The notes under the pieces are model-generated. The model saw only the letters and a list, made by a program, of their open reading frames with translations, searched no databases and was not told where the DNA came from. The position numbers and the translations under genes were made by a program. Shown here one piece after another: positions 1 through 64,000 of a stretch of 64,000 nucleotides of DNA (positions within the stretch are counted from its first letter, which is position 1; every line of letters begins with the position of its first letter). The DNA lies in the NCBI GenBank assembly GCA_944377415.1, contig CALWEW010000004.1:1681-65680 (forward strand), read 5' to 3'. This DNA is from an uncultured Clostridia bacterium. Lineage in GTDB: Bacteria > Bacillota > Clostridia > Christensenellales > UBA1242.

Positions 1-2565
1 GGGAACTTTGTTTGGTGCGACACTTACAGCGGTTAGGTTAAGAGAGCGTGTAAGGCGCAGAGAATCGGGGTCGCTTGCTGGTTCGCCGAGTAGCCATATC
101 GGCATTTTGGGTTTGACTTCGCGAACAAGTTTTGTCGCAATTTCCAAAAGGTCAAAAACGCCGTGCGGGTCGAGAGTAAAGAAGGGGTCGCTATAAATAA
201 GGCTATCGGCGTAGTACTCGCGCAAGAATTTGCTACTGTCATCGCGGCTGAACCCGAAAGTAAACTGTGTTAAGTCGTTTGTACCAAAGCAGATAAAGTC
301 TGCTGTTTCGGCGATTTTGTCTGCAATTAGGCAAGCGCGCGGGGTTTCAATCATGCACCCGATTTGATAAGGGAAAGCAAATTTGACTTTTTCGAGCAAA
401 TTATTAGCAATTCGGCGAATTTGCCTTGAAATAGCCTCAAATTCTGGCACGATTGACACAAGCGGAACAACGAAATTAATATTTGGCATTTTCTTTGTGC
501 GGCGGCGAACTTCAATCGCTGCGTTGATTACTGCGGTAACCTGCATTTCGACGAGTTCGGGGAACAAAATTAGGAGCCTTGCACCACGCACACCGAGTTG
601 CGGGCTGGACTGCATAAGAGTATCTGCTGCTTCACGAATGCTTTCATAATTTAGGTTTAAATCGCGAGCGATTGCGCGAAGTGTATTTTGCGAACTTGGC
701 AAAAATTTATGGAAAGGCGGGTCCATCAGGCGCACATTTACAGTGCGGTCGCCGATTGCACTAAATAGCGCGACAAAGTCGGCGGTGTGGCCTTTTTGCA
801 TAGTTTTTAGTGAATTTTCTTTTAATTTTTTGTCAGGGGCTAATAGGAATTTACGCATCGCGGCAAGGCGGTCTTCGGTAAAGAACATATTTTCTGTTCT
901 CACGAGCCCGACACCGACAGCGCCGAGTTCTAGGGCGCGTTTTACTTTTGCAGGGGTTTCGGCATCTGCGTAAATAGGAATATTTGCGCTTGCGCGCGAC
1001 CACTCAATCAAAGTGCCTAGATTGCCTTTTAATTTGGGTTCGGTAAGGGGGAGAGCCTCGCCAAAAACAACCCCGCGAGTAGCATCAAGGCTGATTGTGT
1101 CGCCTTCGTGGTAGTTCATTCCGCCTAGTTTAATCGTGTGAGTATTTTCATTTATCGAAAGGCGTTTACAACTCGTGATACACGGAAGCGATTTTTTGCG
1201 GGCAGACAAAGCCGCGTGACAGGTTGCTCCGCCTGTCGTGGTAATTAGTCCACAAGCGGCAGCGATGCCTTCGGTGTCTTGGGCGTTCGTGCTTTCGCGA
1301 ATGAGAATTACGCGTTTGCCTTCGCCAGCGTACGAAAGTGCCATCGCGCTAGAAAGGGCGATAACTCCGCTAGCACAACCTGGGTAGGCGCAAAGGCCTT
1401 CGGCAAGCACGCGCGCGTAACTTTCGCGGTCGGCATCAAAGGTGGGCTGCAATAGGGTGTTTATACTGCTGGGCTTCACTCGCTGAATTGCAAGTTTGCG
1501 GTTTAAAATGTGTTCATTTGCCATTTCGACAGCGGCGCGAACGCTTGCCTCTGGGGTGCGTTTTGCTGTTTCAACTTGCATAATATAGACTTTGTTTGAC
1601 TGCAAGCAAAATTCAATCGTCATTACATCTTGGAAAAAGTGTTCGAGTTTGCGGCAACAGTCTTTGAGTTCGAGATAGACGGGCGGGTTTTCCTTTTTAA
1701 GTTCCGCCATGTCGTAGGTTACTTTTTGTGCGAGCATATTTTTGTCTTGCGAGCGGCGGATAAATTCGCCCGAAATCTCGTTTTCACCGTTCATTATATT
1801 GCGGGTGTGTGCGACACCGACACCGCTTTCCATGTCGTAATTTCCGTAAACCATTGCTTGAACGCTGACAGCGCAGCCGAGATTGTCATCAATATTGTTA
1901 ATACGGCGATATGAACGGGCTTGTTCACTGTTCCAACTGTTTAATCCTGCTTTTATTGCCTCGATTAATTGTGTGCGGACATCTTGAGGGAAGGCGGTTT
2001 TTGTGTCTTTTTTGTACATTTTTTTGAACTGCGAAATGATTTTTTGGAGCATTTCGGGTTCGGGAATTCCTGCATTTTCGATACGAATTTTGTTTTCGGC
2101 TTCGCGGTACTCGTCATAATTAAGCCCTGCGACTATTGTTGCATAATCGCGAATAAAGCGACAGTAAAGGTCCCAGCCAAACACAAGGTTTTTGGTTGCT
2201 CGGACAATACGCGAGGCGATTTCGTCATTTAAACCGATGTTTAAAACGGTTTTGGCAAGGCCTTTCATTTTTACGCTTGCGCCCGTGCGCATACTAAATA
2301 GGAGAGGGCTGTCGCCATCGCCGAGAGTTAGCCCGATTTCGCGCTCAATTCTTTTAACTGCACGCAAAATTTGCTCGAGCATATCGGTGGGCAACTCGCC
2401 GTCGTTTTCTATAACTTTGCGGCATGCTTCGGTCGTTATGTTAAACCCGACAGGAACGGGAATGCCCATTTGAGTCATTTGCGCGAGGTTGCCACCTTTG
2501 ATACCGAGAAGAGCAACATCGCCGACTCCGCCCTCGGTAAAATCAAACACATATTTTTTTGCCAT
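1..2565 (-). CDS. ppdK: Pyruvate phosphate dikinase homologue (3' end outside window; several active-site substitutions)
   Basis: Not in the ORF track because no stop falls in the window. Segments translated by hand from ATG 2565 are in one frame: MAKKYVFDFTEGG..LLGIKGGNLAQM..IPVPVGFNITTEAC, VQAMVYGN, GGATCHAA, GLVRTENMFF, VRLMDPPFHKFLP, MIETPRA, FGTNDLTQFTFGFSRDD. Confidence 0.92.
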   Translation of the reverse strand, partial: MAKKYVFDFTEGGVGDVALLGIKGGNLAQMTQMGIPVPVGFNITTEACRKVIENDGELPTDMLEQILRAVKRIEREIGLTLGDGDSPLLFSMRTGASVKMKGLAKTVLNIGLNDEIASRIVRATKNLVFGWDLYCRFIRDYATIVAGLNYDEYREAENKIRIENAGIPEPEMLQKIISQFKKMYKKDTKTAFPQDVRTQLIEAIKAGLNSWNSEQARSYRRINNIDDNLGCAVSVQAMVYGNYDMESGVGVAHTRNIMNGENEISGEFIRRSQDKNMLAQKVTYDMAELKKENPPVYLELKDCCRKLEHFFQDVMTIEFCLQSNKVYIMQVETAKRTPEASVRAAVEMANEHILNRKLAIQRVKPSSINTLLQPTFDADRESYARVLAEGLCAYPGCASGVIALSSAMALSYAGEGKRVILIRESTNAQDTEGIAAACGLITTTGGATCHAALSARKKSLPCITSCKRLSINENTHTIKLGGMNYHEGDTISLDATRGVVFGEALPLTEPKLKGNLGTLIEWSRASANIPIYADAETPAKVKRALELGAVGVGLVRTENMFFTEDRLAAMRKFLLAPDKKLKENSLKTMQKGHTADFVALFSAIGDRTVNVRLMDPPFHKFLPSSQNTLRAIARDLNLNYESIREAADTLMQSSPQLGVRGARLLILFPELVEMQVTAVINAAIEVRRRTKKMPNINFVVPLVSIVPEFEAISRQIRRIANNLLEKVKFAFPYQIGCMIETPRACLIADKIAETADFICFGTNDLTQFTFGFSRDDSSKFLREYYADSLIYSDPFFTLDPHGVFDLLEIATKLVREVKPKMPIWLLGEPASDPDSLRLTRSLNLTAVSVAPNKVP

Positions 2566-2671
2566 TTGTTTACCTTCTTTTTAAAATTCTAGTTTTAGTA
2601 TAACAAATCATGTGTCAAAATTCCAAATAAAAGCATAAAAAATTTTAAATTGCTTTTAAAAATTTTTTATG

Positions 2672-3097
2672 AATTAGCAATTAGCAGAAATAATCTTCAT
2701 ATCACTATTTGGTTTATCGAGCCGCCGTTTAAATTAATTAGCAATTAGCAATTAGCAATTAGCAATTATTGCGCCTTGCTACGCGCGGCGATTGCTTTTA
2801 AATAATTAGTAAAACTAATCGTCACATCACTGTTAGGTTTATCGAGCCGCCGCGAGCCACTCACATGTCTATTACTCTTTCTAGCGGCGGACTTTCCGCA
2901 TATTCCGTATGCTTCAAGGCAGCCGAAACCCATCATTTGTTATGCTCGTTACACTCGGCGATTATCTTATTTAATAATAATAAAATCGCACACAGTGCGG
3001 TGTGTGTGCGTACTTCAAATATCAAATTACACTATTATTTAAATAAATGCTCACGCAGTGCCTTAACTGCTCATTGCTCCTTGCTAATTGCTAATTT
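2672..3097. repeat. Intergenic mosaic of heptamer tandem repeats, a ~35-bp direct repeat and small GC-rich hairpins
   Basis: (AATTAGC)x4 at 2736-2763 with reverse-strand copies near 3063-3096; ATCACT..GGTTTATCGAGCCGCCG at ~2693-2727 and ~2817-2852; hairpins such as GCGCCTTGCTACGCGC. Confidence 0.8.
2888..2959 (+). repeat. ~72-bp REP/MITE-like element, copy 1
   Basis: CGGACTTTCCGCATATTCCGTATGCTTCAAGGCAGCCGA...GTTACACTCGGC; a closely similar inverted copy lies at 4466-4538. Confidence 0.85.
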
Positions 3098-3345
3098 TGC
3101 GGAAATTTTTCAAAATTTTCGCAACAGCCCTTATTTTGTTTGACTTTTAAACGCGGGTTAGTATAAAATGTTTGTGATATTCTTGTGTAAGAATATCCAG
3201 TTTTTAGAGATGTAAGCCGAGAACTGTTTTTAAGTCCCGTGAATTTTTTATGAAATTTAGGGATTTTCATTAGTTATTACGCTAAAATTTTCGAATAAAT
3301 CGTTAATTTTTGCTAAAAATAAAAGAGATTTAGGGAGGGCTTGTT

Positions 3346-4383
3346 ATGTTAGGTAGGTTCGCGACCGCGCGTTTCGGCGTGATTATGGGCACGGTGGTGG
3401 CTTTGTGTTTGATTGTCGCTCTTGTGTGCGTTTTCTGCTTGCCGCGCGATGCGGGAAACACAAATATGGCGCTTGATACTGACAATTCTGCTAGTGCTGA
3501 TATAGGTGTTGTTGATAATGGAAATGGTGGTTACACTGTACCTAGCGATAATGCGACACCAGAGCCTTATGTTTTAGAAGACATGGGACAAGGCACTGTT
3601 TACTGGGAGCAAAAAACTGACAACGGCACTTACTACGAATTGACCGCTGAAGCGGCTAGCGGGTATGCTTTTGGCTACTGGCAAACGAGTGCTGGAGTGA
3701 AAATTTCGGGCGATGAAACAATTCGCGTGCGTAGTTATACGACAGGTAATGCGGTGAGTGCTCGCGAGTATGTGCCTGTGTTTATTGCAAGCGCAAATGT
3801 GCATTATGTTTCTAACCTAAATGAAATTGTAACTTCTATTGCAAGTGTAGGAAATAATGGAAGCGGGCACATTTACATTTTAAGAAACGATATTGACACC
3901 GTTTCAGATAGCGCTAGTCCTATTACTACATTTAGTGGTGTGTTGGACGGTAATGGACACACGATTAATGCAATTTCGGTAAGCGGAAGTGAAGCAAGCC
4001 TCGGCGGAATTGTTGGGACTTTAAGCGGTGGCGTTATTAAAGATTTGACAATTCGTAGCGGTAGCGTATCGGGAACAGCGACAAGCGCTCAAAGCGTTGG
4101 TGCTTTTGCTGGTACAATTACTAGTGGACTTATTTCAAGATGTGTAAACCATGCTGCCGTTTCTGGTACTGCGACTGGTGTTGTTGCTGGAATTGTTGCA
4201 GTTGCGACAGGTAGCGCTCAAACAAGTGCTCTTTACTATAACGAAAACCACGGTTCTGTAATCGGTGGCTCGGTTGGTGCGATTGTGTTTACAAACACAG
4301 TTTCAGGCACAAGCAACCCGATTGCGTATTTGGTTAAAAATGTTTATGACGGCAGTTTCCAACTTACTACGGTAACTGCGTAA
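3346..4383 (+). CDS. N-terminally anchored surface protein (InlB B-repeat-like unit plus GLUG-type beta-helical region)
   Basis: RBS GGGAGG; hydrophobic N-terminus; LTAEAASGYAFGYW; FSGVLDGNGHTI..GGIVGTL..G.IKDL, VGAFAG, VAGIVA. Confidence 0.75.
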   Translation: MLGRFATARFGVIMGTVVALCLIVALVCVFCLPRDAGNTNMALDTDNSASADIGVVDNGNGGYTVPSDNATPEPYVLEDMGQGTVYWEQKTDNGTYYELTAEAASGYAFGYWQTSAGVKISGDETIRVRSYTTGNAVSAREYVPVFIASANVHYVSNLNEIVTSIASVGNNGSGHIYILRNDIDTVSDSASPITTFSGVLDGNGHTINAISVSGSEASLGGIVGTLSGGVIKDLTIRSGSVSGTATSAQSVGAFAGTITSGLISRCVNHAAVSGTATGVVAGIVAVATGSAQTSALYYNENHGSVIGGSVGAIVFTNTVSGTSNPIAYLVKNVYDGSFQLTTVTA

Positions 4384-4412
4384 AAAAAGTGTGTCTTCAT
4401 GACACACTTTTT
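4383..4412 (+). terminator. Intrinsic terminator
   Basis: AAAAAAGTGTGTC-TTCAT-GACACACTTTTTT directly after the stop codon. Confidence 0.8.
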
Positions 4413-4465
4413 TGAATTTTGAATTAGGAATTTTGCCTTGAAGTACCGCAAGGTACGGAAAGCCA

Positions 4466-4538
4466 GCCGCGTGTAACGAATATAGCAAGTGAGAGGCTCT
4501 CGGCTGCCTTAGAGCATACGGAGTATGCGGAAAGTCCG
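4466..4538 (-). repeat. ~72-bp REP/MITE-like element, copy 2 (inverted)
   Basis: Reverse complement CGGACTTTCCGCATACTCCGTATGCTCTAAGGCAGCCGAG...GTTACACGCGGC matches 2888-2959. Confidence 0.85.
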
Positions 4539-4675
4539 ACAATAGAACGAGATAAAACAAAAAGTGATGGGATACATGGCGGAACGGACAAACGAAATAA
4601 TGTGATAGTTATATTTATCTTTCGAATTAAGGCTTGCTTGCGCATAATATAATTAGATATTTCCCAGCACTAATT

Positions 4676-5305
4676 TTATGAAATTTTATTTTTCAAAATA
4701 TAGTTTGAAATTTTTAAAAAATTTTCATCAAAATTATATTTTTGTTGGTCGAGTTTAAGCCATGCGGCTGACCATGATTTATTTGTTTCAAGGGCGTTTT
4801 TGATTTCGGGAATTTGCAAAAATTTATTATTTTGTTGTTGTGTTAAATCTACGCAATTTTGTTCGTCATAGAGTTTACACTGAATGTCGCATTCAAGTTT
4901 GTCGCACTGATTTGCAAATTTTGCTTCGGGTGTTTTGTTTTCGTCAAATTCGAATATAATTTCTTTTATGGTTTCGGCGTTCGCTAGTTTATCAAGAATT
5001 TTCGCAACTGCTAAATGGCCTTTTTCTTTTTTATTTTCGGGCGTAATTTCCCATGTATTTAGGTCGCCGATTACAGTTTCTTCTAACTCATGAATTGCAA
5101 GCATTAGAATAACTTTTTTTAGGTCAATATCGTAACCAAATTCAGCGCACATCGCAATCGCGAGCATCTGTACACCGTATACATGTTCTGCGACACTTTC
5201 GAGGCGTTCGCGGCGTACATTCCAGTTTCTCCAGCCCGAGCGAATTACATCTTTTAATTTATTGCAAATTACATAAAATTCAATTACATGTTGTTCGTTG
5301 TTCAT
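4676..5305 (-). CDS. HD-domain phosphohydrolase (HD_3 / YfbR-like 5'-deoxynucleotidase family)
   Basis: KLKDVIRSGW..ESVAEH..HELEETVIGD..DKLE; start moved to MNNEQH (ATG 5305). Confidence 0.85.
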   Translation of the reverse strand: MNNEQHVIEFYVICNKLKDVIRSGWRNWNVRRERLESVAEHVYGVQMLAIAMCAEFGYDIDLKKVILMLAIHELEETVIGDLNTWEITPENKKEKGHLAVAKILDKLANAETIKEIIFEFDENKTPEAKFANQCDKLECDIQCKLYDEQNCVDLTQQQNNKFLQIPEIKNALETNKSWSAAWLKLDQQKYNFDENFLKISNYILKNKIS

Positions 5306-5468
5306 TTTAAACCCTATTTGACTAATCTCTTTGATATTTATAATTGTAATTTGATATTTGGTGCCATGCACATACTTTTGGCTACAAAATGACGAATTAA
5401 AGTGATAGTTTTTTACACCCTGTTTCACTCGACAATTTGATTATTAATTGCAAACTTGCACGAATTAG

Positions 5469-6911
5469 TTAGTATGCTTTTGCGAGATAGATTAGTTTGC
5501 CTTCGTCTTCTTTTAGCTTTTTGCCACAGCATGCGCAAGTGTCCGAAATGTGTTCTTGTTTAAAAGGCATATTGCGGGTAGTGATTGCGGTTTCGTCTTT
5601 TAAACGCTCTTCGCAAGCGCGGTCGCCACACCACATAGCGCGGGCAAAATTTCCGTCGTTCACTGCCTTTATTACTTCATCGCGCGTGTAACATGTAATG
5701 GTGTGCGCTTCTTTAAATTCTTTCGCGCGCTCAAGCATGTTGCGTTGAATCTCGTTTAATAAATCGCTAATTTGCGACACAATATCGCCGAGCGGAGTAG
5801 TTGTTTTTTCGTTTGTATCTCTGCGGAATACGGTCAAATTTCCGTTTTGCAGGTCTTTGGGGCCAAACTCAATTCGAATGGGCACGCCCTTCATTTCGTA
5901 TTCATTAAACTTCCAGCCAGGTGTTTGGTCGGAGTCGTCGACTTTGACGCGAATGCCAGCGCCTTTTAGTTTACTTTCCATGTCGCGAACGGCTTCCATT
6001 ACGCCTTCTTTTTGCGCGGCAATGGGAATGATTACAACTTGAATAGGAGCAACTTTCGGCGGCAAAACTAGTCCGCGTTGGTCGCCGTGTGTCATAATGA
6101 GTGCGCCGATTAGACGGGTGCTTGTGCCCCAACTCGTTTGATAGCAGTTTTTGTGTGTGCCGTCTTTATCCAAAAATTTAATGTCAAAAGCGCGACTAAA
6201 ATTTTGTCCGAGATAGTGGCTTGTGCCTGATTGCAACGCCTTTCCATCTTTCATAATGGCTTCGATTGAATATGTTGTTTCAGCGCCTGCAAATTTTTCT
6301 TTTTCTGTCTTTTGTCCTATGAACATAGGAATTGCGAGTACATTTTCACAAAATTCGCGATAAACTTCGAGCATTTCGAGAGTGTGTTCGCGAGCATCTT
6401 CTGCGGTTGCGTGGAGTGTGTGTCCTTCTTGCCACAAAAATTCACTTGTACGCAGGAAAGGACGGGTTGTTTTTTCCCAGCGCACGACATTACACCACTG
6501 ATTTACTTTAAAAGGCAAGTCGCGATATGATTGTATCCACTTTGAAAACATGTTACAAATAACCGTTTCACTTGTCGGGCGAACGACTATTTTTTCGGCT
6601 AGTTCTTCGCCACCAGCATAAGTAACGACCGCAACTTCGGGGGCAAAGCCCTCGACATGCTCGGCTTCTTTACTCAAATAACTGTACGGAATAAACAGCG
6701 GAAAATACGCGTTGTCTACTCCGTGCGCTTTTATGCGAGCATCCATTTCGCGCTGCATATTTTCCCAAACGGCGTACCCATAAGGGCGAATGACCATAGT
6801 ACCTTTTACGGGGCCATAGTCTGCCATTTCTGTTTTTAAAACGACATCAGTATACCACTGCGGAAAGTCCGTTTTCATGTCGGCAATTTTTTTTACAAAT
6901 TCATTGTTCAC
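5469..6911 (-). CDS. proS: Proline--tRNA ligase (archaeal/eukaryotic type)
   Basis: DFPQWY, RPTSET, QWCNVVRWE, RTSEFLWQEGHT, QSGTSHYLGQNF, C-terminal KAY. Confidence 0.97.
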   Translation of the reverse strand: MNNEFVKKIADMKTDFPQWYTDVVLKTEMADYGPVKGTMVIRPYGYAVWENMQREMDARIKAHGVDNAYFPLFIPYSYLSKEAEHVEGFAPEVAVVTYAGGEELAEKIVVRPTSETVICNMFSKWIQSYRDLPFKVNQWCNVVRWEKTTRPFLRTSEFLWQEGHTLHATAEDAREHTLEMLEVYREFCENVLAIPMFIGQKTEKEKFAGAETTYSIEAIMKDGKALQSGTSHYLGQNFSRAFDIKFLDKDGTHKNCYQTSWGTSTRLIGALIMTHGDQRGLVLPPKVAPIQVVIIPIAAQKEGVMEAVRDMESKLKGAGIRVKVDDSDQTPGWKFNEYEMKGVPIRIEFGPKDLQNGNLTVFRRDTNEKTTTPLGDIVSQISDLLNEIQRNMLERAKEFKEAHTITCYTRDEVIKAVNDGNFARAMWCGDRACEERLKDETAITTRNMPFKQEHISDTCACCGKKLKEDEGKLIYLAKAY

Positions 6912-7128
6912 TTTGATTCACCTTGAAAATATTTAAATTTATGAATAAATCATACCATATTTAGCGCAAAAAAACAATAATAAAATTAAATTATTTAAAT
7001 ACTTATAATTGAGAATTTATTGTGCATTTTTATGACATTTAAAAATATTTTTCTATTATTTATTTTTTTATTTGCTTTTATTTGATAATTTTCGTGCATT
7101 TTGCTAAACTATTATATAGTTTAGAGAG

Positions 7129-10100
7129 GTGTGGTATATGTATGATAGCATGAAAAGAGCAACCGCTTTAATAGTACTGTTCTTTTTATTCGTGTTAATC
7201 GTTGTTGGTGTTATTGTATTTTTTTCCTTGAAAGATGACGGAGAGCGCCCCGATACTGAATTGAATTTAAGCCTAGATGCTCGAGGCGGGGTGATTAGTG
7301 ATGCGGACGATTTTACACTGAATGACTACGGTTATTATGTAAAAGTTGTTCAACGCGGAGACTATTATGGTACGCTACCGACTGCCGAACGCGAAGGTTA
7401 CATATTTTTAGGTTGGAGTGAAGTCGTCGATGGCGAACTCATCGGCACACAAGATGTTATTGCTGCCGAAGACGACTTTATGCTGTATGCTGTCTATGAG
7501 TGGGTAGGAATCACCGTTTCATATACAGTTAGATATGTTGATACATATGGTGCTGAAATTGCGCAGTCGCTTGTAAGTACGGCAATTGAAGGCACAGAAG
7601 TCGAACTTCAACCGATTGAAATCACAGGTTATACTTTAAATACTGAACTTACGGACTTGACTCCGATTATAAATAGAAATCGCGTTTACGACATTATCTA
7701 CACACCTAATACTTATTATATTAATCTCGCAGTTAGTGATGAAATAGTTTATGCTGATAGTGTAGACTATGAATATAATTCGACTGTAACTTTGCCGAAT
7801 TTCAGTGAAATTTCATCAGTTGACGACCGCTTTAATCTTGTGGGCATGCATTTTGTCGGTTGGCAAGTCGGCGAAAACTTGATTGCTGACGGTGGCGAGA
7901 TAACCTTAAATGACATGTTGACACTTGGGCTCGATGCTTCGAATGTCGGCTCTGCTGTAAACCTAATTGCAGTTTATGAACCGAATGAATATCGCATAAA
8001 CTTCAATTCACAATGTGCGCAAGTTTATACCGCGCCAGCAGATTATAATGGGCTTCTTCCCGAACCGACATTTAATGTTCCAGACGGGTACGCATTTGTA
8101 GGGTGGTATTTAAGCGACACTGGTGCAACTGGTACAGATATTGCAGGTCAGCAACCGATTGACATGTCGAAATTTACCGTGCCAGCAAACGACCTTGAGT
8201 TGTACGCAGGTTACACTCTCTTGACTTATAGTATTACTTTACACTTGAATGGTGGACAATATCCAGCAGGAGAATCGAACCCGACAGAATACACTGTCGA
8301 AAGCGACTTTATCCTTGTTGCTCCCGAAAAGGTGGGTAGTACATTTGTTGGTTGGATAGGTGCAGGAATGACTGACCCCGTGCCTTCATTCCATGTGATT
8401 AATATGACAGGTAATATTGAATTATCTGCCGTTTACGAAGACGAAGTTTATACAATTGTATATAACCTTGATGGCGGAGATTTTGCAGGCTCAATTTGCC
8501 CGACAACTTACACGCAATCAAGCGCTGACATAGCAGTTACCGCGCCCGTTCGTGCTGGATACGAATTTATGGGTTGGACTGGCACAGATTTGAGTGCGCC
8601 AACTATTGACCTTGTGATTAGTCAAGGAAGCATGGGCAATCGCGAATACACTGCCACATGGCGAGCAGAAATTTATGACATTCATTATGTATTAAATAAT
8701 GGTAGCCTTAACACAACGCACAATACTTATACTGTCGAGGACGAGCCGTTTACCCTGAATATTCCTACTCGCGCGGGTTACGACTTTGTAGGTTGGTCTA
8801 TCGATGATAGCGAGCCTAACCCTTCATACATTTTTGTGCCGAGTGAGCATCTTGGTGATGTAACATTTACGGCCGTTTGGAGCGCAAGCGGATACGCGAT
8901 TAAATATGACTTTGCGGGCGGAAGTCAAGCGGCAGGCGGAAATTATCCTGACTCCTACACGACAGAAGAAAGCGTTACGCCAACTGACCCTGTGCGCGCT
9001 GGATACGACTTTACAGGGTGGACACTTTACAACGAACGCGGAACCGAACTTTTTGAAGACTACATCATTTTAGGTAGCACGGGTGAGCGCAGATTCGTGG
9101 CAAATTGGAGCCCGCGCACTGATACGAAATACACAGTAAATATCTTCCTTATGAACGAACTCGGTGAGTATTTAGATAGCCCAGATAGTAGCGAAACTCG
9201 CACAGGCACAACGGATACTTTGGTTACAGTTACGCCAGAGGATATTAGCGGATATATTACTCCTGAAAGCGAGCAAGTTACAATTCTAGGCGATGGCTCT
9301 GGTGTTGTAAACCTTTACTACGAACGAGTTCAATATACACTCACTATTGCGGGTAACGGTATCACAGCAATAGAAGAACAAGACTACTACCATGGTGCAA
9401 CTATTACAATTACTGCCGAATTACTCGATGGGTACGACTTTACAACATGGACACAAACTAGCGGTACAACAGTAGAATTAAGTATTGACGGCACAAGCGT
9501 AACATTCGTAATGCCCGAAAGCGCGGTAACACTTACAGCGACAACATCGACTATTCCGTACACTATTACTTATGATTTAGGCGAGGGCACAGTCGCTACA
9601 CCAAACCCGACTGAATACACTGTCGAAACTCCAACATTCACACTAAACAACCCGACCCGCGAAGGTTACATATTCACAGGCTGGACGGGCACAGGGTTAA
9701 GTAGCCCGACAATGACGGTTACAATTACAGTCGGCAGTACAGGCAACCGCTCGTATACTGCAAACTTCGAGCCTGCTCCAGTAGATTATACAGTCAACCA
9801 CTACTGGCAGAATATCGAGAATGACGAGTACACCTTACATGAAAGCATAACAGAGCAGGCGCAAGCAGGTAGTTCGGTAACTGCACCGCTTCAAGATTAC
9901 GAAGGCTTTAGCGCGCCCGCAACTCAACAAGTAACAGTGAACGCAGACGGTTCGAGTAGTGTAGATTACTACTACACGAGAAATAACTACACCGTAACTA
10001 TAGCCACGACGGACGATGGAATTTTATCGACAAGTGGCGCGGACACATACCGCTACGGCGCTACCGTAACTTTGAGCGCAGAAATGTATGAGTATTATAG

Positions 10101-12615
10101 CTTCCTTGAATGGCTCGAAAACGACGAGCGCGTATCAACAAACGCGACATATACATTTACGCTAGAAGCACATGACTACACCATCCACGCGCGTTCAGTA
10201 GGACAAACATTTAGCATTACTTACAATAATGTTGACGATACCTCGACTCTCACCACGCAATATACTTACAATCGTACTAGCGATTTCTCATTCAAAAATA
10301 ATCCTAATCGTGATGGTGCAATCTTTATCGGTTGGCAAAATAATAATGAACCTACCGACCTTACTTTGTCTGACGAAATTGAAATTCCCGCAGGTACGCA
10401 TGGTACCCTAACTTATACAGCACAGTATAGTACGGGCTCAGTAGATTATTTGTCTTATACTGCGCTTTCGGACAACACTGCGGAAGTCGGGAAACATTTC
10501 TTTACTTCATTGCCAGATGATGTTGTTATCCCCGATTATGTGTATTTGAAAAATGGCGTAGACAGTTCGAGTATCTCTTCAACGACAGGATATATAGTAG
10601 ACAAGAGTCTGTTTGATGCTGGTTTTGAAAACATATACAAAATCACGCAAATTCGAGGTGGCTCTTATAGTGATAGTGGTTGGAGTTACAGTAATTACGC
10701 CTTTGCCCAAAGTGATATTAATTCAATAACTTTGCCTGACACACTTGAGAGAATAGGCGTTGGCTCATTCCTTGATTCAACCGTGCAAACTGTAAACTTT
10801 GGTTCTGGCGTTACTCGAATAGGCGAATATGCATTCAACGGTTGTACAGGTCTTACAAGTGTATCAATCCCTAGTTCAGTTACAGAAATCGCGGTTGGTG
10901 CTTTCTTCCGTTGTTCAAGGTTAAGTAGTATCGCCTTTGCTGAAGGGCTGACAACCATAGGCATGGGAGCCTTCCAGCAAACAGCGCTAACAAATATTAC
11001 TTTCCCGTCAAGTCTTACCAGCATCGGCGTTGCTGCATTCAATAAATTAGGTTTGCAAACTGTAAACTTCGGTGCAAATACACAACTAACGGAAATCGGC
11101 TCTCAAGCATTCTACAACAACTATAACTTAACTTCTGTTACTTTCGGTGTAAATTGTAGTATTGGTACAATAGGTGCAAGCGCATTTGCATATTGTCCGT
11201 CATTAAAGACGATAAACATTCCAGAACAAATAAATGTTATTAGCGAATATGCATTCTCGGATGCTACCTCGCTTTATGAAATCGGTTTGACGGAAAATTC
11301 AACACTTACACAATTAGGAGAAAATGCTTTCCAAAACTGTCATAGTTTAGTTGAAGTTGTTATTCCTGACACCTGCATGATGTTTGGCTCTTCACCGTTT
11401 AACCAGTGTTACAACTTGCGTAGGGTAAACATGCAAAACTTGCCGCGTGGCGACGAGGACTGGAAAGATATTCTATTTGGCACAGGTGATAATTATCCAT
11501 ATGCAGAACGCGGACAGACAGAAAGTGAGTTTACGGGAACAATTGAAGTATTAGATAATGGTATCGTGTTGTGGAATAAGAAAACACCTTCATCAAGCAC
11601 GGATGCAGATACTTCGGTAATTATAAACTACCATGGAACTTCAGGGGTGGTTGATTTAACAAGCACAGACATTACAAAAGTTGGAGATAGGGCATTCGCT
11701 TATAACCTTACAATCCAGGAATTGCGTTTGCCTATAACCGTAAGGCAAATAGGTGCTGAACCATTCAACTTTGCGGATAATCTTACAACAATTGTGTGGC
11801 CTTATAATTCAAGCATTGCAAGTTTGGCTAGTGGTAATGGTGGGTATACAGTTAATACATCATCATTCGCGGGTGCTCACAAACTTGTGCAACTAGGCTT
11901 GCCATTTGATGTTGATGACCTTACCTTTGAGGGCGATGCTACACTTATATACGATAGTGACGGAATTGAGATTATAAACACTAACGGAAGTGAAACATTC
12001 GCTACAACATTTAGTACTTCTGGTGATTATACAACTGTTACATTCGGTGGTACTTCTGCACTCGTAGGACAAACTTATTTGTTAACATATAATGGAACAG
12101 CCACAACTGTAGGCCTATCTGGACAGACAAATATCTATGCAGGTCTGTTTGCTGGTAATCGAAATATTACATCGGTAACTCTGCCGAGCGGAATGACGGC
12201 AATTCCTGATGCGATGTTTATAGGTGCGTATAACTTGCAATCAATTAATATCCCTACGATTGTTACAAGCATCGGCGACAATGCCTTTAGATTGAACTTC
12301 TCACTCACAAGCGCAAATATCAGCGAACTCACAAACCTTACCGAAATCGGCAAATATGCTTTCGACCTTTGTATTTCGTGGACAGATGATATTGAAATCG
12401 CAGGCAGTGTTACGGTTATTTCGGAAGGTGCATTCCGTGGTTGCTTCAATATCACGAGCGTTACTCTAAATGAAGGTACCGAGCGTCTCGAGGCGTATTG
12501 CTTCCAGGCAACTGGCGGAATCACGGACGAAACTTTCACACTTCCTAGCACAGTAAACTATATTCACGAAGAAGCCTTCCGTGATAATGAGAACTACCAA
12601 CCGCCTCAAATATAA
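7129..12615 (+). CDS. Large surface protein: N-terminal TM, InlB B-repeats/MucBP-like domains, C-terminal BspA-type leucine-rich repeats
   Basis: Repeated PTRxGYxFxGW..Y.A.W units; C-terminal L.SI.IP.SVT.IG..AF..C repeats. Confidence 0.88.
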   Translation: MWYMYDSMKRATALIVLFFLFVLIVVGVIVFFSLKDDGERPDTELNLSLDARGGVISDADDFTLNDYGYYVKVVQRGDYYGTLPTAEREGYIFLGWSEVVDGELIGTQDVIAAEDDFMLYAVYEWVGITVSYTVRYVDTYGAEIAQSLVSTAIEGTEVELQPIEITGYTLNTELTDLTPIINRNRVYDIIYTPNTYYINLAVSDEIVYADSVDYEYNSTVTLPNFSEISSVDDRFNLVGMHFVGWQVGENLIADGGEITLNDMLTLGLDASNVGSAVNLIAVYEPNEYRINFNSQCAQVYTAPADYNGLLPEPTFNVPDGYAFVGWYLSDTGATGTDIAGQQPIDMSKFTVPANDLELYAGYTLLTYSITLHLNGGQYPAGESNPTEYTVESDFILVAPEKVGSTFVGWIGAGMTDPVPSFHVINMTGNIELSAVYEDEVYTIVYNLDGGDFAGSICPTTYTQSSADIAVTAPVRAGYEFMGWTGTDLSAPTIDLVISQGSMGNREYTATWRAEIYDIHYVLNNGSLNTTHNTYTVEDEPFTLNIPTRAGYDFVGWSIDDSEPNPSYIFVPSEHLGDVTFTAVWSASGYAIKYDFAGGSQAAGGNYPDSYTTEESVTPTDPVRAGYDFTGWTLYNERGTELFEDYIILGSTGERRFVANWSPRTDTKYTVNIFLMNELGEYLDSPDSSETRTGTTDTLVTVTPEDISGYITPESEQVTILGDGSGVVNLYYERVQYTLTIAGNGITAIEEQDYYHGATITITAELLDGYDFTTWTQTSGTTVELSIDGTSVTFVMPESAVTLTATTSTIPYTITYDLGEGTVATPNPTEYTVETPTFTLNNPTREGYIFTGWTGTGLSSPTMTVTITVGSTGNRSYTANFEPAPVDYTVNHYWQNIENDEYTLHESITEQAQAGSSVTAPLQDYEGFSAPATQQVTVNADGSSSVDYYYTRNNYTVTIATTDDGILSTSGADTYRYGATVTLSAEMYEYYSFLEWLENDERVSTNATYTFTLEAHDYTIHARSVGQTFSITYNNVDDTSTLTTQYTYNRTSDFSFKNNPNRDGAIFIGWQNNNEPTDLTLSDEIEIPAGTHGTLTYTAQYSTGSVDYLSYTALSDNTAEVGKHFFTSLPDDVVIPDYVYLKNGVDSSSISSTTGYIVDKSLFDAGFENIYKITQIRGGSYSDSGWSYSNYAFAQSDINSITLPDTLERIGVGSFLDSTVQTVNFGSGVTRIGEYAFNGCTGLTSVSIPSSVTEIAVGAFFRCSRLSSIAFAEGLTTIGMGAFQQTALTNITFPSSLTSIGVAAFNKLGLQTVNFGANTQLTEIGSQAFYNNYNLTSVTFGVNCSIGTIGASAFAYCPSLKTINIPEQINVISEYAFSDATSLYEIGLTENSTLTQLGENAFQNCHSLVEVVIPDTCMMFGSSPFNQCYNLRRVNMQNLPRGDEDWKDILFGTGDNYPYAERGQTESEFTGTIEVLDNGIVLWNKKTPSSSTDADTSVIINYHGTSGVVDLTSTDITKVGDRAFAYNLTIQELRLPITVRQIGAEPFNFADNLTTIVWPYNSSIASLASGNGGYTVNTSSFAGAHKLVQLGLPFDVDDLTFEGDATLIYDSDGIEIINTNGSETFATTFSTSGDYTTVTFGGTSALVGQTYLLTYNGTATTVGLSGQTNIYAGLFAGNRNITSVTLPSGMTAIPDAMFIGAYNLQSINIPTIVTSIGDNAFRLNFSLTSANISELTNLTEIGKYAFDLCISWTDDIEIAGSVTVISEGAFRGCFNITSVTLNEGTERLEAYCFQATGGITDETFTLPSTVNYIHEEAFRDNENYQPPQI

Positions 12616-12618
12616 TAT

Positions 12619-12648
12619 AAAATGCAGCGAGGGATTCGCTGTATTTTA
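12619..12648 (+). terminator. Intrinsic terminator
   Basis: AAAATGCAGCGA-GGGAT-TCGCTGTATTTT. Confidence 0.75.
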
Positions 12649-12653
12649 TATTT

Positions 12654-12949
12654 AATTAGGAATTAGGAGTTAGGAGTTAAGGCTCACTTCGTGCGGTCTA
12701 CTTGATAATTTCTTTTTCCCTATTGCGAAAGCGACCTCTTTGTGTTATAATAAAAATAATTAATTACTAATTAGCAAATTAATCCAAAATTTCCTAGTGT
12801 AGAGTAAATTTAAACAGTATAAGTGGCTGGGAATTTTGACCTTAACTGCTAATTGCTAATTATTTAACCGCGCCTTTGATACGCAATAATTCAAAATTCA
12901 AAATTCAAAATTCAAAATTCAAAATTCGACTGAAGTGCGCTCCGCGCAC
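12654..12949. repeat. Heptamer tandem repeats with small GC hairpins
   Basis: AATTAGG/AGTTAGG run at 12654-12682; (AATTCAA)x5 at 12888-12922; CTGCTAATTGCTAATT near 12846; hairpin GTGCGC-TCC-GCGCAC near 12935. Confidence 0.8.
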
Positions 12950-12962
12950 GAAAGGAGTAACT

Positions 12963-15173
12963 ATGGCAGAAAAAGAAGTATTTGTTGATAAAGTAAATAT
13001 AAAAGGGAAAAATCTCGGAGCAGCCTACAAAGATGGTGTTTATAATGGCGAGTTGAGAAAAGGCACTTTTGGCATGCAACCGCACGGAAATGGAACTGCG
13101 GAATTTTCAAGTCTGCGTGGCACCATTACTCAAACGGGCTTTTGGAAAAAGGGCGAGTTTGTCGAAGGGAAAATGACGACCCCTGATTACGAGATGAACG
13201 GCGTTTACGAAAACAACTACTTGCGCCGCGGTCGTGTAGATTTGCCTAATGGTGACTATTACGATGGTGCGTTTGGAACGGTCGTGCAGTTAAATTCTTT
13301 TCATCAGACAAATAAAGACGGTACAGTGTTTGAGGGGAAAGTAATATATTTGGGCGACAAAAGTTGTATATTAGGCTCCGTGACTGAACCAAACGGTTCA
13401 GTACGCGAAGGACTTTTTGTTTGCGACAGAAAAGTGACGAATTATGAAAAGGGTGCGCTCGTGCGTTCGCTCACCCAACACAATCCTAGTCTCGAATTTG
13501 TTTTTGGTACTGCAAAATTTATTTTGGAAACTGGGGAAAAGTTTGAAGGTTTTCGCGTAAATATTATCAATCCGCAATTTGTCCGCGAAAACATAAGCAC
13601 TCAATCACTGGGTAGAGTCGTGGTAAAAGCAAACTTGAGCATGGATTTGCCAGAGGAATATAAGAATGTGCCCGAGATTGACGAATATATCAGCAAACTT
13701 AGGGGGCGTATGCCAACGGAAATTTTAGCAAATTTTGAAGAAGACCAAAATAAAGTATTTACTGGCAGTAATCTTAATTATTACGGTACATTAAATTATT
13801 CCGCAACGGCAAGCGAGCCACTAGAATACTCAATTCGCGGAGCGTTTAGTTTTGATACAGAGCCAAATAAGTATAGTAAAAAACTTTATTATACCTTTAT
13901 TGCCCCTGAAATCACATTGCATACGCCAAAGTGCGATTTTGTAGGAGACAATATGCCGAAAGGAGCATCAAGCAGTACGGAACAGAGTAATTTAGAATTT
14001 GTAAAAGGAGTATATACTGATAAAGCAAATAATTCTGTTTTTAAAGGTATTTTTTCCTTTGACCAAAACGAAGCAGATAAGCGCACCGCATTTAAAACTC
14101 ACTTGCGTTTCCGTAGCGGAGAAGTTAGGGTAACTTTGCCAAACCGCAATAACTTATATTCAGTTAGCAAGACTTCTGCGACCGTTGCTCCAGATGAAGA
14201 TTTAAAAGGTGTGCGCGCAGTCGGGGATAGCAGAAGCACAAAGAACGGCGATTTCCAAAAAGGTACTTTTAATATTGATTTTGTCCGTGGTGAGCCACTC
14301 GCTGTTAAGTTTATTTCAGGCAGAGAAAAACGCACCGTCGACACAACCGCACTTGATGGCAAATGTGTTGTTTATGAAATAGAAAATTATAATTTAGTAT
14401 CACGCGATGACCAAAAGTTCACTTTTAAAGAATGCAAAGATTTAAAAATTGAACCAACCTATTTTGGTAAAATTACCGAAACTACACAAAAGGGTAGCAA
14501 GCTCGGTGAGATAATGTTGAAAGGCGCGTTTACAGGCGACTTTATAAAAATGAATTTTGAACTCATTGAGGGCGACATTAGACAAACTACACGACAAAAA
14601 ACAGATGGTGCGGACATCAGCCGAATTTTGAATTTGCAGAAATATTATATAGACAGCAAAATTCCTATTCATCGCGGTTCGGAAAGAGTATTTAATGCGA
14701 TTGTTGACGGTGACAGAATTGACTCTATTACAAAAGTTGGCGACTTTATATTTGATGCAGATACTTATGAAGTAAGCCTAATAAATGGCGATTTGGAAAT
14801 GAGCGCGCCCGACCGAAATTATGAACTTACGACTTCCAACGGAACAAATTTTGCAGGAAAAATTCTTGTGAACAGTGATGGTGCAACATTAGCGCGCAAG
14901 GGTGCTTTTGTCTATGACGAGGGGCGCGATGACTATATTATGCAAAGCGGAAAGGTCATGTTTAAAAAAGGTGATTATACCTATAAAGCCGAATTTGATG
15001 GGGCAGGACTCGAACATTTTAGTGGCAAGCGATTTGCTGGGACTTTGTATAATGAGCGCACGGAAAAAGGCGAAATTGTCATTATTAATAGTTTAAAACC
15101 TATCTATAATGAGATTAAGCGCCGTGAACGCATAGAAGCAAAAAAAGAAACTTTTTCAACTCAAGAAAGATAA
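12963..15173 (+). CDS. Hypothetical beta-rich protein with MORN-like N-terminal repeats
   Basis: RBS AAAGGAG before ATG 12963; YNGEL..PHGNGT..TGFWKKGEF, LPNGDYYDGAF. Confidence 0.65.
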   Translation: MAEKEVFVDKVNIKGKNLGAAYKDGVYNGELRKGTFGMQPHGNGTAEFSSLRGTITQTGFWKKGEFVEGKMTTPDYEMNGVYENNYLRRGRVDLPNGDYYDGAFGTVVQLNSFHQTNKDGTVFEGKVIYLGDKSCILGSVTEPNGSVREGLFVCDRKVTNYEKGALVRSLTQHNPSLEFVFGTAKFILETGEKFEGFRVNIINPQFVRENISTQSLGRVVVKANLSMDLPEEYKNVPEIDEYISKLRGRMPTEILANFEEDQNKVFTGSNLNYYGTLNYSATASEPLEYSIRGAFSFDTEPNKYSKKLYYTFIAPEITLHTPKCDFVGDNMPKGASSSTEQSNLEFVKGVYTDKANNSVFKGIFSFDQNEADKRTAFKTHLRFRSGEVRVTLPNRNNLYSVSKTSATVAPDEDLKGVRAVGDSRSTKNGDFQKGTFNIDFVRGEPLAVKFISGREKRTVDTTALDGKCVVYEIENYNLVSRDDQKFTFKECKDLKIEPTYFGKITETTQKGSKLGEIMLKGAFTGDFIKMNFELIEGDIRQTTRQKTDGADISRILNLQKYYIDSKIPIHRGSERVFNAIVDGDRIDSITKVGDFIFDADTYEVSLINGDLEMSAPDRNYELTTSNGTNFAGKILVNSDGATLARKGAFVYDEGRDDYIMQSGKVMFKKGDYTYKAEFDGAGLEHFSGKRFAGTLYNERTEKGEIVIINSLKPIYNEIKRRERIEAKKETFSTQER

Positions 15174-15174
15174 A

Positions 15175-15208
15175 AATAAAAGGCTTTTTATTTCAAAAAG
15201 CCTTTTAT
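15175..15208. terminator. Bidirectional terminator between convergent genes
   Basis: ATAAAAGGCTTTT-TATTTCA-AAAAGCCTTTTAT. Confidence 0.65.
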
Positions 15209-16105
15209 TATTTGTTCTTCGGCTTCGGGTTGTGTTAGCCCGAGCGTTAGTAGTTTTATTATTTGTTCGCCTGCAATTTTCCCGATGGCAGCTTCGTGAG
15301 TTAGGCTTGCATCAGGGTGTGTGTTTTGTAGAGCGGGGGTCGATGAAACTTGTGCTTTGTCCATAATTATGGCATCACATTCAACATGTCCAAAACAAAT
15401 GTTATTTCCGTCTATTTTAGAGTTGAAAACTTGTTTACTGTTTCCTTTTGCGACACTGCGACTAATTACATGTGCTTTGCTGTTTGCGCCGTTTAGAGCG
15501 ACATCAAAGTCAGTTTCGGCGAAGTCATCGCGCTCGGTTAAAATGCTTTCCTTTATTTCAAGTGTTGCTCCTTTTTCAAGGTCGGCTTTTGTTGTGCGAA
15601 TTGAGTGCGTAACTCCACCTAGTTGTGTTGTTTCCATAGTAAGAGATGCATTTTCACCTAAATGTATAACGGTAGTTGGGTTTAGAATTTTTTGCGATTT
15701 CGTCTTTCCTATGCCGAGATGTTTTTCAACATATCTAACTTTTGAGTTTTTCCCGACATGGAAAGTGTGAATGCCATCGTGCCCAGATTTTTCATCACCC
15801 GCATTATGAACGCCGCAGCCTGCAACGATTAGCACATCGCAGTTTTCGCCGATAAAAAAGTCGTTGTAGACAAGGTCGTTTAGCCCTGTTTCCGTAACAA
15901 TTACAGGAATGTGAACGCTTTTGTTTACTGTGCCGTCTTTAATATGAATATTGATACCTGCTTTGTCCGCTTTGCTTTCAATTACAATACCGTCTGAATT
16001 TTGCCTGCCGACAAGTTGTCCATTTTTACGGATATTATATGCTCCAGCAGGGACATCGTGTAAATCAGCAATTTGCGCAAATAATTCACTATCTATCTTT
16101 GTCAT
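15188..16105 (-). CDS. SufB/SufD family Fe-S cluster assembly protein
   Basis: GHVECDAII, LTHEAAIGKIAGEQIIKLLTLGL..AEEQIIKGFL. Confidence 0.92.
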   Translation of the reverse strand: MTKIDSELFAQIADLHDVPAGAYNIRKNGQLVGRQNSDGIVIESKADKAGINIHIKDGTVNKSVHIPVIVTETGLNDLVYNDFFIGENCDVLIVAGCGVHNAGDEKSGHDGIHTFHVGKNSKVRYVEKHLGIGKTKSQKILNPTTVIHLGENASLTMETTQLGGVTHSIRTTKADLEKGATLEIKESILTERDDFAETDFDVALNGANSKAHVISRSVAKGNSKQVFNSKIDGNNICFGHVECDAIIMDKAQVSSTPALQNTHPDASLTHEAAIGKIAGEQIIKLLTLGLTQPEAEEQIIKGFLK

Positions 16106-16115
16106 ATTATACCTT

Positions 16116-16865
16116 TTAATTTATTTTTAATTTTTCGCAACTCTTAAAATCACGAATAGCAGGCATTACCTCGTTAGGCGCTCCGCTCAGCACGATGCGA
16201 CCGTCAGCAATTAAAATGACCACATCGGCACTGTTTATAAGTTTTTCTTGATGACTAATGATTATATTAGTTCGGTTTTTGTCTATTGTGCGTTTGAAAA
16301 TATTTACAAGGCTGCTAAAACTCCAAATATCAATGCCAGCCTCGGGTTCGTCAAAAATATTTAATTCGCAGTTTCTGGCTAACACGCTTGCTATTTCAAT
16401 GCGCTTTAATTCGCCACCAGAAAGGGTATTATCTAATTCGCGGTCGAGATATTCGCGCGCACATAAGCCAACAAGTGATAAGTATTCACATGCTTGTGAA
16501 GTCGTTAGGCGGTTTTTAGGTGTGTCGTTTTCTGTGCCGATAAAGCGACTGTTGTATGCGGTGCTAATCATGTCGCGCGCAGTTAGCCCTTTAAAGCGTA
16601 CTGGTTGTTGAAAAGCAAACGCAATGCCTAGGCGAGCGCGTGCGGTTGTATCTAGTTTGGATATATCTCTACCATTCAATATTATTTGTCCGCTTGCTGC
16701 GGGGTAAATTCCCATGATAACTTTCGCGAGCGTACTTTTTCCACAGCCGTTTGCGCCCGTGATAACATAGTTTTTGCCTTTTTCAAATGTAAAGTTAATG
16801 TCTTGTAATATAATTTTGTTGCCTTGCTCTTGTGTGGCAAACTTAATATTTTTTAATGTAAGCAT
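16116..16865 (-). CDS. SufC-like ABC ATPase
   Basis: GANGCGKST, LSGGELKRIEIA, IFDEPEAGID; adjacent to the SufBD gene. Confidence 0.9.
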   Translation of the reverse strand: MLTLKNIKFATQEQGNKIILQDINFTFEKGKNYVITGANGCGKSTLAKVIMGIYPAASGQIILNGRDISKLDTTARARLGIAFAFQQPVRFKGLTARDMISTAYNSRFIGTENDTPKNRLTTSQACEYLSLVGLCAREYLDRELDNTLSGGELKRIEIASVLARNCELNIFDEPEAGIDIWSFSSLVNIFKRTIDKNRTNIIISHQEKLINSADVVILIADGRIVLSGAPNEVMPAIRDFKSCEKLKIN

Positions 16866-17159
16866 AAAATAATTATATCATTTATTGATATAAATTTCAA
16901 CCATACAAATAAATTTTATATTTTAATGAGCGTGAGCACTAATTTAATTTTAGTGTGTGCATGCGTTCTTTTAAGTTGCTAAAAATGCAATAATAGAAAG
17001 GGGGCTTCATGCAATTTGCTACGCTATTGCGAGAGCGTTTTCGCACATTTTGACAAATTTGATAAAGTGTGCTATAAATAATTTGCAACAACATAAATTT
17101 AAATAATTAAGTTGTGTTTGCAACTTCATAAAATAAACAATATTAAAAGGATATAAAAA

Positions 17160-17888
17160 ATGGTTCAAATGTGTTTTTCAAGTTTCCTGCTCGCTCAAAT
17201 TTATGAAGAAACTGAACTAAAAAATAACAAAGTAATGTTTGATGACCTCGTAAACAAAGTGCAAAGTTCAAGGGACCCGAATCTTCTAGCATACATAAAA
17301 GAGGATTTAAAAAACACAACTCATCATCATTGCGAAAATCACGAGCACGGGAAGTGTAATTGCAAAGAGCCTTGCGCTCATTGTCATTGTAAAGAGAAAG
17401 CCGAGAAAGAAAAACAGCAGGGTGATGCTAATAATAAAAAAGTATTCGATTTAAACAATCGACAACAAGTCGCACAACTTGTGTCGGCATCGCTTGACTA
17501 TCTTTATGATTTAGGGTGTGTTGACCAAAGTTTTGCAGAGAAAAATGGCTATTATGGCATGACTTTTACTGTCTCCGAAGACATAGAGGGCTTTGCTTCA
17601 TCGGCATACCATTGTGCCTATGTTCGCAACAAACTCGAACATGTTAGCCCGCAAACGCTTAATACCCTTATTGCTTGCGAACCCGAGAAACCGCTTGCGG
17701 TTTTTACTGAAATGAACAAAAAGGAGCGTAAGCGCATCGCGCGCATGTGTTGCGATTTGCTAACCACAGACCTTGCGGAAATTTCGCATGACCCGTATAC
17801 AGATAAAAAAACCCTTATGCTTACTCCAGCAGGGCAGAGCGCTGCGCGCTATTTAGAGGTAAAGTTCAGCAATCAAAAGACACTTTAA
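17160..17888 (+). CDS. Hypothetical protein with His/Cys-rich putative metal-binding segment
   Basis: RBS AAAGGA; HHHCENHEHGKCNCKEPCAHCHC; TTGACA..TATAAA promoter-like sequence at ~17050-17078. Confidence 0.6.
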   Translation: MVQMCFSSFLLAQIYEETELKNNKVMFDDLVNKVQSSRDPNLLAYIKEDLKNTTHHHCENHEHGKCNCKEPCAHCHCKEKAEKEKQQGDANNKKVFDLNNRQQVAQLVSASLDYLYDLGCVDQSFAEKNGYYGMTFTVSEDIEGFASSAYHCAYVRNKLEHVSPQTLNTLIACEPEKPLAVFTEMNKKERKRIARMCCDLLTTDLAEISHDPYTDKKTLMLTPAGQSAARYLEVKFSNQKTL

Positions 17889-18009
17889 TAAACACAATAA
17901 TTATAATAGCACCATGACACTAAAAGTATCAAAGTACTTTAAACAAATAAATAACCAAAATGTGCTTTTTTTGTTTGCGTAGTGAACAAAGTTTTGATAT
18001 AATTTAAAT

Positions 18010-18474
18010 ATGAAAATTTTAGTTGTATCCGATTCTCACGGAAATATAGGTAATATTTTGACGGCGATTGACCGCGAACAGCCCGATGTTTTAATTCATC
18101 TCGGCGATGGTTTGCCAGACCTTGCGGATATTAAATTCAGCGGGCAAATTTACGCTGCTCGCGGGAATTGCGACCTTAACGGAAAGATTAAAACCATGGG
18201 CAAGGTGGAACATAACAAAAAAATCATTTTATACTTGCACGGTCATGAGTTCGATGTTTCGAAAGGTTACGAAAAATTAGTGAACTTCGCCACCGCACAG
18301 GGCGCAGATATTGTTCTTTTTGGGCATACTCATAGACCCGATTACTTCACTCGTAACGGCATAGTTTTTGTGAACCCAGGGGCAATGAAAGACCGCCAAA
18401 GCGGCACATACGCAACTATTGAATTTGTAAAAGATGTTGCAGAACCGATTATCAAGCATCATAAAATCGTTTAA
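18010..18474 (+). CDS. YfcE-family metallophosphoesterase
   Basis: SDSHG, HLGDG, RGNCD, HGH, FGHTH, NPG. Confidence 0.92.
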   Translation: MKILVVSDSHGNIGNILTAIDREQPDVLIHLGDGLPDLADIKFSGQIYAARGNCDLNGKIKTMGKVEHNKKIILYLHGHEFDVSKGYEKLVNFATAQGADIVLFGHTHRPDYFTRNGIVFVNPGAMKDRQSGTYATIEFVKDVAEPIIKHHKIV

Positions 18475-18475
18475 T

Positions 18476-18508
18476 AAAAAATGCGCACCTTCGGCGTGCG
18501 CGTTTTTT
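18476..18508 (+). terminator. Intrinsic terminator
   Basis: ATGCGCAC-CTTCGGC-GTGCGCGT-TTTTT. Confidence 0.75.
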
Positions 18509-18647
18509 GTGAGCAGTTTTTAAAACGCGCTCTACTTTTATATGATTGATATTTAAAGAAATTTTAAATAGTATTTATTAAAATATAACTGGTGTCTACG
18601 CCTTTGTTATTTTGAATGTTAAAAAAATTAAAAAAAGTAAAATTTTT

Positions 18648-18726
18648 CGAAAATTTGTTCGAAAATCGTTTGACTTTCAAATTTTTATCCATTATAATAG
18701 GAGCGTAAGTTTTCGAACAAACTTTC
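18648..18726 (+). promoter_or_regulatory. SigA-type promoter flanked by LexA (Cheo)-box-like sites
   Basis: TTGACT(18670)-17 bp-TATAAT(18693); CGAAAATTTGTTCG (18648-18661) and CGAACAAACTTTC (18714-18726), each one mismatch from GAAC-N4-GTTC; lies upstream of a repair gene. Confidence 0.6.
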
Positions 18727-18800
18727 TAATTTGTGAACTTGCAACAGTTTTTTAAAAAACTTTATGGCTCTCTTACTACTATAAAAAGGAGCGTGATAAG

Positions 18801-19553
18801 GTGTCAAATTCAATTGATTTTTCTGTTTTTTCTCAACCCTTTGATGAGCAAGAATTTCGGCGAAATGTGCTTGCTTTGCGCGAGCCTAAAAATGTTGCCT
18901 TTGATGAAAAAATTTTGAAAACGCCTAAAATTGTTCTCGGCATACGCGTGCCAATATTAAGGCAGATTGTTGCATCAGCCAAATCGCAGGCGGAAGAAAT
19001 TGCGCGCAATTTAAGAACAGATTACTACGAGTTTGAAATGCTCAAAGGGCTTTTCATCGCGCAAGTAGGCAAAGGCAGAACGAAAATTGAAAACAGCATC
19101 GCGGTTGATAAGGTACTTGAATTGCTCGAAAACTTTGTACCCGAAATTGATAATTGGTCAACTTGCGACTTGATGTGCGGAGACTTGCGCATTGTAGAGA
19201 AAAATCGTGAGCATTTTATTCCTTTCATTGATAAGTGCCTTGCTAGCGAGCGCGAATTTGTAATTCGCGTGGGAATTGTGCTTTTAATGAAATTTTATCT
19301 TGATGATGACCACCGCGCACAAACCCTTGAAAAATTAAAAAATTTAAAAAGCGACTTTTACTATGTGAACATGGCGCTAGGTTGGTTGATTTGTGAAAGT
19401 TTTTTGCACGACAAAGAGCAGACATTAAATTTTCTGGAAACTGCGGGAATTAGTCCTCTTGCAATAAATAAGGGAGTTCAAAAAATTCGCGAAAGTTACC
19501 GTGTCAGTCTTGAAGACAAGGCTCTTGTTTTGAAATATAAAAGGCAAATATAA
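18801..19553 (+). CDS. DNA alkylation repair protein (AlkD family)
   Basis: LGIRVPILR, IDNWSTCD, YYVNMALGWLI, KIRESYRV. Confidence 0.88.
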   Translation: MSNSIDFSVFSQPFDEQEFRRNVLALREPKNVAFDEKILKTPKIVLGIRVPILRQIVASAKSQAEEIARNLRTDYYEFEMLKGLFIAQVGKGRTKIENSIAVDKVLELLENFVPEIDNWSTCDLMCGDLRIVEKNREHFIPFIDKCLASEREFVIRVGIVLLMKFYLDDDHRAQTLEKLKNLKSDFYYVNMALGWLICESFLHDKEQTLNFLETAGISPLAINKGVQKIRESYRVSLEDKALVLKYKRQI

Positions 19554-19629
19554 AGAGCAAAGAGCGTAAAAGTTAAAATTTGTGCTCAAAATATTTTGCA
19601 CGAGATAAAATTTATTTTAGGAGAAAATT

Positions 19630-20235
19630 ATGGAAAAGTTTGATGTTAAACAAGCCTTAATGGAGTATCACCCAAAAGATGATAGAGAAGCACTTGCAGT
19701 GCGCGAAATTTTGAGATTTTTAAACGACAACCCCGACAGTGCTTTCGACAGAACAAATGCATTTGGGCACATAACAGGTAGTGCTTTGGTTGTAGATGAA
19801 AATGGAAGTGTATTGCTAAATCATCACAAAAAGGCAAATATTTGGATACAGTTTGGCGGGCATTGCGATGGTGAGCGCGATGTAAAGAAAGTTGCGTTGC
19901 GTGAAACTATTGAGGAAAGTGGGCTGAATTTAAAAGACCTTGAATTTATGACTAGCGGTATTTATTCATGTGCTATCTATGACATTCCTGCTAACCGCAC
20001 CAAAGGCGAACCTGCACACAAACACTATGACATAGTTTTCTTGATTAAAACAAAAAATCGCGATTTTCACCTTTCTTCCGAATCTACCGAATTGCGTTGG
20101 TGTAGTCCCACAGAAGCCATTGAACTTGTAAACGGTGATGCCGTGTGTGTAAGCATGATAGAAAGCAGTCGCAAGTTTTTTCGCTTGAACAAAGATTTGA
20201 AATTAAATAAAACACCTGCGCTTTATTTAGTATAG
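19630..20235 (+). CDS. NUDIX hydrolase
   Basis: GHITGSA, HHKK..W.QFGGHCDGE....VALRETIEESGL, H.HYD. Confidence 0.92.
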   Translation: MEKFDVKQALMEYHPKDDREALAVREILRFLNDNPDSAFDRTNAFGHITGSALVVDENGSVLLNHHKKANIWIQFGGHCDGERDVKKVALRETIEESGLNLKDLEFMTSGIYSCAIYDIPANRTKGEPAHKHYDIVFLIKTKNRDFHLSSESTELRWCSPTEAIELVNGDAVCVSMIESSRKFFRLNKDLKLNKTPALYLV

Positions 20236-20258
20236 TTGGAATAGCAAAACTTTAAACT

Positions 20259-20289
20259 TAAAAAAAGGTCGCTTTTTGCGGTCTTTTTT
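20259..20289 (+). terminator. Probable terminator
   Basis: AAAAAAGGTCGC-TTTTT-GCGGTCTTTTTT. Confidence 0.6.
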
Positions 20290-20325
20290 GCATTTTTATA
20301 GGCAGTTGCGCCATAAATTAGCGGT

Positions 20326-21912
20326 ATGCAGAAAGTTGTAAATTTCAAACAAAGTCTAGATTCATATTTGCGGCTAATTGATACGCGCATTTTAAATAAT
20401 GATTTATTAGGAGCGTTAGATTCGGCGCGCCGCGCTCTTGAATACGCAAAAACTCGTGCTGACCGCGAAAGTTTAAACATTATAATAGGTCAAATCTATT
20501 TTGAAATGGAATTATATGAACTGAGTTGCGAGCATTTTTTTAGGGCTGTAAGGATTCCCGAAACTCGTGCTGCCGCTTTTTTTGGAATAGGCAGAAACAT
20601 GGTCAAAATGGATAATGCACGCCTAGCACTTGATTATTTTGATGCTGTTCTCGAACTTTCAAATGCGCAAGATTTCGCTGGTGCCGTGCTTGAATGGACA
20701 AATATTTTAAAAAACGAAATTGAAAGTGCTCCGCAAACTCGCCCAACCCTTGCAGTAGCAAAAAATCTTGTTAAAATGAAAAAATTTGACGATGCAATCA
20801 CTCTTTTAACACCACTTACAAAAAATGATATCGAAGCAAAAATTTATCTTGCAGATGTTTTGATAATGGCTTCAAAATTCCAACCAGCGCGCGAAATCTT
20901 GTTTGAAATTTTACGAGATGACCCTGTGAATGTTTCTGCAATTTTGGTGCTTTCAACGCTATGTTATGCAGAGCACGATAATACAAGTTTAGAGATTAAC
21001 CTGCAAAAAATTGATGGTATACCGTTAGAATTTAAGCACTTAGTGCTAGTTGGTTCGCTTTATGCGGGAATAGGTAAGTATGAGAATGCTGCTAACTATT
21101 TTGAGCGCGCAGTCAAAGCGGACGAATATAATACACGCGTTTGGCTTTATCTTGCAATCGTAAAATATAATCTTGGAAACATTCAAGATGCGCAATATTG
21201 TTTAAATCAAGCGCGGTGGATAGACATTGAAAACCCTGTTTTAAATGCTTATCACGAAATTTTTACTAGGAAAACGGTTGCTCCTCCCTTAAAATTGGCA
21301 ACAAGTTTACCCAAAAGCGTTGCAGAAGCAAAACGCAAAAATATAATCGGGGCTCTTTCAGGTGGGCATTTTTGTGATGAAATAAATCACTCACTATTTT
21401 TAATAGATGACATTGAGTGGGAGTTTTCAACTAAAAGTGTAGATTTGACCGCTAGGCTTTCATCTGCACTTTCTCGTTGTAAAAAGAAAAAAGCCACTGT
21501 ATTGTATCGTAAACTTTTACTCTCAATTCGCTTGAATAAAGAACAAAAATTTAACCTAACAAAGTACGCAATAATAAACGAAAACTTTAAAATTATTGAT
21601 GTAACGGGTGGATACCGCTATCGTAGTTTTCGCGTAAAAACACCATCGCCATTTTTGAAAGATTTGCGACTAAAATCAGGTTACGCTGGGGCAATCAGTT
21701 ATGCCGAAATTAATGATATAAATGTAAATTTTGAGAAAATTACACAAAAAATCGTAAAAAACCTGCAAAATTTTGTAGATTTGCCCGAGAATGTACTGTC
21801 TTGCTTGTATTTTTGTGAAAATGCGCAAGTTTTAAAGCAAGCGTGCATATATTTTGGAGTCGGGGACGAACAAGTGTATAAAGCCATAAATGACCTTGGA
21901 ATTATTGCCTAA
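20326..21912 (+). CDS. Tetratricopeptide repeat protein
   Basis: Helical TPR patterns, e.g. VGSLYAGIGKYENAANYFERAVKAD, WLYLAIVKYNLGNIQDA. Confidence 0.82.
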   Translation: MQKVVNFKQSLDSYLRLIDTRILNNDLLGALDSARRALEYAKTRADRESLNIIIGQIYFEMELYELSCEHFFRAVRIPETRAAAFFGIGRNMVKMDNARLALDYFDAVLELSNAQDFAGAVLEWTNILKNEIESAPQTRPTLAVAKNLVKMKKFDDAITLLTPLTKNDIEAKIYLADVLIMASKFQPAREILFEILRDDPVNVSAILVLSTLCYAEHDNTSLEINLQKIDGIPLEFKHLVLVGSLYAGIGKYENAANYFERAVKADEYNTRVWLYLAIVKYNLGNIQDAQYCLNQARWIDIENPVLNAYHEIFTRKTVAPPLKLATSLPKSVAEAKRKNIIGALSGGHFCDEINHSLFLIDDIEWEFSTKSVDLTARLSSALSRCKKKKATVLYRKLLLSIRLNKEQKFNLTKYAIINENFKIIDVTGGYRYRSFRVKTPSPFLKDLRLKSGYAGAISYAEINDINVNFEKITQKIVKNLQNFVDLPENVLSCLYFCENAQVLKQACIYFGVGDEQVYKAINDLGIIA

Positions 21913-22022
21913 ATAAACTCAAATTGTTTGTTGTTAATTTTGTTTAGATAAAGAGAACCTTTGATTAAATGAAATTAATAGTACTATGCATATAAAATTT
22001 TATAAAAAATATTTAAAAAGAG

Positions 22023-23093
22023 GTGGGAGTGCAAGCGAAGAAAATCGGCACTGCAATACTTGTCGGCGCGGTTATGTTTGGTTCGATTGTTGGAGCGGGC
22101 TTTGCAAGTGGCAAGGAAGTTTGGTTTTATTTTGCGCAATTCGGCTGGGTTGCTTTCCCGATGATAGTTGTTGCGGGCATTTTGCTTTTCGTTTTAGGCT
22201 TTGTCTTTCTTGAATTTGGCAAGAAATACGGCATTGAATCTGTTCAACAAATGAATGCACACCTTTTTGGCAAGTTTGGAACTGTTGCTGAAATAATCTT
22301 TATTTTTAGTAATTTTATTTTACTTTCCGCCATGTTTGCAGGTGCTAATTCTCTTTTTGACATAGTTATCTCGCAAGACTTTTACCGTTATGCAAGTGTT
22401 TTTACTGCAATTATTGCGGTGGTAATTAGTTGGCTCGGGTTTGATAAAATGGTAAGGGTCAATTTAGTTGTTGTGCCCCTCATGGTCATAATAATTTTAG
22501 TTGCTTTTGTATATTGTTTGGGAAATGCGGGTGGTTTCACAGTTCCTATGACAAGTGGCTTAGATTTACTTTCTTCAATTATATATTGTGTTATGTATGT
22601 TTGCTCAAATTTGTTTTTTGCTGGGTTCATTTTTGCGCGACTGGGGGCAAATCACTCACGAAAAGTAAACATGGCAGGAAGCGCCATAGGTGCATCATTT
22701 ATGGTACTGTGTCTAATAGGAATGGTGGTATCAATTTATCTTAACCCTTATAGTTCGATGTCGGATATGCCTCTTGTGTATATCGCAAGCAGCGCAAGCC
22801 ATATTTTTGGAGTGATAACATTAATTGTGGTTTGGATAGGAATTGCAACTACCGCTGTTTCGTTGGTTTATACAATTGCGGCATGGCTTGAGCGGTACAC
22901 GCATTCATTTAAAATTTGTAGTATAGTCGTTTGTATAATCTGTTTGATAATTTCGGGACTGGGTTTTGGTGCAATAGTTAATTACTGTTATCCTGTGTTA
23001 GGAGTTTTTGGCGTGATATTTATGATACGCATGGTTTATGTTACTCACAAACAACACAAACAAGAAATTCCTAAAAATGCTTTAAAGGGGTAA
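22023..23093 (+). CDS. YkvI-family membrane protein (APC-like, spore-associated)
   Basis: GSIVGAGFASGKEVWFYF signature; about 10 TM segments; YPVLG near the C-terminus. Confidence 0.85.
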   Translation: MGVQAKKIGTAILVGAVMFGSIVGAGFASGKEVWFYFAQFGWVAFPMIVVAGILLFVLGFVFLEFGKKYGIESVQQMNAHLFGKFGTVAEIIFIFSNFILLSAMFAGANSLFDIVISQDFYRYASVFTAIIAVVISWLGFDKMVRVNLVVVPLMVIIILVAFVYCLGNAGGFTVPMTSGLDLLSSIIYCVMYVCSNLFFAGFIFARLGANHSRKVNMAGSAIGASFMVLCLIGMVVSIYLNPYSSMSDMPLVYIASSASHIFGVITLIVVWIGIATTAVSLVYTIAAWLERYTHSFKICSIVVCIICLIISGLGFGAIVNYCYPVLGVFGVIFMIRMVYVTHKQHKQEIPKNALKG

Positions 23094-23097
23094 AAAA

Positions 23098-23760
23098 TTG
23101 AAAAAAATCACAAAAAATGCAGAAAAAAAGCAATTTTTTCATAAATTTAAAAATTTTTCAGTCATTTCGCGTAGAAATACTTTTATTGAGAAAGGGGCAC
23201 AGATAGGGAAAAATTGTGTGATTTATCCTAATGTTTATATAGATAAAAATTGCAAAATTGGCGAAAATTGCATAATATATAACGGTACAATTTTAAAAAA
23301 TACAGAAATCAAAAATGACACTATAATTTATAGTTATTGTGTACTTGATGGTTGCAAGGCGGGCAGTTGTTGCCGTCTTGGCCCCTTTTTGCATACTCGT
23401 GAAAAAACAGTAATTGGGAACGGGGTTCGTCTTGGGAATTTTTGCGAAACTAAAAATGCAGAAATTGATGACAATACAAAAGTTGCGCATTTAAGTTATG
23501 TTGGAGATGCTACTATCGGCAAAAATTGCAATTTTGGTTGTGGTACGGTTTTTGCTAATTACGACGGAAAAAAGAAAATGCATAGTACTGTGAAAAACGG
23601 TTGTTTTATAGGGTGCAATGTAAATATTGTCGCTCCTGCCGAAATTGGTGAAAATGTGTTTGTTGCCGCTGGTACTACAGTAACAAAGACAATAAAAAGC
23701 AACACATTTGTAATTGGTCGTCCAGAAATTAAGCAAAAGCCAAATAAAAAACTTAAATAA
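23098..23760 (+). CDS. Stand-alone GlmU C-terminal acetyltransferase (left-handed beta-helix) domain
   Basis: GPFLH, GNFCETK, AHLSYVGDA.IG..CNFGCGTVFANYDG.KK, FIGCNVNIVAP. Confidence 0.85.
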   Translation: MKKITKNAEKKQFFHKFKNFSVISRRNTFIEKGAQIGKNCVIYPNVYIDKNCKIGENCIIYNGTILKNTEIKNDTIIYSYCVLDGCKAGSCCRLGPFLHTREKTVIGNGVRLGNFCETKNAEIDDNTKVAHLSYVGDATIGKNCNFGCGTVFANYDGKKKMHSTVKNGCFIGCNVNIVAPAEIGENVFVAAGTTVTKTIKSNTFVIGRPEIKQKPNKKLK

Positions 23761-23867
23761 ATTTATTAAGTAAATAAATTAATTTTAAAGTAAAAAATCA
23801 ACTTGTTATAAAAAGTTAGCAAAATCGAAAAATTTTGAGTTTAATTTTTTAGTTTATAAGGTGGAAT

Positions 23868-25061
23868 ATGGATAATATTGCTGTTGTTTTGGCTGGTGGA
23901 AAAGGCACACGCATGAAGCGAAAATCAAAAGTTCTTGAAACGCTATGCTGCAAACCTATAATATCTCATATTGTTGATAAATTAAAAGAAATTAACTTAA
24001 AAATAGTAGTTGTGATAGGGGTGGAAAGCGAAATCCCAAATTTATTAGGGGAGAGTGTAGAATATGTCGTGCAAAATGAGCCATTAGGTACGGGGCATGC
24101 ACTTTTTTTAGCAAGCGAATATATATCAAAAATTCACAAAAAGAAATTTTTTACTGTTAATAAATATTTTAATACAAAAAGTTTAAATGCTTTGAAAGTT
24201 TGTAGAGCGAGTATAACATGTTTAAAAAATAAAGAGATACTCATAAAAAATTGTGTAAAATTCAATAAAAATAGTAATTTTAATGTTTTAATTATTAATG
24301 GCGATGGGCCTTTTGTTAATTTGAATATTTTAAAGAGTATGCTGTATTTAAATATTTGCGATATGAAAGTACTTGTGGGGTGTGCTGATAAAAGTAGTCG
24401 TTTTGGCAGAATAATTAGAAATAATGATGGAGAGATAATAGAAATCATTGAGGCGAAAGATTGTAGCAATGATGAAATAAATATTACCGAAGTTAATCTG
24501 GGGCTTTACTGTGTAAAAAATTCAATTTTACAAAAAAATATTAAAAAATTATCGAAAAATAATGCACAAAATGAGTACTATGCAACAGATTTAGTTCAAC
24601 TTGTTTACAATGACGGCGGGAAGATTGAAAGTGTAAATGTTGATAATAACAGTTCTGCAAAAGGCGCAATGTATTTAAGTGTTAATGATTTGAATGAACT
24701 TGATGCTGTTGAACGCGAAATGCAGAGTGATTTAATAGCAAAATTACGGTCAAGTGGTGTGCGATTTATTGGAGATTCGGTAGTTGATTGTTATTCAAAA
24801 ATTGGCTCATTTTCTACGATACACGCATTTTGTAATATTGAAAAATCCACGGTTTGTGAAAATGTGGAAATCTTTTCGCACTGCTCGTTGTGTAATTCAA
24901 AAATTGAAGAAAATGTTAAAATTTATAATAGTTGCACAATTTTAAATTGTGAAATAGGCGAAAATGTAAAAATCGGTGCAGGTTGCGTTCTTGAAAATTG
25001 CAAAATAGAAAAAAATACAACCGTTGAAAGCGGTTGCATTTTAAAAGGTAAGTTTAATTAA
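23868..25061 (+). CDS. GlmU N-terminal uridyltransferase domain with truncated hexapeptide tail
   Basis: LAGGKGTRMK..KVL, QNEPLGTGHA, NGDGP, FGRIIR, EVNLG.Y, NAQNEYYATD, SVNDL. Confidence 0.85.
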   Translation: MDNIAVVLAGGKGTRMKRKSKVLETLCCKPIISHIVDKLKEINLKIVVVIGVESEIPNLLGESVEYVVQNEPLGTGHALFLASEYISKIHKKKFFTVNKYFNTKSLNALKVCRASITCLKNKEILIKNCVKFNKNSNFNVLIINGDGPFVNLNILKSMLYLNICDMKVLVGCADKSSRFGRIIRNNDGEIIEIIEAKDCSNDEINITEVNLGLYCVKNSILQKNIKKLSKNNAQNEYYATDLVQLVYNDGGKIESVNVDNNSSAKGAMYLSVNDLNELDAVEREMQSDLIAKLRSSGVRFIGDSVVDCYSKIGSFSTIHAFCNIEKSTVCENVEIFSHCSLCNSKIEENVKIYNSCTILNCEIGENVKIGAGCVLENCKIEKNTTVESGCILKGKFN

Positions 25062-25147
25062 TAGAAATTTTTTTTGCTCTTATAATTTTAAATTTTGCAA
25101 AATTTTTTAATACATTTAAAAATTTTTATTTTCATTTTTGTAAGAAA

Positions 25148-26587
25148 TTATAATCTCTCAAGCGTCGTTGCCATGCGGGCAATACTTTCGGCTTTTCCTA
25201 GAACTTCCATGATTTCAGTTGCTCCACCAACAGTTACAACATTTCCTGATACAGCGAGGCGAATAACCCACATTACAGACATAGATTTAATTCCTAATTC
25301 TTCCGCTAGAGCATTCAAGACATTAAAAAGCGTGTCATTATTCCAACTGTCAACTGTATTTAATTTTTCAAGTGCATTTTTTAGAATTGTTTTTGCATTT
25401 TCGAGAGTTGTTTTTTTCTTCGAATTTTCAAGCAAATTAATATCAAATTCTGGAAGCGCTTGGAAAAATTCAATTTTTTCTGGAATTTCGCTTAAAATTT
25501 GCACTCTGGGTTGCAGTAGTCGTAAAAGTGCATCAAAATTTGCAACTTCGTGAGTTAAAACTTTTTCAATAAAAGGTTGTGCAACAATGCCAAACTCGGA
25601 TGTTGTCATATTGGTCAAATATTTTGCATTTAGCCATTTTAATTTATCGTAATCGAAAATTGCGCTAGATTTACGGATATCCGCGGGGTCAAAAATTTCT
25701 ACAAGGTCGTTGAGTGAAAAAATTTCGCGTTCGTCTTTTGGATGCCAACCCAACATGACAATATAATTTAAAATTGCTTCGGGCAAGTATCCATTTGCAA
25801 CCATGTCGGCGAAAGTTACGGAGCCGTGGCGTTTGCTTAATTTTGAAACAGAACCGTCTTCATTTTTGCCCATAATAAGTGGTAGATGATAATACTCTGG
25901 CAAATCCCAACCAAAAGCACGGTAAATTTGCACATACTGTGGCGTACTAGTAATATATTCACTACCACGCACAACAGTATTTACATTCATTAAGTGGTCA
26001 TCTATGACATGAGCAAAATTGTATGTCGGGAAGCCATCAGATTTAATCAAAATTAAGTCGTACATCGTGTTATTTTCGACTGTAATGTCACCAAAAACAT
26101 TATCATGATAAGTTGTTTCGCCATCTCGCGGCATTTTAAAGCGAATTACATAAGGTTTTCCTGCTGCAAGATTTTCATCAATTTCTGCTTGTGTCAAATT
26201 GCGACAATGACCATTATAAGCCGCAAAATTTCCATTATCTGTTTGTTTTTCTTCTTTTCCACAAAAACAGTAATAAGCGCAGCCTTTATCAATTAGCATT
26301 TTCGCGTAATGAGTGTAAATATCTTTGCGCTCACTTTGGCGATAAGGACCTGCGGGGCCACCGATGTCTGGGCCTTCGTCATAAGTCAAGCCGATTGTGT
26401 GAAGTGTGTCAATAATAACTTTTTCCGCACCAGCAACAAAACGCTCACGGTCGGTATCTTCAATGCGCAAAATAAATTTCCCGCCCGAGTGTCTAGCAAT
26501 TAGGTATGAGTAGAGTGCTGTTCGCAAATTCCCTATGTGCATGTATCCCGTTGGACTAGGTGCAAAGCGGGTAACTATTTCTTTCAT
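25148..26587 (-). CDS. gltX: Glutamate--tRNA ligase
   Basis: TRFAPSPTGYMHIG, LRIEDTD, KLSKRHG. Confidence 0.97.
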   Translation of the reverse strand: MKEIVTRFAPSPTGYMHIGNLRTALYSYLIARHSGGKFILRIEDTDRERFVAGAEKVIIDTLHTIGLTYDEGPDIGGPAGPYRQSERKDIYTHYAKMLIDKGCAYYCFCGKEEKQTDNGNFAAYNGHCRNLTQAEIDENLAAGKPYVIRFKMPRDGETTYHDNVFGDITVENNTMYDLILIKSDGFPTYNFAHVIDDHLMNVNTVVRGSEYITSTPQYVQIYRAFGWDLPEYYHLPLIMGKNEDGSVSKLSKRHGSVTFADMVANGYLPEAILNYIVMLGWHPKDEREIFSLNDLVEIFDPADIRKSSAIFDYDKLKWLNAKYLTNMTTSEFGIVAQPFIEKVLTHEVANFDALLRLLQPRVQILSEIPEKIEFFQALPEFDINLLENSKKKTTLENAKTILKNALEKLNTVDSWNNDTLFNVLNALAEELGIKSMSVMWVIRLAVSGNVVTVGGATEIMEVLGKAESIARMATTLERL

Positions 26588-27073
26588 AAAAACTCCTTTG
26601 AATTGGTCTCAATTAACAATGCTAATATTTTAACTTTTATAAAATTTTTTGTCAATGTATTTTTATTAGAACTTTAAATATAAAAACGGTATTTCTGCAA
26701 ATTCTGCACATCAGAATTGGCTTAACAAGAATTTGGTCTTAAAAATCGAAATTTAACATTTTATAAATTTTGTCTAAAAATGTTAAAAATATTTAAACAC
26801 TTTACAAAATTATGTAAAATATTTTATAATATAAACACCTGTTAAATTTTTACAAATTTTGCAGAGTTTAGGGAATTGTGTTTGCGTAAGACTTAATTAA
26901 TACTACTTTACCTTTTTTATTTATACAAGAAGGTTGTCAGGTGTGGAGTGCGAGTGAATTTTTGATACTATGCATATAATTTTTGTCACTTTATGTCTGT
27001 TTTTGTGGTACTATGCATTATTTTTTAAGTATTATGCAACATTATTTATGTATACTTGTATTTAGGAGTTAGC

Positions 27074-29134
27074 ATGAAAATTACAATTATTGCCGATATG
27101 TATGGCACGCAAGATAACGGAACAAGTAATGCTGTAAAGAATCTTAGTAAACATATGTTGGCTCGAGGCCATAAAGTTACTGTTGTTTCACCATATGCGG
27201 GTGAGGACAAATCTGGAATTAGGTATATTCAAGTGGAATCTCGTCATTTTATGGGGCTTGAAAGCTATGTACGCAAAAATGGAGTTGTTTTAGGGCAGCC
27301 CGAAATTGACAAACTAATTCGAGGAATTGTCGATGCTGATGTTGTGCACATGATGATGCCCTTCAAGATGAGTAGAGCGGTTATTCCACTTGTAAAAATG
27401 TTAAATATCCCTTATACAACATCTACACATGTGCAACCTGAAAATATTTTAGCGCATGTTGGCATGAAAGATTGGCAGTTTTTAAATTCTTGGTGGTATC
27501 GCCATTATTGGAAAAAATTTTATCGAAATGTTGAGTTTGTGCACTCACCGACACAATTTATGGTTGATGAATTGCATTCTCACAAATATAACAATCGTTT
27601 TCGAGTTATAACAAATGGTGTCCGTCCTGAATTTCGTTATATTCCTATGGAAAAGCCGAAGGAATTTCAAGATAAGTTTGTCATTTTAATGACAGGGCGT
27701 TATTCTGAAGAAAAAAGACAAGATTTACTAATTAAGGCAGTAAAGAAAAGTAAATATCGCGACAAAATACAACTTGTGATTTTAGGACAGGGGCCGCGTG
27801 AGAAAAAATTAAAAAAACTTGCTCGTGGACTTAAAAATCCCGCGATTTTTGGGTATTTAGACTATCAAGACTTTATAAAAATGATAAATACTGCCGATTT
27901 GTATGTTCACACAAGTGAAACGGAAATTGAGTGTTTAAGTTGTATGGAAGCGATGATTTGCGCTCGTCCGTGCATTTTTAGTGACCATAAACATTGTGCA
28001 ATTCGGTATTTTGCCCGCGATGAAAAAACTTTGTTTAAGGCGGGCAACTATAAAGATTTAACAAAGAAGATTGATTATTTCATCGAACATGACGACGAAC
28101 GCCGAGAGTTAGGGGAATATAACTTAAAATACGCGCTTGAACATTTCGATATGAATGCGGCGATGGATAGAATGGAAGGTTTCTTTAAGGAAGCAATAGA
28201 GTTTTATCAAGATTATTACAAAAAGCACCCAGACGGCGGAGTTCATAGCGATTTTGAACCTGCTGCGCATGACCATTTACTAAATGCGGGGAATGCTGTA
28301 ACTCGTGAGAAAGTTGATGAAAATTATAAATATGAACACAAAAATATATTCTATCGAATGTATTCGGACTTTTTGCTTGGTTTTGCGAAGTTAGTTTTAC
28401 CGCCTTTTGCTCATATTAAATACGGTTATAAAATTAAAGGGCGTAAAAATATTAAGAAAATGAAGCACAAGGGTGCAGTTCTTGTGTCAAATCACGCTCA
28501 TGTAATGGATGGAGCGCTAATTTGCGCCCATGTCGGTTGGCGAAAAACTCGATTTGTAATGCTTGCAGAGCATCTTGCAATTCCGGTTGCGGGGAAATTG
28601 ATGGTTGCTTTGGGTGGACACCCGATTGCTGATAATGTTGCGGGTGCTCGCCATAGTATGAGAGTTTTAAACAATGCACTTAATCACAAAAAACTTGTGC
28701 TCATATTTCCCGAAAGCAGTTTACATCCTTATTGTACTACCTTGCGCGAGTTTAATGACGGAGCGTTTAGAATAGCGGCAAGCAATAATGTACCTATTGT
28801 ACCATATGTAATTACATTTAGGCAAAAAAGCACTAAAAAATCACAAAAAAATGACAAAAATTCACCGAAATTAGATAAAAAAGAGATGCATAGTACTGAT
28901 AATGATGTGCGTAGTACTGTGGTTGGTGGTGAAACTGATAAACAAGAAAATAGCAAAAATTCACCGAAAATTAAGCAAAAAATGTATATAACTATTTGTG
29001 AACCTATATACCCAAATGCAAATCTTGAGCAAAAAGAACGCGCAAAAGATTTAAAAGAGCTTACGCTAAAAGTTTACGAAGAAAAAATGAAAGAATTTTA
29101 TTCTAAATATCCTATCATAAAAGAAGTGAAATAA
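27074..29134 (+). CDS. GT4 glycosyltransferase fused to a PlsC-type acyltransferase
   Basis: RBS AGGAG before ATG 27074; NGV, GRYSEEKR, E-x7-E (EIECLSCME); C-terminal SNHAHVMD, IFPES, NVPIVP. Confidence 0.88.
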   Translation: MKITIIADMYGTQDNGTSNAVKNLSKHMLARGHKVTVVSPYAGEDKSGIRYIQVESRHFMGLESYVRKNGVVLGQPEIDKLIRGIVDADVVHMMMPFKMSRAVIPLVKMLNIPYTTSTHVQPENILAHVGMKDWQFLNSWWYRHYWKKFYRNVEFVHSPTQFMVDELHSHKYNNRFRVITNGVRPEFRYIPMEKPKEFQDKFVILMTGRYSEEKRQDLLIKAVKKSKYRDKIQLVILGQGPREKKLKKLARGLKNPAIFGYLDYQDFIKMINTADLYVHTSETEIECLSCMEAMICARPCIFSDHKHCAIRYFARDEKTLFKAGNYKDLTKKIDYFIEHDDERRELGEYNLKYALEHFDMNAAMDRMEGFFKEAIEFYQDYYKKHPDGGVHSDFEPAAHDHLLNAGNAVTREKVDENYKYEHKNIFYRMYSDFLLGFAKLVLPPFAHIKYGYKIKGRKNIKKMKHKGAVLVSNHAHVMDGALICAHVGWRKTRFVMLAEHLAIPVAGKLMVALGGHPIADNVAGARHSMRVLNNALNHKKLVLIFPESSLHPYCTTLREFNDGAFRIAASNNVPIVPYVITFRQKSTKKSQKNDKNSPKLDKKEMHSTDNDVRSTVVGGETDKQENSKNSPKIKQKMYITICEPIYPNANLEQKERAKDLKELTLKVYEEKMKEFYSKYPIIKEVK

Positions 29135-29139
29135 CATTA

Positions 29140-29166
29140 AAAAATCACCGAAATTTCGGTGATTTT
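29140..29166. terminator. Bidirectional terminator
   Basis: AAAATCACCGAA-AT-TTCGGTGATTTT between convergent genes. Confidence 0.75.
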
Positions 29167-29180
29167 CCTATTTGTTATAT

Positions 29181-30665
29181 TTATTGTTGGTTATTTGGTG
29201 TTGCGTTTTGAGCATTTGATGATTGTTCTGGTTGTTCATTTGCGTTTTGGGTATTTATATTTTCGCTGTCATTTAGTGCGTTTTGTTCGCGGAGTTTTTC
29301 GCGTTTAGAAAGCATTACATAGGCAATGCTACCCGCAACGACTATTGCTACCATAACACAACTTAAAGTAAGGAATACAATTTCGACCGTTCCAAAGGCA
29401 TATGGAACTTCGGCGTAAAATGGTAGTGCGATATAGTCGCCATTATCGTTTTCATAATATAAATTTACATAATCGAAATTTCGACTACTTGTTGCTAGAT
29501 TAAATTGTATTGTATTATAGCCGTTACTAATCGTAGTTGTGATGGTTTGTTCTGTATAAACATCGTCCATAATATAGGCTAATTTAAAGGTTTCTGCTTT
29601 GCCACCTTCATCATTGTAAATAGTGATAGTGTAATATGAACTGATTAGACTACCGTCATCTAATTTTGATATTGGATAAGCGGACTTGTAGTTTCCTTCA
29701 TCTGCAATAAACGCAATGAATAGTGAAATGAATACGGCAAACAAGAATACGCAAGAGAAAATAATCGAGTAGAAAATTACCTTTATTTTTTGTGATTTTG
29801 TGAGTGGTTTTTTAGGCGCGCGCTCGCCATATAATTTGCTTTTATACGCCGCGGAAAAGGCTTCAAAGTTGGTCATGTTGTAGTTTGCATTTGGGTCGTA
29901 TAAATTATTATTATTTATAGGGTAGGTGGTGTTTGGGGTGTTCGTTTTGATGTACGCGTTTTGTGGTGCATATTGCTGTTGGTTAGTAGTAGCGTTAAAT
30001 TGTTGTTGATTGAATGTGTTTGTGTTATTTTGTGTGGAAAAACTAGTTTTTTCCATATTATTTTGAGTGATATTCTGTGTATTTTGATTTTGTGCCAAAT
30101 TAGAGTTATTTGTTTCGCTTAAATTTTGACTCGTATTGTTCAAAATTGTGTTGACCTTGGCATTCTCTATCATATCGTCGTACGCGAGTTCGATTTCTTC
30201 ATTCTCACGAATAAATGCTGACCAACATTCAAGATAAGCAAGTACGCCGAAAATTACTATTGTGGCAATGTATCCAGATTGCGCACTTGTGCCGACTAAT
30301 GCTCCTAATAAAGCCTCAGCGCTCGAACCACTTTCACTGTTTGATAAAACGAGGGTTACAATTAGCATAGCAAGTGATGCTATTGTTGAAAATAAGGCAA
30401 GAACAAAAATTGCGATGCTAAGACCTTTGTTTGCGGCGAGCCTTTTTGATGCGTTTTGAATGATGAGTAAAATTAATGTAATTAGAGTTAGACCAACTAA
30501 CGAAAACGCGAATGCGCCTGTTACCGTCATAAGTGTGCTATAACCTGAGGACTGTGCGAAGATGTCGACACCGAGAGCAACAAATGTCAAAAAGCACAAA
30601 AGTAGCAAAGCACCGCAAACGAAAATTCCCGTTTTCACGATGTTGCGTTTGAATTTCTTTTCCAT
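29181..30665 (-). CDS. Hypothetical membrane protein with Asn/Gln-rich linker
   Basis: About six hydrophobic segments and a low-complexity N/Q/T stretch; start MEKKFK with RBS AAAGGA. Confidence 0.7.
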   Translation of the reverse strand: MEKKFKRNIVKTGIFVCGALLLLCFLTFVALGVDIFAQSSGYSTLMTVTGAFAFSLVGLTLITLILLIIQNASKRLAANKGLSIAIFVLALFSTIASLAMLIVTLVLSNSESGSSAEALLGALVGTSAQSGYIATIVIFGVLAYLECWSAFIRENEEIELAYDDMIENAKVNTILNNTSQNLSETNNSNLAQNQNTQNITQNNMEKTSFSTQNNTNTFNQQQFNATTNQQQYAPQNAYIKTNTPNTTYPINNNNLYDPNANYNMTNFEAFSAAYKSKLYGERAPKKPLTKSQKIKVIFYSIIFSCVFLFAVFISLFIAFIADEGNYKSAYPISKLDDGSLISSYYTITIYNDEGGKAETFKLAYIMDDVYTEQTITTTISNGYNTIQFNLATSSRNFDYVNLYYENDNGDYIALPFYAEVPYAFGTVEIVFLTLSCVMVAIVVAGSIAYVMLSKREKLREQNALNDSENINTQNANEQPEQSSNAQNATPNNQQ

Positions 30666-31040
30666 AATAAACTTTCCTTTTTGGTATTTTTGCCTTTTGC
30701 AAAGTATCATGAAAGCAAAAGGTTTAAATAAAAATCTATAAATAATATAACATAATTAAACTTAATTTACAACAGTTTTAAATTTATGAAAAAATTTTTT
30801 AAATTTTAATATTTTGTTACAATGAATTAAACAAATCTTCAATAAATCACTTCTTTATTGATACTGATATCATGTTATAATTGTGTGCATTTTATATAAA
30901 AAAATTTTTAATTAAATTAAAAAACTTGAATATAAAATTTTGTTTTTGGCTTGTAAATAATTATTAATTGTAATTCAAGCTTTTATTACAGGAGTTTATG
31001 TAGTTTGTAATTAGAAAATAACATAATTGACTTTTATTTC

Positions 31041-31069
31041 TTGACAAAACCTAATTTTTTATATATAAT
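31041..31069 (+). promoter_or_regulatory. Consensus SigA promoter for the tRNA locus
   Basis: TTGACA(31041)-17 bp-TATAAT(31064). Confidence 0.85.
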
Positions 31070-31207
31070 CAACACATATACTTGCTTCGTTTCTAAATTT
31101 GTGTACAGCAAGTACTTGTTCTGTGTTTTGCGGCCGTGTCGCATACTTGTTTCGTATTTTTTAACAAGTGTATTGTAAATACTTATTTTTTATTTTGTAA
31201 CCAGCTT

Positions 31208-31247
31208 GCTGATGTGGCTCAGTCGGTAGAGCACTGCCTTGGTAAGG
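31208..31247 (+). pseudogene. 5' half of tRNA-Thr(GGT), truncated just after the anticodon loop (candidate attL)
   Basis: GCTGATG-TG-GCTC AGTCGGTA GAGC-A-CTGCC TTGGTAA GG followed by non-tRNA sequence; no T arm and no 3' acceptor strand. Confidence 0.85.
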
Positions 31248-31305
31248 ATTTCTGACTCCATTTTTGCCTTACCAACATAGCAGCAAAAAGTGGAGCAGTA
31301 AATAT

Positions 31306-31381
31306 GCTAACGTGGCGCAGTAGGTAGCGCACATCATTGGTAATGATGAGGTCGGCAGTTCGAATCTGCTCGTTAGCTCCA
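31306..31381 (+). tRNA. tRNA-Thr(GGT), complete, CCA encoded
   Basis: 76 nt cloverleaf: acceptor GCTAACG/CGTTAGC, D stem GCGC, anticodon arm CATCA-TTGGTAA-TGATG, T arm GGCAG-TTCGAAT-CTGCT, 3' TCCA. Confidence 0.95.
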
Positions 31382-31385
31382 TAAC

Positions 31386-31439
31386 AAGAAAACCCTTTAT
31401 TTATCGCATTTTTGTCGATTTATAAAGGGTTTTCTTTTA
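31386..31439 (+). terminator. Terminator after tRNA
   Basis: AAGAAAACCCTTTAT...ATAAAGGGTTTTCTT-TT. Confidence 0.8.
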
Positions 31440-31538
31440 TTAATAGATTGTGCTTATAAACGGAGCAACGCTTATTTTTGCACTAGTGAAAATTAAGTGC
31501 GTAAATTTTAATAATATTGTCATTTGATATTCTATTAA

Positions 31539-31591
31539 AAACTGCCTAAAACTGCCTAAATTTGTGTAAATGGTCCCGAATGGTCCCGTAA
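31539..31591. repeat. Paired 10-bp direct repeats, candidate integrase arm-type binding sites
   Basis: AACTGCCTAA x2 and AATGGTCCCG x2, located between the tRNA locus and the integrase. Confidence 0.6.
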
Positions 31592-31641
31592 AAAAATATT
31601 AAAAATTTATGTATCAAACTAGTATGTTTTGGATTTTATGG

Positions 31642-32925
31642 CTAGTGTTTTTTAAATTTATAAACTTCTTCAGCACTTACTTTCGTTCCATTTGGCCAAA
31701 CAATACCGCCACCCACTTTATACTCAGCGAAAACTTTTTCCTTGCCGAATCTATTAATTAAATCATCCACTTCAGGTATTGATTTCGACAAGGTATGCAA
31801 AACTTCAAAAAATAAAATTAATTTTACTTTTACATCTTTGTTACTATTTTGTTGATATTTTTCAAATATTTGTTTAGGTACACTATAAAGTCTATATAAC
31901 TCTTCTAACTCATCCTCTTTAAAAACACCTTCCGACATTAAATATTTTTTATTTTTGTAAACATCCATAGTTTCTTTACTTAAAAAATTTAAGTTATCTA
32001 GTGTATCTGTGCTTAATAAATTAATAAATTTGCTTCGCTTATTATTCAAAAGTTTCAAACATTTTGTTTTAAATTCTTCATATTTAATGTACTCGAACTC
32101 TTCTTTACAATGCAATTTTTTACTCAAATCATTATATAAAGTTTCCATTAACTCAGATAAAGCAAATAGTATAGTGTCTAAATATATCATCCTTTCGTTT
32201 TTCTTTTTCTTTCTATTTTCAATAATTATAAATATATTGCATATACCTGTAGCTAAAATACCTGTACCAATAGCAAATAATAGATTATAGAGTAAATTAA
32301 TTATATTATAAAATTTGGCGCTTATCATAATTAAATTTATACCCAATAATATTAAAACAACTGCATATTTGTATTTTGTTTGTTTGAAACAAAAAAATAT
32401 AAATAAGGTAAAAACTAGGATTATTAAATCCCAAAAATAAGGTTGATTTGCAAAATAATAAATGTATAAAGGTAATATTAATATTATCGCTAAAAAAGAT
32501 AATATTGGTTTTAAATATTTTGTTAATTTATTATATTGATTGAATAGTGTCAATAGTAAAGAGCTCAAAACAAACAACACCCAAGAATGTAGTGGATTAA
32601 ACAAAAGGGAGTTTATTGTTGTTACACCAAAGTATAGTGCTATTGTAGAGGCAATACATATTAAGGAGGATAGCACAATTAATATAATAAATACCCAATT
32701 TATTATTTTCAATTTTTTTTCTTTTTTACTTATAGCTTTATTTAAATCGTTTATTTGGTTTATTATATCCTGTTCTTGTTCCTTTGTGGGGCTTTTGTCA
32801 GCGCTTCGCACTCGTTGCTCATATTTAAAAATGGAAGGCTTTTTTAAGTCTATCAGGATAAATATTAAAATTAAACCCCATGCTATAATTATTCCATAAT
32901 TTGATATTATATCTATAAAACTCAT
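31642..32925 (-). CDS. Hypothetical multi-TM membrane protein (ICE cargo)
   Basis: About seven TM segments followed by a soluble helical domain; extremely AT-rich. Confidence 0.7.
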   Translation of the reverse strand: MSFIDIISNYGIIIAWGLILIFILIDLKKPSIFKYEQRVRSADKSPTKEQEQDIINQINDLNKAISKKEKKLKIINWVFIILIVLSSLICIASTIALYFGVTTINSLLFNPLHSWVLFVLSSLLLTLFNQYNKLTKYLKPILSFLAIILILPLYIYYFANQPYFWDLIILVFTLFIFFCFKQTKYKYAVVLILLGINLIMISAKFYNIINLLYNLLFAIGTGILATGICNIFIIIENRKKKKNERMIYLDTILFALSELMETLYNDLSKKLHCKEEFEYIKYEEFKTKCLKLLNNKRSKFINLLSTDTLDNLNFLSKETMDVYKNKKYLMSEGVFKEDELEELYRLYSVPKQIFEKYQQNSNKDVKVKLILFFEVLHTLSKSIPEVDDLINRFGKEKVFAEYKVGGGIVWPNGTKVSAEEVYKFKKH

Positions 32926-32994
32926 ATTTCTATTATATCATATATAGTTTAAATTTAAAAGAGTGGACAATGAATAATCTTAATAAGTTCGTTT

Positions 32995-34368
32995 TTACAT
33001 CTCATCCTGATGTTGTTTTTTCTGTGCTTTCTTTTCTGCAAGTAGTTTTTCTAGCATTATAATTTCAGGATCGGTTTCTATTTCATCTAAGTCCCTTTGT
33101 AATGCTGGTGTTTGTTTTTTCTGCTCTAATGCTTTAAATTCTGCCATTTTTTCGTTATTAAATAAATCATTTAGTTTATCTGTTGCCTGTTTATAATAAC
33201 TTTTGTCTATGCTGTTATATACTGTTAATGTAGTCTTTACCGATTTGTGTCCTAGCAAAGCTTGAATAACTTTTGGATTCTCATTAGCTTCAAAAAGCAT
33301 GTTTGAATAAGTATGTCTTAGGGTATGAAAATGTATTTTCCCAAAGAACCCGTGTTTTTTCGCTAATCTATCAAAAGCAACTCTAGTTCCATAGTAGGTT
33401 CTTACGCTTCCATCATCATTAGAGAACACTATGGAAGATGGCTTTAATAAATCCACGCCTGATAGTTGTTGCTTTACCCATTGTTGTTTTTTCCAATCTT
33501 TTAATGCATCAAGCAATATATCAGGAACAGGCACTTCTCGTACCGAGCAAGCAGTTTTAGTGTCGCTTATTACTGTTTTCCTAGATATTATTTCGCCTTT
33601 ATCATCAAAAATTGGCACTTGTGTTATACCGTGCTGAACATTAATCGTTTTATTTTCAAAATCAATGTTTTCCCATTTTAAAGCTAGAATTTCGCCAATC
33701 CTAAGACCTGCAAACATGGCAGTCATACAAAGTGTTTTGAGAAACGGGTGTCCGTTTATTGCCATCAAAAATTTCATTCTGTATTCTGCAGGGATCGCTT
33801 TATATTCATTTTCCTGGTCATACAGTCTTACATTTCTACTTCTAACTTTTATTTGATAGGTAGGGTTAGTAGTTACCAAACCGCTTTCCATCGCATAATC
33901 AAAAAATTGATTGAGTAAAAATTTATTTTTCTTAACAGTATTTATTGCTAAACCTTGCGCCAGCAATTCATTTATGAGCTGTTGAATAGTTGCTTTGCTA
34001 ACATTTTCTATTTGCATATTACCAAGATATGGTTTTATATGTAAATTAAAATTTCTAATATTTCCCTCAAAAGTTCTTGGTGTAACTGATGGTTTTTTGA
34101 ATATTAACAACCAATCTAAAAACAATTCCCCGAAATTTTTATTAGAATACAAGGAATTTTTAAATATATTCATTTTCCCGGTTAGTTCAACTAGCTTTTT
34201 TGATGCTTCCGCTTTAGAATGAGCGCGAACTTTTTTGCGACTTTTTGTACCATCTGCATTAGTAACCCATATTGCTCCGACCCAAGTTCCATTCTTTTCC
34301 TGATAGATAGAGCCTTCGCCATTGCCTCGCCTTGTTCTTTGAATTACTTTATTTTTCTTCGTTGCCAT
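32995..34368 (-). CDS. int: Tyrosine recombinase/integrase
   Basis: RRGNGEGSIY arm-binding N-terminus; GLRIGE, KT, HTLRHTY, LLGH, VY. Confidence 0.95.
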   Translation of the reverse strand: MATKKNKVIQRTRRGNGEGSIYQEKNGTWVGAIWVTNADGTKSRKKVRAHSKAEASKKLVELTGKMNIFKNSLYSNKNFGELFLDWLLIFKKPSVTPRTFEGNIRNFNLHIKPYLGNMQIENVSKATIQQLINELLAQGLAINTVKKNKFLLNQFFDYAMESGLVTTNPTYQIKVRSRNVRLYDQENEYKAIPAEYRMKFLMAINGHPFLKTLCMTAMFAGLRIGEILALKWENIDFENKTINVQHGITQVPIFDDKGEIISRKTVISDTKTACSVREVPVPDILLDALKDWKKQQWVKQQLSGVDLLKPSSIVFSNDDGSVRTYYGTRVAFDRLAKKHGFFGKIHFHTLRHTYSNMLFEANENPKVIQALLGHKSVKTTLTVYNSIDKSYYKQATDKLNDLFNNEKMAEFKALEQKKQTPALQRDLDEIETDPEIIMLEKLLAEKKAQKKQHQDEM

Positions 34369-34603
34369 TTTCTGCTCCTAGTTTCTTCATTTGCCAACTA
34401 ACAAAAGCGACTATGCTTACAATTTTTCTTTTTCCAATTTGCGTAGTAGGGAAATTTTTATTATTCATTAAGTTGCGTACATTGTCGCGCCCTAAACCGG
34501 TGATTTTTATTATATCTTCGCATTCTAAATATTCTTTACCATACTTGTTTGAAAGCCTAGCTACTTCTGCAGTTATTAAATCTTCTATTTTTATGTTCGA
34601 CAT
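34349..34603 (-). CDS. xis: Excisionase-like HTH protein
   Basis: 84 aa, overlaps the int start; YLECEDIIKITGLGRDNVRNLM..FPT.QIGKRKIV. Confidence 0.75.
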   Translation of the reverse strand: MSNIKIEDLITAEVARLSNKYGKEYLECEDIIKITGLGRDNVRNLMNNKNFPTTQIGKRKIVSIVAFVSWQMKKLGAENGNEEK

Positions 34604-34612
34604 AATATACCT

Positions 34613-35359
34613 TTATTTTAATAAAAAACTTTGTTGTCCATTAGCATCACAGCCCTCAAGTCTGTTCTTTGCTATCTTGTACCACTTAGGGTTAATTTCT
34701 ATGCCTATGTAATTTCTATTTAGATTTTTACAGGCAATAGCGGTCGTGCCAGAGCCAAGAAAGCAATCAAGCACCACATCGTTTTCCTTACTGCTATTGC
34801 GTATCAAGGTTTCAATAATGCGTAAAGGTTTGCAGGTAGGGTGATGATATGCGTTTTTATCATTTATGTTAGTTGGGCTTCTAAATACCGTGCGCGCATC
34901 TTCATAGGATTTAGGATCGCAAACATTTGCGCCTTTGAAATACAAGCAGTATTCAACATCATTGAGGTATTGATGGTTGTATAGCGGCATCACATTAGGC
35001 TTATTCCAAAATAATAGTTCAAAATTAAGTTTTTGTTTGTTTACGAAGTGGTTTAAATACATGGGAATTTGTTTTCTATTACACCAAATATAGATATTAG
35101 GAATTTTCATTATTCTCATAAACTCATCAAATATTTCTTCTCGAATACCTTGGGTTATATTATTATCAATTAGTTCTTGGTTGAGTTTATAAATTCCTTT
35201 TGTTATGTCATTTTTTATGCTATCAATTTTTTCTTGAGTTTTTGATTTACCATCTATTTGATAAGGTGGATCTATAACGATTAAATCTATTGATTTGTCT
35301 GGAATTTCTTTTATAAGTTCATAACAATCGCCGAGATAAATGTTGTTTGTTTCTAACAC
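34613..35359 (-). CDS. Orphan N4/N6 DNA methyltransferase (beta class)
   Basis: GDCYELIK, DPPY, HPTCKP, VLDCFLGSGTT, IGIE; GTG start at 35359 after GAGGA. Confidence 0.92.
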   Translation of the reverse strand: MLETNNIYLGDCYELIKEIPDKSIDLIVIDPPYQIDGKSKTQEKIDSIKNDITKGIYKLNQELIDNNITQGIREEIFDEFMRIMKIPNIYIWCNRKQIPMYLNHFVNKQKLNFELLFWNKPNVMPLYNHQYLNDVEYCLYFKGANVCDPKSYEDARTVFRSPTNINDKNAYHHPTCKPLRIIETLIRNSSKENDVVLDCFLGSGTTAIACKNLNRNYIGIEINPKWYKIAKNRLEGCDANGQQSFLLK

Positions 35360-35667
35360 TACATTTCCTCTGATTTGTATTTTTCTCTTAACTCGCATTT
35401 GTAAATATACGAACCTATACAAGACGATGCATTATCTTGATATACATCCATATTCAAACACCATTGGATATAATCGTTATAGATTTTTTTAATTATATTT
35501 TTATCACGCATTAAATAGCCTAATTCTTTATCATCAAAGTCTTCATTTTTAAGGCATTCATAGATTGCATTAAGAAAGGGAGACCTTGAATCAATTAAAT
35601 CTTTTTCTAAATTTATATTACTAAATTCATTTTCAATTTGAGAAAGAAATTTTTGTTTCTTGTCCAT
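35359..35667 (-). CDS. Hypothetical protein (ends SEEM)
   Basis: RBS GAGG; tightly packed operon. Confidence 0.7.
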   Translation of the reverse strand: MDKKQKFLSQIENEFSNINLEKDLIDSRSPFLNAIYECLKNEDFDDKELGYLMRDKNIIKKIYNDYIQWCLNMDVYQDNASSCIGSYIYKCELREKYKSEEM

Positions 35668-35716
35668 TATAAAACCTCATTTATTAAATTTCTCTCTTTC
35701 AAATCTCTAAATCAAC

Positions 35717-36235
35717 CTACATTTCATTGTTATTTTGTAATTTAGCCAACTGTTTCTTTATTACTTGTCTATCTTCTTTATAGCATTCTTTATCTAATGT
35801 TTGTTTCAATGGTTTGAATGAATTAAATAAATCTTGTTCTGTTTTGTTTTCCAAATTTTTAAAATAAGCATTTGAATATAGCCATTTGTTATCTTTTGTA
35901 AATATGTAGAAATATTCAATCCAAACATTGGAGAATAATTCTTTTAATGTGCGCTCCTTGGCTTCAGTATTGCTTTCGCCACGATCTCTACCATAAGCAA
36001 GGCAAACATTATCTTGATAGTCATCAAATGTGTGTGACTTACTTTTCGCGGGAGTTGTTACTAAGCCTAGAATAGACAAATCGCCCAAGTTTAATAATTC
36101 ATCAACTTTTTCTTCTGTATTATAAATTTCATCAAGGATTACTCCATTATGTTCTAGATAGCCATCAAAATGGCAGTAAATGGATAGATATTTCCCATTG
36201 GAAAGTTCTTTACAAATCATACTCCTTGTACTCAT
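35717..36235 (-). CDS. Conserved MGE hypothetical protein (ends NNEM)
   Basis: MSTRSMI..IYCHFDGY..G..L, GDLS.L, AYGRDRGE, EYFYIF: pattern typical of phage/ICE accessory proteins. Confidence 0.75.
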   Translation of the reverse strand: MSTRSMICKELSNGKYLSIYCHFDGYLEHNGVILDEIYNTEEKVDELLNLGDLSILGLVTTPAKSKSHTFDDYQDNVCLAYGRDRGESNTEAKERTLKELFSNVWIEYFYIFTKDNKWLYSNAYFKNLENKTEQDLFNSFKPLKQTLDKECYKEDRQVIKKQLAKLQNNNEM

Positions 36236-36594
36236 TCCATTTCCTCCTCATCTTTAGATAATTCCTCTCGTCTTACATCTTCAACATAATGATTTAGTAG
36301 ACTTTCAAAATCTTTATTTGTAGAGCCGTAATATAACTTTTGATGCTTTTCTACTAGTTTGTCTAAAAGATGACCATCACGCAAATAAATAAGTTTTTCA
36401 AGCGGAAATTCTGTTAATTCTTCATGTATATAATCTAATAGATTCTTGTAAACACATATTTTCTCTGAATTTTTCCAAACCTCAGCTTGTGGACTATCTA
36501 GCATTTTATCTTGAAAATCTAGATAATTAACCCGTGCTTTTTCAAGTATTTCACTAACCAGTTCGTTTTTTAATTCTTCACATTTCTTCGCCAT
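36232..36594 (-). CDS. Hypothetical protein (ends EEME)
   Basis: Start MAKKCEE with RBS AGGAG; stop overlaps the next start (ATGA). Confidence 0.7.
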   Translation of the reverse strand: MAKKCEELKNELVSEILEKARVNYLDFQDKMLDSPQAEVWKNSEKICVYKNLLDYIHEELTEFPLEKLIYLRDGHLLDKLVEKHQKLYYGSTNKDFESLLNHYVEDVRREELSKDEEEME

Positions 36595-37024
36595 ACTCAC
36601 TCCTATATTCATAAAACTTATATTTACCATCACAATCATAAATAGAACCAAGTTTGGGTTTATTCTCGTATTCTTTTAGTAAATCATTATCTAAAAACTT
36701 ATCAGCCAAGCTTTTTAATATGGTTTCATAATTGTCCCCATTTTGTGCCACCACAATTTGGTCTAATATGAATTGTGATTCTGGGATGTTTTTGTACAAC
36801 CAATTTGCATAACTTGATAAATCATTGCACCAACCCTCAAGCATGTGTGTATTATCATAAACATCGCCATCGTTATACCACTTATAGATAATCTTATTAA
36901 TAGCAGTAACTAATTGCGTTGCCATGTTTTCACCTTCGCCTTGGCTAGGTAAATATTTATCAACAAGTTTATTAAATTTATCGTAATAACTCCAATTTAC
37001 ACCATCACATTTCTGCATCATCAT
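36578..37024 (-). CDS. Hypothetical protein (ends GEEM)
   Basis: YLPSQGEGE..QL..A..KI.Y.WYNDGD; packed operon. Confidence 0.7.
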   Translation of the reverse strand: MMMQKCDGVNWSYYDKFNKLVDKYLPSQGEGENMATQLVTAINKIIYKWYNDGDVYDNTHMLEGWCNDLSSYANWLYKNIPESQFILDQIVVAQNGDNYETILKSLADKFLDNDLLKEYENKPKLGSIYDCDGKYKFYEYRSEYGEEM

Positions 37025-37820
37025 AATCCTCGCTTTCTATGTATTCATAAGTGCCTGTTTTTTCATTAAACCTGAACTCATCTTCGCCACCCCACATAAA
37101 GAAAGAATTTTCATAAGCTTCTTTCGATGAATCAGTATATTGAATATCTTCCAATATTTCGCCATTTTTAATAGTTGCTTTACCATCATAATATCCCATT
37201 TGTTCTTCTGAATAGGTATAATAGAAAGTATTATCAGGATGCTTTTTAGACATTTCTTTAATTAGCTTTCTTACATCATTCCATGCAGTATTAAACCATA
37301 TCTCATTTGGAGATTTCTCATTATAAGTGGTATCGCAGGCATTCCATTTTGTACCCCAATTTTTAATAGACCAATCGTACCAATTCATAGCCCCATATTT
37401 AATAATGTTGTCTAATGCTCGTTTACCATAATCAATAATGTCTTTTTTGGTTTTAAATAATGGTTCATTTGATTCGTTCCAATTGCCCACAGCCCCTACT
37501 AAATCTCTGACTATCTTATCTATTTCAGTTGGAGATTTTAGATATCTGTTGCTTTTTATAAGTTGAGGGAAAAGTGCATTGTTATAAATAAGTTTAATTT
37601 TTTCTTCTATCTCTTGCATTGATAACGAGTTAAGATAAACAGCGATACAATTATCAGTTACCGAACCCGAAATAATGTCTAGTGCTTCTGGCATAGGTAA
37701 AATACGATTGAAATCAAATTTGTACGCGTTATTTTCTTTATCTTTAATTAAATAGTTTTGTAAGACTTTATCTGCATCTTTACCATCAATGGTAAGATAA
37801 TTTGCTACCCAATTAGGCAT
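37005..37820 (-). CDS. YubB/DUF1281-like ferredoxin-fold protein (ends DAEM)
   Basis: MPNWV.N.L, FDFNRILPMP, WYDWSIKNWGTKWNA, FNTAW. Confidence 0.8.
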   Translation of the reverse strand: MPNWVANYLTIDGKDADKVLQNYLIKDKENNAYKFDFNRILPMPEALDIISGSVTDNCIAVYLNSLSMQEIEEKIKLIYNNALFPQLIKSNRYLKSPTEIDKIVRDLVGAVGNWNESNEPLFKTKKDIIDYGKRALDNIIKYGAMNWYDWSIKNWGTKWNACDTTYNEKSPNEIWFNTAWNDVRKLIKEMSKKHPDNTFYYTYSEEQMGYYDGKATIKNGEILEDIQYTDSSKEAYENSFFMWGGEDEFRFNEKTGTYEYIESEDYDDAEM

Positions 37821-37834
37821 ATATTCCTCCTTTG

Positions 37835-38248
37835 TTACTCCATTTCATTCTTTAATTTTTCTTGTGTTTTTAAAGCCTTTGCACATAAAGTTTGATAATC
37901 TCTATATAAATCTTCGCCATTATGTAATTCATAATGTTTTATGTATTTAAAAATTTTGTTTATTTGAATATTATTTAGAGTTTGCAAATTGCCATCTTCA
38001 TCAAAGCAAACAAATACCGCAGGGCCACAGAGACAATCATAAAACTTAGGCATCATGAAATTCCCATCCATTTTAAATATTTTTGCTTCATCATTGCAAA
38101 GAATATTAATGCTTTCATCAAATGGCGCATAAATGCATTCTACAGAACCTTTTACAAGATTTTGCCACTCTTTCAACTCATTTTTGATTTCTATTAAGAC
38201 AGCATCCTTGTAAGGCTCTTTGTAAACTGCTCTTATAGGTTTATTCAT
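37835..38248 (-). CDS. DUF3846-like protein (ends NEME)
   Basis: KEP...IKNELKEWQNLVKG.VE, ILCNDEAK, LCGPAVF. Confidence 0.7.
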   Translation of the reverse strand: MNKPIRAVYKEPYKDAVLIEIKNELKEWQNLVKGSVECIYAPFDESINILCNDEAKIFKMDGNFMMPKFYDCLCGPAVFVCFDEDGNLQTLNNIQINKIFKYIKHYELHNGEDLYRDYQTLCAKALKTQEKLKNEME

Positions 38249-38251
38249 TAG

Positions 38252-38482
38252 TCAATTATCCTTTTCCTTAATGTAATTTAAAAATTTTTCTATTTGTTCA
38301 GCATTTGTGTAATAGGCTTGTTGTATTGCTACGCCTATCATGTTATAGAAATAGTCATAATTTGTATTTGCGGTAACCTTTAAGTTTTTTCGTATCAATC
38401 TCAACATAACTAGTAAATCATTTTTCGTATTGATATCTAGTATCTCTAAAAAATTCACCATTTCACCACTAAGTCTTAGCAT
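38252..38482 (-). CDS. Small hypothetical protein
   Basis: RBS GAGGTGG; overlaps the upstream stop; fills the operon. Confidence 0.6.
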   Translation of the reverse strand: MLRLSGEMVNFLEILDINTKNDLLVMLRLIRKNLKVTANTNYDYFYNMIGVAIQQAYYTNAEQIEKFLNYIKEKDN

Positions 38483-39474
38483 TGTTCCACCTCGTTTTTA
38501 TTTTGCGATTTATTGCTTTTAATTTCGCCTGCAACGGCTTGCTCCTGATTGTCTTGAGTATTTGCCTTGGTTTGTCCATTATCGCTCGAAATGGCGCGTT
38601 TTTGCTCCCTTAAATGCGTTTGTAGAGCTGGTTCTATAATTGAAAGCATTTGATAACTTACACTTCTAATTAGTTCTGTATTATATTTGAATTTTTTTAT
38701 GTTATCATCAGAGAATTTAGCAACATCATCAAAATTAAAATCATTTAATGGTAAGCCTAGTCTGTTTGAAACGGTGAAGGCGATACTTTCAGACTCCAAC
38801 TTATTAATTGCTGCATAATCTTTATCTGTTAGTCCTTTGAAATTGTTTCGCATTCTTGAATTACTCAAAATATCACTTATTTCTTTTACCAATGCAGACA
38901 ATGTATCTTCATAGGACATTCCTAGTTTAACTATCACTTTGAATTCAGTTAAATTACGATAACTTTTTAAGCCTGTATCATCAGGTATTTCTTGATATTC
39001 AAAAGTCCAGCCTCTAGGTATTCTTTCTAGTGCATCTTTCAAAACTTTAAAATTATCTTTAATAATTTCAGCATTGCATTGAAATTGATACATAGGATTA
39101 CCGCTGGTCTGAGAAACATCAAAGACATGGTTTATTTGAAATCCATATTCTTGTTTGTCTTGTGTGGCAACAACATTTCCTTGCTCATCTAATATTTGAA
39201 CTTCTTTTGATTCTTTAACTGGAGCGATAATTTTTATTGATTTTTCGCCCTTATTTATGTTCCTATGATAGTAATTCCAAACTTTCATACTGTTTACACA
39301 AGTTGCTTTTGGATTTTGTGATAAAATTAGCATTAAATTGTTTATTGAAAATGAATTTAGATTACTTATAGCAGATAGTATTTCTTTATACTTGTTTGAT
39401 TTTATTAAGTTCATAAAAGTTTCATCAGCTTGTTTTACTAAATCTTCTGTTGTAATTGTTTTGTTTTCAATCAT
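38476..39474 (-). CDS. ArdC-like ssDNA-binding (antirestriction) protein
   Basis: FSINNLMLI.SQ.P.AT.V...W...R.I.KGEKSI.IIAP, VFDVSQT.G, KLESESIAF.V. Confidence 0.85.
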   Translation of the reverse strand: MIENKTITTEDLVKQADETFMNLIKSNKYKEILSAISNLNSFSINNLMLILSQNPKATCVNSMKVWNYYHRNINKGEKSIKIIAPVKESKEVQILDEQGNVVATQDKQEYGFQINHVFDVSQTSGNPMYQFQCNAEIIKDNFKVLKDALERIPRGWTFEYQEIPDDTGLKSYRNLTEFKVIVKLGMSYEDTLSALVKEISDILSNSRMRNNFKGLTDKDYAAINKLESESIAFTVSNRLGLPLNDFNFDDVAKFSDDNIKKFKYNTELIRSVSYQMLSIIEPALQTHLREQKRAISSDNGQTKANTQDNQEQAVAGEIKSNKSQNKNEVEQC

Positions 39475-39547
39475 ATGTACTCCTAAATTAATTAATTGAC
39501 TTTAATCTTAAAATTTTGTTAAAATATAGTAAGTTTAAGGTGGTATT

Positions 39548-39961
39548 ATGTTTAGTGAAAAATATTTTAATATAAAATCGTATAATGATTTTTATATGGC
39601 AGTTGGGAAAATAGTAGAAGCCGTACAACAATGGGAAAGACGTTATAAACAATTTGTTCAATTAATTGGAATTGAAATTGAATGTTTAGGTACAGCTACA
39701 TTAGGGAAAATCAACAATAAATTGTTAAAGGAAAATAAGATTGACCAAAGAACTTATAACAATTTAAATAAAGTGATTGAAATGAGAAATTATATTTATC
39801 ACGACTTTTTCCTTGATAAACCTGTACCACTAAATGATTCCGTAGAAAATAAACTCAATGAAATATATTTTTATATTTTTGAAGCTACCGATGTTGTAGA
39901 AAATTTAATAGACCAATTAACAGGTTGCAATTGTAAAAGACCAACTATATTTGATAATTAA
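39548..39961 (+). CDS. Small helical protein with HEPN-like RxxxxH motif
   Basis: ATLGKI..MRNYIYHDF; own promoter-like TTGACT..TAAAAT and RBS AAGGTGG; opposite strand to the transfer operon. Confidence 0.6.
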   Translation: MFSEKYFNIKSYNDFYMAVGKIVEAVQQWERRYKQFVQLIGIEIECLGTATLGKINNKLLKENKIDQRTYNNLNKVIEMRNYIYHDFFLDKPVPLNDSVENKLNEIYFYIFEATDVVENLIDQLTGCNCKRPTIFDN

Positions 39962-42569
39962 TTTTATTAAACACCTCTTGCACGAGCTCGCTAGCATGAA
40001 TATTAATTGTGGTTCTGTTTTGAGTTGAAACTATTAAAAACGCATAGCCTCGCGGTAGATTTGTTATAATATCACTTTCCGTTTCATTTATTTGCCCAGA
40101 TTTTTCATATAAACCACATAAGTCATTCATGTCGCTTGGTGGCAGATTAAATATAAGAGAATACTGGCTAACATTTATAATCGCTGAGGCTTTTCGGGCA
40201 AGTTCTAAACTGCCTGTAAAGTCTTTTATATTTTGTGTAATAACAATTTGCATTCCGTTATATTTTCTTATTCGTTTAGCCAATTGGTACATAAAATCTA
40301 GAGCAATGGGATATTTTTCATCAATAAATACATGGGCTTCATCTATAGCAATAATTATCTTTCTGTTTGTGTTATTTCGCTCGTTATACTCTCGGTTTTT
40401 AATAATTTCGTTGTCTAACCACTTTAAAACGAGTAACATTTGAGCATTTGCAATTAAGTTGTTTCTATTGGATAGTAATTTTTGGAAATTAAAACAAACA
40501 AAATTTTCTTGTGGTTCAAAACTTGTATACCCGTTCCATAATGCAGAATTTCTTGCCCCTGTATTAAATTTACTCAAATAGTTGGAAAGTGTTTTCAAAC
40601 ATGATTTTGCGTATTCATCCTGTTCTTTTTCAACTTTTTTATCTACTAGTTCTACTAAATTTTGTAGAGTTGGGTAATCTTTTGCTTGAAGTTTTGATAT
40701 ATCTGTTTTTGCTGTTATTTTTTTGTTTCTATAGACTTCCAAAATTATTTTATTTAATAGTTCTAGGCTGTCTGAATTAATGCCTGTTAATACAAGCTTG
40801 AAGAATTCTTCTAGAAATTGTAGGTGCAGGTAAAAGGAATTACTTGTCCCATCATTATTTTCATCATCTAAACTTTTTATTATGTGTAACGGGTTAATTA
40901 TTCCATCTTTACTGCTTGAAACATCTAACACTTTACCGTTTAGATTCTTTGCTAAGGTTCCGTACTCATTTTCTGGATCTAATATAAAAACACGAGCATT
41001 GTCTGCCGCTAAATTTGCAAGCAGAGTTTTTGTTGCAAAAGATTTTCCGCTACCAGATTTACCTATGATTACCATATTAGAATTAACCCTTTCATCTGTC
41101 CTTTCAAAAGGATTTAAAAAAGCTAACAATTTGTTTTCGCCAATTAAGAATCCATCTTTATCCATAACTATTTCCCCAACAAAAGGGAAACATGCTGATA
41201 AAACTGATGAATTCATTCCACGGCATTGTTTAATAGGGGAATCTTTTGTAATAAGACTTGTCATATAACCATCTATTTGTCTACCAAATAGCTCATTAAA
41301 CTTGAAGCCTAATTCTTTTAATTTTTGCCTTACTATTTTCTTATTTTTATTTTGATTCGGCTCATCATATACAGTTATAACTAATGAAACATCAAAAAAG
41401 TTTTCATTATCGTTTTGTAAGCCTATTAATGTGGATTGCAGGCTAGATAAATGAGTTTCTTTGTCTATTTGGAAACTAGTTTTACCTAAGTCTTTTTGAC
41501 TTAATAATTCATTAATTGCCGTGTCTATGCGTTTAATTGCTTTTATTTTTTCAACTGGTTCAGCCTTTAACACTACTTTTGTATTTGGTAGGTCAAACAA
41601 TGCTTGTCCCCAAGCATTGCTTACTTGTAGTGGGTAATCCGTTATCAAAAAATGGCTTACTTGTTCTTTATCTTGTATTACTTTATTGGTTTTAAATTTA
41701 ACTTGATTTGGTAGAATATCAGCGAAGTTATTATCTATTAATTCTCTTTCATCAAAATTCTTTGTGTAAGTATATTTTATAAATTTATAGAGTTCGGTAG
41801 TATCCAGCGTATGTGCTGTTATATTATTGTTTGTTAAGATATTTTCAATTTTACTTAATACACTTTTTAAGTTTTCTATGCTTAAATCATGTACCATTAA
41901 ATAATAATTACTTGCACATATTTTTTCTTTTGAGTTTATGTAATCAATTGTATTAATTCTATCTTCTATTAATTTAGTGCGAGAACGCAATTCAGGTTCA
42001 TTTAAGACATTATTTTCCTTAGCTGAGATAAGACTTTTTAATTTATTTAACTCACTTTCAATATAGTTATCCAAAATAAGCGGTTCATCTACTTTTATAA
42101 TTCCTATGCTTTGGTAAACTCCAATACTTTTTAACACGCTAGCAAATACATTATCTATAATAAAGTTTTGCTTGTTTTCGTTTAGTAAATTGAAATTAAT
42201 TGGCGTTACTTTTATTACACCTGTATAGTAATTATTTTTTTGATAAATGATGCCATTTTCTATCTTTAAGTATGGAGTAATTGAAGCTATATTAGACTTT
42301 CCGTGTTTCGCTTTACTAAATTGTTTTTTTGCGAATATGAATTTTAGGAAATAGCCAAGCATTTGATATAAACGCAGTTCGCCAAATGAAATATACAATG
42401 GGGCGACTACAATTAAAATGATTAATGCTATTATCCATTTTGAACTTAAATTACTTGATAAAGCCAAACAAATAAGGGCTAGTGCAATAAGCGCAATAAA
42501 GACATCGATTAATGTGATGTTTCTGTAAAATTGAAGCTTAACTTTTGTGTTTTTAGGTATTATTCTCAT
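39945..42569 (-). CDS. virB4: VirB4-like conjugation ATPase with fused PrgI-like membrane N-terminus
   Basis: IIPKN.KVK plus two TMs; NSNMVIIGKSGSGKS, ILDPENEY, IDEAH, RIRKYNG..IVITQ. Confidence 0.93.
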   Translation of the reverse strand: MRIIPKNTKVKLQFYRNITLIDVFIALIALALICLALSSNLSSKWIIALIILIVVAPLYISFGELRLYQMLGYFLKFIFAKKQFSKAKHGKSNIASITPYLKIENGIIYQKNNYYTGVIKVTPINFNLLNENKQNFIIDNVFASVLKSIGVYQSIGIIKVDEPLILDNYIESELNKLKSLISAKENNVLNEPELRSRTKLIEDRINTIDYINSKEKICASNYYLMVHDLSIENLKSVLSKIENILTNNNITAHTLDTTELYKFIKYTYTKNFDERELIDNNFADILPNQVKFKTNKVIQDKEQVSHFLITDYPLQVSNAWGQALFDLPNTKVVLKAEPVEKIKAIKRIDTAINELLSQKDLGKTSFQIDKETHLSSLQSTLIGLQNDNENFFDVSLVITVYDEPNQNKNKKIVRQKLKELGFKFNELFGRQIDGYMTSLITKDSPIKQCRGMNSSVLSACFPFVGEIVMDKDGFLIGENKLLAFLNPFERTDERVNSNMVIIGKSGSGKSFATKTLLANLAADNARVFILDPENEYGTLAKNLNGKVLDVSSSKDGIINPLHIIKSLDDENNDGTSNSFYLHLQFLEEFFKLVLTGINSDSLELLNKIILEVYRNKKITAKTDISKLQAKDYPTLQNLVELVDKKVEKEQDEYAKSCLKTLSNYLSKFNTGARNSALWNGYTSFEPQENFVCFNFQKLLSNRNNLIANAQMLLVLKWLDNEIIKNREYNERNNTNRKIIIAIDEAHVFIDEKYPIALDFMYQLAKRIRKYNGMQIVITQNIKDFTGSLELARKASAIINVSQYSLIFNLPPSDMNDLCGLYEKSGQINETESDIITNLPRGYAFLIVSTQNRTTINIHASELVQEVFNKINYQI

Positions 42570-42587
42570 TTTTTTGTTTCCTTATTT

Positions 42588-42691
42588 TTGCTAAAAAGTT
42601 GCTATTTTTATTTATTTGTTGCTTAAAATTGAATAAAAGTTGCCATTTTTGACATCAGTTGACAAAAAGTTGCTAAAAAGTTGCTATTTTT
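42588..42691. repeat. AAAAGTTGC(T) direct repeats in the divergent virB4 / Schlafen intergenic region
   Basis: TTGCTAAAAAGTTGCTATTTTT at 42588-42609 and 42670-42691, plus AAAAGTTGCCATTTTT at 42635-42650. Confidence 0.75.
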
Positions 42692-42759
42692 CTATTTAAT
42701 TATTTGCTTTTTATTTTTTTATTTAATATAATAATTAAAAATATTTTCAAGGGGGTATT

Positions 42760-44196
42760 ATGTTAAAAGAGGAACTCGAATACTTGGTAAAATCACTAAA
42801 AGCAATAAAAGCAGAACAACAGAGTATTGAAGTAAAGGAAGCTAATGTTGATTGTCCTAAAATATTTGATACTTTATCTGCTTTTTCAAATCAAGATAAT
42901 GGTGGTATTATTGTATTTGGTGTATCTGAAAGTCAAAATTTTGAAATTATAGGTGTTTACAATGCTCAAGATTTGCAAAAAAAAGTTAATGAACAATGTA
43001 AACAAATGGAGCCTATAGTAAGACCTCTATTTACAGTATGTGAAATTGATGGGAAAGTTGTTGTTTCTGCAGAAATACCAAGTGTTGAAGTTGCTGAAAG
43101 ACCTGTTTTTTATAAAGGTAGAGGCAAATTAAAAGGTTCCTATATCCGAGTTGGCGAGTCTGATGAGCCAATGACCGAGTATGAAGTATACAGCTATGAA
43201 ATCTATAGAAAAAGAATCAAAGATGATTTAAGAACAGTTGAAAATGCGACACTGGCCGTATTGGATGAAGTTTTATTAAAAGAGTATATCCAAAAAGTTA
43301 GATACGAAAGACAGAATTTAATAGATAATGTTGATGATAAAACATTATTAGAACTTATGGGGGTTACAAAGCATGGCATTCCAACAATTGCTGGTTTGAT
43401 GACATTTTGCAAATATCCTCAGGCTTACTTTCCTCAATTATGCATTACCGCAGTATCCTTGCCCTCTAATGAAATGGGTAAAGTAGGAGAAAATGATGAA
43501 AGATTTTTAGACAACAAGAGAATATGCGGTTCAATAAAAGATATGCTAAATAGTGCAATAGATTTTGTAATAAAAAATTCAAGAATAAAAACCATTATAA
43601 AAGCTGATGGTCAACGAGAAGATCAACCGGAATATCCTGTGAAAGCAGTAAGAGAGGCTATATTAAACGCATTGGTGCACCGCGATTATAGTGTTTACAC
43701 CGAAAATATCCCAATTAGAATTGAAATGTATCGTGATAGATTAGAAATACGCAATCCTGGTGGTATTTATGGACAAATTTCAGTTGATGACTTGGGAAAA
43801 GTAAAACCAGAAACTCGTAATCCAAGTTTAGCGAACATACTAGAAATTTTAAAAATAACAGAAAATCGATATTCTGGTATACCAACTATTAACCAAGAAT
43901 TTAAAAATGCACATCTTCCTAAACCCACTTTCCTTGTCGTTCATGGCGAATTTATGGTGGAAATGAACAATGGGCTTATGATTGATATGGCAACTGATAG
44001 CACCACGGTTATGGATAAGGTTTTATCATATTGTTCAAAGCCAAGATCAAGAAAAGAATTAATAGAATTTACAGGATTTAGTCGCTATTATCTTACGGCC
44101 ACTATACTTGAACCTTTATTAAAAAGTGGAAAGTTGAAAATGACTTTACCTAATGTTCCTAAAAGCAAGTATCAAAAATATTATAGATCGAACTAG
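42760..44196 (+). CDS. Schlafen/AlbA_2 domain + HATPase_c_4 (RecG C-terminal-like) + HTH protein
   Basis: EQQSIEVKEA, LSAFSN..GGIIVFGV, AVREAILNALVHRDYS, RNPGG, TRNP.LA, P.SKYQKY. Confidence 0.88.
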   Translation: MLKEELEYLVKSLKAIKAEQQSIEVKEANVDCPKIFDTLSAFSNQDNGGIIVFGVSESQNFEIIGVYNAQDLQKKVNEQCKQMEPIVRPLFTVCEIDGKVVVSAEIPSVEVAERPVFYKGRGKLKGSYIRVGESDEPMTEYEVYSYEIYRKRIKDDLRTVENATLAVLDEVLLKEYIQKVRYERQNLIDNVDDKTLLELMGVTKHGIPTIAGLMTFCKYPQAYFPQLCITAVSLPSNEMGKVGENDERFLDNKRICGSIKDMLNSAIDFVIKNSRIKTIIKADGQREDQPEYPVKAVREAILNALVHRDYSVYTENIPIRIEMYRDRLEIRNPGGIYGQISVDDLGKVKPETRNPSLANILEILKITENRYSGIPTINQEFKNAHLPKPTFLVVHGEFMVEMNNGLMIDMATDSTTVMDKVLSYCSKPRSRKELIEFTGFSRYYLTATILEPLLKSGKLKMTLPNVPKSKYQKYYRSN

Positions 44197-44211
44197 TAGA
44201 TTAGATGTATT

Positions 44212-45576
44212 CTAATCTTTTTTTGTTTTCTTTTTTATTACTTGTGCATGGTTAAATACTGTATCGCCTTTGATTACATTATTCATTCTTGGAATAAAGT
44301 TTTTACCAACACCTACAAGGCCGCCTGATACCAAGTCTTTCATTACACCAAGTGGCATAGAAGCAATTCTGGTAGGCATTTTTGCATATCTTGCTGTTTT
44401 TGTTGTATTTTCATTACTTTCAACAGCTTTGCTAACAGGTGTTTTAAATGAGCTTTTTACACCACCAGTGAAACCATTAGATTTGTTTTCATCAACAAAA
44501 TGCTTTCCACCTAATACCGCACCACCAAGAGCTAGTGCAGTTGTTCCAACAGTTCTCGTTATATGAGTTCCTGTTCTCATGTTTGCAATAAGTTCTCGTG
44601 TTTCATTACCGCCAGCCTGACTGCCGGTAAGATTTGCAATTACTAGGTTAGCTTTTGTAACCGCAAAGGCTCCACCAATAATAAATAGTATCTTTACTAT
44701 TCCATCCTTAAAGGCATCATTGAAGAAACTGATTTGTTGTACTTGTGGTATAATAATAAAGAATAAATTCATCGCTAGTATTATTCCATAGGCACTAAGG
44801 ACCTTGCCGATAAGCATTTCTTTCCATTGTTTAAATCTTACACCATCATCTGTTGGAATGGTAGAAACACTTATCGGCGAAACAAGGAAGAGAAGTATTA
44901 TATCAAATATTCTTTGTATAAAACTTATTGCACTCATTACGAACATAATAAGAATCGCAAGTCCACCAATAATTCCTACAAAGAAATCTAAATCTCTAAT
45001 TTTATAATATTGGCTTACAACATCCATATTGGTATAATCTAATTCGCCGGTGATAAACATTCTTTCAATTTCTTCTCTTTCCGCCTCATCACCGATATAA
45101 GCATAATAACCACACGTTACAAGTATTTGACCGCCAATTTTTGCATCTGTTCCTGTTTCAGTTATGTATGGATTCATACTTTGATTGACAGCTCGCACAA
45201 CTGTGTTTGATAAAGCGATACCCGCAAGTAACACAAAAGGTACTATTAAGAAAATTATAAAACTATGGCAAGCCTTTGCTAAAATCGCACCTTTACTTTT
45301 CTTGTTTTCGCCATGCGCATATTCACTTCTTATGATTGCTACAAGAACAAATACTACAAGCAGTGCAACAGCAATTAGCATAATGATTAAGAAAGATTTT
45401 TTAACAACATCAGACAATAAAAAGTTAGATAAAATGTCTGTTTCTGTACCATTAATATTTATAGGCTCTACACCTGAAAGTGTATAGAAAATATCTTTTA
45501 TAAAATCAATAATGTAACAAACGCTTTTTTGTATTGAATACAGTAAATCAAAGAACCAATCGGTTAACCAATCCAT
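44212..45576 (-). CDS. VirB6-like ICE transmembrane protein (Mbov_0396-like)
   Basis: Multiple TMs; QRIFDIILLFLVSPI.VST...D.G.RFKQW. Confidence 0.75.
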   Translation of the reverse strand: MDWLTDWFFDLLYSIQKSVCYIIDFIKDIFYTLSGVEPININGTETDILSNFLLSDVVKKSFLIIMLIAVALLVVFVLVAIIRSEYAHGENKKSKGAILAKACHSFIIFLIVPFVLLAGIALSNTVVRAVNQSMNPYITETGTDAKIGGQILVTCGYYAYIGDEAEREEIERMFITGELDYTNMDVVSQYYKIRDLDFFVGIIGGLAILIMFVMSAISFIQRIFDIILLFLVSPISVSTIPTDDGVRFKQWKEMLIGKVLSAYGIILAMNLFFIIIPQVQQISFFNDAFKDGIVKILFIIGGAFAVTKANLVIANLTGSQAGGNETRELIANMRTGTHITRTVGTTALALGGAVLGGKHFVDENKSNGFTGGVKSSFKTPVSKAVESNENTTKTARYAKMPTRIASMPLGVMKDLVSGGLVGVGKNFIPRMNNVIKGDTVFNHAQVIKKKTKKD

Positions 45577-45579
45577 ACT

Positions 45580-46092
45580 TTACTCCTTTAAGAAAATTAG
45601 AAAATTATCAAATTGAAAACTTGTCTTTTCCAAATTTTCTGCGTTTGTATTTTCATCTACTTCAATTACTAATGAACTGGTTGGATAAAGTGTTATTTGA
45701 TTATTTAAAAACAATTCAACATCGCTTGTAACATTTGCTTGAAATGATTTAGAGTAATGCAAAATATCTTGCTCATCTAAATTTAATCTAAAAGTTAAAG
45801 AGCAGGGCTTTTCGCTTTTAACTGTGAAGACTATTCCTTGTATTGAGACTTGGTCTTTTATGTTGATTTCCAAGCTTGTATAAGGTTTAGATTGTATTGA
45901 ATTAAATTCATTTTCATCAAGCAAAATATCCATAGGATAGAAGATATAATTGTCCAAATTATATTCAGCGGTTACACCTAAAAATAGACTGTTATAATCT
46001 TCTTCTGAAGCTATTCCACTCACACAACCAGATAGTGCAAAAATGGTTATTAAACTTATTGTAATAACGCTTACTAAAATAAACTTTTTCAT
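45580..46092 (-). CDS. Putative lipoprotein
   Basis: MKK plus hydrophobic stretch and LSGC lipobox. Confidence 0.75.
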   Translation of the reverse strand: MKKFILVSVITISLITIFALSGCVSGIASEEDYNSLFLGVTAEYNLDNYIFYPMDILLDENEFNSIQSKPYTSLEINIKDQVSIQGIVFTVKSEKPCSLTFRLNLDEQDILHYSKSFQANVTSDVELFLNNQITLYPTSSLVIEVDENTNAENLEKTSFQFDNFLIFLKE

Positions 46093-46093
46093 A

Positions 46094-46387
46094 TTATGTA
46101 GTTACTTGTGTGCTAACCCAATCTTGTAATATTGGCATCAAAACTTTAAGTCCAACTATGAGAACGAAAATCACAACAAATCCAATAATTGCACCTATTA
46201 AATCTTTCTTTGCTTTCTCGCGAGAACCTGCTTCATCAGCCTTTGCTAAACGCACGCCAAGGATGATGCAGTATATTGTTCCTATGGCTCCAACCAAACC
46301 TATTGCGGGCCAAAGAATTGCATTTATAACTTCTAATACCGGAGCGAGTACAGGATTAAAATCCACAGCTCCTAACAAATTTAACAC
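46094..46387 (-). CDS. Pilin/VirB2-like conjugal transfer protein (Mbov_0395-like)
   Basis: GTG start after GGAGG; two TMs around LAKADEAGSREKAKKDLI. Confidence 0.75.
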   Translation of the reverse strand: MLNLLGAVDFNPVLAPVLEVINAILWPAIGLVGAIGTIYCIILGVRLAKADEAGSREKAKKDLIGAIIGFVVIFVLIVGLKVLMPILQDWVSTQVTT

Positions 46388-46444
46388 GAAATAAAACCTC
46401 CAAAATTTAATTAATTCTCTCAATCAATTTTTGAAGATATTTTG

Positions 46445-46575
46445 AAGTGGGTTTCCCACTTGCAAGCGGGTTGAGGTGCGCCAAAGTGCCAGCAGTGTGT
46501 TTTTGTGTGCCAGCACTAAAAATCGCGGTTTTATGCGGTTTTTAGAGGCATAAAAAACACTTTGCGCCACCTCTT
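46445..46575. other. GC-richer nested inverted-repeat region; candidate oriT, single-strand origin or structured RNA
   Basis: AAGTGGG-TTT-CCCACTT hairpin, then GAGGTG..CAAAGTG/CACTTTG..CACCTC enclosing GTGTTTTT.TGCC/GGCATAAAAAACAC and CTAAAAATCGC/GCGGTTTTTAG. Confidence 0.5.
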
Positions 46576-46616
46576 TTCCTGCTTAATAAATATTTAGCAC
46601 TCAAAAAAGCCAAAAC

Positions 46617-49600
46617 TCATTTCTTTTCTATACTATCAATACTTTCTGTAGTTTTAGTTTCTTCTGTTACGGTTATTTCAGTTTTCCCTTTGTAATAACC
46701 AACTTTATTTTTAACAAGTAAAATTATAATCAACACCACGACCGCAAGCATTCCACCAAACAGAGCTATTGTTGCTGCATTAAGTGAGGGTAAAATAGTG
46801 AACTCATACTCAGTTATATTTCCAGCAAGATCGCTAACAATTAACTTGTAATTTCCTACACTTTCCAACTTGTCCCCAAGGGCATATTCTAGTTTTTCAT
46901 CATTCAAAGTTGCTGTTATAATTATTGGATTTTCAGAGGGTGTTCTTGTGCTTACTTCGCCTTTTGTATACCCATTATTTTCAACGCCAACTAATACGAT
47001 TGTAGGAGCAGTAGTATCAATAACAATCTCAAACACATAAGTCTTATTTTCACCATCTTGTACGGTTATTTTATAGGTAGCCTCATCTATTAAATATAGC
47101 ATATTATTCTGTATATTTAATTCTTGAATCTCATCATTCCTTATGATTTCAAGGATGGTATATTTAGCACTAAGTTTGTGTTCTAATCTATTAACTGGGT
47201 GATTTAAAATCGTAAATTCAAAGTAACTTTTATTTCCTAATTCATCAGTTATCACGAATTCATAGAAGCCATCTTCACTAACAAAATCTTCAAAAGAGTA
47301 ATCAATTTTTTGTCCATCTTTTTGCATTTCAATTGTAAGGTTTTCGTGAGCTAAAACTCTCACTGGCTCATTTGAAATTCCACCATTAAATGTGTTAATT
47401 TCAAACTCTAATTCATTATCAATTTTGAAATTAAATTCTATTGAGTTTCCTGCTAAATCGGACACAACTATTTTATAGTTACCGTTCAATTTTATTTCGC
47501 TACCATTTGAATATAAACCTTGCAAGACTTCATTTAAATAATAATCTGCTAAAAGATTATCTTCATCCCAAATTACTTGAACACTAGAATTTGTTGTCCC
47601 ATTATTAGCGACACCAATTAATGTAGCAGCAGGCGGAGTTCTATCTATTTCAAAATCAAAATAGTTAGAGTTCCCATACTCATCAAAGATATGAACCTTG
47701 TATTTTCCCTCATCATTGAAATACTCATTAAATTTATAATTCAGTATTTCGTTATCTTTAAAAATTTCAATACTTAAGGGCTCATTGTTAACTATCTTTA
47801 TACTTTTGTTTGTATATAGAATTTCACCAGCAGTTATAAGCTCATCATCAACATAGACTGTATAATCAAGACTTTTATCAATAGTAAATGTTTTAGAATT
47901 TGTGTTTCCAAGTCTATCTTTAACTATAATTTCATAGTATCCATCGCTTGTGAAAACTTGTCCATTATAATAACTTTGCTCTTTGCTGCCATTAAATATA
48001 TAAACAGCTGAGTAATTATTTAAAGTTTCCCATTTCGCATAAGCATTACTTGAAGTTGTTCCTTTATCGCTAACACCATTTAAATCAAACTCAGGAATCA
48101 GTGTGTTTATATCAAAAACATAAGTATTGAAGTTATCAAAATCTGTTTTATCATAAAGCAAAATTTTATAGCTATTTAACACATTGCTTTCTACTTGAAT
48201 TGTTATTTCAGTTAAATTATCTTCTAAAATCTCAGATGGTTGAATTACTATGTCGTTTTTATATAACACGGCAAGATATTTAGTATTGTCATAAGTAAAA
48301 GAAGCATCTGTATTTGTTGCGCCATTATTAGATACGCCTTTTAATATTCCTGTTGGTAAATCTTTTTCAAACACAAATTCATAAGAGGTAATTCTTCCAA
48401 ACACATCTGTTAGTTGCACTTTATAATAACCACCTCTATTAAATGTGTATTCTTTTGTGGAAATGTTGATAAAAATTAAATCATTATCATCTTGTTCTGG
48501 GTATTCATCAAATCCTAACTCGCTGTTAAGCAAAATGTCATTTTTATAGATTTTGATATCCGTTAGGGCATTTACGGAATCACCATCTTGAATTGTTATT
48601 TTTAATTGTTGATTTGCATTAATCGTTTCAAAATTAACTTTTGGTGCTAGTCCTAAAATGTTTACTTCAAATGAAAAATTGTTATTTAATCTGTCATATG
48701 TAGTTATGGTGTACTGACCGGTTTCGAAAAACGAATTAGTTGGTAATGTGTCTAAATATGAATAATAAAAGGTGTTGTTCTGTGGTGTAACAATTTTTAA
48801 TAAATACCAAGTGTCATCATCAAAAATATCTAATATTGAAAATTCTTCATAATAAAATTCAAGTTTACCATTTGAAGGTATATCATTTTGTGAAATTGTA
48901 TGAGTAAAACTGGAATTGTTGCCATATACTTTTGCCTGCACATTTAGTAGCGGGGCATTATTGTCTATAAAAATGTTATAGACTGTGCTATGCCTGGCAA
49001 AATCCGTTTCTTTAATTTCATACAAACCGTGACCTAAACCTTGATTTCTAAGAGCAATATTGTATTGTAATTCTTTGTATTCAGTATCTTGTTGATTTAT
49101 AGCTTTATAATAAATCTTATAACTTTCATTTGCATCTGTCTGTGTGAAAATAAAGTTATTCGCTATTAAAGCAGGAGTATTCGCTTCATTCCATGTGTTA
49201 TGATACATAGAGGTATTTAAAATTTTTCCATAATTGTTATATTTAGAATTGTCATAGTAGAATGGACCACTAATATAATCTTTGGAATATTGAGTTATGG
49301 CTTTATCAAGTAATGTTTCATCAAAGTAATAAACATACAAATTAGCATTTTCTATTGATTTATAATACCAATAAGGACCTAACTTTACACTATCACCACT
49401 TGCTACCAAATTTGTGTAGTGGAAATCGTTTATATCATTTAGATAATATTCTGTTACTAGATTCTCATTTTCTTTAGTTTTTGCCCAAAGTAACGCATCA
49501 TTATAGTCTGCAAATGATTGGGATGTGCTATTTACAAAAGTATTTGGCAAGGTCGCAACAAACCACTTGGATACCTTATAACTGGTATTATTAGTTAATT

Positions 49601-50936
49601 TATCAAAGTTCAAAGTTGGTGCTGTCGTATCAATTGTAAAAGAATAAGTTTTGGAGTTTCCTGCTTTATCTTGGATGCGCAGGGTATAATCGCCTGCATC
49701 ATTAAGCCAAGTACCCGATGTTATTTGCGTTGTTACATTATCGTGAACAATAAATGCCTGTTCTGGACTTTCGCTGTTAGTATAATCAAAATTAATTTGT
49801 ACTTGGTCTTTAAATACAGCATCTGTTATACTTTGAGACTTCGCTCCATTTTCACCAGTAGCAACTCGACTTTCTTTAATATTACTTAAAGCATTTGTAT
49901 TTGAATATGTAAAACTAATCTCTGGCATAATGGTATCCACAAAGCAGTAGTAATCATCATAGTTATTTTCTTTTGTATTTTCTATAGATACCTTGGTTTT
50001 TCCCTCATTGGTAATTGCTATTCTAAAGCCATCTTTAAAGGGTAGTACATTTTTATCTGATATAGGAACCATCCTAGTATCATTTACTCTTACATAATTA
50101 TTAAGATTACTAGCAGTTACATAATAAGCAGTAGGGCTATAAAAACAATTATTATCTGTAACTACTGATTCTTTTGCTGTTAGTTTATTTGTCCAATCTC
50201 TATCAGATCTAGGCATAAAGCCACTTAATGTTTTATGAATTTTTACATAGTCAAAACATCCGCCCCACCAACCGTTTTCCCAGTAAGCAGTACCCATAAA
50301 AGATATGACAATATAGGGTGAGCCAGCGTAATCCCAATCACACAATTTATAGTATTCATTGGCTGGATTAACGCCATTATTTCTATAATTGCCTGAACCC
50401 ATATTGTTTGCATTTCTATCTTTCACTGGAACACCAAAACCATCATCAGCATCTTCGCCTCTATCCCAAGAGATAAAGAATTCAGCACCTTCTTCAAACT
50501 TTGAATTAAGTACAGTACCCAAAAACCCTGCAAAGTTATATTCTGCTAAAGTAGTCTTTACCCAAATTTCAGCTTCATAATCTATAATTTCATCACTAGG
50601 GGTAAATTCGCCATTTTTATGAAATCTCGCATCAAGATACCCATCTTCATCGTATATAATCCTACCATCAGTTCTTCTAACCTCAAAGTAATCAATAAAA
50701 GACAAATGCCTCCAACCAGCAAAAACTTCATTTTTTGCATCATTTTTTACTTTTAATTTTGTATAAGGCTGTAAAACACTACTAGTATCACCGAATACAG
50801 CATCATAATTGTTTAATGCTGATACAGATACTTTGCTATTAGTTAATTTTGAAATAGGAACAACAGAAATTAGCAAACCTAAAACGAACAAAGAAAAACA
50901 TATGATTAATGTAATTAATTTTTTATATTTACTCAT
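46617..50936 (-). CDS. Large membrane-anchored Ig-like repeat protein (putative mating-pair adhesin)
   Basis: Signal/TM at the N-terminus, repeated G.Y.I...D.AGN....F.ID.T.P units, C-terminal TM. Confidence 0.85.
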   Translation of the reverse strand: MSKYKKLITLIICFSLFVLGLLISVVPISKLTNSKVSVSALNNYDAVFGDTSSVLQPYTKLKVKNDAKNEVFAGWRHLSFIDYFEVRRTDGRIIYDEDGYLDARFHKNGEFTPSDEIIDYEAEIWVKTTLAEYNFAGFLGTVLNSKFEEGAEFFISWDRGEDADDGFGVPVKDRNANNMGSGNYRNNGVNPANEYYKLCDWDYAGSPYIVISFMGTAYWENGWWGGCFDYVKIHKTLSGFMPRSDRDWTNKLTAKESVVTDNNCFYSPTAYYVTASNLNNYVRVNDTRMVPISDKNVLPFKDGFRIAITNEGKTKVSIENTKENNYDDYYCFVDTIMPEISFTYSNTNALSNIKESRVATGENGAKSQSITDAVFKDQVQINFDYTNSESPEQAFIVHDNVTTQITSGTWLNDAGDYTLRIQDKAGNSKTYSFTIDTTAPTLNFDKLTNNTSYKVSKWFVATLPNTFVNSTSQSFADYNDALLWAKTKENENLVTEYYLNDINDFHYTNLVASGDSVKLGPYWYYKSIENANLYVYYFDETLLDKAITQYSKDYISGPFYYDNSKYNNYGKILNTSMYHNTWNEANTPALIANNFIFTQTDANESYKIYYKAINQQDTEYKELQYNIALRNQGLGHGLYEIKETDFARHSTVYNIFIDNNAPLLNVQAKVYGNNSSFTHTISQNDIPSNGKLEFYYEEFSILDIFDDDTWYLLKIVTPQNNTFYYSYLDTLPTNSFFETGQYTITTYDRLNNNFSFEVNILGLAPKVNFETINANQQLKITIQDGDSVNALTDIKIYKNDILLNSELGFDEYPEQDDNDLIFINISTKEYTFNRGGYYKVQLTDVFGRITSYEFVFEKDLPTGILKGVSNNGATNTDASFTYDNTKYLAVLYKNDIVIQPSEILEDNLTEITIQVESNVLNSYKILLYDKTDFDNFNTYVFDINTLIPEFDLNGVSDKGTTSSNAYAKWETLNNYSAVYIFNGSKEQSYYNGQVFTSDGYYEIIVKDRLGNTNSKTFTIDKSLDYTVYVDDELITAGEILYTNKSIKIVNNEPLSIEIFKDNEILNYKFNEYFNDEGKYKVHIFDEYGNSNYFDFEIDRTPPAATLIGVANNGTTNSSVQVIWDEDNLLADYYLNEVLQGLYSNGSEIKLNGNYKIVVSDLAGNSIEFNFKIDNELEFEINTFNGGISNEPVRVLAHENLTIEMQKDGQKIDYSFEDFVSEDGFYEFVITDELGNKSYFEFTILNHPVNRLEHKLSAKYTILEIIRNDEIQELNIQNNMLYLIDEATYKITVQDGENKTYVFEIVIDTTAPTIVLVGVENNGYTKGEVSTRTPSENPIIITATLNDEKLEYALGDKLESVGNYKLIVSDLAGNITEYEFTILPSLNAATIALFGGMLAVVVLIIILLVKNKVGYYKGKTEITVTEETKTTESIDSIEKK

Positions 50937-50939
50937 TTG

Positions 50940-53099
50940 TTATTTCTCCAAATTTAATAGTTCTTTTAGTTGTTTTAAAAGTATTTTCACTTTCCTATCT
51001 AACTTAATGTCTGCATTGCTATTTTCTTGTATGTTATTTAAATCGTTATAAATAGCTAAATAATTACTTTGTTCTAAAAGTTCTAGTGTTTTAACTTTTT
51101 CATTATCATTTAAAATTTCTATAGGCATAGAAGAAATTAAGTTTTTGATTGAGTTTGTTAGAAATAATTTTTCATTTGTTTCTGTGCTTGCATTTCTGTT
51201 TTTGTTAAGTATTAAGTCATTGCGTGCATTCATATCGTACATAACCTGTTCTTCTAAAAAAGGTTTGCCTATTTTTGTTACTTGGATAGTTGAACCTAGT
51301 TTGTATTTCCAACATTTAAAGGCAGGGGTGAATTTACTTTTTATAGGTGCATAACCGAAAATACTTATTATTGCATTTCCCATACTAGAGTAGTTATTTA
51401 GTTGAGCAAGTTCACTAGGATAAATTAAGGGTCTTTCACGCACGGACGCTGAAGAGCTTATATCACTTGATTTAGAAGTGTTAAAACTAACATTATTTTG
51501 AACAATAGTATAATTGCCACATTGCTTTGAAAAACTATTAATCGTATCTAAATCGGTTGTTCCTATAAAAATTTGAATATTGCAGTTTGATTTTATAATG
51601 TTAGCTGTTTTATCATCATAAACTTTACTTAATTGGGCATAACTTTGCACAACTAAAGTCAGCCATATTTTACGACTACGACCAACCGTTATCATTTGTT
51701 CTAGTTTATGTACTCGAGGTAAGTTGCCAAACTCATCAAGTAGGAAATAGACGCTCCTAGGCAGGGTTAAATCAGGATAGGTATTTGCCTTTGCTACAAG
51801 TGCTTTGTAGGCTTGCAGTATCATCATAGAAGCAAGAGTATGTCTTGTTTCCTTTTCATCAGGTATTTGCATAAATAATGCTGTAGGCTTTAATGCAATT
51901 TCGCCAAAATCTATTTCATTTGAGCTAGTAAGGGCACAAATACTTTTATCACTAAAAAGTGAAAGTTTATCGAATATTGTTGATAGATAACTGCCTCTAG
52001 TTTTATCACTCGCATCTAATACTTGTTTTGATAAACTCACGGCTTTTGAAATAGGGCTTCGCTTTGCAAAATATTTAATTAAGTTTTCACAATCATTCTC
52101 TGTGTTCGTTGCAATTTTAGTAATGTTATAGAAATTGTATTTCTCTTTTGTCATACCAAGGGCAGGATTTTCACTATCCTCCAGCATTGCAAGCGCAATG
52201 GCTAAAATAAAGTTTTTTGCGCCACTTTCCCATATGGGTTCGCTCTTGTTTAATACAGGGCAAAGGGCAGAAACTATGTCATGCAAATCTTCGTATATCT
52301 CATCATATAGTTCTTGTTTTTTAACTTGAATGGCAGACAACAAATCTTCTTGTGAAGCATAAGTTTGATTTTCAAATTTATAGACATTGTTTTCTTTATC
52401 TTCTGTAATATATTCATCTAAATGCAACATTTTTTGATACATCATATACGGCTTTTCTAGTGGATTCCAACGGACAGAGTTATAAGGGTATCTTAAATCA
52501 ACGATTTTGGTATCATAACCTAGTTGCTGTAGCCTTTCTGCATGTAATGCGTATAGTTCGCCTTTTGGGTCTGATATAAAAAGAGAAGGCTTATTTTTTG
52601 TGTTTGCAAGTATTTGTATGGTAGGCGAAATAAAAGTTGTAGTTTTTCCACTGCCTGTGGTACCTATTACTAGCGTATGTGCAGACTTTGCGAGTGTGAT
52701 ATTAAGTTTATTTTTAACCATTTCAGCTTTTATAGGAATACCCTCAACAAATTGTTGCGATAGATTATCAAAATTGATTTGTTTAAAGTTTTTACTTAAT
52801 TCTTTTTCTGTTTGGAAATGTGCTTGTTCAAGCCCTGCTTGAATAGCTGTTTCGCCATTATTTTGCATTATGTTTTTTGCGTGTTTATTCCAATAGTTTT
52901 TGTACCAATTATAGAGATACAGACAAACAATAATTAAATAGATAAATACTGAATAAATTAATGTTTTTAAGTTAAATAAAAGGTCAAAATTTAAGTAAAA
53001 AACAAAGTTATTTGCAACAAAGCAATTTGCTAAAAAGCCTACTACATAACAAAGAACAAACAGAGTAATCCACAATATAATTTTTAAGTATAATTTCAA
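50940..53099 (-). CDS. virD4: VirD4/TraG type IV coupling protein
   Basis: Two TMs; HTLVIGTTGSGKT, SDPKGEL, WNPL, LLDEFGNL, GRSR...LVVQS.AQL. Confidence 0.93.
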   Translation of the reverse strand: MKLYLKIILWITLFVLCYVVGFLANCFVANNFVFYLNFDLLFNLKTLIYSVFIYLIIVCLYLYNWYKNYWNKHAKNIMQNNGETAIQAGLEQAHFQTEKELSKNFKQINFDNLSQQFVEGIPIKAEMVKNKLNITLAKSAHTLVIGTTGSGKTTTFISPTIQILANTKNKPSLFISDPKGELYALHAERLQQLGYDTKIVDLRYPYNSVRWNPLEKPYMMYQKMLHLDEYITEDKENNVYKFENQTYASQEDLLSAIQVKKQELYDEIYEDLHDIVSALCPVLNKSEPIWESGAKNFILAIALAMLEDSENPALGMTKEKYNFYNITKIATNTENDCENLIKYFAKRSPISKAVSLSKQVLDASDKTRGSYLSTIFDKLSLFSDKSICALTSSNEIDFGEIALKPTALFMQIPDEKETRHTLASMMILQAYKALVAKANTYPDLTLPRSVYFLLDEFGNLPRVHKLEQMITVGRSRKIWLTLVVQSYAQLSKVYDDKTANIIKSNCNIQIFIGTTDLDTINSFSKQCGNYTIVQNNVSFNTSKSSDISSSASVRERPLIYPSELAQLNNYSSMGNAIISIFGYAPIKSKFTPAFKCWKYKLGSTIQVTKIGKPFLEEQVMYDMNARNDLILNKNRNASTETNEKLFLTNSIKNLISSMPIEILNDNEKVKTLELLEQSNYLAIYNDLNNIQENSNADIKLDRKVKILLKQLKELLNLEK

Positions 53100-54301
53100 A
53101 GTTCTATAACTCCTTGTTCTATCAGTACTTCAATGTTTAATTGTCGTAATTTTTTCATATGTTCCTCAAAATAATTAAAGGCTTCTTTTTGCGTTTTTTC
53201 GCTTAAATAAAGGCTTTTTTCTAGTAAATAGCTGTTTTTATTTCGCTCTATTCGTTTCTTTACAAGTCTATTGCTTGTTTGAAATTGATTCTTGTTTATT
53301 TCATACTTAAAACTCAGTAAAAACTTGATAATTTGATTGCCTAAACGCCTATATAAATCTTGTTGATATTTTTTACTTAAAAGATACTTTTCGGGGGCAA
53401 TTTTGCTACTTTCACACATCTTTAAAATGCTTTTGTCTTTTTCATTAATTAAATTTAAAAATTTTTGATATTTTGCTTGTAAATTTTTGTTTTGTTTAAT
53501 GATTTTTATAGTTAAATTATCTATTTCAGTCCGTAAAAATTGCATATTATCACTATCATAACTTAATCGACCATTGCTCGGTAGTTTGATAATGAGATTT
53601 TTCATAGTTTTCAAGACTGAGTTTTTTAGAAAATTTAAAGATAAATTTGCCTTAAAATCACTATTTATCTCTTTTCTTGTGTCTATTATCTCTGTATTAT
53701 TGTTTAACAAATACAATTCAGTTCTTATCTTTGCTTTTTCAATAGAATTTTTAGTAATTTGCCCATACGAAAAGCATTTTTTATTTTGCGTTTTCCTAAA
53801 TTTTGTAGGTTCTTTTTCATAAAAAGCAAAATGTATGTGCCTATGGTCTGTGTTTGTATGAAATCCAGCACACCAGACTATGTTTTTAGGTTCCAAACCT
53901 GCGCTAGAGAGAAATCTTGGAAATTCATTTTTCATTAATAAATATGCTTTTTCATAGCTATTACAATTCTCTTTTCCAAACATTTCTTCAAAAGAAATTA
54001 GTCCGTGCCAAATAACACTTTTTGTTAATCTAAATCCTTGTTTTAACTCCTTTATTCTTTCCTGTGAACATAAGCCATTTTCATCAAACAAGCCCGTGCT
54101 TTTTTCATTATTTCCTGAATAGTCTACAAAATCTATTTTTGCTTTACTTCCATCGTTAATATAACCTAAGTAGTTGTATGGCTGCTCGCAAGCATAAAAT
54201 TGCCTTTCTTTGAGATATTTTTTTACCAAATTATTATTTAAACCTAAGCCATCTAAACAAGGTACATAATGAATAAAGAAATTAACTTTCGGTATTGCCA
54301 C
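53096..54301 (-). CDS. MobL-type HUH relaxase
   Basis: DFVDY, GLF, VIWHGLISF, FHTNTDHRHIHFAFYEKEP. Confidence 0.88.
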   Translation of the reverse strand: MAIPKVNFFIHYVPCLDGLGLNNNLVKKYLKERQFYACEQPYNYLGYINDGSKAKIDFVDYSGNNEKSTGLFDENGLCSQERIKELKQGFRLTKSVIWHGLISFEEMFGKENCNSYEKAYLLMKNEFPRFLSSAGLEPKNIVWCAGFHTNTDHRHIHFAFYEKEPTKFRKTQNKKCFSYGQITKNSIEKAKIRTELYLLNNNTEIIDTRKEINSDFKANLSLNFLKNSVLKTMKNLIIKLPSNGRLSYDSDNMQFLRTEIDNLTIKIIKQNKNLQAKYQKFLNLINEKDKSILKMCESSKIAPEKYLLSKKYQQDLYRRLGNQIIKFLLSFKYEINKNQFQTSNRLVKKRIERNKNSYLLEKSLYLSEKTQKEAFNYFEEHMKKLRQLNIEVLIEQGVIEL

Positions 54302-54746
54302 TTTGTTTAAATTCCTCTATAAGAGACAAAGTTGTTTCATCAAAATTTTCAGGTAAGTTATCAAAAATACCTTTATTGTAGGCATCAATTGATATACCTT
54401 TGTCTTGAATAAGTTGCCCAAGCATATGGTAAAGTCTAATTAATAACACTTGATTTTCTCGAGAACTAATGAAACTATCTTTATAAGATATTTTGCATTG
54501 TTTTTGTAATAGATTTAAGTTCTGAGTTATCTTATTAATTTCAGTGCAAATGTTATTATCATTTAGAAGCGTTTTTGCGTTGTTTGCTTCTTGCTCTAAA
54601 GTTTCAAGGCCTTTTAGCAGAATGTCTATGTAAAAGCTATTTTTAGAGGGATAAAGCCTACTTACATTTTGCCAAAATGAATTTAATCTTTTTATCACTC
54701 CAGAATCATAAATTCTTAAGGTTAATTTTACTAAGTCATTCGGCAT
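54282..54746 (-). CDS. Putative relaxosome accessory protein
   Basis: RBS GGAGG; overlaps the relaxase start; RHH-like N-terminus (KLTLRI..SKNSFYIDIL). Confidence 0.55.
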   Translation of the reverse strand: MPNDLVKLTLRIYDSGVIKRLNSFWQNVSRLYPSKNSFYIDILLKGLETLEQEANNAKTLLNDNNICTEINKITQNLNLLQKQCKISYKDSFISSRENQVLLIRLYHMLGQLIQDKGISIDAYNKGIFDNLPENFDETTLSLIEEFKQSGNTES

Positions 54747-54797
54747 AAAACCTCCTTTGTATTTGTGCCCTATAATAAGCAGGTTTTGAAACCATTT

Positions 54798-55268
54798 CTA
54801 ACTATCTAATTCCTTTATTTTCTTAATAATGCGACCTAGAAGGCTGTGAATTCTTTGTCTAGATACACTGAAATGATTGGCAATCTCTTTTTCAGAAAGA
54901 TCTATAAAATAGTATAAAAACAATACATTTAATTGAAGATTTGTGAATTTGTGGATATTTTTAGCAAATGTTTTTTTGAAACTTTCAAGTTTATTTGAGT
55001 TTGCTAGGATATTGTCAACCACTTTATCTATTAATTTGCTTTCATTATCTTTTCCAAAATAATCTAATCCTACAGGGATATCTAAATCAAAAATATCTGC
55101 AGATATTTCATTTCTTAAAACTGTATTCCTTTGTTTTTGTTCGGCTTTATCCATTTCATCTAGGGCTTCTTTTACTTTTCTACTAGTTTTTACTAATACA
55201 GTTTGCTGATGAATTCTGTCGTAATATTCGAATTCAATTATTTCATTTTCTTTTTTGTCTACTTTCAT
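54798..55268 (-). CDS. Sigma-70 region 4-like DNA-binding protein
   Basis: FTNLQLNVLFLYYFIDLSEKEIANHFSVSRQRIH....RIIKKIK. Confidence 0.8.
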   Translation of the reverse strand: MKVDKKENEIIEFEYYDRIHQQTVLVKTSRKVKEALDEMDKAEQKQRNTVLRNEISADIFDLDIPVGLDYFGKDNESKLIDKVVDNILANSNKLESFKKTFAKNIHKFTNLQLNVLFLYYFIDLSEKEIANHFSVSRQRIHSLLGRIIKKIKELDS

Positions 55269-55608
55269 TTTCTAACTCCTTTTGTTCTTTAATTTGGAGT
55301 AAGTTTTTAATAAAGACTTTTATATTTACACTTAATTGTTTAAGTTTTTGCAATGCGTTAATTATTTCCTGCATTTCTAAAACCTCTAATTTTTCAACAT
55401 TAATTTGTCTTTCCTTTATTAGCCTTACTCCGCCTTTATCAATTCCACCACGGAAGGTATCTATATTAAAGCGATAAGCCAGTGCCTGTATATGTCTATA
55501 TACAGTTTTCGAGCAAACTTCAGCTTTTTTAGCAATTTCTCTATAAGTATGGACTTTGCCATCTAAAAGCACATCTAATATGTCTGCTTGAATATTGCGG
55601 CTTTTCAC
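55243..55608 (-). CDS. HTH_11-type regulator (WYL-family N-terminus, no WYL domain)
   Basis: ILDVLLDGK.HTYREIA...EVCSKTVYRHIQAL...I.T.RG...GGV.L; RBS AAGGAGGTG. Confidence 0.8.
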   Translation of the reverse strand: MKSRNIQADILDVLLDGKVHTYREIAKKAEVCSKTVYRHIQALAYRFNIDTFRGGIDKGGVRLIKERQINVEKLEVLEMQEIINALQKLKQLSVNIKVFIKNLLQIKEQKELENESRQKRK

Positions 55609-55653
55609 TTTTACACCTCCTTTTGAAATTGATTGAATGAATTATAGTTATCT

Positions 55654-55678
55654 CGTATAGACAAAGCCTGTCCATACG
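55654..55678. promoter_or_regulatory. Palindromic operator 1
   Basis: CGTAT-AGACA-AAGCC-TGTCC-ATACG upstream of the leftward HTH gene. Confidence 0.6.
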
Positions 55679-55717
55679 CAAAAAAATTTTTGAAAACTTT
55701 TTAAGGTGGCTTTAAAG

Positions 55718-55785
55718 CAAAAAGAAAAGACCACAGTTTCCGTTTCGTACGCTTGTTGATACGATGGTTACGGACTCTATGGTCT
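55718..55785 (-). terminator. Long hairpin plus U-tract (terminator/attenuator) after the Zn-ribbon gene
   Basis: Minus strand AGACCATAG..TCCGT..TCGTA..TACGA.ACGGA..CTGTGGTCT-TTTCTTTTT. Confidence 0.65.
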
Positions 55786-55791
55786 CAAAGC

Positions 55792-55980
55792 TTATTGGTC
55801 TACAAATGATAGTGTAATGTAGACAATTTTGTTGCATCTGGTACATTTATTATAAATTACCAGTTCTTTAGGTTTGTTTGGTGGCTCAACCTTATAAACC
55901 TTAGCCAGCGAATACTCACTGGCATTTAGTTTGCCCAATAATCTGTTGCAGTATGGACACCGAATTTCTTTTTGATACAT
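55792..55980 (-). CDS. Com-like zinc-ribbon protein
   Basis: RBS GGAGG; EIRCPYCNRLLGK...KCTRCNKI. Confidence 0.7.
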   Translation of the reverse strand: MYQKEIRCPYCNRLLGKLNASEYSLAKVYKVEPPNKPKELVIYNKCTRCNKIVYITLSFVDQ

Positions 55981-56093
55981 TTCTGCCTCCAATTTTGCAA
56001 TAAACATCATTAACTAGTTGCAATTAAACTGCCCTAAACGAGGGGCTAACTCAGGAAAGAGAAGAAAAATTAGTTCCAAGCCCGTGATGTTGT

Positions 56094-56127
56094 TTGACAT
56101 TTTAGCACAAATGTTCTAAAATGTCAA
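56094..56127. promoter_or_regulatory. Symmetric bidirectional SigA promoter with LexA-like box
   Basis: TTGACATTTTAG-CACAAATGTT-CTAAAATGTCAA reads TTGACA-17-TAAAAT on both strands; spacer contains GCAC-AAAT-GTTC. Confidence 0.7.
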
Positions 56128-56302
56128 TACACTTTTTGAAAAAAAATAGCAAGTGTATTTTTGACTTGTTTTGTTATATCTTGTCTTTTAATTAGATGTT
56201 AAATCTATTCTTTCCTATTTGTTAATAAAATAAATAGGGGGATTTTTTCTTATAAAAAGAGATTTTAGACATAAGTAGACAAAATTTGACAAAAAAATTT
56301 TT

Positions 56303-56329
56303 TCAATCAGACAATTGTTGTCCTATTGA
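56303..56329. promoter_or_regulatory. Palindromic operator 2
   Basis: TCAATC-AGACA-ATTGT-TGTCC-TATTGA; same AGACA-N5-TGTCC core as operator 1; upstream of the rightward HTH gene. Confidence 0.6.
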
Positions 56330-56367
56330 CTTTGTTATATTATTCGTGCCAATGGGTGGAGGTGGAT

Positions 56368-56760
56368 ATGGCTAGGTGTCGGGATATTCAATATGGAATT
56401 ATTAGTTTGCTAATGGATGGTAAAAAACACACAATTACCGAATTAGCAACAAATTTAAATGTTAGTTATAAAACTATTAGTCGGCACCTAAATGATTTAT
56501 CAACATATTACCCCCTTTCCACCTATGTTGGCGGGCGCGATAGTGGCGGCGTCCAATTAAAAAATACTTTTATACATACAAATTTATTTAACAATGAAGA
56601 CTTAAGTCTGATTTTAAAAGGTTTAACACAACTAAATCAACAAAGTCCTGAAGTTATAAAATTGATGGTAAAAGTGCAAAATGCCATGCAAAAACATCCT
56701 CACGCAGACACGCCTGCGATATCAAGTGTAAGGAGTAAAGAAAATGGACAAGTTATGTAA
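56368..56760 (+). CDS. HTH_11-type regulator, paralogue of 55243-55608
   Basis: RBS GGAGGTGG; IISLLMDGKKHTITELA..LNVSYKTISRHLNDL...L.T.VG...GGV.L. Confidence 0.8.
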   Translation: MARCRDIQYGIISLLMDGKKHTITELATNLNVSYKTISRHLNDLSTYYPLSTYVGGRDSGGVQLKNTFIHTNLFNNEDLSLILKGLTQLNQQSPEVIKLMVKVQNAMQKHPHADTPAISSVRSKENGQVM

Positions 56761-57136
56761 TTTGTTAGGAAAAAGTTTATTTAAAAAAGTGCAGGAGAAA
56801 CTGAATGGAGAAACACTTTATTTAAGCGATAGTAAGTTAATACCGAAATACAGGCTAGATGAAGTCAGCAAGCAAGTAAAGGAGTTAAAGTTAAAAAATG
56901 CGAATTTAAGAGCGGTATTAGAGGCTCGAGAAATCGAATACATACAAGCCCTAGACAAATTAAAAATTAATCTAATTTTATTCAAATTAGTGGCAAAAAG
57001 TAGGCCAAAAGATTTTGATGTAGTCCTCAAGTTTATTAAAAAAGAGAACTTAACCCTATGCAATGTTGAAGCATCTACAAAGTATCAAATTAGGAAAATC
57101 AAGTCCCATTCGCCGCATTTGTTTTTTTGTAAATAA
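56744..57136 (+). CDS. Phage scaffolding (GP20)-like protein
   Basis: LIPKYRLDEV, coiled coil, RPKDFDVV.KFI, QIRKIK...PHLF resemble GP20-family motifs. Confidence 0.6.
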   Translation: MDKLCNLLGKSLFKKVQEKLNGETLYLSDSKLIPKYRLDEVSKQVKELKLKNANLRAVLEAREIEYIQALDKLKINLILFKLVAKSRPKDFDVVLKFIKKENLTLCNVEASTKYQIRKIKSHSPHLFFCK

Positions 57137-57184
57137 CTCCTAACCTACCGTACTTGTCCTTTAATTTTAAGGAAAGGAGGTATT

Positions 57185-57784
57185 ATGGAAGAATATTTTC
57201 TATACTTAATCAACAACTTTTCGCTTGAAATTTTCTTGATTAGTTTAGCAATATTCGGCGCAACAATGCTAATAAAAATTCCAATTAAACGCGCCACAAG
57301 CAAATTAGATGAAGCCAAACGGCAAGGCATCAACACGCTAATTATGCTTATTCCGTTAGTTTTGGCGTTTAGTGCCTGCGCTGTGTATTTTGGGATAGTA
57401 AATAGGCCGATTTTATCGCTAGATTATGTATCTTGTAGCCTCAGCACTTGCATTATGTCTATAACAATTTATCTAATTTATGCACGCATTGCAATTATCG
57501 TTAAAGGTATTATTTCGGGTAAAACGAAAGTAACCGCCGATGACGTGCAAAACGCGGTAACAGACATAACCGAAGCGATTGAAAACAAGCAAGAAAACCC
57601 AAGTGAAACGCAAACCACAAAAGAAAAACTAAACCAAATCAAAGACAAAATAAACACCCTAATTAACTTTAAGCAAAAATTAGAAAATGATGGCGGAGTG
57701 CAAAACATAACCGCCCTAACCGAAACAAATAACGAAATAAAACATCTAGAAAACGAGCAGGCACAACTGCTTGCTAAAAAATAA
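57185..57784 (+). CDS. Holin-like three-TM protein with coiled-coil tail
   Basis: RBS AAAGGAGG; three hydrophobic helices (T.LIK.P..; IPLVLAF..); soluble coiled-coil C-terminus. Confidence 0.5.
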   Translation: MEEYFLYLINNFSLEIFLISLAIFGATMLIKIPIKRATSKLDEAKRQGINTLIMLIPLVLAFSACAVYFGIVNRPILSLDYVSCSLSTCIMSITIYLIYARIAIIVKGIISGKTKVTADDVQNAVTDITEAIENKQENPSETQTTKEKLNQIKDKINTLINFKQKLENDGGVQNITALTETNNEIKHLENEQAQLLAKK

Positions 57785-57799
57785 TTAAAAGGAGAAAAA

Positions 57800-60700
57800 A
57801 TGGCTGAGATTAAAAAATTAAATTATGAAATCGGAGCAGATAAATCTACAATTACCATAGCCACGCAAAACTTACCTAAAGGCATAAAGCTAAAAAAGGC
57901 ATTGGTTACCTTGAAATCGGGCACTACATTGTCAGTAAATGATGCCTATAATGTAAAAACTATTATTGATGCTAAAACCATTTTATTAGACACAATACAC
58001 AGCATTACAAGTGGCGACATTATAAGAATAAATGTAACCGATGAGTTGCAAAATGTCTTAGAAAGCAAACAAGCACTAACGCTGTATTTTGAAAAGGTTA
58101 ATACTTCCTCATCAGATTTAAGTTTTACAAAGCCTAGCGATGATGAACGCGGTTCATATTCCAGTGATGTAGAATACATTTCAAAAGCTGAATATATCGC
58201 AAACGGTACGAGTCATAGCATAGACCTTGGCACTGCTGGACAGGCGAGTATAAACCTAAATACTGGTACTTTAAGTATTGTTCATCAAGATGTGCAAAGT
58301 GATAACAATGTACTGCCTTTGTCTATTTCTCATGTTTATAATTCGTTTGGCACAAAACTGCCTAGTGATGACAGCATTTCAAACTACTATGGTGATGGGT
58401 GGAAGTTGAATTTGGAACAATATTTGGTGGAAAAGACTATAAGTGTTTCGTTAGATAATGGAGAATCCAAGGAACAACCAACTGGCGAATATGAATACTT
58501 TGATGAAAATGGCAAAAAGCAGATTATTGTGGAGAAGTATTACTATACTACCGCAAACGAAATCGGCGGCAAAGAAAAGCATTATGTTGAGCGCACGGAC
58601 CCAAAACTTTCTATGAATTTAGACGGTGAGTTGCAATATAATAAAGGTACGGACACGGCTCCTAATATCGTACCTATTGAAACCGAATTGGAGGCTCCCA
58701 GCGGGCTAAAACTCGTTACTAAAAAGGCGGATGTAAAGGGCGCAAACCTAGTTGATGCAGAGCCTGACGAGTTGTTGCAGTTGAGAGAGCAATTAAAACA
58801 ATACACGCTTTCCAAAAAATCCATTGATAATAATATTAAAAGTAATAAAGAGCAACTATGTTATATGGCTCTAGCAAAAAAAGCCTTTGTCGATCAAATA
58901 GCAATTCAAATTGATTCTATTAATAATAATGAGAAAGATTTGAATTATCAAATTGATAATAGAGACTTGCTGTATTCTGCCAGCAAACAAGGAATAAGGG
59001 GAACACAATATGTAGACTATGGTAAAAAATATTTAGCAGAAAATAATAATGATATTGCCAATCCTAATATAAAGCATCTAATAAGTTATGGTTTGGGGAA
59101 TTATTTTTTATCTATTCCGTCAGTAAATATGACAAATGAGGATTATGAAGAAGGAGAGGGTGATACAGGTAGTAAAACATTACTTCAACATGATATTTCA
59201 TATGTAATCAATTATTGTGTAAATCAAAAAGAGCTTGAATACACATGGGGACCACAAAATAATGTCCAAATAAGTTGGAATAATTTAGATGATGTTCAAG
59301 ATTGTTTGATATTAAGGCAAAAACTTGTATTAGATAAAAACAACAACTTTTACAATACTTCTATAGACCAAGATGATATAAAAGTATTTTTAAATAGTTA
59401 TTTAGGGAATCAAGTTGTTGATGATTTGAAATTAACAGAAACTGTTTCAAATTTATTTAATGAAAATAACATTAATAACTCTTACACTCTAACATTGGGT
59501 TCAAAAGATATTTTATCCCTAGATATACAAATGCAATCATTAATTGATAATATTCTACTATCACAAGAGCAGTTAGAAGATTATGTAAAAAATATTGCAA
59601 AACTTAATAATCAAATTCATGCTTACGAGCGCCAAATACCGCAATTTTACTTGTATAACGACAGCGTAATCTATGGTTTTTCTCCAATTATTACAGAAAA
59701 ACTTGGAGATAACTCGCAAAGTAGTGGCACCGAAACAGCAAGCGCAAATTCTGCCGAAAATGAGACCAGCGAAATTGAATATACCACGATTCCCCACATC
59801 TACAGGTTAAATTATATTGCGGACACTTATGAAAATTCAATAGTAATTAACTACGAGAAAAATACGAATAAAATTGAAAATATTATCGATTCGCAAGATA
59901 ACTTAATTACCTTTGAATACAAAACAGTTAAAACGGATAATAACACCGAAGAAAACCACATTATTATTACCGATGCGCAAGACAAACAAATTACTTTCAT
60001 TTTGCAAGTTGATAGGCTCGCCAAAGTTAAATATAATGATGGCACAATTTCGCAATACATTTACGATAGTAATGGTAAATTAGTTGCAGCTGTTGGTGCA
60101 AATGGTATTGGTGCAAGATTTGATTATTATAAAAATAAAGTAAACGCTGTTAGAGAAATTTCTGCATTATCGAGCATACAAAATGGCAAAGCAGAGTTTA
60201 AGGATATACAATTTTCTTATAATGATTTAGATGCTTTTGATTATTCTGAACATTTTATAAATATTAGATATGAAAATTGTGATTCAACAAAAATTTCGAG
60301 TTTAAAGAAAACCACTCAAAATAGTGAAACTACAACCGAAGTTTTAAAAAGCCTAACCTATGTATTTGATAACAACGGGCGTGTGCGCACTGTTTATGAA
60401 AATTCTTTTGTAGAAAAGACTTTAAACGATGACAATGAAAGCGAAGATGATAAAAATGGCAATCCTAATATCAGCCCTGTAGTTAAATCTTTAGATTATG
60501 TTGCAAACAAAAAGCAAATTTCCGTTGAACCATTGTTAAACTCTAAAAACTATATGGATGATGTATGTTTTAAGGGGAATGCCATAATGCAAGTCCCAGC
60601 AAACTACTTTGGCAACGGACTACTTGAAGGCGATGAAATCTATTGCGGAGATGATATCTACTGCGAAAGTTATCCTGTGCATATGGACTTCCACTCATAT

Positions 60701-63700
60701 ACCACAGCGGACACTGATTTTAACCAATTCTTAACAGTTAGCACAACGCATTTAACTGAAATCAACAACCTAATTACAAACGCAACAAACCCTCAAACTC
60801 GCTTTGTCTTGGGCGGCTGGGCAAAAGCTGATTCCGCATTCGTTTTTAACCCTGATAATGACGGTAATATCAACGATTTCCCTGATTATATCAAAAACCG
60901 CAAGTTTGAATTGCGTGCAGAAATTACCTACACGGACACAACGACAGCAACCTTTAAAAAGTGCTTTGATTGGCTCAATACTGAGTGGCAATATTGTGCT
61001 GTACCGATTGAGTTCGATAAATCAAGAGAAATATCGAGTATCACATGTTATTTTGATTATTCAAATAACACAGTAACTGAAGATATACCTGCCTATTTTA
61101 CCGATTTTTCATTAAAAGAAGCGTCTTATGAAGAACGCACTTATAACAACAAGTTGTTAACCGAAGTAATTTCTAGCCACAGCAAGTGGAAACAAGTTTG
61201 CGAGTATGACGACAATGACAAACTCACAAAACTATATTACTACGACACTACCAACTCAACCGCCGAGCCTTTGGTAAACGAATTTTACTACAACAAAAAC
61301 GGCAAGTTATTCAAGACTATTGATTACAAAGGCATTGTTACCGAAAAAGTATTCAACGAAAATGGTATTGAAGTCCAGACTAAAAAATACCATAAAGACA
61401 ACCCTGCCGAAATTATGTATACTGAGCAGAAACTTGGCGAAAAAGGTGAAGTCTTGGCAGACTACAACGAACTTGGCGAAGAGATTAATAGTTATGAGTA
61501 TGTAGCGGGTACGGGCATTGTTTCTACTGTTGCAGACAAGCAAGGCAACAAAACCGCATACGGTTACGACACCAAAAACGGAACTTTACTGCAAATGTCT
61601 AGCGATGTGGACGGAGTGCCTAATACAAATACTTATGGCTACACTCTCAACTTTTTGACCAAAGTTTCACACAATGATTTTGATATTACCTACGACTACG
61701 ATAGCCGTGGCAGAATATCTAAAATTAAGGTAGCGGGTGGCGATTATTTAACATTTAATTATAGCGAAGACGGAATAAACAGCATAAGCACTGCAACATA
61801 TTCTAATAGCCAAAGTTTTAAAACAGTTACAGATAAAAATGGTAATGTTATTGAAGTTTATTATAGACCAGAACTTGATATCCCTTCAACTGCCGAAGGT
61901 TTGGAAACTCCTGATTATCAACTAATTTTACAAAACGTTTATGATACTCATGGCAATTTGATTGCGGTAAACGATTACGTTACTAACTCAACCACCGAAT
62001 ACACTTTGGATAAGTTTGGCAATACAACTTTGCAAGCGGACACACAGCACGGTGTAAGTGTACAAAAAGAAAATACTTTTGATGCGGACAACAATAATAC
62101 AGGTATTAAATACACTATCGGCACTGACACTCAAAACTACACCTACTCATATGACACCACAAAGCCAGAAAGCGTATTGAATGGTGTTACTTTACCAACG
62201 AGTGCTGTTCAAAGCATTAAAAACGATAACTTAGGAAGAACTAAAGAAATAGTTTTAAGCAATACTGTTAATAATGAAACCAAAACAAATACCCGCCTAT
62301 TCCATTACTTGAAAAACGGAGACCACACAAGCAATCTTGTATCTAGTATCTGGTTCGGTGATGATAATAAGTACCTTGACAATTTAAAATATAAGTACGA
62401 TGAAAAAGGCAATATTACAGAAGTTTATGAAAACTCAATACTTGTTGCTAGATACAAGTATGATAGTTTGAGTAGGCTCGTTCGTGAAGATAACTTCCCA
62501 TTGAGAAAAACTACCACTTGGGAGTACGATGCTGGCGGAAATATTTTTAACCGCAAAGAGTATACATACACTCTTAATGATGACTTGTCTAAATATGTGG
62601 ATGAAAGTTTACTAAATGATAACGAAACAAACAATAACACATATAATACATTTAAAACTATTCCATACTCTTATGCAAACAGTGGCATCCGTGATAGGCT
62701 TATAGGTTATGGTTCTAAACCTACGGAACAAAATAAGCAGTTTGAGTATGATGCGATTGGTAACCCTAAGATTTACCGTGGCAAAACATTCAAATGGAGT
62801 CACGGCAGACTACTAGATGCTATTGGTATCGGTTCGGATGAAAATTTTGTTCAGCAACACAGTTATACATACAATGCAAGTGGTATTCGTACAAGTAAAA
62901 CTATGACTATTCCACTAAAACAAGTTGAGGGACCTGCAGTTAATAGTCCTATGACCTTGGACTACTTCCTTGATGGCAATAAAATTATTTCGCAGCAAGA
63001 TGTGGCAAATAAAATGTTCTTTATTTATGGCGTGGATGGTATAGCCGGTTTTAGTATTCAATACAACAATACTGAGGTAACTTATTACTATAAGAAAAAC
63101 CTACAAGGAGACATCATAGGTCTATACAATAGTGCTATGGCTCTCATCGCAAAATACGAATATGATGCTTGGGGAAATCATATAGTTAAATATTTGGATA
63201 GTAGTGGTAATTTTGTTGCAACTGAATCAGATTTTTGCTATAATGACATTAGCAATATAAATAGGTTTATTGCAAATAAGAACCCTTTCCGTTATCGTGG
63301 CTACTACTATGATTTTGAAACAGGCTTATACTACCTAAATTCTCGCTACTATGATCCTGAGATTGGTAGGTTTATTAATGTAGATAATATAAATATAATT
63401 AATGCATTAAAATATTATAATAATGGAGTTAATTTATTTAGTTACTGTCTTAATAATCCTATTAGTTTCATAGATAATCTAGGAAACTATCCAGTTCAAA
63501 ATTATCAAATAATCAAAACTTTAATTGCTAAAGATTTTAATTTGACGGGTAATACTGCGAGTATGTATTATAGAAAACATTTGGTTAATAATTTTTTTGT
63601 AAGATTTTTAATTGGTGATATTAGTATCACACAAATTGTTAATCTACAAGAAAATAATAACTTATTCTATACTTCTACAAGCATAGGAAATGAAGGAACT

Positions 63701-64000
63701 TCTTATGGTGCTGGAATGAATTTAGGCAATTTATTAGGTATAGAATTTGTGGGTAATATTGGTAATGATTGGGTTAATAGTTCAATTGGAGTTAATTTAC
63801 AAATAACCTCTTTCATTAATATTGGAGCCTCTATAGGAATAACTGGTTTAGGTTTTAGCATAGGATTCAATAATGGAAATTCTACAACACAGTTAGATAT
63901 AAATATTGGTTGGGGTTCTATAGCCGCTGCTGCTGTGACTTTTGCAGGTATAGCCGCTATACCTATTCCCGGAATGAGAATTGTGGGAGCAATCGCTTCA
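57800..64000 (+). CDS. Rhs/YD-repeat polymorphic toxin (>2060 aa, 3' end outside window)
   Basis: Not in the ORF track (no stop in window). RBS AAGGAG, ATG 57800; INLNTGTL..LSISHVYNS..GDGWKLN, YD repeats, core NPFRYRGYYYDFETGLYYLNSRYYDPEIGRFINVD at 63281 (same frame as the start) and NLFSYCLNNPISFIDNLG. Confidence 0.92.
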   Translation, partial: MAEIKKLNYEIGADKSTITIATQNLPKGIKLKKALVTLKSGTTLSVNDAYNVKTIIDAKTILLDTIHSITSGDIIRINVTDELQNVLESKQALTLYFEKVNTSSSDLSFTKPSDDERGSYSSDVEYISKAEYIANGTSHSIDLGTAGQASINLNTGTLSIVHQDVQSDNNVLPLSISHVYNSFGTKLPSDDSISNYYGDGWKLNLEQYLVEKTISVSLDNGESKEQPTGEYEYFDENGKKQIIVEKYYYTTANEIGGKEKHYVERTDPKLSMNLDGELQYNKGTDTAPNIVPIETELEAPSGLKLVTKKADVKGANLVDAEPDELLQLREQLKQYTLSKKSIDNNIKSNKEQLCYMALAKKAFVDQIAIQIDSINNNEKDLNYQIDNRDLLYSASKQGIRGTQYVDYGKKYLAENNNDIANPNIKHLISYGLGNYFLSIPSVNMTNEDYEEGEGDTGSKTLLQHDISYVINYCVNQKELEYTWGPQNNVQISWNNLDDVQDCLILRQKLVLDKNNNFYNTSIDQDDIKVFLNSYLGNQVVDDLKLTETVSNLFNENNINNSYTLTLGSKDILSLDIQMQSLIDNILLSQEQLEDYVKNIAKLNNQIHAYERQIPQFYLYNDSVIYGFSPIITEKLGDNSQSSGTETASANSAENETSEIEYTTIPHIYRLNYIADTYENSIVINYEKNTNKIENIIDSQDNLITFEYKTVKTDNNTEENHIIITDAQDKQITFILQVDRLAKVKYNDGTISQYIYDSNGKLVAAVGANGIGARFDYYKNKVNAVREISALSSIQNGKAEFKDIQFSYNDLDAFDYSEHFINIRYENCDSTKISSLKKTTQNSETTTEVLKSLTYVFDNNGRVRTVYENSFVEKTLNDDNESEDDKNGNPNISPVVKSLDYVANKKQISVEPLLNSKNYMDDVCFKGNAIMQVPANYFGNGLLEGDEIYCGDDIYCESYPVHMDFHSYTTADTDFNQFLTVSTTHLTEINNLITNATNPQTRFVLGGWAKADSAFVFNPDNDGNINDFPDYIKNRKFELRAEITYTDTTTATFKKCFDWLNTEWQYCAVPIEFDKSREISSITCYFDYSNNTVTEDIPAYFTDFSLKEASYEERTYNNKLLTEVISSHSKWKQVCEYDDNDKLTKLYYYDTTNSTAEPLVNEFYYNKNGKLFKTIDYKGIVTEKVFNENGIEVQTKKYHKDNPAEIMYTEQKLGEKGEVLADYNELGEEINSYEYVAGTGIVSTVADKQGNKTAYGYDTKNGTLLQMSSDVDGVPNTNTYGYTLNFLTKVSHNDFDITYDYDSRGRISKIKVAGGDYLTFNYSEDGINSISTATYSNSQSFKTVTDKNGNVIEVYYRPELDIPSTAEGLETPDYQLILQNVYDTHGNLIAVNDYVTNSTTEYTLDKFGNTTLQADTQHGVSVQKENTFDADNNNTGIKYTIGTDTQNYTYSYDTTKPESVLNGVTLPTSAVQSIKNDNLGRTKEIVLSNTVNNETKTNTRLFHYLKNGDHTSNLVSSIWFGDDNKYLDNLKYKYDEKGNITEVYENSILVARYKYDSLSRLVREDNFPLRKTTTWEYDAGGNIFNRKEYTYTLNDDLSKYVDESLLNDNETNNNTYNTFKTIPYSYANSGIRDRLIGYGSKPTEQNKQFEYDAIGNPKIYRGKTFKWSHGRLLDAIGIGSDENFVQQHSYTYNASGIRTSKTMTIPLKQVEGPAVNSPMTLDYFLDGNKIISQQDVANKMFFIYGVDGIAGFSIQYNNTEVTYYYKKNLQGDIIGLYNSAMALIAKYEYDAWGNHIVKYLDSSGNFVATESDFCYNDISNINRFIANKNPFRYRGYYYDFETGLYYLNSRYYDPEIGRFINVDNINIINALKYYNNGVNLFSYCLNNPISFIDNLGNYPVQNYQIIKTLIAKDFNLTGNTASMYYRKHLVNNFFVRFLIGDISITQIVNLQENNNLFYTSTSIGNEGTSYGAGMNLGNLLGIEFVGNIGNDWVNSSIGVNLQITSFINIGASIGITGLGFSIGFNNGNSTTQLDINIGWGSIAAAAVTFAGIAAIPIPGMRIVGAIAS

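Follow-up and report, generated by a model that had tools for sequence, protein, structure and literature searches.

A conjugative element of an uncultured gut Clostridia bacterium appears to split the host tRNA-Thr(GGT) gene and to carry a complete replacement tRNA beside the cut

Results

A truncated and a complete tRNA-Thr(GGT) gene at the left end of a conjugative element

The window, that is, the whole stretch of 64,000 nucleotides that we analyzed, covers positions 1681-65680 of contig C4 in the draft assembly (G000; 1.26 Mb, 52 contigs, 96% complete) of an uncultured Clostridia bacterium. To the left of ~31 kb lie housekeeping genes, including ProRS, GltX, SUF, and glycosyltransferases, with a GC content of 0.34-0.48. 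At ~31 kb, the GC content drops from ~0.35-0.40 to ~0.30, and the window passes into a conjugative element that continues past the end of C4.

At this border, positions 31208-31247 (+ strand) contain the first 40 positions of a host tRNA-Thr(GGT) gene, which form the host arm of attL: the acceptor 5' strand GCTGATG, the D arm, the 5' strand of the anticodon stem, the loop TTGGTAA, and GG. All 40 nucleotides were identical to the first 40 nucleotides of the intact tRNA-Thr(GGT) gene in a genome of the same genus (G015), so that the resemblance of the fragment to a tRNA was not due to chance. The first-pass annotation of this DNA had indeed described a tRNA-Thr 5' half that ends 2 nt past the loop. 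After 31247, the sequence goes on with ATTTCTGACTCC..., which is unable to close the anticodon stem, and the matching 3' stem strand is absent. An element of the classical, gene-restoring kind would have the 3' strand of the anticodon stem at this place. Neither ARAGORN nor Rfam at E<=1 called a tRNA at 31208-31247. The fragment had also been placed under a consensus promoter. A sigma-70-type site with 12/12 consensus positions (TTGACA-17-TATAAT, 31041-31069, + strand) does exist and is a candidate for the host promoter of the tRNA locus, but it is predicted 139 nt upstream of the broken tRNA, and the site directly before the fragment is a weaker, 9/12 promoter-like one (TTAACA-17-TATTTT, 31161-31189, + strand).

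A complete tRNA-Thr(GGT) gene with an encoded CCA follows at 31306-31381 on the same strand (ARAGORN; Rfam tRNA, 69 bits). It is separated from the fragment by a 58-bp element-borne spacer (31248-31305, + strand), in which reading of the sequence and a repeat search revealed an inverted copy of the core, CCTTACCAA, at 31267-31275 and hairpin arms at 31256-31267 and 31283-31295. The promoter scan gave no match on the + strand of this spacer. Rfam, applied to the attachment region of the window and to eight other loci, left the spacers unmatched and returned only the tRNA and sub-threshold noise; folding of the fragment, spacer, and tRNA as one RNA gave an uninformative z-score of -0.99. As first annotated, the complete tRNA shares the anticodon loop of the fragment and differs from it in the acceptor, D, and anticodon stems, the two 5' halves being unlike at 9 of 40 positions by hand count. 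When the host 5' half was paired by hand with the 3' half of the complete tRNA, three of the five anticodon-stem pairs of the hybrid were mispaired. Across the 96%-complete assembly, the gene at 31306-31381 was the sole tRNA-Thr(GGT) found by ARAGORN, the other threonine tRNAs being tRNA-Thr(TGT) and tRNA-Thr(CGT). Downstream, at 31386-31436 (+ strand), an inverted repeat with 21-nt arms (90% complementary) precedes a T-rich run. This hairpin is the probable terminator of the element tRNA, as judged by its form; it was absent from the terminator-like sites of our scan. Further on, the repeat search yielded two copies of AAAACTGCCT (31538-31557) and two of AATGGTCCCG (31569-31588), which together make up a candidate P' arm of arm-type sites at 31538-31588. 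The element tRNA thus sits between the core and the arm repeats.

The genes that come next are those of an integrative and conjugative element (ICE). An ORF of 427 aa without family match in the profile search (31642-32925, - strand) lies between the attachment region and the gene of a tyrosine integrase of 457 aa (32995-34368, - strand; Phage_integrase 1.3e-23, SAM_3, Phage_int_M), which adjoins the attachment site at 1.6 kb from the tRNA. The start of the integrase gene is overlapped by an 84-aa ORF (34349-34603, - strand) whose AlpA-like match (E 0.0073, below Pfam's cut-off) hints at a possible excisionase. The body of the element, as delimited by profile matches and GC content, extends from 34613 to the end of the window at 64000. 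It encodes a DNA methylase (34613-35422), an ArdC-like protein (38476-39474), a VirB4-like ATPase (39945-42569; NF045975, 588.2 bits for a cut-off of 590), a conjugal protein of the MMCAP2_0566 family (44212-45576), a T4SS pilin (46094-46423), a coupling protein of the CD1115 family (50940-53099; 289 bits for a cut-off of 250), a MobL/MobP-type relaxase (53096-54301), and an RHS-repeat protein (57800 to the window end). Integrase, relaxase, coupling protein, and VirB4-type ATPase, the gene set of an ICE, are therefore united in one element, and its transfer genes obtained their best scores against Mycoplasma-ICE models.

The missing 3' half of the host gene lies at the probable far end

If the host gene was cut in its anticodon loop, its 3' half was to be found at the far end of the element, and the first-pass annotation had proposed such a half, ending in CATCAGCTCCA and placed after CTTGGTAAGG. 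A motif search located the missing host 3' half once in the whole assembly, on contig C12. The order there is CTTGGTAAGG, the 3' strand of the anticodon stem, the variable loop, the T arm, CATCAGC, T, and CCA; the half starts straight after the core (CCTTGGTAAGG / CTTGGTAAGG) and ends with CATCAGCTCCA, as proposed. ARAGORN called no tRNA on C12. To the left of this core, the cargo is poor in GC (0.21-0.33) and comprises tail-fibre-like ORFs and a YobI-like NTPase, among others; on the right, a terminator is followed by an HTH gene, an FMN oxidoreductase (GC 0.42-0.44), and MnmE. The 3' half thus stands between element cargo and host terminator and genes.

Joined together, the 5' half of the window and the 3' half of C12 reproduce the intact G015 tRNA-Thr(GGT) gene save for one base in the T loop. 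This indicated that a host gene of the genus type had been cut in its anticodon loop, and that attB overlaps a host tRNA gene. Identity between the window junction and the C12 junction was confined to 11 bp, CCTTGGTAAGG, which at attL occupy 31237-31247 and comprise the anticodon loop with 2 bp of the stem on each side. This common core is short, in the range of about 8-17 bp, yet longer than the ~7-9 bp initially suggested. Since attL and attR overlap by these 11 bp only, the tRNA is rebuilt at neither junction; as a matter of fact, ARAGORN called no tRNA at either of them, nor did Rfam at attL. The host 3' half on C12 lends support to the central claim of the first annotation, namely that integration broke tRNA-Thr(GGT) and that a whole tRNA is carried instead.

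Just inside attR, C12 carries one direct and one inverted copy of AATGGTCCC. The same repeat occurs in a homologous right end of a related genome (G011) and between tRNA and integrase gene at two related loci (L020 and L021). We read AAAACTGCCT, AATGGTCCCG, and AATGGTCCC as candidate arm-type sites, on the strength of their position and repetition. On this reading, attP would consist of the P arm, core, 58-bp spacer, tRNA, terminator, P' arm, ORF, and integrase gene. A junction of that form was present in genome G191, where the right end of an element is followed by the core and a spacer, behind which stands a tRNA sharing 92% identity with that of the window. As a side observation, the right ends share a (C/T)AGAGCA(C/A)AA motif ~25 nt before the core, and this motif resembles the remains of a tRNA D-stem and position 26.

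The arrangement recurs in related genomes

We examined nine loci with integrases 64-76% identical to that of the window. Four of them had the core or a tRNA-Thr downstream of the integrase gene: a tRNA-Thr(GGT) lay ~300 nt after it at L016, L020, and L021, and the core lay at the contig end at L019. No core or tRNA was found within 4 kb of the integrase gene at L017 and L018, and the three remaining loci had no downstream DNA. At L020, two 5' halves preceded the full tRNA, and at L021 one did. Integrases of ~50% identity likewise adjoined tRNA-Thr in five genomes (G006, G007, G011, G014, and G022), three of the five being truncated or interrupted by a stop. The first-pass annotation had asked whether homologous integrases travel with the GCTAACG-type tRNA. 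Several of these loci have the order fragment, spacer, and tRNA, and a related element in G191 carries a tRNA of the same GCTAACG type (92%).

A 5'-half probe run against the 41 nearest genomes gave two to three matches at ~100-bp spacing in G016, G012, G006, G019, and G022, and a degenerate fragment was seen in G007. Several loci therefore contain one to three stacked 5' halves. Among the fragments of integrase-related loci listed, tRNA homology stopped 1-2 bases past the last A of the loop in every case, and in other genomes spacers of ~50-75 bp occupied the same place as in the window.

The survey was extended to 401 genomes sampled from the order, which were searched for two cores 80-110 bp apart. 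This pattern gave 30 matches in 24 of the genomes and 0 for the reversed control. Judged on their first 80 letters, 27 of the 30 (22 genomes) consisted of a fragment and a non-tRNA spacer; the other three (two in G230, one in G282) were tandem full tRNAs. The proportion of 22/401 is a lower bound, because G000 itself was missed, the core of its element tRNA being different. When 18 of the survey loci were fetched, ARAGORN found a tRNA-Thr(GGT) after the spacer in 17 of them, the 18th leaving its contig. Consensus promoters stood before the fragment in G359, G373, G049, and G306. One spacer type, found in G194, G349, G299, G312, G407, and G254, appeared by eye to contain a possible pseudoknot or interleaved inverted repeat; the MAFFT alignment of these spacers was out of structural register.

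Both ends of such elements were seen on one contig in G191 (C1, 336 kb). It starts with a fragment, a spacer, a tRNA (139-214), an integrase gene (49.5% identical), and a relaxase gene. A second unit follows, with a core at 16981, a spacer, a tRNA (17061-17136; 92% like that of the window), and a second integrase gene, and ends at a core at 20090, behind which stands an orphan 3' half of the host type. This second unit (16981-20090) measures ~3.1 kb and holds little beyond integrase gene and tRNA. In both G000 and G191, the core of the element tRNA reads CA TTGGTAA TG as opposed to the CC..GG type; one may speculate that this variant shields the two tRNAs from further integration.

Arrays of 5' halves were also found apart from elements. 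Five short 5' halves with a 57-59-bp period occur in G171, within 7 kb downstream of which we detected no mobile genes; such arrays can thus outlast the loss of the element. The array units of G171, like those of G254, are near-identical, indicating that arrays can also grow by tandem duplication.

Searches for the empty site and for excision gave no positive result. When 12 flank and element proteins of G000 were compared by tblastn with 10 regions, matches were obtained for the integrase and otherwise one weak match only, of a left-flank ORF in G007 (27-37% identity, opposite orientation); the species representatives are too rearranged for synteny to show an empty site. Two exact-pattern scans of metagenome contigs for the empty site or other hosts returned 0 records. 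The contigs of four sequencing runs contained no intact site and no excision junction, contigs being unable to show rare forms. In G006, a 35-nt degenerate pattern allowing <=3 mismatches did not pick up an orphan 3' half; as the genome's own tRNA already takes up all three mismatches, such a half may have been missed.

Alternative readings of the junctions

Because attL and attR are on separate contigs, C4 and C12, which were not joined, the element leaving C4 at the contig end, and because the C12 cargo carries no conjugation genes, one could suppose that the junctions stem from a tandem or nested array of at least two elements, the ICE of the window and the C12 cargo being different ones. 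The host tRNA would still be split and replaced. Two tandem elements indeed lie between the 5' fragments and the single orphan 3' half of G191, and the stacked fragments in G016, L020, and G325 hint at serial insertion. Against such an array stand the single fragment at attL of the window, the finding of no more than a single full tRNA-Thr(GGT) and a single orphan 3' half in the assembly, and the presence of the same AATGGTCCC repeats at both ends. We consider it unlikely for G000.

A second possibility is that the element tRNA is cargo for some other role, for example codon supply while transfer takes place or evasion of an anticodon nuclease, and that its match to the broken gene is incidental. 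Phage tRNAs have been proposed to counter tRNA-cleaving defences (see PMC10865867), and the different anticodon stem of the element tRNA would suit such a role. In more than 20 genomes, however, isotype and anticodon were always those of the broken gene, and the tRNA was always beside the core and in the same orientation, which compensation predicts and the other roles do not. An incidental match is therefore quite improbable.

The first annotation itself offered a third reading, in which the fragment is the scar of an older event and the ICE integrated in the classical way into the second tRNA, the host gene being restored by the element. Old scars do persist at this locus, as the stacked and degenerate 5' halves of the relatives tell. 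Moreover, contig C8 of G011 has, next to a related integrase gene, an intact tRNA (- strand) that no fragment precedes, suggesting that members of the family may also use, or finally adopt, the classical arrangement. An orphan 3' half is present on the same contig, 5.3 kb off and on the + strand, following a right end homologous to that of G000 over the whole aligned length; no simple history fits this arrangement, and the contig is possibly chimeric. For G000, classical integration into the second tRNA should have left a duplicate of its 3' end at attR. No second copy of the GCTAACG-type 3' end was found, both probes occurring once in the assembly, and at the border between element and host there stands instead a host-type 3' half accompanied by the arm repeats of the window. 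Nor does the second tRNA resemble the genus-type gene: its nearest relatives are the element-borne copy of G191 (92%) and, at 86-87%, promoter-bearing genes from other families of the class. Run X3 of another study gave a 596-nt contig that repeats the left flank and the fragment of the window with one difference, continues with 58 different letters, and then has a second 5' half with 5/40 differences; in this other strain, the same flank and fragment are thus followed by a different spacer and tRNA. A third run showed still another continuation after 31245. Conversely, one and the same 76-nt element tRNA, always with one type of spacer, was found behind four different 5' halves in genomes of three genera and two families (G016, G036, G310, and G191). 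The place of the second tRNA between core and arm repeats, its unlikeness to the genus-type gene, the other continuations behind the same fragment, and the tRNA shared among hosts are four lines of evidence that the second tRNA belongs to the element and not to the host, and we regard the scar reading as highly improbable.

Finally, the draft state of the assembly (52 contigs) and contig C8 of G011, where a full tRNA and an orphan 3' half oddly face opposite ways, might raise the suspicion that contigs of metagenome bins were misjoined at shared tRNA sequence, but an artefact can be practically dismissed given that the junction type recurs in many independent assemblies, on some contigs of hundreds of kb, and that the contig of an independent run repeats the layout of flank, fragment, and spacer.

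Discussion

A split host tRNA gene and its probable replacement

The reading that we favor, with a probability of about 85%, is that a conjugative element split the host tRNA-Thr(GGT) gene through an 11-bp core and carries a complete replacement tRNA beside the cut. Of this, the sequences show the split, the 11-bp core, the intact element tRNA, its uniqueness in the assembly, and the recurrence of the layout with related integrases. The tyrosine integrase would have recombined the element with the host gene inside the anticodon loop, at CCTTGGTAAGG, leaving the host promoter and the 5' half at attL, and the 3' half with its terminator at attR on C12. The loss would be offset by the whole tRNA-Thr(GGT) of different sequence that is found 58 bp inward from attL, in the orientation of the broken gene. 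That the element tRNA compensates for the broken gene appears to us probable, and the host would then need it for decoding ACC and ACU.

Transcription of this tRNA may start at the host promoter and run across the dead 5' half, the tRNA then being released by RNase P; we give this even odds. The idea was suggested by the co-orientation of the tRNA, by the spacer being without a + strand promoter-like site, and by the consensus promoters that precede the fragments elsewhere. A whole tRNA would also free the element from the need to match the stems of the host tRNA, which in turn would widen its host range.

A resident element tRNA that keeps the CC..GG core would be a landing site for the next element, and stacked 5' halves would result. 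The stacks accordingly suggest serial replacement, and with it horizontal turnover of a core translation gene. Going one step further, the tRNA-Thr(GGT) locus of the order might work as a relay, wherein each incomer breaks the tRNA of its predecessor and puts its own in place, always behind one and the same host promoter, the dead 5' halves forming a dated record and the tRNA of a decayed element staying behind as the sole tRNA-Thr(GGT). We put this forward tentatively, holding its chances to be slightly below even. Were it true, mobile elements and not vertical descent would decide which tRNA-Thr(GGT) these bacteria use, and a minimal unit of integrase gene plus tRNA of ~3 kb, as at G191:C1:16981-20090, would suffice.

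The strategy is common in the order, with at least 22 of the 401 sampled genomes, and this bears on how genomic islands are mapped. Programs made for this task search for an intact tRNA on the integrase side and a displaced fragment of the tRNA 3' part. With elements of the present kind, they may misplace the boundary or mistake the element tRNA for that of the host. The stacked 5' halves, for their part, record in legible form how one site was invaded again and again. For bacteria that are difficult to engineer, a short core together with a self-supplied tRNA could also provide an integration module of broad host range.

Comparison with known systems

Classical tRNA-targeting elements, as reportedly set out by Williams in 2002, have in their attP the 3' part of the tRNA, by which the gene is restored. 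The element described here resembles them in its tyrosine integrase, in the crossover within the anticodon loop, in the integrase gene near the attachment site, and in arm repeats on both sides. It differs from them in that identity stops 2 nt past the loop, with no 3' half provided by the element, no rebuilt tRNA, and a whole separate gene instead. Boilgate and Omega are restoring examples given in PMC10865867.

The principle itself is already known, since it has been published for phages (PMC10865867) and stated for ICEs of Pasteurellaceae (PMC6028734). According to the latter, the Pasteurellaceae ICEs disrupt tRNA-Leu at a 10-13-nt repeat of the anticodon loop and have an intact copy at the ICE end; junctions of the ICEPmu1/ICEMh1 type are read differently in PMC6861422. 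A short anticodon-loop repeat at both ends is common to these ICEs (PMC6028734) and to ours, whereas integrase family, conjugation module, phylum, and tRNA all differ, the comparison being one of published descriptions. Outside actinobacteria, prophage Lj965 of Lactobacillus johnsonii is cited in PMC10865867 as a likely tRNA-dependent case, said to carry a cognate tRNA with none rebuilt at the junction. Lj965, which we know by that citation, is a prophage and not a conjugative element. The literature, searched mostly at title level, yielded no account of such integration by conjugative elements of gut Firmicutes, nor of 5'-half stacks.

The closest parallel is tRNA-dependent lysogeny, described for actinobacteriophages (Fionnbharth, LeBron, Gaia, and others) by Guerrero-Bustamante and Hatfull (mBio 2024, PMC10865867). 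There, the attB used by a tyrosine integrase overlaps a tRNA gene, the core measures 8-17 bp, the tRNA is rebuilt at neither junction, and experiments showed that a phage tRNA of the same isotype is required for viable lysogens. Four of the five defining features of this type were found here: the integrase, the attB in a tRNA gene, the short core, and the carriage of a cognate tRNA. Arm-type sites flank the core in the phages, to which our candidate arm repeats would correspond. The requirement for the tRNA is experimental there and inferred here. The present element is conjugative, with a T4SS and a relaxase, where the others are phages, and it resides at tRNA-Thr(GGT) of a gut bacterium with a small genome, where the phages have actinobacterial hosts. 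Its tRNA is part of attP, at a distance of 58 bp from the core and in the orientation of the broken gene, whereas that of Fionnbharth is located elsewhere in the genome, with a demonstrated promoter of its own. Stacked 5' halves are a feature of the loci studied here, none having been noticed in the available part of PMC10865867. A strategy shown experimentally only in actinobacteriophages would thus extend to a conjugative element of uncultured gut bacteria, distinguished by a tRNA within attP beside the core, possible promoter capture, fossil stacks of 5' halves, and prevalence in an uncultured gut lineage.

Repeats and host genes around the attachment sites

Repeated sequences surround attL, the junction in the window between the broken host tRNA-Thr and the element. 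Downstream of the consensus promoter and ahead of the broken tRNA, positions 31079-31160 hold three direct repeats of ~17 nt, TACTTG(C/T)T..CGT.T.T, and a small GC hairpin was found at 31129-31143. An exact 13-nt repeat, CTAAATTTGTGTA, occurs at 31093 and again at 31556, flanking attL on both sides. The host part of the window also encodes a large BspA-type leucine-rich-repeat protein of 1828 aa with Listeria-Bacteroides repeats (7129-12615). On C12, the contig of the same genome that holds attR, a further tyrosine integrase, shorter than the first at 314 aa (L001 14799-15743), adjoins MnmE; it lies on the host side of attR, 4 kb past it.

Variation at related loci

We noticed that most of the other spacers separating the tRNA-Thr 5' half (the fragment) from the full tRNA in related genomes bear a short hairpin 5-20 nt 5' of the tRNA. 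One spacer type (L054-L058 and L041, from G194, G349, G299, G312, G407 and G254) has two inverted repeats that interleave, GGGG..CCCC with GCCGA..TCGGC; G407 has GCGTCC..GGACGC in place of the latter. Judging from the sequence, these could form an H-type pseudoknot in RNA or serve as protein-binding repeats in DNA. Rfam searches of the att region in the window and of eight other loci returned no match to the fragment-tRNA spacers.

Other relatives showed pieces of tRNA-Thr in arrays or as relics. On contig C4 of G171 (L039 2330-2620), five tandem 5' halves, shortened to ~36 nt and separated by 21-nt spacers, precede a full tRNA-Thr(GGT); the 7 kb inspected downstream contained neither an integrase nor a mobile gene. 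On contig C14 of G016 (L036 ~860-900), a further relic, consisting of the T arm and acceptor strand of a tRNA, lies ~130 bp past the orphan 3' half, and is followed by a terminator resembling those after element-borne tRNAs.

The layout of contig C8 of G011 (L033 1789-10720) was odd. A related integrase and an intact tRNA-Thr without fragment are on the - strand. An orphan 3' half, preceded by a right end homologous to that of our genome, G000, is on the + strand, 5.3 kb away. This arrangement could stem from an inversion, a chimeric assembly or collapse of the fragment and the tRNA. In G191, a ~3.1-kb unit bounded by two cores (C1:16981-20140; L072 16981-20000 plus L073 1-140) comprises a spacer, a tRNA-Thr(GGT), an integrase (38% identical) and little else, and may represent a minimal integrative element.

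Cargo and transfer module of the element

The element cargo includes a Schlafen/AlbA_2-HATPase_c_4 protein (window 42760-44196), an RHS-repeat protein of >2066 aa extending past the window end (57800-64000) and, on C12, a YobI-like P-loop NTPase of 1275 aa with a GC content of 0.21-0.26 (L001 6704-10531).

The VirB4-type ATPase (window 39945-42569) scored 588.2 bits against the Mycoplasma-ICE model NF045975, just below its cut-off of 590 bits, and a 454-aa protein (44212-45576) matched the MMCAP2_0566 / Mbov_0396 ICE families. Mycoplasma ICEs use a DDE transposase; in contrast, the element in the window pairs its transfer module with a tyrosine integrase.
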